Position numbers and translations under genes: made by a program
Shown here: positions 1 through 52,961 of the stretch, piece after piece
Layout: each line of letters opens with the position of its first letter
Position numbering within the stretch: position 1 is the first letter of the stretch
Notes under the pieces: generated by a model
Database searches by the model: none
What the model saw: only the letters and a program-made list of their open reading frames with translations
Told to the model about the DNA's origin: nothing
Assembly: GCA_030141605.1 (NCBI GenBank)
Contig: JAQGDQ010001240.1
Location: 1 to 52,961 of the forward strand
Direction: 5' to 3'
Length of the DNA: 52,961 nt
Origin: Tubiluchus corallicola
Lineage: Eukaryota; Animalia; Priapulida

Positions 1-35
<35 letters not shown>

Positions 36-59
36 CGTGCACACACACACACACACACA
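1..59. repeat. (CA)n microsatellite
   Basis: Near-perfect AC dinucleotide run. Confidence 0.97.
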
Positions 60-278
60 TATTACCTATATACAACATGAACAACAAAGTACAACATACC
101 CATCGTTCCACCTTTGGTACCGAAAGCCTGTTGCTTCCCAAATGAATTTTAAAATCTTTTCCTGTTTTTTTCCTAAAAAGTAAAACATTTTTAAATCTAC
201 CAAACATTTTACTTGCGTAATTAAGCAAATTAAAACAAAAGAGGCTTTATTGCGCACACCTTTAGGTTCATAACCACC

Positions 279-1383
279 ATGTTTACCATCGCCGTGCTTA
301 CCACTGCAACGTTTACCACCACTATGCTCACCACAGCCACGTCACCACCACCATGCTCACCACAGCCACGTCACCACCACTATGCTCACCACAGCCATGT
401 TCACCACCACTATGCTCACCACTGCAACGTTTACCACCACTATGCTCACCACTGCCACGTTCACCACCACTATGCTCACCACAGCCATGTTCACCACCAC
501 TATGCTCACCACAGCCATGTTCACCACCACTATGCTCACCACTGTAACGTTTACCACCACTATGCTCACCACTGCCACGTTCACCACCACTATGCTCACC
601 ACTGCCACGTTCACCACCACTATGCTCACCACAGCCATGTTCACCACCACTATGCTCACCACAGCCATGTTCACCACCACTATGCTCACCACTGCAACGT
701 TTACCACCACTATCCTCACCACAGCCATGTTCACCACCACTATGCTCACCACAGCCACGTTCACCACCACTATGCTCACCACTGCCACGTTTACCACCAC
801 TATGCTCACCACAGCCATGTTCACCACCACTATGCTCACCACAGCCACGTTCACCAGCACTATGCTCACCACTGCCACGTTTACCACCACTATGCTTACT
901 GCCACGTTCACCACCACTATGCTCACCACTGCAACGTTCACCACCACTATCCTCACCACTGCCACGTTCACCACCACTATGCTCACCACTGCCATGTTTA
1001 CCACCACTATGCTCACCACTGCCACGTTCACCACCACTATGCTCACAACTGCCACGTTCACCACCACCATGCTCACCACTGCCACGTTTACCACCACTAT
1101 GCTTACCACATTCACCACCACTATACTTACCACGTTCACCACCACTATGCTTACCACTGCCACGTTCACCACCACTATGCTTACCACTGCCACGTTCACC
1201 ACCACTATGCTTACCACTGCCACGTTCACCACCACTATGCTTACCACTGCCACGTTCACCACCACTATGCTCACAACTGCCACGTTCACCACCACTATGC
1301 TTACTACTGCCACGTTCACCACCACTATGCTCACAACTGCCACGTTCACCACCACTATGCTTACCACTGCCACGTTCGCCACC
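279..1383. repeat. 30-bp minisatellite
   Basis: Unit CACCACTATGCTCACCACTGCCACGTTCAC repeated >30 times; explains the His/Thr/Val-rich ORFs on both strands. Confidence 0.95.
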
Positions 1384-2491
1384 GGCATGATTTTGATTTT
1401 GTAGGCCCCTTGGCTACAGTGTTCACCACCATGGTATGAACCACCACCATGATTACCATCGACAAGTTCACTACAAGGACAGATTAAGGTGTGGACTTTA
1501 TGGGCTGCAAACCAATGACCTCCAGTAATTAAGTTCAATTAATTCACTGTGAAATTCTCTATCCAGCCTTAATAGCTATATTTGTGCCTTTGGTCACCAA
1601 GCTGATTTTAATCATTTTAGCATTGTGACTAGAGCTACAAATAACTGGTACCCTAATAACCTTCTCTTAATGTACAAAGCAATGTATCAATTTCTTTATT
1701 GGTCTGTTTGCTTATTCATTACCTATTGGCTTCTTTTAACTACATAATTAATGTATCATATTGTACTAGACACCCCTCTCATGCAGAATTTAAGTTTCTG
1801 TTGATGCAAAGTTATGCCTCTGGCCTGTATGAGAGCTGTTGTATCCACCCTTTTCCTGCTCCAGTTAGTGCAATCCACGACAGTGTAAACTGTATTTCTT
1901 CATTGTTTTTAAATCTATTTCGTGTAATTTGCCAATAAAGCTATCGTTTTTCTTATACATCATTCTGTTGATTTGCGGATGGATGTCAGAAGAGTTATAG
2001 ACTGCTTGGCCTCCGCATCTGCTGCTACCAAACCAACTTCGATAGTTTTACCTCATGTCTACGAGGTATCGCCGGCAGTTCAATATTTTGCTTATCATTT
2101 AGTGTGTATTTTGTAAATATATGAATAACCTCTTTTTGTTTCGTTATCATGGCACGCATCTATGTGGGCCTATTGTTGACATTATGTTGTAGAAGTTGAA
2201 TAAACTGATTTGAGGAATCCAACATTCATGCTTTTGTTAATTGTCACTGGAGGCTGCGGCCTCACAGTATCTGTAGCCAAGGGAACTACAGAATCAAAAT
2301 CGTGCTGTATGTCTAAAAGATGTAAATTCCTTCAACATAAAAAACTGTTTCCTTTCTGAGTCATCCAACTAGTCGGGCACAATGAGCAAAGGGAATGTAT
2401 TTTAAATTCATGATTAAAGATTATCATCAGTTTAAGATTAATCCTGATTATTTTCATTATTAGAGATGATTAGAGAAGATCTCCTTAGCCA

Positions 2492-3063
2492 GAAGCCGAG
2501 TTATGTGGGGCACATCAGGCTACGATTAGCTGATGTTTGACCCACTTAAGAGCATGTGTCACGTAGAAGTTCAGTGCGCACCGGGAAACTACACAAAGGG
2601 ACTTGAAGCCGAGTTATGTGGGGCACATCAGGCTACGATTAGCTGATGTTTGACCCACTTAAGAGCATGTGTCACGTAGAAGTTCAGTGCGCACCAGGAA
2701 ACTACACAAAGGGACTTGGAGCCGAGTTATGTGGGGCACATCAGGCTACGATTAGCTGATGTTTGACCCACTTAAGAGCACGCGTCACATAGAAGTTCAG
2801 TGCGCACCAGGAAACTACACATAGGGACTTGGAGCCGAGTTATGTGGGGCACATCAGGCAACGATTGGCTGATGTTTGACCCACTTAAGAGCACGCGTCA
2901 CATAGAAGTTCAGTGCGCACCAGGAAACTACACAAAGGGACTTAAAGCCGAGTTATGTGGGGCACATCAGGCTACGATTAGCTGATGTTTGACCCACTTA
3001 AGAGCACGCGTCACATAGAAGTTCAGTGCGCACCAGGAAACTACACAAAGGGACATGAAGCCG
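2492..3063. repeat. 113-bp tandem repeat, 5 units
   Basis: G(A/G)AGCCGAGTTATGTGGGG-type unit start recurs at 2492, 2605, 2718, 2831 and 2944. Confidence 0.95.
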
Positions 3064-3300
3064 GCAATTCAGGGGTGATTAGGAAGTTGAGGGCTAGCAC
3101 ATGTTCCTCGCTATTTATACTTTATATTTATAGATTTCCTAGTTTGCTGTGCCATCTCGGCTGTTCACAACGCATCACGAGCCATAACAGCTATAAACTA
3201 TTACAAACTCAAAACTTTACTCAATGAATCATTTGACACAGAACTTTTGTGTTAGACACGTGACCTTTCAAGTCACATTATTGCATTACAATATACTTGC

Positions 3301-5215
3301 CCGTGAACACAATGTGCAGCAGTTAAAATCCACTTGCTATTGATGAGGAATCCTCCGCATATACCGGAGCTTATTAGTCCAACCTGTTATCGCAAAAACA
3401 CAAATTCATTGAGACAGTGCTAATATTGAATCAAAGAAATTGAGATTCTGCTCCAATGACCTCTTCTGGTAAAGTGCAAAGTTACATTAAAAAAATAAAT
3501 AAACTAACAACCTCATATGAGCTTTCAATTCTTGTTTCTACTGTAATACAAGGACGTTAGCAAACCAATTTGCCTCGTTTTTTGCGCATTTGAATATGTC
3601 TAGAAATTTATGAAAACCAATGTAAAAATTGGTCCCTGAAATGCGATAACCAAAGTGGTTATGCTAGGTACGAGCACATGTTATACTGAAGCATATCGCT
3701 AAGCAGCGGCCGACCAGCTAAATGGCACGTGGCATTTGTTAGTAATTTAGTCTGTACTAGAGAGAAAAGAGTTATGTAATAAATGTGAAAAAGGGAAAGT
3801 CAGGTAGGCCAGTGAGAAAAGGACAGCGTTAAAAAACAGTTTGGAGAAAGAGGGTCATGTGGGCAGGTTCACACATCATAGCTTTAATTTTTGAGAGGTG
3901 ATTTTATTTCATTTTTGTAAAAGTGTAATTAGTAATTATAAATGGTTGCGTTAATGGAGAGAAATTTAGCATACGTATAGTTATAATATTTTGCAAGGAA
4001 TATGTTATGAAAGAAGTAAGGAATACAAAAACACGAATACAAATACAGGTTTTTTGGAGTCCTCAGGAGGAGACTTGAGAGTCGAATTTCGGCTGCTTAT
4101 GTGTTAGCGTTAAATTGATTCAATTGTCAAAGCAACAAATCTAATCTACAATTCTAACATTTACCTGAAATGGAAATTCTCTCCCATCAACAATTTCGCC
4201 ACCAATAATCTTAGGTTCTGGGAGCGTAAATCCTGTAAATGTAATACGCACTACTTACGTTAATTCAATCATATTGCAGCTAAAACAGCCATAGACAAAA
4301 AATCCACTGTCACTTTAAAGACTTAGAGTACAAATTGAATAAAATAGCGCTACTGAGAAGTCCTTTGTTCAGGGGGACTGCTTATGTTACTTGATTTTAA
4401 TTCAAATATGAATAATCTATTACACCATTTAGAGGTCATATCTCAAGGACAGCAATTAGTCCCCAAGTTGCATATAATGACGTTCCAAAAATCACAGGGA
4501 TAATTCCCCTCTCTCCGAAACTGCACCAAAAAAATTTGTCTCAAAGATTAAAAGTGAATGATTTTATAAAACTTTTAAGAATGTCGTACTTACTGAAACA
4601 CTGACTTACTTACTCAACCACTGACTTACTTACTGAACCCCAGATTTACATATTGAACCACTGACTTTATTAGTGAATCGCTAACCACTAACTTATTTAC
4701 TGAACAACTGACCTACTTACTAAACCAGTTACTTACTTACTAAACCAGTGACCTACTTACTAAACCAGTGACCTACTTACTAAACCAGTGACCTACTTAC
4801 TAAACCAGTGACCTACTTACTAAACCAGTTACTTACTTACTAAACCAGTGACTTACTTACTAAACCAGTGACCTACTTACTAAACCAGTGACCTGCTTAC
4901 TAAACCAGTGACCTACTTACTAAACCAGTGACCTACTTACTAAACCAGTGACCTACTTACTAAACCAGTGACCTACTTACTAAACCAGTGACCTACTTAC
5001 TAAACCAGTGACTTACTTACTAAACCAGTGACTTACTTACTAAACCAGTGACATACTGACTGAAGCACTGATTTACTTAGTGAACGAACCACTATTTTTC
5101 ATTTAGCATTTCAGTGACCATTAATAAATATTATCTTACCAGGAGAACGTTCTGCGAATCTTCCAAAAGGAGACGCCCTGTTTGCTGACGTTGTAGTTTG
5201 AGATGTTCTTCTTCC
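3301..5215 (-). CDS. Trypsin-family (S1A) serine protease, partial: exons 5215-5140, 4232-4165, 3383-3301
   Basis: Spliced translation GRRTSQTTTSANRASPFGRFAERSPG-FTLPEPK/IIGGEIVDGREFPFQ-VGLISSGICGGFLINSKWILTAAHCVHG. Contains the IIGG activation site, CGG and the TAAHC catalytic-His motif. Splice phases are compatible. Asp/Ser exons and the 5' exon were not located. Confidence 0.85.
4590..5080. repeat. 20-bp minisatellite (intronic)
   Basis: TACTAAACCAGTGACCTACT units with degenerate edges. Confidence 0.93.
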
Positions 5216-6817
5216 CTGAGAAACAGTAGAGAGCAAAAGCCATGTTGCAATGCAGAGTAATGTTGGAACGATTGCTAGATGGCACATCTTTCCTGAGAAA
5301 CAGTAGAGAGCAAAAGCCATGTTGCAATGCAGAGTAATGTTGGAACGATTGCTAGATGGCACATCTTCCCTGAGAAACAGTAGAGAGCAAAAGCCATGTT
5401 GCAATGCAGAGTAATGTTGGAACGATTGCTAGATGGCACATCTTCCCTGAGAAACAGTAGAGAGCAAAAGCCATGTTGCAATGCAGACTAATGTTGGAAC
5501 GATTGCTAGACAGTAGAGAGCAAAAGCCATGTTGCAATGCAGAGTAATATTGGAACGATTACTAGACAGTAGAGAGCAAAAGCCATGTTGCAATGCAGAC
5601 TAATGTTGGAACGATTGCTAGACAGTAGAGAGCAAAAGCCATGTTGCAATGCAGAGTAATGTTGGAACGATTACTAGACAGTAGAGAGCAAAAGCCATGT
5701 TGCAATGCAGACTAATGTTGGAACGATTGCTAGACAGTAGAGAGCAAAAGCCATGTTGCAATGCAGACTAATGTTGGAACGATTACTAGATGGCACATCT
5801 TCCCTGAGAAACAGTAGAGAGCAAAAGCCATGTTGCAATGCAGACTAATGTTGGAACGATTGCTAGACAGTAGAGAGCAAAAGCCATGTTGCAATGCAGA
5901 CTAATATTGGAACGATTACTAGACAGTAGAGAGCAAAAGCCATGTTGCAATGCAGACTAATGTTGGAACGATTACTAGATGGCACATCTTCCCTGAGAAA
6001 CAGTAGAGAGCAAAAGCCATGTTGCAATGCAGAATAATATTGGAACGATTGCTAGATGGCACATCTTCCCTGAGAAACAGTAGAGAGCAAAAGCCATGTT
6101 GCAATGCAGACTAATGTTGGAACGATTGCTAGACAGTAGAGAGCAAAAGCCATGTTGCAATGCAGAGTAATGTTGGAACGATTACTAGACAGTAGAGAGC
6201 AAAAGCCATGTTGCAATGCAGACTAATGTTGGAACGATTGCTAGACAGTAGAGAGCAAAAGCCATGTTGCAATGCAGAGTAATGTTGGAACGATTACTAG
6301 ATGGCACATCTTCCCTGAGAAACAGTAGAGAGCAAAAGCCATGTTGCAATGCAGGGTAATGTTGGAACGATTGCTAGATGGCACATCAGTAGAGAGCAAA
6401 AGCCATGTTGCAATGCAGAGTAATGTTGTTCTTCCCTGAGAAACAGTAGAGAGCAAAAGCCATGTTGCAATGCAGAGTAATGTTGGAACGATTGCTAGAT
6501 GGCACATCTTCCCTGAGAAACAGTAGAGAGCAAAAGCCATGTTGCAATGCAGAGTAATGTTGGAACGATTGCTAGATGGCACATCTTCCCTGAGAAACAG
6601 TAGAGAGCAAAAGCCATGTTGCAATGCAGAGTAATGTTGGAACGATTGCTAGATGGCACATCTTCCCTGAGAAACAGTAGAGAGCAAAAGCCATGTTGCA
6701 ATGCAGAGTAATGTTGGAACGATTACTAGATGGCACATCTTCCCTGAGAAACAGTAGAGAACAAAAGCCATGTTGCAATGCAGAGTAATATTGGAACGAT
6801 TACTAGATGGCACATCT
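5211..6817. repeat. Compound 77/56-bp minisatellite
   Basis: 77-bp unit CTTCCCTGAGAAACAGTAGAGAGCAAAAGCCATG...GATGGCACAT interspersed with a 56-bp variant lacking 21 bp. Confidence 0.95.
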
Positions 6818-6904
6818 TTAACGTTTGTGATTTATTTCTCCTAAAAAATCTAAAATCATATTTTACACAAATCATCATTTATAATCGTTTGTGGGTCTCT
6901 TACA

Positions 6905-7245
6905 GAAAATCAACCATGGAGTAGCCAAGTTCTCACTTGGGATTCCCAAAATCAGCCATGGTGTAGCAAAAATCTAGCCTGTGATTCGCAAAATCAACAA
7001 TAGAGTAGCCAAAATCTAATCTGTGATTTACAAAATGAATCATGGAGTACCAAAATCTAGTTTGGGAATCACAAAATTAGTCATTAAGTAACCAAAATCT
7101 AGTTTGGCATTCACAAAATTAGTCATTAAGTAGCCAAAATCTAGTTTGGCATTCACAAAATTAGTCATTAAGTAGCCAAAATCTAGTTTGGGATTCACAA
7201 AATTAGTCATTAAGTAGCCAAAATCTAGCCTGAGAATCACAAAAT
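6905..7245. repeat. 42-bp minisatellite
   Basis: CAAAATTAGTCATTAAGTAGCCAAAATCTAGTTTGG(G/C)ATTCA units, degenerate on the left. Confidence 0.9.
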
Positions 7246-8115
7246 GAAAGAATCCACATTGATATGGAATTAATCAATAATTATTACAAATAAAATTGAG
7301 TTCCAAGGCAATTAAGCCACAAGCATTTCAATATACTGTGATCACAGCATTTATACAAGACAAAATTATACCCACCTTTTGTAAACAGGTTTCGTTTACA
7401 AATAATTTTCAATTTTGCTTGTAAAGTCAAGGGAACTGTTGAAAGCTTTCAGTGTGAAATTTATTGCATCATCATTGTTTTTGTTTGAAGTACCGGCTTA
7501 TAGATTAGAATAAAACAATACAATTGGATAGATTGTTCCAAATACGTTTTTGTTATAATTTAGAATTCAAATTTAGAACACCAAACATCGAATACTACAG
7601 GAACATGCACAATTGCACGTACATAATATTTTTGCGTCAATATCGATATAATGGCACGGTATTTTACTCTTGGTACAAAGCTAAAATATTGAACATTATT
7701 GTCAATACTATTGTAATTATTGTATTTCTGCATGCCGCCTAAAATAGTCATCATCTGCACGCTTCATAAACACGGGCAGCAAAATGTCACGTGTGGTGAC
7801 AAAAATTAATAACTTTGCAGTTTAATAATTATTCAATGGAATCAATGCTTTTCTATTTCATCTTGCGTCTGCAAAAGTTTTCTGCATTTTACCGCCTGTT
7901 ATAGAACATATTACAAATTTATTTTAAATAACTATTGAACTATTTAAATAACTTTCAATAATTTCTTGCATTATTGATAATTGTGCCCAATAGCACCTGT
8001 AGAAACTTGTTAAAAAATTGCTCATATTAAAAAGTTGTTAAATGCCATTTTGATGGATTCTGTCTGCGTATTGTCTGTTTAGCATTAAATACCATAGCTA
8101 CTACAGTGTTGTCAT

Positions 8116-8492
8116 AGATATCTACACGAATGAAGTTATGTTTGTCTATGAATATTTTTATCAGATATCTACACGAATGAAGTTATGTTTGTCTATGAAT
8201 ATTTTTATCAGATATCTACGGGAATGAAGTTATGTTTGTCTATGAATATTTTTATCAGATACCTACGGGAATGAAGTTATGTTTGTCTATGAATATTTTT
8301 ATCAGATATCTACAGGAATGAAGTTATGTTTGTCTATGAATATTTTTATCAGATATCTACAGAATGAAGTTATGTTTGTCTATGAATATTTTTATCAGAT
8401 ATCTACAGAATGAAGTTATGTTTGTCTATGAATATTTTTATCAGATATCTACAAAATGAAGTTATGTTTGTCTATGAATATTTTTATCAGAT
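8116..8492. repeat. 46-47-bp minisatellite, ~8 units
   Basis: AGATATCTAC..GAATGAAGTTATGTTTGTCTATGAATATTTTTATC. Confidence 0.93.
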
Positions 8493-8941
8493 TGCTAACA
8501 CATTTAAACAAGCACAAAAAGCCAAAATGATTAAACAATTGGCTTTCATTTTCGAAGCAGATGCAAATATATGATGCAAATATACAAATATATTTATGAT
8601 AAACGATAGTGTATGAAACATAACAATTTAATACAGTAGATGTAATAATTTTGATGTCACTGTGTGCTTTATATTGTACTGAATGTGATAATAATAATAA
8701 TAATAATAATACAGTAAATAAATAATACTTCTAACTCAGAATCCATTATTTCCAGCGTATCCACACTCTTTAATTTCAAGAAATAGTTGGGCAATTTTCT
8801 GTCCAGATACCTTGCTATACTAAAATGCTGAATGTAGTAAGGAAGTGAATGTAATATCTCAATTAAATCAACTGTAGAGAGCTTACTGGTGAAACCACAT
8901 GCAACATGGCAACCAGTCGTAGACGATTTACGAAAGATCAT

Positions 8942-11900
8942 TTACGGAAGAATCATTCCACAGTTTATCTTCTAGCATTCAATAAAATCTCCAATATTTC
9001 TTTCTTTCACTGTGGGTGGCTCTATAGGGTGGCTCTACAGAGTCAATTATTGACCTTTTCCAGTTTTTGTCCTTCGTCCACTCCATGCTGCAATCACAGT
9101 ACAGTGGATTTTCTGAAAGTGGGTTATTTATTGATAACTTTTATTGTGCGCCAAGAGAGTCAGTTATTCATCACACTGATGGAGCTGCAGCGTCGACTGT
9201 GGCTGAGCAGTGCGATCCTTGAACGTCTCCAGGGAACACGCCTGGGCAAGGTGTATGGAGATCCTGAGTTGCACAGACAACAGGAACCCCCTCTCTTCCT
9301 CCCTGGTGTAGTCCAAAGGAAAGCGGAGCGATACGTTTGGCACCAGGTTGGCTTTTGGAGTCAGTGAGCATGCTGCACTGGTCCGCCTTCCGGGCTCCAC
9401 TCCTGATTTGGAAGGTTTACACATGGCCGTTGGGGTCACTTGACCTCCTCCGCCCTCTAGCCGTTGGCTGCTTGTGCAGCTCCTCCGCCTAGTGTCGAGA
9501 TACAGTGTGGGCATCCAGCATAGTACTAAGGAAAATACTATAACGATAATATGCAAAACAGCCACTGTTGTTTGCCACTGTCGAATATTCGAAAAGCTTA
9601 TAAAGACACTATCACAGAGATGATAAAGCCTGGAAAAAATAGAAATACTTAGGAAGTCTATTAGCTGTTGAAGAAAGACATCAAAAGAAAAGAAATATTA
9701 CCACTAGCAACATTCTGAAGTTGCTTTTCAAAGATTTGTACGAGAAAATCAAATAAGAAAAATAGACTAGGAATTTAAACACGGAAAATTTAAAATTATC
9801 AACTCGGGATTGATGTTTTTCAAAGACAGCGATAAAACCAAGTCAGAAAAAAGGACCAGGAAATTGTTACCAAACAAAAGGGCTTATAAATTAGATAACG
9901 TACCTTTTTCTGGCGAATTTCAGCAAAAAATAAAAAAAACAAGTTTTACAGTAAATTTCTAATAAAACAAATGGAACATTTGATTACCTGTAAGTGATAT
10001 TATCACATTAGATGACGCTGTTTGTTGTGGCAACATTGGCATTAGTTTACCTATCACTTACTTACTACATATCTACATGCGTTAAACTAGTCCCTGATAT
10101 CTCCAACATCGCTATCCTTCCATTGTTGTTTAGATCCAAGTTTGCGTTAATAAGTTTTGGACATCCAATTATATGAACACGTTCGACATACTTCATATTT
10201 ATATTATATATATATATATTATATTAATTCTTTATTTGTCATTAAAATGGCTCACTCATTATAATAAAATTGAGTAAGCCTCAGCGTAATGTTAAAATAA
10301 CAACACTGTTCAAGACAAATGCATCCAGTGCATATTAAAAAAAACTAAAGTGCAAAACTAAGGCCTAATTATATACAGTAAATGAACATATTTACAAACA
10401 CAATATTAAAATATTTTTACAAAACAATATTACAAAAGTACATTAAATTTTACATGACATATTTTACACTATATATACATTTGACATGACACAATTAACA
10501 GAAACATGCTTTAAATAAATTTCACTCATTACATTTACACTATTTATACATTTGACATTACAAAACTAACATAACACGTATTACATTACATATTTTTTTT
10601 AAAAAAATTACATTTTTAATCGTTTTAAAAATGCTTTTAGATGAATGTAAATTTAATTAACATTGTTAATTAGCCATATGGATGATGTGACATTAGCATT
10701 TATGAACTCCACATCCACCTTTTCAAGCTGTGACTGGATGATCCTTAGTTCATTGAACGACTTAGCCTGGAGGAAAAATGGCATCACCTGCATACTTACG
10801 CATTTCCAACAACTCCACTTTATCTGGCAAGCCATCATCTATCAGATCCAGATCATCCGTAACAAGTCTTTTATATTTACCACACACCACTCTGCACGGA
10901 TGTCTGGTAATTATGGAGCAGGAAATATGGTACACATCTTGGCCACATAAATCAGGATGCAATGGATCTATTGTGGAGGGGTGAACTGTTGTGGACCAAA
11001 CTGGAGCTGTTGGATCGATAAGCGAGCATATTATGTCAAAGTCTCTAAGAGTCACGTCTTTAATTCCTTGTTTCTGGCATTCGATTCTGGTGTGTTTCCA
11101 GTTCAGTACTTTTATCCACCGCATGGAGCAGTTGCAATCAAGTTGATTTGCTACAACGTAAATTGCAGTTCAATAAGGGATCAACACACATGATGCTAGA
11201 ACCCCATTATTTTGTGTATACCTCTGAAACTTTCCATTATTTTATGTATATTTCTGAAATCCTCCATTATTTTGTGTCTCTGGAATTTGCGGAAGATAGT
11301 CTCATAATTATCACGATTCGCCGAGCTAAAGCCGGGAAATTGGTTACACTAATGGTGCGCAAACTAGCGGTCAGCTCGCAAAACAGTGGACCGTGACTGT
11401 AGTAGGCGGGACTTTTATCTGTCCAGGATTTTGTCCGTTTTTTCCGATGTCCTTAAAAGCGAGGTCCGACAAGCGGAGATATGAGAGCATATTCTTAACT
11501 ACTATCTACTTAATGTTAACTACTTTACACATGTTTGCACACAAGCTATAAATAAAAATATATGAATACGTATATGAATATTCAAGCCTACGCACATGCA
11601 CGAATACATGCACTTGGCAACTTCGGAACTACTTACACAATAGATACAAAGAAAGATTTTCAGCTGAAATGTTTGGATGGAGTTGCAGTTTTGCTAAAAA
11701 ATTTGTTGCAGTTTTTGCAAAAGCAACTTTCGAAAGCCAAGGATTTTCTGAAAAATCAAGAGTGTCTATGTCCAAATGTTTCGATTCTGAAATGGATAAT
11801 TCTGTAAGGTTTTTCAGGTTATGAAAAGCTCTTGGCTACACTTCATTCAGCTCCTCATGTGAGTGTATATCCAGGTAAGTGACATCTCCGTGAAAGTCGT

Positions 11901-11955
11901 TCTCGTTTATCACTTCAAGATTCGACGTGGTTGCAAATGCCAAAGAAGTTATTTG
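8942..11955 (-). pseudogene. Extracellular leucine-rich-repeat protein pseudogene (exon remnants ~11955-11637, ~10196-9988, 9112-8942)
   Basis: Translations LEVINENDF..EV*PRAFHNLKNLTELSIS and IISLT|ENPLYCDCSMEW (LRRCT across a GT-AG intron, 9987-9113). Disabled by an in-frame TAG at 11838-11836, a 13-bp duplication near 9012-9037 and an LTR insertion at 11956. Confidence 0.7.
10640..11190 (-). mobile_element. Degraded non-LTR retrotransposon (CR1/L2-like) ORF2 3' fragment
   Basis: GIK..TLRDF..ICSLIDP..PVWS resembles the post-RT 'G.IKR...Y.SLVRP.LEY...VWS' motif. Confidence 0.45.
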
Positions 11956-12426
11956 AGTAAAGAGAAGATGCTAATTGTATGATTAGTATTAGTAGTTCAG
12001 TAATGAAACGACTCTATAAGGGGACATGAGAGATATGTAGAAATGAAGCCATGATTGATTTTAGGTGCGGCCGTCATGTGACCAGGTCTGCTGAGAGTTC
12101 CAAATATGGACATTGCCCGTCTGAGCCGTCAGGCTGGCAACAATTATAGCGCATGCGCTGTGAGTCTAAAAAGCTGAAGGAAGCCAAGTGGAATGAGACG
12201 GTAAGATCACGGCGGGATCTCCCGGAGACAAGAACAGGTCATGGGCGGTTTTGGCAGAGCTATGATATGTATTTTACCATGTAATCAATTATTAATCGCT
12301 CATCAATCCAGGTCTTATAGCTTTGTCACCACCTCACGTCAATAAACGGCTGCGGCCTCCTCAATAATCCACCAACAAGTACTACCACTATACGATACAG
12401 CTCATACACATAACTCATAAACTTTA
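11956..12426 (+). mobile_element. LTR, solo-like diverged copy
   Basis: Aligns end to end with LTR 34899-35371; starts AGTAAAGAGAAG; terminal CT missing; no PBS or gag follows. Confidence 0.88.
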
Positions 12427-12862
12427 ATCCAAAACTACTTGACAATGACGGTTGTTTGTCTTTCTTACCCATGAGGATCTCACCCAGTATCTATTTTCAT
12501 TTCATTTTCATTGAAAATCATCACTGTTATTAAAAAGGATAATGAAGGGAGGCGTGGCTTACGGCAGGCCACCCATAATGTTTTTTATAATAATTTTATG
12601 AAACAGTATAAATTAGTTGTTAATCGTTAGTGATTTTGTACACTAGTATTCTAAGATTAACAGCAACTGCTTGTTCCAAGGAAACAAACTATTATGACTC
12701 TATTTTAAATAGTGATTTAAAATAAACTTTTTCCATTTTGATTTGAAGATTGATACAGATTTCAATAATCTGACGCTCCACAGAATATTATTCCATATGA
12801 GGGAGTTATGGCATTTAATTAAGAATTTTCTTATATCAGTGATACATTGAATGTAACGATGA

Positions 12863-13034
12863 TTTACCATGTAATATATTATTGTGAAATAAATGTGTTA
12901 GTCGCTCATCAATCCAGATTTTATAGCTTTGTCACCACCTCACGTCAATAAACGGCTGCGGCCTCCTCAATAATCCACCAACAAGTACTACCACTATACG
13001 AAACAGCTCATAAACATAACTCATAAATTTTACT
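12863..13034 (+). mobile_element. 5'-truncated 5' LTR of copy A
   Basis: Matches the last ~170 bp of the family LTR and ends AAATTTTACT. Confidence 0.88.
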
Positions 13035-13051
13035 GGTACTTGTGACCAGTT
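13034..13051 (+). promoter_or_regulatory. Putative primer-binding site
   Basis: TGGTACTTGTGACCAGTT begins on the last LTR base (1-nt overlap as in errantiviruses); cognate tRNA not identified. Confidence 0.6.
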
Positions 13052-13465
13052 CCGATTTTTCTACACGGAGAGAGATTCTAGTAACCTGGCTTCATTGCGT
13101 TTTCACAAACAACGCTAATCCAAGCAAACATGAATAAAGCTGTTTATTGACGTAATTGATCTGCCACACATCTTGACGTCTACAACTTTGTCGTGAGTAC
13201 ATGCACGTTCTTTCTCCACCCTAATATTTTACTTATGTACCTTTCCTGGTTGTGTCAGTGAGTGTAAGAGATAACGGTTGCTTGTATTTTAAAGTCAAGG
13301 AGGGTTGTAGATAAACTCTAACTTGTATATCAAACATTTTGGAGGGTTGTAACTCTAACTTGAATATCAAGATTTTGGAGGGTTGTAAAAATTAATTCTA
13401 TAATGCACTGTAAATTGCGCAGCGCAAATAGATTTCTTAAATTTAATCTCTATTAAACTTTCTCA

Positions 13466-14224
13466 ATGGCGACTAAATCTCCAGCACCTGAAGCTCAGCA
13501 TGTGTCTATTGATACCTATAATGCTTTAGCAAATCAATTTCATGAGTTGAGTCAAAGATGCGAGAATAGTGATAAAATCTTACAAACCCAAGCTGCTCAG
13601 ATTTTAAAACAGGGAGAGAGAATAGGTGATTTGAAACGGGCTAGTGATCAGACCCAATTTTTATGTGAATTGGGCACTCATCTAAAAGACACTAAAGTAC
13701 AACAAACATTAATTCACCAAATTCAACACTTACCGAAATTTTCAGGAGAACCCGGCACTCTCAAATATAGAGATTGGATTGATAATATAGAGCAGTCTCT
13801 AAACTTAACCCCTACATTATTGACATCAAGGGACACCGCCTATAAGCATTTAATTTTGGGCACTTCAACAGGGGCAGCCGCAAACTTTGTGAGTAAATAC
13901 CCAAACCTTGAGACGAGAACAGCACAAGAATTACGAAACGCCCTAAGAGACCTATACGCGGACCGACTAGAAATTAATAAGGCTTTCATTGGATTAACTC
14001 GAGCTAGGCAACAGAAGGGGGAGACCATACAGGCTTTTGGCGACAGGATACTCAAATTAGCAAGAATAGCAAAAACGTCAGAAGATGAAATTGTAGACCC
14101 AGCCTTTCAATCATTTTTGGTACAATTATTTACACTGGGTATACGAGGGGACCAGGTGCGTCAATACTTACTCAGAGAGACCCCCCCCCCGAACCCTAAC
14201 TTTGGCAATTACAGAGGCCGCTAA
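13466..14224 (+). CDS. gag: Ty3/gypsy-type Gag (capsid), C-terminally truncated
   Basis: N-terminal coiled coil; LPKFSGE...WIDNIE; MHR-like QQKGETIQAFGDRI; LFTLGIR; lies downstream of LTR and PBS. Confidence 0.88.
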   Translation: MATKSPAPEAQHVSIDTYNALANQFHELSQRCENSDKILQTQAAQILKQGERIGDLKRASDQTQFLCELGTHLKDTKVQQTLIHQIQHLPKFSGEPGTLKYRDWIDNIEQSLNLTPTLLTSRDTAYKHLILGTSTGAAANFVSKYPNLETRTAQELRNALRDLYADRLEINKAFIGLTRARQQKGETIQAFGDRILKLARIAKTSEDEIVDPAFQSFLVQLFTLGIRGDQVRQYLLRETPPPNPNFGNYRGR

Positions 14225-14275
14225 CAGAGGGGCCCCGGTGGAGATGTGTCAATATCTTAGATCGTGCTTTCCAGA

Positions 14276-14347
14276 TATATGATCCAATTGTATCGGTGCG
14301 ATTAGCAGCCATCTGGCATTAGAAACTGGAGTATTCAATTTCTGTTT
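14276..14347 (-). pseudogene. Inverted env N-terminal fragment
   Basis: Encodes KQKLNTPVSNARWLLIAPIQLDHI, identical at the protein level to the env frame at 29033-29104. Confidence 0.85.
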
Positions 14348-14978
14348 ATAGCCGTTGGTTTACAGCCAACTTCACCACGCTTTGGAAAGTCCTCCAAATC
14401 TCGTAGGAACTGCCTCAAAGCTAAACTTAATTATCGTGTCAAATCTATCAATCAAATGGCAAATCAGCTTCTACCTGTCGCCGTAAGGATTACAACTCAA
14501 AAGGCACGTCAGCAACACGAATTGCAAACATTACCTTTCGATGACCAGAAAATTCTACTAAAATCTGGCGCTCCAAGTATAATTCTAATTTGGCTAAATA
14601 CATTTGTTAATTTCGTGTCGCTCGCACAAGAAATAGTGCCACAACATCAACTCAGAGATTTCGATGAGTTTACACAATAACTTTATAGAACTGCACAGGC
14701 GATTATGCTAGTTAGGCCAACGCAAGACGAATTGGAAATGTTAACAAATATTTTACTATATGACTCAACTTGCCCTAATTTACAACGACCTGACCGAGTA
14801 GCTAATTTGCATTCCATGTGGATAGAACGATTTAACCATGAGATTCCCCTCACAAACGGCGGCTCTAAGCAATTTCCAGGCTTTGTACCATGCTGTAATT
14901 GCTTTTGCGACCCGACTGCAGTCTTCGCAATTGACCTCAGATCAAAATACTTATTTTCAAGTAAAGGAAGAGAATGAA
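14348..14978 (+). pseudogene. Nuclear receptor remnant (hinge + LBD) in copy A
   Basis: IAVGLQPTSP...MANQLLPVAV...DQKILLK homologous to 32857-33512; CAA>TAA at 14678 and frameshifting deletions near 14850. Confidence 0.88.
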
Positions 14979-15770
14979 TGAAGGATGAATAGAACGAAGG
15001 ATGAATAATGTTGTGTACTTATATTTTGAAATGAATTCAATGACGTTGTGTACTTATATTTTGAAATGAAATCATGAATAATGTTGTGTACTTATATTTT
15101 GAAATGAATTCAATAATGTTGTGTACTTATATTTTGAAATGAATTCAATGACGTTGTGTACTTATATTTTGAAATGAAATGATGAATAATATCATGTTGA
15201 ATAATTTTGCATGACGTTGTGTATTTATAGTTTGTATGATGATGATTCATTGATGTCAGGTTGTCACTTATACTTTTGATGACCGTGATTGATGATTGAT
15301 GACCTGCAAGGTTGTCATTTATATTTTATGACGGTGATTGATGAATAAGGTTATCATTTATATTTTATGATGGTGATTGATGATTATGGTTGTCATTTAT
15401 ATTTTATGACGGTGATTGATGAATAAGGTTGTCATTTATATTTTGACGGTGATTGATGACTCAGGTTGTCACTTATATTGTATGATGATGATTGATGATT
15501 CAGGATGTCAATTGATGACTCATATATATTTTGCATTTTGTATGATGATGATTCATTGATGACTCATTTATGCATTTTGGATACGGATACACTGAGCCCT
15601 TTACTGAGTCATTTATATTTTGAAATGATTCGTGACTTACATCATTTATGATTTACAATTGGTATGATCCATGTAAATTTATGATTTGTATCTTGAGCTT
15701 GATTTGTTTACTTATATATTAGAAACTTTGATAAATGTTGCATATATGTACCGACCTTGAATTAAACATT

Positions 15771-16244
15771 AGTAAAATTTATAAGCTATGTTTATGAGCT
15801 GTGTCGCGTATAGTGGTAGTACTTGTTGGTGGATTATTGACGAGGCCGCAGCCGTTTATTGACTTTAGGTGGTGACAAAGCTATAAGATCTGGATTGATG
15901 AGCGACTAACACATTTATTTCACAATAACATATTACATGGTAAGATACATATCATAGCTCTGCCAAACCGCCCAAGATCTGTTCCTGCTTCCTCGAGATT
16001 CCCCGTGATCTCATCTCTCATTCCACTTGGCTACCTTCAGCTTTTTGGACTCACAGCGCATGCGTTATAATTGTTGCTAGTCTGACAATTCAGACGGGCA
16101 ATGTCCATATATGGAACTCAGTCACATGACAGCCGCACCTAAAATCATGGCTTCATTTCTACATATCCCTCATATCCCCTTCATAGAGTCGTTTCATTAC
16201 TGAACTACTAATACTAATCATACAATTATCATCTTCTCTTTACT
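15771..16244 (-). mobile_element. 3' LTR of copy B (474 bp), PPT at 16245-16254
   Basis: AGT...ACT termini; GGGAGAAAGG immediately upstream on the minus strand. Confidence 0.92.
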
Positions 16245-17467
16245 CCTTTCTCCCTAGAAGGAAGTTAGTTCCCTCGGGGCTGGCAGATTAGATAATTTTA
16301 ATATTATATCATAATTAAAATATCTAGGCAACCCGAATGTCCTTGTGAGTATGGAGGCACGAGGCTTGCTCGTCCTTATACTAAACTATACATTTATAAC
16401 ATTGATAACAGTAATATGGACATGTGAGGTATACCGGTTACAACTAGTATAGCAAGCAATTTTCCTTATCATGTTATCATCCTTAGTAAGTATAACTAGG
16501 CTAATGAGATATATAAATATTATTAAACACACAGTTGATACATACGTGTAACATTTATCAGAGTTTCTAATATATATATGCAACATATATAAGTAAGCGC
16601 ACAATATACGAGTGTATAGGTCCAATTATGCAGTATACTATCCTAATCGATTTTCTTTATCGTATCAACTATGCTATTGAGATATATAGTTATAGGAGTA
16701 ATTATATGAGTTCAACTGATATCATTTAAAATACCATTCCGAATACAAGTCAAGTCAGGATATAAATCATAAATTTACGTAAATCAAGGCAAAATAGATA
16801 TATATGTCATCAGCTATAAGTCATCAGCTGACAACCTGAATCATCAATCATTATCAAACGATATCAATGACAACCTGAAGCATTAGTCACCGTCATAAAA
16901 TATAAATGACAACCTGCAGGTCATCAATCGCGGTCATCAAAAGTATAAGTGACAACCTGACATCAATAAATCATCCGTCATCCATCACGGTCATAAAAGT
17001 ATAAATGACAATCTGACATCAATGAATCATCAATCATTATACCATATAAATACACACGTCGTGCAAAATCAACATTATACTGTTCAACATTTCATTTCAA
17101 AATATAGGAACACAACATTATTGGATGCATTTCAAAATATAAGTATACAACGTTATTCATCATTTCATAATATACGTACACAATCATCTATTTGACATCC
17201 TATATAAGTACGCACGGTTGTTCAATATTTCATCATTTCATCCATAATATAAGTACACAGTGTCATTCAATATCATTCATTTGACATCATATATAAATAC
17301 ACACGGTTATTCAATATTATTCCTTTAACATCATATTATTCATTGAACACACAATGTTATTCATTTATTCATTGAATCTCCATGTTAAAATTGTATCAAA
17401 ATGATCAAAATGTTGAACGTTATTCTTAAAGTTCAAAATATAAGTATACAGTAATGTTATTCATTTT

Positions 17468-18334
17468 TCATTCATTCTCTTCCTCTGTCTGAAAACAAGT
17501 GTTTTGATCCAAGTTGAGCTGAACAGACTTCAGTCGTGTCGCAAAAGCGATTACTGCTTGATATAAAGCCTGGAAGTTGCTTAAAGCCCCCATTTGCGAG
17601 GTGAATCTAGAAGGCCAGTGAAGTGCTATTTCACAATTAAATCGTTCTATCCACCGAGAGTGAAAATGAGCCACTCGGTCTGGACGTTGTAAATTAAGGC
17701 AAGTTGAGTCATAGAGTAAGATGTTTGTTAAGATTTCCAACTCGTCTTGCGTTGGTCTAACTAGCATAATCGCCTGTGCAGTTCTATAAAGTTGTTGTGT
17801 AAACTCATCGAAATCACTGAGTTGATGTTGCGGCACTAATTCTTGGGCGAGCGACACGAAATTAACAAATGTATTTAGCCAAATTAGAATTATGCTTGGT
17901 ACGCCAGATTTTAGTAGAATTTTCTGGTCTTCGACAGGTAATGTTTGTAATTCGGGTTGTTGGCATGCCTTCTGAATTGTGATTCTTACGGCGACAGGTA
18001 GAAGTTGGTTTGCCATCCGGTTAATAGATTTGACACGATAATTAAGTTTAGCTTTGAGACGATTCTGACGAGATTTAGATGACCTCCCAAAACGAGGTGA
18101 AGTTGGCTGTAAACCAACGGCTATACATTTGTTAAATCTACAAAGTTGACAATGACGTCTGGTGTCTGGGGTAATACGACAATTTCCAACACAGCCACGT
18201 TTAGAACATACATTTTTAACGTGCTGCTTTCTGTAAAAAAAATAGCGGCACGCGTTACACGTTAATTTGCCATAGTGTTTAATGAAAGCTGCTGCAGAAC
18301 AGACTAGGCAGCTTTGTATAACCGTGTCTGACAT
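17468..18334 (-). CDS. Nuclear receptor, 288 aa, intronless (copy B)
   Basis: C4 fingers CLVC..HYGKLTCNAC and C..CRITPDTRRHCQLCRFNKC; LBD signature LPVEDQKILLK; intact ORF. Confidence 0.93.
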   Translation of the reverse strand: MSDTVIQSCLVCSAAAFIKHYGKLTCNACRYFFYRKQHVKNVCSKRGCVGNCRITPDTRRHCQLCRFNKCIAVGLQPTSPRFGRSSKSRQNRLKAKLNYRVKSINRMANQLLPVAVRITIQKACQQPELQTLPVEDQKILLKSGVPSIILIWLNTFVNFVSLAQELVPQHQLSDFDEFTQQLYRTAQAIMLVRPTQDELEILTNILLYDSTCLNLQRPDRVAHFHSRWIERFNCEIALHWPSRFTSQMGALSNFQALYQAVIAFATRLKSVQLNLDQNTCFQTEEENE

Positions 18335-18429
18335 GGCTAAACAATTACACAACGTTTTAAACGTCTTTATAATGTAGCGAAGGCCGAATGTTCTTGCACC
18401 ATCAACATATGTTAGTCTAAGGGTTTCTT

Positions 18430-18888
18430 TTAAATTATATCGTCGACACAAATATGTGGTTCTCCCATTAAGTGTTTAAAATAGTTCTGACAGCGCATAA
18501 AGTCCTGATAATTTATAAAGTCCTGACAATTTATAGTAGGTACAGTTGCTTGATTCACATTTTGCGAAACACGATGTTTAATCATCCTCATTGTTAAATA
18601 TCGATCAAAGTACGGTTTAAAGTTAATTACACTCAACGGATATCTTCTAAAATATTTCGTATGCAGTAATTCTAAGATAATAAACTGAGCTCCTTTATAA
18701 TTTACGAGGTAGTAGGTTTTCCTGAAAGGTGGTTTTTGATATGTGTAAGTTACTAATATTCGAATATTAATAATGTTCGAATATTTAGTTTCATATTTAG
18801 TTTCATTGCACTGGTAAATGAAACGTAGAACGAAGTTATTTTTAATGCTGTTCACCGGAACAAAGTTTTCTTTGATGCTGTTCACCAT
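18430..18888 (-). CDS. Accessory ORF, 152 aa, unknown function
   Basis: ATG-initiated ORF in B; the counterpart from ATG 32109 in C is frameshifted by a ~17-bp indel. Confidence 0.45.
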   Translation of the reverse strand: MVNSIKENFVPVNSIKNNFVLRFIYQCNETKYETKYSNIINIRILVTYTYQKPPFRKTYYLVNYKGAQFIILELLHTKYFRRYPLSVINFKPYFDRYLTMRMIKHRVSQNVNQATVPTINCQDFINYQDFMRCQNYFKHLMGEPHICVDDII

Positions 18889-19287
18889 ATATCAACTAGG
18901 GCTCTGGTTTACACAATTTCACAAAATAGTTGTTCTGTAGTTTACGTAGACTAGTTCTAGAACGATTAGCAAACATTAGCAAAGACAGCTGCAAAGTTTG
19001 TTTACTACTATGATCACTGGCTTGGCTTGGCTGCGTCGCTTGGTGTGTACGATGGATTTCCATGCTGACTTCCGGCGGTCGATAGCTGTCTTGTTGAGAT
19101 GAAGCCGGCTGGCTTCTTGCACGTGCTAGGCAGGGTTTTAAGGTTAAGATAAAAAGGGAAAGAATGATATATGGAAAATAGGTTAAGGTATCCAATCATA
19201 CTCATTATACATTTACTCATATATTATTCAAGGCAACATTTCGATTCTTCATCCCTTTTATTGTTACATTTCAATTCTTCATCCCTT

Positions 19288-19446
19288 TTATTGTTTTCCC
19301 ATCAGTTCACATTTTCTTTCCCAGACTGCAAACAGTATTCCCGTTATTATTATGCAGAATACAAGTAGTGTCAAAAGTACGACTGTAATATACGCGCGAC
19401 GTGATATAACTTCGTCAGTAGGGAGATTAGGCCGTAGCGTATTCAT
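19288..19446 (-). CDS. 52-aa single-pass membrane accessory protein (copy B)
   Basis: TTTTGCAG acceptor followed by cATG; hydrophobic AYITVVLLTLLVFCIIITGILFAVW. Confidence 0.55.
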   Translation of the reverse strand: MNTLRPNLPTDEVISRRAYITVVLLTLLVFCIIITGILFAVWERKCELMGKQ

Positions 19447-19849
19447 GCTGCAAAATGAAATATATTTATACATCACAAATTAGTGTTGAATCAAACATTA
19501 TATAAATTATATGGGAGCGAATTTATGAAAGAACTCGTTTTCCAATAAAGGGCGTTTCACAATAACAAGAAGATCTGGTGGAAACGAAAATTCTGTCTGT
19601 GTCTGTTTAGCACAAACAGTGGGTGACAGTTTAGTTGTAGTAAAAACAATTTTTTCGCTGGGTTGACAGGTCAAGTCAGTCTGTGTGTCTTTGGAAGCAG
19701 CTGTTAACGAGTCTGGGATTGGTGGAAGTGGTGGAAGTTTTTTTTTTGAGGTAATGACTATTATGTTAAAATCACGAGATTGCTAATTCTGCAGTTAAAA
19801 GAAAATTTGTCTCTAGGACTTTTAATAAAGATTTATATTCCTTTTACAG

Positions 19850-20080
19850 GAAGAACTAGTGGTGCTTAAACTGAGCAATATTCATGGGATGCCAGTTATG
19901 GCTAATTTACTGACCAAATACGCGCCCGGCCGGGTCCGCTTTATTAACAGAGAGAATTTCTGTATTTGCACCGCGGCACATGAAATAATAGCAATATGGG
20001 ACCTGGCGCGGATGATGAGAGTAGAGAAACGAAACTGGGAAGAGGGGACGGAAGAAAAATGGCTGGCAGTGAAGTACTAA
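19850..20080 (+). pseudogene. Diverged orphan copy of exon 2 of the antisense accessory gene
   Basis: Homologous to 23381-23611 with the acceptor retained; exon 1 removed by a deletion at ~19740. Confidence 0.75.
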
Positions 20081-20271
20081 GAAAAAGTGGAAAATTAAAA
20101 AAAAAATTTTTTAAAAAAATCCTAAAATTTGAAAAAAAAAGTATTTATCCTTTATGTGGACCTATTATATATAGAAGTATGACTATGCATTAAACTATTT
20201 GTGTTACGGACCAAGAAAAAAAACAACTATTTGTGCAATGGATCTAGTAACCAAAAAAAAACTGTTTGTGT

Positions 20272-22233
20272 TTATGGTGTCATAGGCGGAGTATTGGGTT
20301 TGTTAGAATGGGTACCGCGGGGTGGTTTAGCCTTGGTAGAAGTTGGTTTGGTGTTTATAAGACGGGGGCAACATGCTGTCTTAATTTTCGTACGACAAGT
20401 CACATAAATTATAATAAAGATTATAATAAGTGCTATAAATAAGTATGTTGTCAATGATGCACCCTTATGATTGGAAAAGTCAACCGGTTTGGTTTTGAAT
20501 AATTCATCAGTGTGGTCCAAAAACTTCTGTCGTTTTAATAAGAGATTTTGACTACCTTTAAGAGAAAAGTCAAGTGGTTCATCCTCTGTCATTCGTGACG
20601 GCAGAGCTTGCAGTGTTTGAAGTGTTCCTATCGTAAAATTACTTCCTAATAAATCAACGTTCCAAGTACTTAAATTAAGTGCCGTATCTAAGATTGTTTG
20701 GATGTCCGTTTGAGTTAAAGTAAGGTCTGAATGATTCTTAAAATATATTGGTAAATTTGCATATTTAGAAGATAGGCCACACCCTGATTCTAACTGCAGG
20801 ATCATCGGGTTCTTGATGGTGAGGGGGGTGCCAATCTTATGAGCCTGGCGGGGTACGTAACAAGATTTTATGGCTTGAATTTCAAAACTCGGGCTAATAT
20901 AATAAGTATTCTCAGTTAGAGGTATAATAACTGGTCCAAGTTTATTAATAATTCTTGCTCGTTGATCACAAAATAAATCTATTTTAATAGTGTCCTTGAA
21001 AAACAATGCCGCTGTACATGATTCTATTCTATCTGCAGGAAAAATTGGCGTTGGTGCTAACTTACAGATACGTTTTGGGCTTTGAATACAAGCAAAGGCT
21101 TCATCTTTGGCTGGGAAAAAATATAGTGACTGCTCAATATTCGTAGCAATATACTGATGATCAATTTGGTTATATAGATAAACAGGTTTATTAATATTGG
21201 TTGATGTCCGACGGACTGGGATCGATATTGCTTCAAAAATTTGATAGATGTGATTGACATGATATAAATCTAATGTTGTTAGGATAGCAAACCCTCCGGG
21301 AATTTGAATAGGTAATGCCGACATTGTTTCGTAATAATAGAATAATTGATTATTTATATCGGCTGGAAATATTAGGCTCTGTGGTAGCTGGTCCTCAATT
21401 TGTTTAAGAGACTTTTGAAGGTGTATAGGGGTTATTAAAGTTGGGGGTAATTTATTAAGAATTAGTTGATGTAAACCTTGGGATAACGAATTCAATTCTT
21501 GATCAATGATTTCTAAGCTATAGATAAAGTGATCAAACAGCAAATTTGTTTGCAAGAATGTAAACAATTTATGTTGAGTTTTAGTCAAGTCATCAGTAAA
21601 CTGTTTTGACAGTTTGTTAATGTAATGTCGAGTTTGAACTGATGCGTTCACTAAGTCATAAATTAACTCTGTATTTCTAGCAGAGCGAATTAGCGAGCTA
21701 TTGATAAGGGCTAGGTTATTTTCTAAAATATCTTGCGTGTTTTGTTGCGTATTAAAGATACTCGTAATCTGATCTTGAAGATTTCGAAGATCTTCTTCAC
21801 TCGCGGTTCCGATTAAAAATTTGAATGCCTTTCCTAGATTCGGAAAAATGCTTCGTTTGACGACGTGAGATTCATGGGCAGACGAGGCTATTAAATTCTT
21901 AATGGAATTTAAACGAAATTGTTGATTTCTGATTCTATTTTTAATAGCAGTTTTAAAGGCTTTAATCACTGTGACAGGTTTTTTAATTAATCTTAATTGT
22001 TGAATTTCGGAAAGCGTTCTAGTGAGAAATTCTTGAATGTGGTCCAACTGTATCGGCGCAATAAGTAGCCATCTTGCATTAGAAACTGGAGTATTTAATT
22101 TCTGTTTAAATATAACCCCTGGGCCTGTTTTAAAGGGAGCTGGATTTGGGAATGATTGTAAGGAATTAGAATGTACAGATTTAAGAATATTGCCAATATT
22201 AGGATTTTGTATAAAAGGTTTGTAGTACTGGTC
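20272..22233 (-). CDS. env: Env fusion glycoprotein (errantivirus/baculovirus-F type), copy B
   Basis: Reverse complement of the copy C env; stop codon created at the rearrangement junction (20276). Confidence 0.88.
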   Translation of the reverse strand, partial: DQYYKPFIQNPNIGNILKSVHSNSLQSFPNPAPFKTGPGVIFKQKLNTPVSNARWLLIAPIQLDHIQEFLTRTLSEIQQLRLIKKPVTVIKAFKTAIKNRIRNQQFRLNSIKNLIASSAHESHVVKRSIFPNLGKAFKFLIGTASEEDLRNLQDQITSIFNTQQNTQDILENNLALINSSLIRSARNTELIYDLVNASVQTRHYINKLSKQFTDDLTKTQHKLFTFLQTNLLFDHFIYSLEIIDQELNSLSQGLHQLILNKLPPTLITPIHLQKSLKQIEDQLPQSLIFPADINNQLFYYYETMSALPIQIPGGFAILTTLDLYHVNHIYQIFEAISIPVRRTSTNINKPVYLYNQIDHQYIATNIEQSLYFFPAKDEAFACIQSPKRICKLAPTPIFPADRIESCTAALFFKDTIKIDLFCDQRARIINKLGPVIIPLTENTYYISPSFEIQAIKSCYVPRQAHKIGTPLTIKNPMILQLESGCGLSSKYANLPIYFKNHSDLTLTQTDIQTILDTALNLSTWNVDLLGSNFTIGTLQTLQALPSRMTEDEPLDFSLKGSQNLLLKRQKFLDHTDELFKTKPVDFSNHKGASLTTYLFIALIIIFIIIYVTCRTKIKTACCPRLINTKPTSTKAKPPRGTHSNKPNTPPMTP

Positions 22234-23056
22234 CTGGAAAAAAAATTCAAAAGGAATATTATTCAGGTTGTCCTATACAGATCATTTCTATGACTCTAAA
22301 TTAGTAAGGTTAGAATAAATTTAAGATAAACTTACGTATTTCCTGAAAGTTCCATACTCTTTTTTTTTTCACAAAAATTCAAATTATGAGATGGTGAGAT
22401 TAACATGTATTCACAGCAAAAATTATTAAGATTAATGTGTATTCAAGGCAAAATTATCTTAACGTCTATTCAGAGTCCCTTACTATAAGAAAAATCTGGA
22501 TGAATGGATTTAGTAGGTAACGGACAGTTATTTTAAAGGTGTATCCCTGGCGCATGTGCGCATGCGTAAATAAGTGTGGCTCAATTAACAATCTCGACTT
22601 ATTTGGTGAGTCTTGAAATCCGATCAGCGTTGATCAAAGGGGGGCGAGTGAAGCACGTGTCCACTTGCAATAATTTTGGCCTGGACAGCTAATAGTAAAA
22701 ACAATTCATCTTTCTTCTTAAAGCCAGTTAATGTCCGTGGGAAAAGATTTTGCAGTCCCCTTTCTCAGGATAAGTTGTAGATCAGAATGGTCGTTAAGCT
22801 TCGGTTTTGCGTCTAGGGTTTTCACTATTAGTACTTTTATCGCTTAGTAATGAGCATTGGGGCCCAAACGGAGTCAAATTCTATACGCAGTATACGAAAG
22901 TTCCCAGGCCTCTCACATAAAAGAGACTTGCAGTTGTTGGTCAGTCCCTCTTCGTAATTTCTGTTCGTGTGGTCAAGGCGTCTTAATCAGTTGTGCAAAG
23001 TATTCAGTTTTTTTTCTAGTTTCACCAGTTTTACTAGTTTCAAAATAATAATAAAA

Positions 23057-23611
23057 ATGGAATGTGAAGTACCGAGAGATGCCTACTTATTGGCAGTAGA
23101 GCTCGAAATTACGAGCGGGAACTTTTACGATGTTTTGGATGAACGGGCACAGTTGCATGACCAACTTAGTCGTGCTCTAAAAATGACGTACTTGCCTGGC
23201 ACATGCGAGCTTTTCTGCGGCAAGTCCATCATTGATGGAGTAAGTAATGGTTTTTTTTTTGTTTTGTTTTTTTTTTTTGAGGTAAGGACTATTATGTTAA
23301 AATCACTAGATTGCTAATTCTGCAGTTAAAAGAAAATTTGTCTCGAGGACTTTTAATAAAGATTTATATTCCTTTTACAGGAAGAACTAGTGGTGCTAAA
23401 ACTGAGCAGTATTCATGGGATGCCAGTTATGGCAAATTTACTGACCAAATACGCGCCCGGCCGGGTCCGCTTTATCAACCGAGAGAATTTTTGTATCTGC
23501 ACCGCGGCACATAACATAATAACAATATGGGACCTGGCACGGGTGATGAGAGTATATAAACGCAACTGGGAGGAGGGAACGGAAGAAAGGTGGTTAGCGG
23601 TGAAGTGCTAA
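23057..23611 (+). CDS. Two-exon gene antisense to the element, 137 aa, unknown function (exons 23057-23239, 23381-23611)
   Basis: ATG...GATGGA|GTAAGT and CCTTTTACAG|GAAGAA define a phase-0 intron joining two ORFs; synonymous bias versus 19850-20080. Confidence 0.75.
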
Positions 23612-25470
23612 GAAAAGTGGAAAATTAAAAAAAAATTTAAAAAAAATCCTAAAATTTGAAAAGAAAAAAAAATATTTATCCTTTATGTGGACATATCATA
23701 TATATATAGAAGTGTGACTATGCATTATGGATCAAGGCGGATCGCAAGGAAGGTATGTTTGTATTTAGCATCATAAGTCATTATACAATAATCGAATATT
23801 CGCTGATTAGAGTCTACAAGGAAAATACCTTTTTTTTTCTACTGCATGAAGAATTACTAATTTGGTGATAATACTCTGCGTTGATGAGTCCGCGCGTTCG
23901 GTTTTAACAGACACTTGTCTAGACTATATATAATCTTTTATCATTGTCTAGTGATGCGCGTAATTTGCCGTAATTAACTAGGGGTGAGTTGAATTATAGC
24001 TAAACGTGAGATGGATTATATTTTCTGACAGTTAGTTGGTTTTAACTTTCTCGTAAATGGTCGTTAGAATTTAAAATGTATAAGTTATAAATGGTCATTT
24101 TTATCCGTTTTGAAATGATTGTAGTAATTAAAACTCTAGACTAAAACGTTTGATCAATACATTTATTCAAGTCGGTTATCTGAATTAGAAATTCCGAGTT
24201 TAATCTAGCTATAATCTTAGTTTAATATGTTGGTTATTCGTTCTAGTACTTCAATGGGGCTTGTTGAATAGAAATTCTTTTTATAGAGTAATACAGCGTA
24301 AATGTTCGTTGCTGTGTTAAGTATTTATTTAATTACACTTAGTGATATACCGTAAGATATCCTCCTAATGTCGATAAAACAATATCTAAATACTCTTTTT
24401 GAAATATTCTTTAAAATCGTTACAGCAATACACAATTATTCTGTCAATCATTAGAACGTTGTGCAAATATTCTTGAATCATTTAAGCAATATCCCTCTCT
24501 GGAACTTGTGTAGTTGTTAAGTAAATTTATACGCTACATTATCTGAAGGGAAGCGCATTAAATAAAAGTCTCTGAGTGTCTTTAGGCGTGGTAAGCCCCA
24601 GTGTAAGTTTATGTGACGTTTAGAAGCATAACATTGGGCGTCATTCACGGGGGGCCATTTTATGGGCTAAGACTTTTAGCGCTCATATGGTTCGTTGCCG
24701 TGTATGTACCCAGCATGTATCAGTAGGAATGAAACACGATCTTTATATGGCTTCTAGGAGAGAAGTATTCTTAAAGCTTGGGAATCCTGGGTCGTAAATT
24801 ACGAAAGTGAAAGTCATGAATGAAACACGACGCCTGCGTGGCTCAGCGCGGTTTCTTAGTGAAACTTCTTAAGAGTCCGCGTGTCATAAATTAAGAAAAT
24901 GAAAGTCTGATCGCCTTCTATGTAAAGTCATGAGTGAGGGGGGGGGACGGCTTCATGTTAATGTTCGTAATGTACTTACCGATATATATTCTTGTGGTGT
25001 TAAGTCGTGTCCGGGCTTGAACTGGTACTAAATGTTTTGAACTCATACTAAATGTTTTAATAAAATAGTTGCATGAACAGCCTCGATATGCATAAGCATG
25101 CCGTATGTGACATTTAAACGTCACACACGGGAAATGCTCTCCCGGGAATCGAAAAATGTTCATACTCTAAACACTTTCGTTATACATAAAACTTGTACTT
25201 ACCTTATACATAAAGAAACATGATTGATGACGTTCTCGTCCTTAAAATGGTACTATTCTATTTTATAGCACTAAGGTATTACCTTATAATATAAAAATGC
25301 TTTGATTGTAACAGTAATATTAAACGTTAAAGTATGACCTTATAATACATGGTAACTTTAACTGTAACATTAATATTATTTTAGTTATTGTTTGCAAAAT
25401 TTTCGGCGTAATGTTTTAAAGATGCCTGGTTTTTGCAACTTAATTAAATTAATTCTGGCACGCTTACCAG

Positions 25471-25669
25471 NNNNNNNNNNNNNNNNNNNNNNNNNNNNNN
25501 NNNNNNNNNNNNNNNNNNNNNNNNNNNNNNNNNNNNNNNNNNNNNNNNNNNNNNNNNNNNNNNNNNNNNNNNNNNNNNNNNNNNNNNNNNNNNNNNNNNN
25601 NNNNNNNNNNNNNNNNNNNNNNNNNNNNNNNNNNNNNNNNNNNNNNNNNNNNNNNNNNNNNNNNNNNNN
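25471..25669. other. Assembly gap (199 N)
   Basis: Run of N at the centre of an inverted duplication. Confidence 0.99.
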
Positions 25670-27528
25670 CTGGTAAGCGTGCCAGAATTAATTTAATTAA
25701 GTTGCAAAAACCAGGCATCTTTAAAACATTACGCCGAAAATTTTGCAAACAATAACTAAAATAATATTAATGTTACAGTTAAAGTTACCATGTATTATAA
25801 GGTCATACTTTAACGTTTAATATTACTGTTACAATCAAAGCATTTTTATATTATAAGGTAATACCTTAGTGCTATAAAATAGAATAGTACCATTTTAAGG
25901 ACGAGAACGTCATCAATCATGTTTCTTTATGTATAAGGTAAGTACAAGTTTTATGTATAACGAAAGTGTTTAGAGTATGAACATTTTTCGATTCCCGGGA
26001 GAGCATTTCCCGTGTGTGACGTTTAAATGTCACATACGGCATGCTTATGCATATCGAGGCTGTTCATGCAACTATTTTATTAAAACATTTAGTATGAGTT
26101 CAAAACATTTAGTACCAGTTCAAGCCCGGACACGACTTAACACCACAAGAATATATATCGGTAAGTACATTACGAACATTAACATGAAGCCGTCCCCCCC
26201 CCTCACTCATGACTTTACATAGAAGGCGATCAGACTTTCATTTTCTTAATTTATGACACGCGGACTCTTAAGAAGTTTCACTAAGAAACCGCGCTGAGCC
26301 ACGCAGGCGTCGTGTTTCATTCATGACTTTCACTTTCGTAATTTACGACCCAGGATTCCCAAGCTTTAAGAATACTTCTCTCCTAGAAGCCATATAAAGA
26401 TCGTGTTTCATTCCTACTGATACATGCTGGGTACATACACGGCAACGAACCATATGAGCGCTAAAAGTCTTAGCCCATAAAATGGCCCCCCGTGAATGAC
26501 GCCCAATGTTATGCTTCTAAACGTCACATAAACTTACACTGGGGCTTACCACGCCTAAAGACACTCAGAGACTTTTATTTAATGCGCTTCCCTTCAGATA
26601 ATGTAGCGTATAAATTTACTTAACAACTACACAAGTTCCAGAGAGGGATATTGCTTAAATGATTCAAGAATATTTGCACAACGTTCTAATGATTGACAGA
26701 ATAATTGTGTATTGCTGTAACGATTTTAAAGAATATTTCAAAAAGAGTATTTAGATATTGTTTTATCGACATTAGGAGGATATCTTACGGTATATCACTA
26801 AGTGTAATTAAATAAATACTTAACACAGCAACGAACATTTACGCTGTATTACTCTATAAAAAGAATTTCTATTCAACAAGCCCCATTGAAGTACTAGAAC
26901 GAATAACCAACATATTAAACTAAGATTATAGCTAGATTAAACTCGGAATTTCTAATTCAGATAACCGACTTGAATAAATGTATTGATCAAACGTTTTAGT
27001 CTAGAGTTTTAATTACTACAATCATTTCAAAACGGATAAAAATGACCATTTATAACTTATACATTTTAAATTCTAACGACCATTTACGAGAAAGTTAAAA
27101 CCAACTAACTGTCAGAAAATATAATCCATCTCACGTTTAGCTATAATTCAACTCACCCCTAGTTAATTACGGCAAATTACGCGCATCACTAGACAATGAT
27201 AAAAGATTATATATAGTCTAGACAAGTGTCTGTTAAAACCGAACGCGCGGACTCATCAACGCAGAGTATTATCACCAAATTAGTAATTCTTCATGCAGTA
27301 GAAAAAAAAAGGTATTTTCCTTGTAGACTCTAATCAGCGAATATTCGATTATTGTATAATGACTTATGATGCTAAATACAAACATACCTTCCTTGCGATC
27401 CGCCTTGATCCATAATGCATAGTCACACTTCTATATATATATGATATGTCCACATAAAGGATAAATATTTTTTTTTCTTTTCAAATTTTAGGATTTTTTT
27501 TAAATTTTTTTTTAATTTTCCACTTTTC

Positions 27529-28083
27529 TTAGCACTTCACCGCTAACCACCTTTCTTCCGTTCCCTCCTCCCAGTTGCGTTTATATACTCTCATCACCCG
27601 TGCCAGGTCCCATATTGTTATTATGTTATGTGCCGCGGTGCAGATACAAAAATTCTCTCGGTTGATAAAGCGGACCCGGCCGGGCGCGTATTTGGTCAGT
27701 AAATTTGCCATAACTGGCATCCCATGAATACTGCTCAGTTTTAGCACCACTAGTTCTTCCTGTAAAAGGAATATAAATCTTTATTAAAAGTCCTCGAGAC
27801 AAATTTTCTTTTAACTGCAGAATTAGCAATCTAGTGATTTTAACATAATAGTCCTTACCTCAAAAAAAAAAAACAAAACAAAAAAAAAACCATTACTTAC
27901 TCCATCAATGATGGACTTGCCGCAGAAAAGCTCGCATGTGCCAGGCAAGTACGTCATTTTTAGAGCACGACTAAGTTGGTCATGCAACTGTGCCCGTTCA
28001 TCCAAAACATCGTAAAAGTTCCCGCTCGTAATTTCGAGCTCTACTGCCAATAAGTAGGCATCTCTCGGTACTTCACATTCCAT
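27529..28083 (-). CDS. Two-exon antisense gene, 137 aa (exons 28083-27901, 27759-27529)
   Basis: Mirror of 23057-23611. Confidence 0.75.
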
Positions 28084-28784
28084 TTTTATTATTATTTTGA
28101 AACTAGTAAAACTGGTGAAACTAGAAAAAAAACTGAATACTTTGCACAACTGATTAAGACGCCTTGACCACACGAACAGAAATTACGAAGAGGGACTGAC
28201 CAACAACTGCAAGTCTCTTTTATGTGAGAGGCCTGGGAACTTTCGTATACTGCGTATAGAATTTGACTCCGTTTGGGCCCCAATGCTCATTACTAAGCGA
28301 TAAAAGTACTAATAGTGAAAACCCTAGACGCAAAACCGAAGCTTAACGACCATTCTGATCTACAACTTATCCTGAGAAAGGGGACTGCAAAATCTTTTCC
28401 CACGGACATTAACTGGCTTTAAGAAGAAAGATGAATTGTTTTTACTATTAGCTGTCCAGGCCAAAATTATTGCAAGTGGACACGTGCTTCACTCGCCCCC
28501 CTTTGATCAACGCTGATCGGATTTCAAGACTCACCAAATAAGTCGAGATTGTTAATTGAGCCACACTTATTTACGCATGCGCACATGCGCCAGGGATACA
28601 CCTTTAAAATAACTGTCCGTTACCTACTAAATCCATTCATCCAGATTTTTCTTATAGTAAGGGACTCTGAATAGACGTTAAGATAATTTTGCCTTGAATA
28701 CACATTAATCTTAATAATTTTTGCTGTGAATACATGTTAATCTCACCATCTCATAATTTGAATTTTTGTGAAAAAAAAAAGAGT

Positions 28785-28810
28785 ATGGAACTTTCAGGAA
28801 ATACGTAAGT
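28785..28810 (+). promoter_or_regulatory. Putative leader exon end and major splice donor (ATG GAA CTT TCA GGA AAT AC|GTAAGT)
   Basis: Consensus donor 102 nt upstream of a strong acceptor TTTTTTTTCCAG (AG at 28905-28906). Confidence 0.6.
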
Positions 28811-28906
28811 TTATCTTAAATTTATTCTAACCTTACTAATTTAGAGTCATAGAAATGATCTGTATAGGACAACCTGAATAATATTCCTTTTGAATTTTTT
28901 TTCCAG

Positions 28907-30877
28907 GACCAGTACTACAAACCTTTTATACAAAATCCTAATATTGGCAATATTCTTAAATCTGTACATTCTAATTCCTTACAATCATTCCCAAATCCAG
29001 CTCCCTTTAAAACAGGCCCAGGGGTTATATTTAAACAGAAATTAAATACTCCAGTTTCTAATGCAAGATGGCTACTTATTGCGCCGATACAGTTGGACCA
29101 CATTCAAGAATTTCTCACTAGAACGCTTTCCGAAATTCAACAATTAAGATTAATTAAAAAACCTGTCACAGTGATTAAAGCCTTTAAAACTGCTATTAAA
29201 AATAGAATCAGAAATCAACAATTTCGTTTAAATTCCATTAAGAATTTAATAGCCTCGTCTGCCCATGAATCTCACGTCGTCAAACGAAGCATTTTTCCGA
29301 ATCTAGGAAAGGCATTCAAATTTTTAATCGGAACCGCGAGTGAAGAAGATCTTCGAAATCTTCAAGATCAGATTACGAGTATCTTTAATACGCAACAAAA
29401 CACGCAAGATATTTTAGAAAATAACCTAGCCCTTATCAATAGCTCGCTAATTCGCTCTGCTAGAAATACAGAGTTAATTTATGACTTAGTGAACGCATCA
29501 GTTCAAACTCGACATTACATTAACAAACTGTCAAAACAGTTTACTGATGACTTGACTAAAACTCAACATAAATTGTTTACATTCTTGCAAACAAATTTGC
29601 TGTTTGATCACTTTATCTATAGCTTAGAAATCATTGATCAAGAATTGAATTCGTTATCCCAAGGTTTACATCAACTAATTCTTAATAAATTACCCCCAAC
29701 TTTAATAACCCCTATACACCTTCAAAAGTCTCTTAAACAAATTGAGGACCAGCTACCACAGAGCCTAATATTTCCAGCCGATATAAATAATCAATTATTC
29801 TATTATTACGAAACAATGTCGGCATTACCTATTCAAATTCCCGGAGGGTTTGCTATCCTAACAACATTAGATTTATATCATGTCAATCACATCTATCAAA
29901 TTTTTGAAGCAATATCGATCCCAGTCCGTCGGACATCAACCAATATTAATAAACCTGTTTATCTATATAACCAAATTGATCATCAGTATATTGCTACGAA
30001 TATTGAGCAGTCACTATATTTTTTCCCAGCCAAAGATGAAGCCTTTGCTTGTATTCAAAGCCCAAAACGTATCTGTAAGTTAGCACCAACGCCAATTTTT
30101 CCTGCAGATAGAATAGAATCATGTACAGCGGCATTGTTTTTCAAGGACACTATTAAAATAGATTTATTTTGTGATCAACGAGCAAGAATTATTAATAAAC
30201 TTGGACCAGTTATTATACCTCTAACTGAGAATACTTATTATATTAGCCCGAGTTTTGAAATTCAAGCCATAAAATCTTGTTACGTACCCCGCCAGGCTCA
30301 TAAGATTGGCACCCCCCTCACCATCAAGAACCCGATGATCCTGCAGTTAGAATCAGGGTGTGGCCTATCTTCTAAATATGCAAATTTACCAATATATTTT
30401 AAGAATCATTCAGACCTTACTTTAACTCAAACGGACATCCAAACAATCTTAGATACGGCACTTAATTTAAGTACTTGGAACGTTGATTTATTAGGAAGTA
30501 ATTTTACGATAGGAACACTTCAAACACTGCAAGCTCTGCCGTCACGAATGACAGAGGATGAACCACTTGACTTTTCTCTTAAAGGTAGTCAAAATCTCTT
30601 ATTAAAACGACAGAAGTTTTTGGACCACACTGATGAATTATTCAAAACCAAACCGGTTGACTTTTCCAATCATAAGGGTGCATCATTGACAACATACTTA
30701 TTTATAGCACTTATTATAATCTTTATTATAATTTATGTGACTTGTCGTACGAAAATTAAGACAGCATGTTGCCCCCGTCTTATAAACACCAAACCAACTT
30801 CTACCAAGGCTAAACCACCCCGCGGTACCCATTCTAACAAACCCAATACTCCGCCTATGACACCCCTAACCCAATGA
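28907..30877 (+). CDS. env: Env class I fusion glycoprotein (errantivirus/baculovirus-F type), copy C
   Basis: Frame open from the acceptor (656 codons). GVIF..W motif; VVKR/SIFPNLGKAFKFLIGTASEED cleavage site and fusion peptide; heptad region; LPPTLITP..L...L..I...LP; Cys cluster; C-terminal TM YLFIALIIIFIIIYV. Confidence 0.9.
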   Translation, partial: DQYYKPFIQNPNIGNILKSVHSNSLQSFPNPAPFKTGPGVIFKQKLNTPVSNARWLLIAPIQLDHIQEFLTRTLSEIQQLRLIKKPVTVIKAFKTAIKNRIRNQQFRLNSIKNLIASSAHESHVVKRSIFPNLGKAFKFLIGTASEEDLRNLQDQITSIFNTQQNTQDILENNLALINSSLIRSARNTELIYDLVNASVQTRHYINKLSKQFTDDLTKTQHKLFTFLQTNLLFDHFIYSLEIIDQELNSLSQGLHQLILNKLPPTLITPIHLQKSLKQIEDQLPQSLIFPADINNQLFYYYETMSALPIQIPGGFAILTTLDLYHVNHIYQIFEAISIPVRRTSTNINKPVYLYNQIDHQYIATNIEQSLYFFPAKDEAFACIQSPKRICKLAPTPIFPADRIESCTAALFFKDTIKIDLFCDQRARIINKLGPVIIPLTENTYYISPSFEIQAIKSCYVPRQAHKIGTPLTIKNPMILQLESGCGLSSKYANLPIYFKNHSDLTLTQTDIQTILDTALNLSTWNVDLLGSNFTIGTLQTLQALPSRMTEDEPLDFSLKGSQNLLLKRQKFLDHTDELFKTKPVDFSNHKGASLTTYLFIALIIIFIIIYVTCRTKIKTACCPRLINTKPTSTKAKPPRGTHSNKPNTPPMTPLTQ

Positions 30878-31048
30878 CCCGTAATAGACTTCCTCAATAC
30901 CAGCCTCCCAAGGAATTTATCAAAAAACCCGAACCACGGGAACCAATTGTTCGTTATAACCCAAATAACGATTCTGTTGATTTCGTATATCCGTCTTTAC
31001 ATTCCATTCAAGAACAGTAAAACTTCGTTTATTTCTTTTATTCTATAG

Positions 31049-31520
31049 TTTTACCCACGAGGCCGAAGATCACCTTTCGAAAATAGATGACAGCATAGAT
31101 AAATTTCTACAAGAACTTAACGAAACCTACGAAGTCAATTATAACTTGATTCGTAACCTTTCAACACCTGAGACACCCCAAACGCCCCAATCCAACTCCA
31201 CCTATGAGAATACTGAACAAATTATGCCTTTAACCTTTTCCCTCGCACCAGACACTCCGTTATCTCCCCAGGAAATATATCACTTTTTAAAATCACCACT
31301 TCCACCAATCCCAGACTCGTTAACAGCTGCTTCCAAAGACACACAGACTGACTTGACTTGTCAACCCAGCGAAAAAATTGTTTTTACTACAACTAAACTG
31401 TCACCCACTGTTTGTACTAAACAGACACAGACAGAATTTTCGTTTCCACCAGATCTTCTTGTTATTGTGAAACGCCCTTTATCGGAAAACGAGTTCTTTC
31501 ATAAATTCGCTCCCATATAA
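31049..31520 (+). CDS. Pro/Thr-rich accessory ORF exon (163 aa if spliced to the leader exon)
   Basis: Acceptor TTTTATTCTATAG (AG at 31047-31048); no ATG at its start; in frame with the phase-2 leader. Confidence 0.5.
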
Positions 31521-31580
31521 TTTATATAAAGTTTGATTCAACGCTAATTTGTGATGTATAGATATGTTTCATTTTGCAGC

Positions 31581-31739
31581 ATGAATACGCTACGATCTAA
31601 CCCCCCTACCGACGAAGTTATATCACGTCGCGCGTATATTACAGTCGTACTTTTGACACTACTTGTATTCTGCATAATAATAACGGGAATACTGTTTGCA
31701 GTCTGGGAAAGAAAATGTGAACTGCTGGGAAAACAATAA
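31581..31739 (+). CDS. 52-aa single-pass membrane accessory protein (copy C)
   Basis: Acceptor TTTTGCAG|cATG; TM helix; conserved in copy B. Confidence 0.55.
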   Translation: MNTLRSNPPTDEVISRRAYITVVLLTLLVFCIIITGILFAVWERKCELLGKQ

Positions 31740-32645
31740 AAGGGATGAAGAATTGAAATGTTGCCTTGAATAATATATGAGTAATTGTATAATGAGTATG
31801 ATTGGATACCTTAACCTATTTTCCATATATCATTCTTTCCTTTTTTACCTTAACCTTAAAACCCTGCCTAGCACGTGCAAGAAGCCAGCCGGCTTCATCT
31901 CAACAAGACAGCTATCGACCGCCGGAAGTCAGCACGGAAATCCATCGTACACACCGAGCGACGCAGCCAAGCCAAGCCAGTGATCATAGTAGTACACAAA
32001 CTTTGCAGCTGTCTTTGCTAATGTTTGCTAATCGCTCTAGAACTAGTCTACGTAAACTACAGAACAACTATTTTGTGAAATTGTGTAAACCAGAGCCCTA
32101 GTTGATATATGGTGAACAGCATCAAAGAAAACTTTGTTCCGGTGAACAGCATTAAAAATAACTTCGTTCTACGTTTCATTTACCAGTGCAATGAAACTAA
32201 ATATGAAACTAAATATTCGAGTATTAGCAACTTACACATATCAAAAACCACCTTTCAGGAAAACCTACTACCTCGTAAATTATAAAGGAGCTCAGTTTAT
32301 TATCTTAGAATTACTACATACGAAATATTTTAGAAGATATCCGTTGAGTGTAATTAACTTTAAACCGTACTTTGATCGATATTTAACAATGAGGATGATT
32401 AAACATCGTGTTTCGCAAAATGTGAATCAAGCAACTGTACCTACTATAAATTGTCAGGACTTTATAAATTGTCAGGACTTTATGCGCTGTCAGAACTATT
32501 TTAAACACTTAATGGGAGAACCACATATTTGTGTCGACGATATAATTTAAAAGAAACCTTTAGACTAACATATGTTGATGGTGCAAGAACATTCGGCCTT
32601 CGCTACATTATAAAGACGTTTAAAACGTTGTGTAATTGTTTAGCC

Positions 32646-33512
32646 ATGTCAGACACGGTTATACAAAGCTGCCTAGTCTGTTCTGCAGCAGCTTTCATTA
32701 AACACTATGGCAAATTAACGTGTAACGCGTGCCGCTATTTTTTTTACAGAAAGCAGCACGTTAAAAATGTATGTTCTAAACGTGGCTGTGTTGGAAATTG
32801 TCGTATTACCCCAGACACCAGACGTCATTGTCAACTTTGTAGATTTAACAAATGTATAGCCGTTGGTTTACAGCCAACTTCACCTCGTTTTGGGAGGTCA
32901 TCTAAATCTCGTCAGAATCGTCTCAAAGCTAAACTTAATTATCGGGTCAAATCTATTAACCGGATGGCAAACCAACTTCTACCTGTCGCCGTAAGAATCA
33001 CAATTCAGAAGGCATGCCAACAACCCGAATTACAAACATTACCTGTCGAAGACCAGAAAATTCTACTAAAATCTGGCGCTCCAAGTATAATTCTAATTTG
33101 GCTAAATACACTTATTAATTTCGTGTCGCTTGCCCAAGAATTAGTGCCGCAACATCAACTCAGTGATTTCGATGAGTTTACACAACAACTTTATAGAACT
33201 GCACAGGCGATCATGCTAGTTAGACCAACGCAAGACGAGTTGGAAATCTTAACAAACATCTTACTCTATGACTCAACTTGCCTTAATTTACAACGTCCAG
33301 ACCGAGTGGCTCATTTTCACTCTCGGTGGATAGAACGATTTAATTGTGAAATAGCACTTCACTGGCCTTCTAGATTCACCTCGCAAATGGGGGCTTTAAG
33401 CAACTTCCAGGCTTTATATCAAGCAGTAATCGCTTTTGCGACACGACTGAAGTCTGTCCAGCTCACCTTAGATCAAAACACTTGTTTTCAGACAGAGGAA
33501 GAGAATGAATGA
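32646..33512 (+). CDS. Nuclear receptor, 288 aa, intronless (copy C)
   Basis: Two C4 zinc fingers; LBD motifs PELQTLPVEDQKILLK, ELEILTNILLYD and PSRF; start GCCATG directly after TTGTTTAG. Confidence 0.93.
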   Translation: MSDTVIQSCLVCSAAAFIKHYGKLTCNACRYFFYRKQHVKNVCSKRGCVGNCRITPDTRRHCQLCRFNKCIAVGLQPTSPRFGRSSKSRQNRLKAKLNYRVKSINRMANQLLPVAVRITIQKACQQPELQTLPVEDQKILLKSGAPSIILIWLNTLINFVSLAQELVPQHQLSDFDEFTQQLYRTAQAIMLVRPTQDELEILTNILLYDSTCLNLQRPDRVAHFHSRWIERFNCEIALHWPSRFTSQMGALSNFQALYQAVIAFATRLKSVQLTLDQNTCFQTEEENE

Positions 33513-34810
33513 AAAATGAATAACATTACTGTATACTTATATTTTGAACTTTATGAAAAATGAATAACATTACTGTATACTTATATTTTGAACTTTAAGA
33601 ATAATGTTCAACATTTTGATCATTTTGATACAATTTTAACATGGAGATTCAATGAATAAATGAATAACATTGTGTGTTCAATGAATAATATGATGTTAAA
33701 GGAATAATATTGAATAACCGTGTGTATTCATATATGATGTCAAATGAAAGATATTGAATGACACTGTGTACTTATATTATGGATGAAATGATGTCAAATG
33801 AATGATTGTGTATGTATATTATGAAATGATGAATAACGTTGTATACTTATATTTTGAAATGCGTCCAATAATGTTGTGTTCCTGTATTTTGAAATGAAAT
33901 GTTGGATAGTATAATGTTGATTTTGCACGACGTGTGTATTTATATTGTATAATGATTGATGATTCATCGATGTCAGATTGTCATTTATACTTTTATGACC
34001 GTGATGGATGACGGATGATTTATTGATGCAGGTTGTCACTTATACTTTTGATGACCGCGATTGATGACCTGCAGATTGTCACTTATATTTTATGACGGTG
34101 ACTAATGATTCAGATTGTCACTTATATTTTATGACGGTGATTGACGACTCAAGTGACGACTCAGGTTGTCATTGATATCGTTTGATAATGATTGATGATT
34201 CAGGTTGTCAGCTGATGACTTATAGCTGATGACATATATATATCTATTTTGCCTTGATTTACGTAAATTTATATCCTGACTTGACTTGTATTCGGAATGG
34301 TATTTTAAATGGTATCAGTTGAACTCATATAATTACTCCTATAACTATATATCTCAATAGCATAGTTGATACGATAAAGAAAATCGATTAGGATAGTATA
34401 CTGCATGATTGGACCTATACACTCGTATATTGTGCGCTTATTTATATAGTTTGCATATATATATTAGAAACTTTGATAAATGTTACACGTATGTATCAAC
34501 TGTGTGTTTAATAATATTTGTATATCTCATTAGCCTAGTTATACTTACTAAGGATGATAACATGATAAGGAAAATTGCTTGCTATACTAGATTTAACCGG
34601 TATACCTCACATGTCCATATTACTGTTATCAATGTTGTAAATGTATAGTTTAGTATAAGGACGAGCAAGCCTCGTGCCTCCTTACTCACAAGGACATTCG
34701 GATTGCCTAGATATTTTAATTAGATATTTTAAATCAGATATTTTACTTAGATATTTTAACTGGATATTTTACTCACATATTTTAAAAATCAGATATCTTA
34801 AATCACATAT
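33513..34810 (+). repeat. Repeat-rich 3' UTR of the element
   Basis: Degenerate units such as GTGTACTTATATTTTGAAATG, CAG(G/A)TTGTCACTTATATTTTATGACGGTGATTGATGA and AGATATTTTAA. Confidence 0.7.
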
Positions 34811-34898
34811 TGGTCATGTATTTTAGACAGATGATATAATATTAAAATTATCTAATCTGCCAGCCCCGAGGGAACTAACTTCCTTTTAGGAAGAGAGG

Positions 34899-35371
34899 AG
34901 TAAAGAGAAGATGATAATTGTATGATTAGTATTAGCAGTTCAGAAATGAAACGACTCTATGAAGGGGATATGAGAGATATGTAGAAATGAAGCCATGATT
35001 TTAGGTGCGGCTGTCATGTGACTGAGTTCCATATATGGACATTGCCCGTCTGAATTGTCAGACTAGCAACAATTATAACGCATGCGCTGTGAGTCCAAAA
35101 AGCTGAAGGAAGCCAAGTGGAATGGGAGATCAGATCACGGGGGAATCTCGAGGAAGCAGGAACAGATCTTGGGCGGTTTGGCAGAGCTATGATATGTATT
35201 TTACCATGTAATATATTACTGTGAAATAAATGTGTTAGTCGCTCATCAATCCAGATCTTATAGCTTTGTCACCACCTCACGTCAATAAACGGCTGCGGCC
35301 TCCTCAATAATCCACCAACAAGTACTACCACTATACGACACAGCTCATAAACATAGCATATAAATTTTACT
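34899..35371 (+). mobile_element. 3' LTR of copy C (473 bp), PPT at 34888-34898
   Basis: AGGAAGAGAGG|AGTAAAG...TTTTACT; contains AATAAA. Confidence 0.93.
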
Positions 35372-38300
35372 GTAAGTTTATCTTAAGTATGTATATTTTT
35401 GCTAGTTTTAGTTTTATGAACATCACGCCTGAAAGAAAGTCAGCATTTTTATATCCTGGGATTCTCCCAGCATTAGCATGTCATGGCGCATTCTCACAGC
35501 ACCACGAGAGCTAAGACGTGATGGAAATGACGAAAACAGTTTGGACCGGGTTGAGACGCTGCACGTAGGAACAACATCCTCAGAGACGTGTCTGGCAGCT
35601 CAGCCCTCCCATGGTGACTGACAGTTGAGCGAACTCTCCAATGTAAAAAGATAAAAAAATCTAGCTAATGAAATCAAGAAATGGCCTTGACTGATTTTCA
35701 AAATGTCGATAAACCATAAATTTAATTTTACGTGTCTGGGTATTTTTCATTTAAAGTGGCTTATATAGCAAACCTTACATTTGACAAGCAATTTAACTTT
35801 ATTTATTTAGTGATCAGAAACATTACACTACATTATACCAGTACGAATTCACAACGACAGTTTTATTAATTTTAATAGAACTGATAACAGTATTATTTGC
35901 ATGCAGAGAGTACAAGTGAGGGCCAAATAAGACACTACTGCAGCTACTTTAAAAAGTAGAATGCGTACAATGTTTTACAGGTTAGGAGAGTTCAACTTTA
36001 TTTCGTTTTCTTTACCGCTTAACGAAGAGAAAATAATAATGGACGCAGAGCAGATTTCTTTGAAGCGGCAATTTTTATTACACTGACTTGGGAGGTGACT
36101 TGTTGTATTTCATATGCTAAATAGTACCCCGAAAAAATAGCACCACTTTTAGTCTTTGATTTGCCCACTGAGGTGAAGCATGCATGCGCTACGGTAACAG
36201 AAAGACCAATCAAACATCATTGCTTTTAGTCTCCACAGCAGCGCGTGCACCAATGCCTTGCACTGATTGTTTCGGATGGTCGCAGGAAGACTACTTATGT
36301 ACGACGGACCGATGCGCTGAAAGTCGCCCTTGCGGTCAGCGCATTTTTTTTCACTTGGAGTTGGGGAAGAATAATTATAGCTAGGGGCAGCGAGACGAAA
36401 TATCTTGACGCTGAAAGTTTTCTAGTTATTTTACGAACAGAGTGAGTGGAAAGGGCGGTTCGGGCCGTGTATAAATGATCTGTAAAATGCGTATTTTTAT
36501 TGTTTTAACGTTAAAATTGCTTTTATATTGAAGCGACTTTCGCTCGTCTGATGATGTAAAAACCGTCTAAAACTGCGTTTCGTATATTTGGTTTCGTAGT
36601 GCGCAGTTAATTATGACGGCATTTTTTTAAGTGCAGCTAAAAGTTACGTTGGTGTCACGTAGTCGTGAACAGGCGTACGGGATTCTTCCCGTTGCCATAA
36701 AACGCTAATTTATGTCAGCCAATCAGTGAGGAGAACATTAATAAGAAAGTTTGCCCGGCTGCGAAAGGGTTATGAACTTTGAGAATTTCGAAAGAGTTGA
36801 AAGTTGCGTGACCTCTGATCCGTTGTGTAGTTGGACACGTAACATTTCGCTGGTGATTCTCACGTACGTGATGTTACTGTTGGTTTAAAACCAGACCGTT
36901 ATCAAGCAGAATGCTCTCGAATGCAGCATCACGATGGATGGAAGCAGCAGTAGACGCTTTGCATGGCTTGGGTTTGTTTTCACATGTAATTCTGCTAGTT
37001 TCTTGCTTCTCACAGTTGCTTTTCTAACTTTTTACAGTGAAACTGCCACTATTTTTAAATAACGTTTTGAAAAGTTTACAGATTTTCAGTTCGCAACAAT
37101 TGTGTTTTCTTTTCTTTTAAAGTTGCTTTTTTAATAATCGCGAAAACTATTTTGACAAGTAATGTTGTTGTATGTTTACTACATGTAAAAGCTAATGCTT
37201 ATATTTTTTGGATCAGTGTTTTCTTATTTCACGAGCACAGAGTTTATTTGAGTTGGGTTGTCTACAAGAAGCTGTCTGTTACAGGGAAGCCCAATTAAGC
37301 AAGAAAACTAAAAATATTATTCAGAAATTAATGTAGATTGTTGTTGCTGAATTAATATGACACCTGGGCAAGCAGATACGAGGAGAAGATGCAAGAGAAG
37401 ATGTAGGTCATCAGTTTGTAAAGGAGACAAAGGAGAGGAGAGAAAGATAAGAGAACAGGTAAGACAGAAAAGGAAAAATGACAGGAAAGGATTGGAGAGC
37501 AAAAAAAGAGAGGAGAAAAGAGGAGAAGAAAGGGGAAAGGAGGGAAAAGGCCGGAGAAAAAGGAGAATCGCAGCTGAGAAAATGAAGTATTAGAAGATAA
37601 GGAATGGAGAGCAAGTGAAAATAATTATTAACATCAGCAAAAGAAATTTCTATGGGTTTTTGATTGTTAGAAATGCACAAATTAGCAATTTTTTAAGCAC
37701 GTTAATTAGACTAATTTTTTGAGCAATAAAATTCGTTTCTGTTAAACTAATTTAGGCATGTGGGGTATAAAGACCAATGACATAGACTGACTTACTGAAA
37801 TTGTCTTTAACTGTTAATTTTGCTTTCGGCTGGTAATCAAAGGATAATCTTCACTAAGCATCTTTGCTCATTTCACTAACTCACGCATCTCACGCATTTG
37901 CTTTGGCACTTTTATTGCAAACGCGTGTAGTCTGTTTTTCGTAGAACTAATTTTTTATGCTTGCCTGCGACCAGTCAGCGTTTGTTTCGAAGTTGATGAT
38001 GGCAACACTGAAACTCGCCGTGGCTGTTGTCGTATGCTCAAGTGTTTGAGTTTGATAGCTTGTGCATGTGACAGCAGCTACGGAGGGTTCCAGCACCGGC
38101 GAGGAAGAAACGTTTCAGGACTTCATCAAATTCAAGACGAAGTTTTTGCTAAAGTTATGGCTTCAATTTCATTTGTAATTTTGGAAATTATTGAGCCTTG
38201 AATATGGAACGTCATTAACTGAAAACGAAGAACAAGAGAAATTGCGTACAAAATGCATTGTACAGATATTGTCCTCGCTTAGCTATTATGTGCAATGCCC

Positions 38301-41300
38301 TTGAAAGTATACTTAGCTTTATTCGTAGTTTTACTTTTTAAATACTTTTTCTATCGTTTACTCTCAGGCACAGCTGTTTGCAGCGACTATTATGCGAGTG
38401 GGTTTTTTTGTTGTTCCTTAATTGCCAACGCCATTTTCTTCATCCGTCCCCCTCAGGGCCAAATTTTCACTCATGGTTACACAGCTAAAGAATGTCTACT
38501 GTCTGCCATTAGCGTACATGTAATAAACCACCGTCTTTTAATATTATGCGGTACATATACTAGACATATCTGCGTCTGTCAGCCTCTAGGCGATAAACAA
38601 TCCGACAAAAATAGCCACAAGTAATATAAACGATTGGAAATGTCGATAATTTTACGTTAAATATGAGAATCATTCTCTTGCATGCCTCTTTGTGTACGTA
38701 GCATGGATTCAGTGGTCTGTTTACATTCGTCTTTATTCTGCCAGTCTTCTTTTGACTAATTATAGTCGTTTCTCGTATTACGAAAGGAAAATGGCCTATA
38801 AATTCACTAAAAATAAAGATTTGTAATGCTTATGCGTCACATTTGCAATCAGTTGTCGAATAAGTGTAAAAATTAGTGTGTCTGCATGTTAAACCCCGTT
38901 CCTTCCATTTTGCTAGAGATTAGTTAAAGTGATTGACCAATAAATGATATCAAATCAAATAAGTTGATTTATAACAAATACGACGTCAGTTTTTTTTTCG
39001 CAAAATACAATGTACGAGAATTAAATTATCACCATTACCCATTAGATGATTCTTTTTTCTTTTTTCTTCATTTATTGCTGTCTTTTTTGTTTTTTCGTTC
39101 GTTCTTTCTGTCAGTCTTTTCTTCTCAATTATTCCTTTTCTTCTTTCTTTACTCTTTCGTTTTTCTTTTATATATTCAATTAAAAATATTAAAATATGAG
39201 ATACAACATATAAAATAAATATATATTTTCTTTGTTTTTTGTTTTTTCCTTTTTTCTTTCTTTTCTATCTTTTTTCTCTTTATTTCAATCTTTCTTTTCT
39301 CGATTTTTCATTTTATTTCATTCACTCATTCATTCTTTCATGCATTCTGTCTCTCTGTCTATCTGTCTCTATCTTTTTCTTTCCGTTTCTTTTCTTTTCT
39401 ATTTTCTTTCCTACTTTCTTGTATAGTCTAACGTTTTTCAATGCCAATTGAATAGTTTTCATGCAATCGCAAGTGTTTTCCTTGTGAATGCAAAGCGAGG
39501 TTCATCCTCAAACAAAATGTTTCTTTATGCAAGCAGTAGTCTTGCTTTTGTTTCCTATTTTTCAATTTTGGTGCTTCATTGGTGGTACTTGTAAAAGTGC
39601 TATTTCTTACCTGTATAATATTACTAAACTTTAAATTTGTATAACTTCTGTACTTACAAAAATAAAACGTTTGTGTGCATGCATTAGTGTCCTGTTAGTC
39701 ATTTTACTTTTTATGTGACTATCCTGTTTTGTTTTCTGTGGCCACATTTTTTATTTTAAGGTTTACTGAAATATATAATGTGATTCATTTCCAATTTTTA
39801 ACGTTACAAAACTTAATTTTCCAACAGTTTGTGTTCTAAAACTTCTCCTTGTTCCACACATACACATATAATTTTAGGTACCGCCCCACATAACGGAAAT
39901 ACAAAAATTCCAAGCCTAGCCCCTGTAAATATCATTGCACGTACTGTGGTTATTTTTTCTATCATGCAGCCCGCCAGCGTCAGTGCACCGCGTCCATCTA
40001 GGCCAAACAGCTCACACCATTAGCCATGGTTATTTTTATCGGCGCTTTTTACCAGATAAATAATACATTTTTGTTGAATTCGCTGCGAGGGAAGGTAGCT
40101 GGAGCATATGCACAATACATACGATGGCCAGGTTCAACGACCCGAGCCTGGCTTCCACGGCGTTCTGGATTATTATCGATTAGTTTGGCCTAGATTCCAC
40201 ATCAGCTGACGACGGGTGAGACGGCTCGTCCTAGCTGTGCAGGGAAAGGTATACAAATTTAATCGAAATAGATTACTTGTTAGAATAGACCTGTTAATAT
40301 TTCAAACGAGGTTTGTTACAAGATTTTTCAAAAAGTCAAAGTGATAGCGGTAACTGTTTAAAATATTGACTGACTAACTGGTCAAATAACGTTTCTCAAT
40401 TTTTGGGTGGTCATGCGAAGTTCAAAAGCAACGTCACTAAAACGACAAAATGTGTAATGTTGCACGTTTAAAATTGTAAAATTATCAACATTGGTATTTT
40501 TGGTCCATTTCAAAATAAAACTGCTACTGTAGTTTTTTTATATTAACTAAAAATTCGATGCGACAATCGTTTTGTGAAAGGAAGACAGGATGAATTTTCA
40601 TATACTGCCCCATTTTCAAGTCTGATAAAAGTATACATTTTAACACAATTAATACTGCAAAAGCGTTTCTGATAATGATATAAAGGATTAAAAACTTAAT
40701 TAACGGCGAGCGAGTCCAACTATTGATGACATCACAAACTAACATAATTTTCAAAAGCACAAATATTCCACTATTCCACGAGCCTGTTGCACGTATTTGC
40801 GAAAGCAAAAATTGAAGTACAGTGCTACTGTAAGATATTCAGTGTGTTGTATTAAAACTAGACAAGTTTTAAGATAAAATTTCAAATTTCAAATTTACCG
40901 CTGTGCTCACCCGTGAGCTGTCGAATGTGTGTAGTTCGTCATAAACTAACACATTTGAATTGAGAGGTACTGCACATTTGTTTTGTGCAATGCGTTTCCG
41001 AAATGTAGTCTAACTAGCGAATGACGGAATGCATGTAACAGCGAAGAACTAATGGCGCGAAGGCGAAATTGTGTTTGTGTGGTAATGATTCTTTCACGTA
41101 AGTCATTTTTGAAAAAATTACATGTTTCCTTTCAATATTTTAAAGAGTAGATTGTTTGGTCTACAGTTTAAGATTGGGGCCGGTTTTGCTTGAAGTTCAA
41201 ATCAGATAATAATTCGCGAAAATGAACTGTTTTTATTTAAAGTTTAATAGTTTAGAACAACTACTAATTCATATTGGACACATTTCGTCATGAAGCCATT

Positions 41301-41739
41301 CTGTTTGGTCGTTAAGTCTTGGCACAGGATGTAAGAAAATCTGCAAAATAAAGACATGTTTTGCAGCAGTTCATCTCAAATTCACTTAATATTTTAGCAT
41401 TTAAATTCTAGTTAGTTGATAAATTTAATAGATGGCTTCATATGTGTTGTTGGCACTGATGGTGACATTGTTGTTCAAATCATATCGCGCCATCTATACA
41501 AGCACGGGAGCTGCACAATACCCCCTTGCTTTTATACAGAGAGGCATACTGCAAGTCAGCAGCCAGCACTCAACGGCAGGCCTACTGAATTTGGATGGTT
41601 AAGGTGGGACCAGAACCTAGCTAACTGTGAAGAATGATCCTTTAAGGTGAAACACTGAACTGGTGGAGACGTGCTAGCCACGTTCGAAATCCTGTCACGG
41701 TCGAAGATGGAAGAATGTCTGGGAGCAGCAACAGCTCAG

Positions 41740-41830
41740 AAGTAATTTTCGTGGCAGTCACCCATCCAGTTATCACCCAGATTCGCGTTTTCTTTAATTC
41801 GGTCGTTGAACGCATCTCAGGTTTGCTTAA
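41740..41830 (-). mobile_element. Degenerate 5S-rRNA-derived sequence (SINE3-like head or 5S pseudogene)
   Basis: GTCACCCATCCAGTTATCACCCAG...TTAATTCGGTCGTTGAACG resembles the reverse complement of the 5S internal control region. Confidence 0.35.
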
Positions 41831-44800
41831 CTTTAACTACCCATGATCATTCAGCTTTTGTTCGAATCGATATACCATTAGTCTTTAAATTCCATATCAG
41901 AAGTTGCATCGATATTAGGAGAAAACCGTTTATTTGAGATGATTTGGCATCACAGTTACATTGAAAAAGTTTTCAGTCAATTATTATTTTAGGCTTTGAC
42001 GAACTGAAAGACCAATCACAGCTGTGGGCTTGCTCCAGAGAACAAGGCTTAGTCATGTTATTAGATACTACAATAATGTACTACAAATATACAGAAAAAA
42101 TTAATTGACTATTGGGTAATTGCCTTACTTTTCAAATCGCCTATCATATGCAATATAAAAAGAAAAGTTTTTTCTGGTTTTTATCTTTACTTTTTCTTTT
42201 ACTTCTTTGTTTCTTTTATTTCTTTTTTTTTTGATTTTGCTCTTGTCTTCGTTTTATTCTTCTTGTGGTCAAAATGGAAACCAAGGCAGGCCAAACTCCA
42301 CCTCGGTTTGCTCTAAAAGGCAGCACGTAGCCATTCTATATCCAGATGTATATTAATCTATAAAAGTCATATGAAAGACGAAACCTACTGAAGGGTGAAT
42401 TGAGAACAAAATGGCGAAAACTGTACTGGGGAATTAAAAATGAAAAAGAAGAATTACTTTTAAACCTTGACTCCAAGCGTGTACTTTGATGATCTAAAAA
42501 CATTGGAGACAACAATCTCAAAAATTTATCTTTTGAGAAAACTAAATTGCCTTCGTATTTGTGATCTAGAATTGTGAGCTAGTTGCGAAACCCCGGTTTT
42601 CCCATCGCGAGCTGATTTATCTATTTATAAAAAAATGATTATCATCACGTTGACTGATTCAGTTGCAAATTCAGGTTGGGGGGGGGGTGTCAAGTGCTAA
42701 AAAGGGCCCACCTCGACCAAAGTTTTGGATACAGTTCTGGTTAATATTAGTTCGCTAGTAAAACAAAGGGTATTACACGTATGTTGTTACTTTTGGTTAG
42801 AGTTTCATATGGCTTTGAAGCTACAGAAAAAACTACGCAGCTTGAATTTGTAAATGGAAACGCTAATAATGTTGCATACAGCTAAAGAATACAATTTGTT
42901 AGGCAACGTAGCTAAAACTGTAACTGTAACCATTAGCCACTTTGCAAAGTAGCTTGTCACCTTGCTGCAGCTACCACTATTTTAATGCCAGTATTATACT
43001 TGGTAACTTATATTACAATACAGTTTAAAATTTAAACAGCACAATGATTTTACGAGTTATACTATTTTACACAAGATTGAATTAAAGTAAATATTTAAAA
43101 TTAATTACATAATGTTGATGCTCAGCAACTTAAAAAGTAGATATACTTTATAACAGTTAAAATTTAACTTCACAAGTAGAAAACCAAAATTGCAATGTAA
43201 GCAAGCAGCTATTACACAGTATACACTGCAGCACTGCACCTGCTATTAAAACTATTACTATGAAATGCAACAGTTATTTTAACTGATCTACAATCCCTTT
43301 TAAAATTAAATGACTCGTATCTGATAGAAGAATGCGATTTTTTATCAAATAATTATAGAAAAACAGTTTTTTTAAAAAATACCGGTGCTAGGTAGGCACG
43401 TTTGACAAGTGGCAAGGGCTTAATTATATAAGGCTTAAAGGGCCCACTCCGGCAACTCGTAAAATTGGGGGGGGGGGGAGGAGGCTCAATGCTCCCCTGC
43501 TTCCTAGAACCCTGGATATATTAAACATCACTTCATATTTTGTCTACACAAAAACTGAACCCGTTCTACAGTATACTAGTAGGATAAAAGCGAATTTTTA
43601 AAGTTCCAGCATTTTATGATACACTACGTAGCATTACTGAGTAACTGAGCATTACCGACAGATGCTGTTGATGTTTATAAATGCGTAGATTTGCCTAGTT
43701 ACATGATTAATGCGAATATAAACGCGCTATTTACACAAATAAATTCCAACTTTTAACATAATTCGTTAATCTCAACGCTCATAAGTTGCTAATTCTGTAA
43801 ATAATTTTAATAAAGATTTGACAAGTTCGATTCTTTCCCCCAGCAGCATACAACAGTAATTTTATTTACTTTAGATGTAAGCGCTTCGATTCTAGAAAAT
43901 CTCCATCCACAAACAAAGTTTTCTTATAAATCACCGTATGTATCACCGATTATTATTATTTTATTATTATTCTGTCTCACGTCACGAGCTGCCTGCTACT
44001 AGTAGATGCTTTTTTAAATAAACTGAATAAAGTCCACGTACTAAAGTAATTTTGTTGCAAATGTTTTACTGCGTTATATGCAGTGCTTTACAATTAGTTT
44101 CACTTGATGTCAGATACAGGCCTAATGTACCAACAACTTTTGTGCCAAAGTGTATAATTCGGCAGCCCATTGTTTACTAAGTTACAGTAAAAATCTAATA
44201 AAATTAGGCACATTGCGTGACTTTATTTTAAAATCAAGACTTTTCGACAAGCACTTGCCATTCTCAATTGACCTGTAAAATAAAATTAGAAAAATATAAT
44301 GTTGTACTCATTGAAAAGTATACAAACTACATATCTGTACATTTTCCCCGTAAATTTGAAATTAAGAAATGCTAAAATACAATCTTTTTAAAAAAATCTA
44401 AAATTTAAAAATTTATAAATAGAAAGAAAAATAAAATTAATAGCAGGTAATATTTTAATTATAATTTCCTTTCCACTCCATAAATGTTAGCCTCTTAAAA
44501 TAATTGCATTGTTGAAAATTTACAGATCTGTAGTTTGTATACTTTTCAATCAGAACAACATTATAATTTGTTAATTTTATTTTACACTAAAATGTCTCTG
44601 AAAATCACATTGAATTTTATAGAAAATTTGGTGGCGATTTATCTCGGATTAATTGATGCCAACTTTCCATTACCACAGAAAAAATTAGTATATAAGCCTA
44701 CCCAGGATAAAATTTAGAGTTTATTTTCTGATTATTCATTGACAGCGTTCCTATATCTATGAGCCGATTACCTGACTACAGTGCACAGATTATGTGACCG

Positions 44801-45404
44801 ATTATCATAAGCTTTTTCAATTGTTTTACGACATAAGCACAGGGCTTATCCCTGATTATCAGTGGGTGACTGTGGGTCTAAGCTTATAACACTCTTTATT
44901 ACGTGCTTTGACGTTGTGTATTGTATACGATTTCGTACTTTACTTACGAAACTTGAACCTGTTAAGCTTCTATCCCCCAACATACCTTCAGGGTTAAAAA
45001 ATCTTCAGCCCCAAATTTCATTGCTTGGCAGATGTTATCTAAGATGTGGGACAGCAGTAAAACGAAAGGATAGACGCGGTAGGATAGAAACCTATACTAC
45101 AAAATGAGTTCTACACCCGTCGCTTGTTGCATGTCCAAGCATTCTTGTAGTTTGTGCGTGTGACAGCGGCTATTGTGGACTCGACAAGCAGCGACAGCGA
45201 CAGCGGACGTAGATCCTGTGTTGTCTCTGCACAAAAGCAGCACAATGATTCTTTCTGATAGTAGAAAGATTGTGCAGTGTATCTATGACTTATAATACAT
45301 ATATTAAAAATTTCTATGACCAAATTTATTCAAGATTCAGTCATCGTACAGTAATTATTATGCTACTTATTGAGCGGCATTATTGTCACCTCTTCTTCGT
45401 AATA

Positions 45405-45512
45405 ACCATCATTTCGCCATATCATTTCCATAGTCGATGATCACCATCATTATTATCAACATGATCATCATCGTTGGCGTCGTCGTTATCGTCATTCTTC
45501 TTCTTCTTCTTC

Positions 45513-45579
<67 letters not shown>

Positions 45580-45645
45580 TGTTATTATCATTATCATCAT
45601 CATCATCATCAGCAGCAGCAGCAGCAGCGGCAGCAGCAGCAGCCC
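45405..45645. repeat. Compound trinucleotide microsatellite (ATC/TTC/ATT/AGC)n
   Basis: Direct inspection. Confidence 0.95.
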
Positions 45646-46329
45646 GACGGCTGCTGTCAAACTACAAAAGTCAGTGAAGATCATCTTGTCAGTCTTATAT
45701 TTAATGTGCTAGTTTTACCAGTGGCTATAGTAGGTTAATGAATCCGCCAAACACACCCTAATTACTGTACAATACAATCCAAGCAGAGCGTTCCTAGCCT
45801 AATCGGTTAAAAAAATACGTGACAAAATGGGCGTAAGATTCGTATGTTTTTGAGAAAGATGCCGCTTGAAGGCCTTTTATTCAGCAAATTCCACTCACAA
45901 AAAGGCTCTTCGGTGTCTAGTTCTAAAATCATCGATGCGGAATATATTTAAACGAGGCGTTGTCGAATGTCGACTGCTGATAATTATGATAAAATAATCC
46001 TCGCCAGCTAAATTTTGTTCTCTATTTTGAGATACAAACTTAAGGGAATGAAAAATTATAAACCGTAAAAATGTTATTACTTGAACTTTTAAATGCAGTA
46101 TACGTGTTATTAACATTTGACATTGAACGCTGCCGCCAACACCACCACTATCACCACCACCACCACCACCACCTCCATGAATACTACTACTACTACTAAG
46201 GCTGCTGCTACGACTACGACGACGACGACTACTAGTAGTTTTTTTTACATTAACGATTTTTTTCACGTTAGGAACACCGTGTCCATGGTATAGTTTTAGG
46301 CTATGTACAGTGTTTAAAATCTGTCCTTG

Positions 46330-46590
46330 ATTCATATTTGCATTTCTGATCATGTAAACATTATAACGTTAGGGAGACAGTCTAAATATGTCATGTTGGA
46401 CCCAGGATAAAAATGTAGGCAAATGTAAATAAGAATGCTGTCCATATTGATTCGAGTAATTAATCAGATCTGTTAACAAATACTGAGTTGTCCTGTATGA
46501 GCCTTTTAGAGAAGGCCTATAATATGAACCTAGTTTACAGTCCAAACTCCAAATGACCAAGTATGATTCATGACATGACATCATTAACTT
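46330..46590 (-). mobile_element. Degraded LINE endonuclease-region fragment
   Basis: VIW...KLGSYYRP resembles the APE-domain 'G..YRP' motif. Confidence 0.3.
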
Positions 46591-49219
46591 CTAATTGAAG
46601 TCTGCGATAGTAATAAAAATTATTTTTGAAAAATTAATGCAAACAATCTATTTTTGGCAATATAAGCTAAATTCAAACTAAACGAATTTTATAGAACGTC
46701 AAAGTGAAAAAAGTGAAACAAATAAACGAATGACGTGAATAAGAAATACTTGCAAAACGTAGGCGAAAAACCAATAGTAGGTCTATACTACGCTGTAATA
46801 CTGCAGCCTAGTAATTATCAGTGTAAGTTACGTTTAACAAGTATTATAAAACAGCTTAAAAGTTGATTTATGTATTCTTAGAAATATATAGAGAAATAGG
46901 TGGACAGACAGATGGAAAAGCAGTCAGGCAGGCAAGTAGGAAGGCAACATGGCTGACATAAGACAAAAAGATTTTAAGCAAAACCATACACAGACGGATA
47001 GACAAAACCATACAGACAGGTAATCAGGCTCAGGCAAACGGGTGGGAGAACAAGCAACCGTTCAGGTGAGTAATCAGGTAATAAAGCCGGTTAAAAGTTT
47101 ATTATTTATTAGATTTAAATAAAAAGTAGCAAAATCATATTTTTCTGTGTCCTATATGGCGTATAGCCTAAATATGCAGCCATTAAAGCTTCGTATCAGA
47201 ATGATGAACAAAAAAGTTGATTAATTAAATTTATGTTTACATGTTTAATTTCAGGAACGGTGGTAGACTGTAAGACATTGGAACAGGAGCACCTGCATTT
47301 TGTGATCCCAATAATTATAATCAATGACTTTGTTTATCTAAACCATTGATCAGTACCATTGAGCAGTACTCAAATGTAGCACTATCTATAAATGATTGTG
47401 AGGCCATAAGAATTCCGTTCATTTTACAATTATCTGCTAGCCAGAGTCATTCTGTCTTTCTCTAAAGTTGGTGCAACCTTAGCTGGATCAACCGTCAGTA
47501 TTTAAATTAGTGCTTTACGAAACGTTTTTTGCACTAATAATTATTCTGAGCATTAGACAGACGTGGCCATATCTATAATAGCAGAGACAGTGTCATCATC
47601 CCTTCTGGAAATGTGAGAAGAAGCCAACGCAGACGCATCACTAATTACTGGGATGAAGCCAGAAATCAATGTAACAGCTTCAAAGCTGTGTCAGCGTACC
47701 TAGAACGTCCAGACACGGGCTGTGCTATCTGCTTTACAACGGGGGTGGGCTGATTGCGAGTTTAAAAATAAATAAATAAATAAGTGAATAAATGGATAAG
47801 TGCATGGATGAATAAATGAACGAGTGAATGAATGGATGGATGGATGGATGAATGATTGAGTGAATAAATGAACGAATGAGTGAACGAGCGAACGAATAAA
47901 CGTAAACCATGCCTATGCTAAAAATCTGAATGTTTAGACACGATAATTATTTCAGATGACGCGTATTATATGTCCCTATTAATATAGCATAAACTGATTC
48001 TGTGTTAGGTGAGACATACTGAATAGGCTGAAGGGAACTTTGGTCGTGTAAATAGTAATTTCTAAACCATTAATGCTTATAAATGTTCACTTTAAATTTG
48101 TTTGTTTGTATTTTACTGTTGGTTATACTGAATGCTCTTTCTTTGCTCACGGTTATTATAGCTAAGGGTTTAGATACGTGGCTGAATGGTCAGCTGGCTG
48201 ACAGACAGACTATTTGTTTATTTACTTAATAAATATCATCACAAGTCATCATATCAGTTAGTTTATTCGTAAAACACCCATCCCACTGAATTCAAATTTT
48301 TACAGGATCTTCCTGCAGACGCCCCTTTTCGACGGGCTTAATTCTGACAAAACGTTACTCAAAAGAAGCTTAAAAAAACCATCACCTATCTCACAGGTGG
48401 AAACTTTGCTCATATTGAACAGAAAATCTCTTTCTTTTCAAAGCAGCTGTTATACAGGTTTCTGGGACGCACATTTTTCTACATCTATGAGTCGCTTATA
48501 ATTGACAGGCCAAATTACTTAGCTCATGATAGGGATGGGTTGAAAAAATGTTTATTACGTACTAATTAAACCGCCTTTTAATTTACTAGTTTAGCTGAAA
48601 AATGCGTCTGATAAAAAGCTACGTTACAATTACGAAAAGGGGATACTAGGAATAGTTCACTCTGCTCCCTCTTACTCACACTTTCGAACTTGCTATCCCC
48701 TTTACTTAGTAATAATGTCCTTGTTGAAAAAAAAAACGCCCGTGGGGATTTGACCCAATCTGCACCCCTTTCAAGGTTTTCTATAATCGGAGGGTGGACA
48801 TGAAGGGGCAGTGAATCTCCAAAGTCCAGCCCGCATTTAAACAAGAAATCAGCTTATGATGAGCTCCTTAAAATGTAGGAAAGATAGTCAACATGAGGGG
48901 CGTGTCTATACTTTGGAGACAACGGATTAAGTTGCCGGGTCACTAGCTGACGGGTGTAGAACCGCCTCGTGTCTACAATGTGCAGATCTGTGCGTATTTA
49001 AAATGTGTCGGCCTAGCCTAGAAAAACCGGCCTGTCCTACTTTGCCTTACCATTAAGCACTGAAGGCTAATCATAGCTAAAATAAGGACGCTGAGAGGAA
49101 ATGCGCTCTTGTAAAAATAAGCGCACGCTAGCCTTCATGCACGTAACTCTTTAAAGTCGACCCACCATTGCGACCAAGATTTCTTTCAAATTCTACGAAC
49201 GAAGTCAAATTAATTTTAA

Positions 49220-50771
49220 CTAGCCAAACCCCACAAAAAGAATTTTGTGCACAAATCAACACACAACCCACACCACACCACTCCACCTCATCACACCACA
49301 CTGCACCACACCATACCACTCCACCTCATCGCACCACACAATACCACCACACCGCACCACACCATACCACCTACACACCACACCACTCACACCATACCAC
49401 TCCACCACATCACACCACACTGCACCACACCATACCACTGCACCACCCACCCGCCTACACACCACACCATACCACTCCACCACATCACACCACATCGCAC
49501 CACACCATACCACTGCAGCACACCGCACCACCCACACACCACACCACCCACACCATACCACTCCACCACATCACACCACACCGCACCACACCATACCACT
49601 GCAGCACACCGCACCACCCAAACACCACACCACACCACCCACACCATACGACTCCACCACATCACACCACACTGCACCACAACACCCACCCACCCACACA
49701 CCACGCCACCCACTCCATACCACACTACCCACCCCACACACCCTATCACCCCACCACACCATCCATAGCACAACACACAAAGCACACCACCACCACACCA
49801 CATCAAATCCACCACCTCACGTGGTGATCATGATGTTGATGATGATGATGGTGGCAACGATGACGACACCTATAGCACAAGCACCAACAGCACAGCATTA
49901 CAACAAAACCATTCCAAACATTTTTCACAAAGTTGAAACTATGTGCTATAATATAATAAATAGCAAAGGCCCCGCAAAAGATTTTGCGTAAAAAACCACG
50001 TGTAATCAATATTACGCGAACATCCTACCTAGTCCACATTTATAACGCAAAGCCCGTAACATCATGCCTACAGTTTGTTTAACTAACGCAAAGCCTGTAG
50101 CAGCTTTTTGCTGAATTAAAGCTATAAGATTATAGACAGAGTACAATGGATGACGTCACAACAATGCCTTTGCGTCAGCCGTTTTCTAAGTGAAAATTGC
50201 CGAAAATAGAACTCCTAACTAACTCGTCGGTACTCCTCTCGGTGGACCTGCCCTAACATATATCCCACATCATCGTGTAGCCCCGTTCTTCCTCTTTCTG
50301 ATGAGCTATATATCTCCTTCCGAGAGTCCCACCGGGCGCCGCTAGAACGTTTTTCCCGCATGCTGTTTGGTCAAAATTTCGAAAAAATCGCGAGTTGGGT
50401 CCGGGAAAACGCCCGTTGCGGGGCGCCCTGGCCCTCTCGGGAATTCTAAATATGCCTACTACACCCACCGCTGAACGGGCTATCTATCCATACCCAGCAC
50501 CCCCCTCGGCCCGTTCCCGTTCTCTACATCTCAGCCGTATAACTTTTGCAAAAAACGGCCGAAAAAGGGCCATTTTTGGAGGTTTTTCGCCCCCCGTTCC
50601 TCCCGGTGGGCCCCATTCGAAAAATAAACCATCAATGAGACGACACTAGATCGAGACCTTTCGTTTGATATATAGATCGCCGCAAATGGTGCCCTCGTCC
50701 GGGCTGTAGCCTCGAATCTTATATATATATAAATAAATATATATATATACCAAGAATATTAATATAAGAGA
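49220..50771 (-). mobile_element. Non-autonomous Helitron unit 1 (1552 bp) with internal CACAC-type satellite
   Basis: On the minus strand: 5' TC, 3' hairpin CACAAAA-TTCT-TTTTGTG, then GGGTTTGG-CTAG followed by host T. Confidence 0.75.
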
Positions 50772-52331
50772 CTAGCCAAACCCCACAAAAAGAATTTTGT
50801 GCACAAATCAACACAAAACCCACACCACACCACTCCACCTCATCACACCACACTGCACCACACCATACCACTCCACCACATCACACCGCACAGCACCACA
50901 CCATAACACCACACTGCACCACACCACCCACCCACCTACACACCACACCACCCACACCATACCACTCCACCACATCACACCACACCGCACCACACCATAC
51001 CACCTACACACCACACCACCCACACCATACCACTCCACCACATCACACCACACTGCACCACACCATACCACTGCACCACCCACACACCACACCACACCAC
51101 CCACACCATAATACTCCACACTGCACCACACCGCACAGCACCACACCATAACACCACACTGCACCACACCGCACAGCACCACACCATAACACCACACTGC
51201 ACCACACCGCACAGCACCACACCATAACACCACACTGCACCACACCACCCACCAACCTACACACCACACCGCACCACACCATACCGCTGCAGCACACCGC
51301 ACCACACCACACCACCCACACCATACGACTCCACCACATCACACCACACTGCACCACACCATACCACTGCACCGCACCACCCACACACCACACCACACCA
51401 CCCACACCATAATACTCCACCACATCACACCGCACAGCACCACACAATAACACCACACTGCACCACACCACCCACCCACCTACACACCACACCACCCACA
51501 CCATACCACTCCACCACATCACACCACACCGCACCACAACATACCACTGCAGCACACCGCACGACCTACATACCACACCACACCAACCACACCATACGAC
51601 TCCACCACATCACACCACACTGCACCACACCATACCACATCACACCGCACTGCACCACACCATAACACCACACCGCACCACAACACCCACCCACCCACAC
51701 ACCACACCACCCACTCCAAACCACACTACCCACACCACACCCCACACACCCTATCACCCCACCACACCATCCATAGCACAACACACAAAGCACACCACCA
51801 CCACACCACATCAAATCCACCACCTCACGTGGTGATCATGATGTTGATGATGATGATGGTGGCAACGATGACGACACCTATAGCACAAGCACCAACAGCA
51901 CAGCATTACAACAAAACCAGTCCAAACATTTTTCACAAAGTTGAAACTATGTGCTATAATATAATAAATAGCAAAGGCCCCGCAAAAGATTTTGCGTATA
52001 AATACACGTGTAATCAATAATACGCGAACATCCTACCTAGTCCACATTTATAACACAAAGCCCGTAACATCGTGCCTACCGTTTGTTTAACTAACGCAAA
52101 GCCTGTAGCTTTTTGCTGAATTAAAGTTATAAGATTATAGACAGAGTACAATGGATGACGTCACAACAATGCCTTTGCGTCAGCAGTTTTCTAAGTGAAA
52201 ATTGCCGAAAATGGAACTTCTAATTAACTCGCCAGTACTCCTCTCGGTGGACCTGCCCTAAAATATATCCCACATCATCGTGTAGCCCTGTCCTTCCTCT
52301 TTGTAAAGAGCTATATATCTCCTTCCGAGAG
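50772..52331 (-). mobile_element. Helitron unit 2, head-to-tail with unit 1, 5' part replaced by an inversion
   Basis: Direct homolog of 49220-50326; junction CTAG|TC at 50772/50771. Confidence 0.75.
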
Positions 52332-52961
52332 GGCCAGGGCGCCCCGCAACGGGCGTTTTCCCGGACCCAACTCGCGATTTTTTCGAAATTTTGACCAAAC
52401 AGCATGCGGGAAAAACGTTCTAGCGGCGCCCGGTGGGACTCTCGGAAGGAGATATATAGCTCTTTACAAAGAGGAAGGACAGGGCTACACGATGATGTGG
52501 GCTATATGTTAGGGCAGGTCCACCGAGAGGAGTATCAACGAGTTAGTTAGGAGTTCTATTTTCGGCAATTTTCGCTTAGAAAACTGCTGACGCAAAGGCA
52601 TTGTTGTGACGTCATCCATTGTACTCTGTCTATAATCTTATAACTTTAATTCAGCAAAAAGCTACAGGCTTTGCGTTAGTTAAACAAACAGTAGGCATGA
52701 TGTTACGGGCTTTGTGTAATAAATGAGGACTAGGTAGGATGTTCGCGTATTATTGATTATACGTGGTTTTTTACGCAAAATCTTTTGCGGGGCCTTTGCT
52801 ATTTATTATATTATAGCACATAGTTTCAACTTTGTGAAAAATGTTTGGAATGGTTTTGTTGTAATTCTGTGCTGTTGGTGCTTGTGCTATAGGTGTCGTC
52901 ATCGTTGCCACCATCATCATCATCATGATCACCACGTGAGGTGGTGGATTTGATGTGGTGT
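52325..52961 (+). mobile_element. Inverted Helitron unit 3 (partial, runs off the window)
   Basis: Reverse complement of unit 1 from 50440 leftwards. Confidence 0.8.

Follow-up and report, generated by a model that had tools for sequence, protein, structure and literature searches.

A predicted spliced antisense gene under purifying selection beside the env gene of an invertebrate LTR retroelement

Can an LTR retroelement keep a protein-coding gene that contains an intron, and what would such a gene do for it? The question is raised by a 52,961-nt contig of the priapulid Tubiluchus corallicola (hereafter the window, i.e., the whole stretch of DNA that was analysed), in which an antisense two-exon frame of 137 aa runs on the minus strand from 28083 to 27529, head-to-head with an F-type env gene. 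Our overall reading, to which we assign a probability of about 0.75, is that of an antisense gene of the element, likely transcribed from an internal promoter and spliced, and likely concerned with regulation of the element itself.

The antisense frame and selection on its exons

The preliminary description of this DNA had claimed a 137-aa ORF in two exons with GTAAGT and TTTTACAG splice sites, a structure that turned out to be exact to the coordinate.

27901..28083, minus strand: exon 1, 61 codons from the ATG at 28083
27760..27900, minus strand: predicted phase-0 intron of 141 nt (GTAAGT...TTTTACAG, GT-AG) with 4 in-frame stops
27529..27759, minus strand: exon 2, 76 codons plus TAA at 27531-27529
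27511..27516, minus strand: candidate poly(A) signal ATTAAA, 13 nt past the stop, by pattern only

The intron length is a multiple of three, but its four stops make read-through impossible. GC content is 46-48% in the exons vs 25% in the intron, and a comparable two-exon frame occurred in 0 of 1000 doublet shuffles of 25670-28784, a test whose length thresholds were chosen with the gene already known. A gene-model scan of the real sequence returned two models, the second of which probably uses an in-frame donor-like site at ~27858. Splicing as drawn, at 27901/27759, is very probable on the predicted sites; among the joints listed for the DNA contigs aligned over 26800-29200 and 27745-28125, which can attest the presence of an intron-skipping joint rather than its absence, none skips the intron. 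Downstream, more candidate poly(A) signals, again by pattern only, lie at 27013, 26583, and 26081.

The 12 synonymous and 7 non-synonymous codon differences, and the conserved stop, that had been reported between exon 2 and a second window copy of it at 19850-20080 were recovered exactly. By the Nei-Gojobori method, the two sequences show 14 differences over 52.2 synonymous sites and 9 over 175.8 non-synonymous sites, i.e., a dN/dS of 0.16 (binomial p 1e-4; p 0.0017 with an 8-fold transition bias); dN/dS in the five remaining frames lies at 0.42-1.65. Additional copies were surveyed in public runs, of which six were listed, four of them containing this DNA and none recorded as RNA; four were aligned on 26800-29200 and three, representing two samples, on 27745-28125. 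One run presumed to be RNA yielded 0 aligned contigs, which has no bearing on expression. This latter stretch of 381 nt aligned to 31, 28, and 12 contigs that range from near-identical to less than 90% alike, a mixture of identities that indicates a multi-copy family, with depth giving no copy number. Its 33 substitution rows are distributed among exon 1 (30), the intron (2), and the upstream sequence (1). Synonymous changes make up 24 of the 30 rows in exon 1, with 6 non-synonymous (pN/pS 0.07; p 4e-11, or 5e-8 with transition bias); because the rows are unphased and some contigs contribute more than one of them, the number of independent events is below 30 and the p values are optimistic. 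When the same substitutions are read in the plus-strand frame that has third positions in common with the gene, 21 of 30 are synonymous, and in the other four frames 2-5.

Insertions and deletions follow the same boundaries. The 10 indel rows over 27745-28125 fall in the intron (5), in the 5' flank (4), and in a base run at the start codon (1), where the ATG is left whole; none of the 10 breaks the coding frame. Over 26800-29200, no indel lies inside an exon among the 12 listed of 38 rows. Four exon-2 rows listed from the runs repeat differences already seen in the second window copy, three of them non-synonymous. Purifying selection acts on both exons, and that on exon 1 across copies, with its synonymous excess and no frame-breaking indel among the rows listed, is the new observation of this work. 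The dN/dS in exon 2 and the pN/pS from unphased rows in exon 1 bear out the earlier proposal of a functional accessory gene, for which our searches found no family, and we regard the gene as almost certainly real and under selection.

The host element and its copies in the window

That the gene lies inside a retroelement had likewise been proposed, and this holds: it is antisense to an LTR element with an LTR, a polypurine tract (PPT), and PBS-like ends. The order PPT-LTR and LTR-PBS fixes the orientation of the gene relative to the element.

28785..30877, plus strand: F-type env, with a short ATG exon (28785-28804), a predicted sense intron (28805-28906), and a long frame
30981..31520, plus strand: ORF after env with no family; acceptor-like site at 31048; one match at E 0.06, far under the cut-off
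31581..31739, plus strand: 52-aa ORF after an acceptor-like site, with one hydrophobic segment
32191..32550, plus strand: unassigned 119-aa ORF
32646..33512, plus strand: nuclear-receptor (NR) ORF that combines C4 zinc fingers with a degenerate, ligand-binding-like region
34888..35371, plus strand: PPT and 3' LTR (LTR 34899-35371, 473 nt, AGTAAA...TTTACT)
20276..25470, minus strand: exact inverted duplicate of 25670-30864 (5195 nt, 0 mismatches), across a 199-N gap
15771..20275, minus strand: internally deleted copy, running from the 3' flank, exon 2 (19850-20080), and most of the intron into the ORF-NR-LTR block
12863..14224, plus strand: another deleted copy, with an LTR end at 13035, a TGG-starting PBS-like site at 13036, and a gag-like ORF at 13466-14224

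The env assignment draws on a match to Baculo_F over residues 99-641 (E 9e-5; 21.7 bits, below the curated cut-off of 24.1), on one relative of 24% identity that carries PF12259, and on a basic cleavage-like site and a C-terminal hydrophobic segment visible in the sequence. Removal of the canonical predicted sense intron (102 nt) would join the 20-nt ATG exon to a frame that leads into a signal-peptide-like stretch; among the joints listed for the DNA contigs, none removes this intron. A frameshift near the 5' end of env in the window copy is absent from most of the aligned depth in two runs. The only env relative found in metagenomes is an intact 746-codon F-type env-like frame (762-3002), 23% identical to this env, on a 3.5-kb contig; this contig, with 761 nt preceding the frame, matches neither exon of the antisense gene.

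Beyond env, the NR ORF matches zf-C4 (E 6e-14) and PDB entries. The receptor and the type of env both point to an animal host. Compared with two other copies, it has dN/dS values of 0.17 and 0.14 (7/4 and 37/21 synonymous/non-synonymous differences) and, judging by these codon changes, is under purifying selection; further NR copies were noted at 17468-18334 (minus strand) and 14348-14845 (plus strand). The three small sense ORFs differ between copies by 3, 6, and 4 changes, too few to judge selection. Our literature search found no NR ORF in an LTR retrotransposon; v-erbA is a retroviral analogue. Short tandem repeats with units of 13-57 nt occupy 33509-34811, between the NR ORF and the LTR, and the 15 bases after the 3' LTR (35372-35386) equal the first 15 of the env leader intron (28805-28819), with no longer match.

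Further LTR copies start at 11956, 12863, and 15771. The deleted copy at 12863 continues into an env fragment and an NR fragment; an inverted env fragment of 72 nt (14277-14348, 87.5% identical) joins its gag-like ORF to the latter. This ORF of 252 codons sits in the gag position and presumably holds capsid-like motifs, and it has no capsid match in Pfam, NCBIfam, or the PDB. A search of 11000-37000 for RT and integrase motifs came up empty, and the sequence stops at the 199-N gap, 1.86 kb past the stop of the antisense gene. With pol outside the window, the family of the element is unproven and the location of the gene after pol is presumed. A DNA virus, suggested by introns on both strands, was dropped given the LTR, PPT, and PBS-like ends. 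Rfam returned nothing over 25670-35500. Near the window end, 49147-52961 contains CA-rich repeats and a 525-nt inverted repeat.

The window copies differ in what they say about the gene. The inverted duplicate is probably one locus assembled twice, which its sequence identity suggests and which the presence of the env frameshift in both arms fits; the identical gene copy within it (23057-23611) is thus no independent evidence. The deleted copy at 15771-20275 lacks exon 1 and env, its intron being joined to the downstream block at an A-run, and since it connects exon 2 with the NR-LTR block it links gene and element independently. Its divergence from the gene is 3/102 in the intron and 1-4% elsewhere vs 23/231 in exon 2, where 20 of the 23 differences are concentrated in the last 141 bases (p 0.007; 19738-20192 vs 27413-27871). 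On its simplest reading, exon 2 at 19850-20080 would be a tract recombined from a more distant subfamily. The selection signal stands; the preliminary view of this sequence as a diverged exon 2 is to be amended to that of a probable mosaic tract within a deleted copy.

This evidence also allows alternative accounts of the exons and of their place in the element to be weighed. Both exons could code within a different mRNA, through the donor at ~27858, which would add 14 codons, or through further upstream exons. The two models of the scan and the second in-frame GTAAG in the intron would agree with this, as would the donor at 28534 and the acceptor at 28121 upstream, but the additional codons cross T homopolymers, the donor-like site reads GTAAT in the deleted copy, and the 37 nt from the upstream acceptor to the start contain no ATG, so that any exon further upstream would in all likelihood be non-coding; we judge such a message quite unlikely. 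It is very unlikely that the gene lies outside the retroelement, as a host gene or a separate DNA element beside env with an ordinary intron. The lack of a pol or RT motif in the window, the gap so close to the gene, and a gag call without library support speak for that account; against it are the deleted copy, which carries exon 2 in the same orientation next to the ORF-NR-LTR block, overlapping contig pieces that cross from exon 1 into the spacer, and the retroelement termini. Extremely improbable, finally, is an origin of the synonymous excess in selection on a plus-strand frame, in an RNA signal, or in CpG decay. The plus-strand frame with common third positions does lean synonymous (dN/dS 0.42 in exon 2, besides its score in exon 1), but in both exons the minus frame leans further that way, and the plus frame over exon 2 is open for only 64 codons. 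CpG decay is no explanation, with CpG transitions accounting for 2 of the 23 exon-2 differences and 5 of 28 exon-1 variant places lying in CpG, and folding of the intron is unremarkable (z +1.15). An element-borne gene whose message joins the two exons at the predicted junction is the account developed below.

Candidate promoter, predicted protein, and possible function

The antisense ATG lies 6.8 kb from the 3' LTR and 702 nt from the start codon of env.

28084..28784, no strand assigned: head-to-head spacer of 701 nt between the antisense gene and env, a candidate two-way promoter

The spacer contains no TATA consensus; it does contain a GCATGCGC motif at 28575, which we take to be NRF-1-like, and a candidate minus-strand 5' UTR intron (28534-28121, motifs only). 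We lean toward the view that this spacer may drive both the antisense gene and the spliced env message. The conserved reverse-strand frame would then be transcribed from an internal promoter, likely common with env, to yield a soluble protein of 137 residues. The RNA packaged by the element would be the plus strand, from LTR to LTR, and the antisense intron would be copied into every new insertion; lying backwards in this RNA, it would never be spliced before reverse transcription and would persist for that reason. With high confidence, we would attribute the persistence of the intron to its antisense position relative to the packaged RNA. The preliminary statement that antisense introns escape splicing from genomic RNA and survive reverse transcription agrees with what is described for lentiviral globin vectors, which use the same principle (PMC6775231).

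The protein itself belongs to no named family. All sequence and structure searches were run with each exon alone, which is less sensitive than a search with the whole chain. Among 1.84 billion representatives, exon 2 had no homologue at E <=0.001; in a separate search neither of 2 candidates for exon 2 held, and none of 18 candidates placed exon 1 within a longer protein. Against PDB sequences, exon 1 had no match and exon 2 one, at E 1.4; neither exon matched Pfam (E up to 10) or NCBIfam, PHROGs gave three weak matches (E 0.035-0.27), and viral contigs matched neither exon 1 nor env. A phage match was rejected as chance, since it covers 27 residues inside an unrelated low-complexity ORF. Exon 1 encodes an acidic part (pI 4.4) and exon 2 a basic one (pI 9.0), neither of which has a hydrophobic segment long enough to span a membrane (maximum hydropathy over 19 residues, 0.84 and 1.45) or, by inspection, a long arginine-rich RNA-binding stretch.

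Single-sequence structure models were poor (pLDDT 47.9 for exon 2 and 47.1 for exon 1). With the exon-2 model at that pLDDT of 48, the best Foldseek match has an E of 0.34, and structural matches are mostly to small alpha/beta-plait folds, the best at Z 6.6, within the range of chance. Third in rank among these comes 4DJB, a polymer of viral origin by which tumour suppressors are inactivated and which we take to be adenovirus E4-ORF3 (Z 6.0, rmsd 2.9, 76 residues aligned). Atlas reported WD40-like features in exon 2 (0.94), with 131-156 of 256 features in common, where 170 is typical of true family members; its best score for exon 1, 0.84, is a lead at most. No WD40 match exists in Pfam at E up to 10, and by eye the 137 aa hold at most one blade-like motif. 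These fold and Atlas matches are leads, not assignments.

What the protein does can be argued from two sides. The full-length RNA must keep the env sense intron, so the element probably needs a factor comparable to CERV of the Caenorhabditis elegans element Cer1, which is translated from a spliced Cer1 mRNA, has 517 aa with segments in common with GAG, and is required for export of unspliced RNA (PMC10309623). A small soluble protein from the same promoter region would be a fair candidate for this factor; it might be a small alpha/beta nucleic-acid-binding protein that balances full-length RNA against env and accessory RNA. For the internal promoter, a model is offered by Tor3b/4b of Oikopleura, where an internal promoter drives a sense, unspliced env (PMC4402516); both Tor and CERV serve here as models by their published description. 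Our tentative prediction, held at somewhat less than even odds, is that the protein regulates the RNA or the transcription of its own element, in a role similar to that of Rev and CERV or of GENE23. The same gene could instead do another job, its protein blocking host defence (silencing, innate sensing, or the ubiquitin pathway). The resemblance of the exon-2 model to small alpha/beta-plait folds, 4DJB included, and the WD40-like features would suit such a role, but the model is of low confidence, Z values below 8 are common by chance, and the Atlas feature count and the Pfam result both fall short of a WD40 assignment, so we hold this role to be rather unlikely. A bolder scheme would make the element a "complex" invertebrate retrovirus with env, an NR, a small membrane protein, two orphan ORFs, and an antisense intron gene, in which a two-way promoter couples env to a new alpha/beta-plait protein for anti-silencing or RNA export and subfamilies exchange the gene by recombination; as a whole it is improbable. 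Self-regulation from an internal promoter remains our preferred reading.

Relation to known antisense genes and env-bearing elements

Antisense extra genes are in themselves of a known kind, with examples in HTLV and in the Gypsy elements of plants and fungi. Those of plants and Botrytis have been reviewed (PMC7264820, PMC11963269), and in plant Ty3/Gypsy elements the antisense ORFs between pol and the 3' LTR, termed aORF-3R, include Grande gene23, RIRE2, and Retand TRP28 (PMC7264820, PMC11963269); gene23 is served by a promoter of its own, and its product is nuclear (PMC7264820). The gene described here is similarly an antisense coding gene in the 3' internal region (its place after pol being presumed), kept in many copies, with a regulator role proposed, and its element has tandem repeats near the 3' LTR, as has plant Retand. 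Unlike aORF-3R, it resides head-to-head with env in an animal-type element with F-type env, and it has a predicted intron, a word that appears in neither PMC7264820 nor PMC11963269, the former of which calls for a search for spliced antisense transcripts. Retand TRP28 differs further in its PF04195 domain, since neither exon here, scanned separately at E up to 10, matches this or any other Pfam family. The brtn gene of Botrytis Boty elements is an additional antisense gene in a Gypsy element (Zhao 2011, cited in PMC8365987); it belongs to a fungal element and is likened to the window gene by title only.

Spliced antisense genes are established in deltaretroviruses, namely HTLV-1 HBZ and HTLV-2 APH-2, and HBZ is driven by the 3' LTR and encodes a bZIP protein (PMC10186651). 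HBZ had been named at the outset as a precedent, which is apt insofar as both are antisense protein-coding genes of retroelements, spliced in the viruses and predicted to be so here. The comparison is otherwise loose, given that the ATG of the present gene lies beside the spacer rather than near the 3' LTR and that its product has no bZIP match in Pfam and, by inspection, no leucine heptad. The plant aORF-3R genes and fungal brtn are closer precedents.

Among animal elements, a close comparison is with the F-env "ancient errantiviruses", described in a metazoan survey that set an upper limit of 1000 nt on the distance from pol to env (PMC13524379). In common with them, the present element has LTRs, an env resembling glycoprotein F, several copies, and a genome of invertebrate type as its host; unlike in them, its env is preceded by no less than 3.1 kb in which pol is absent and is followed by four additional ORFs, a layout that the 1000-nt limit would pass over. 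The main text of the survey mentions neither antisense genes nor nuclear receptors. In the literature outside subscription papers, we found no title or opening of an abstract that describes an antisense gene with an intron next to the env of an invertebrate element, and no published case of an antisense gene placed between pol and F-type env in animals, though the supplements of PMC13524379 could list relatives.

Published accounts treat env-bearing invertebrate retrotransposons as simple elements of gag, pol, and env, and elements with a long gap between pol and env were removed by the filter of the largest survey. The element reported here carries several selected accessory genes, one of them antisense and predicted to be spliced. 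If other elements share this pattern, complex retroviruses of invertebrates may form a class that has been missed, together with its unnamed proteins for regulation or against host defence. In an antisense slot, a gene with an intron could be retained by a retroelement, which would be a natural version of the reverse-cassette design of lentiviral vectors.

Other accounts of extra ORFs touch the locus more distantly. Rotifer elements carry sense extra ORFs (PMC5408684), and PMC12786077 and PMC8220671 provide general statements only. The sORF2 cell-fusion proteins are 63-107 aa long with an MG start (PMC11952523), and the 52-aa ORF at 31581-31739 loosely resembles them, being shorter and without the MG start.
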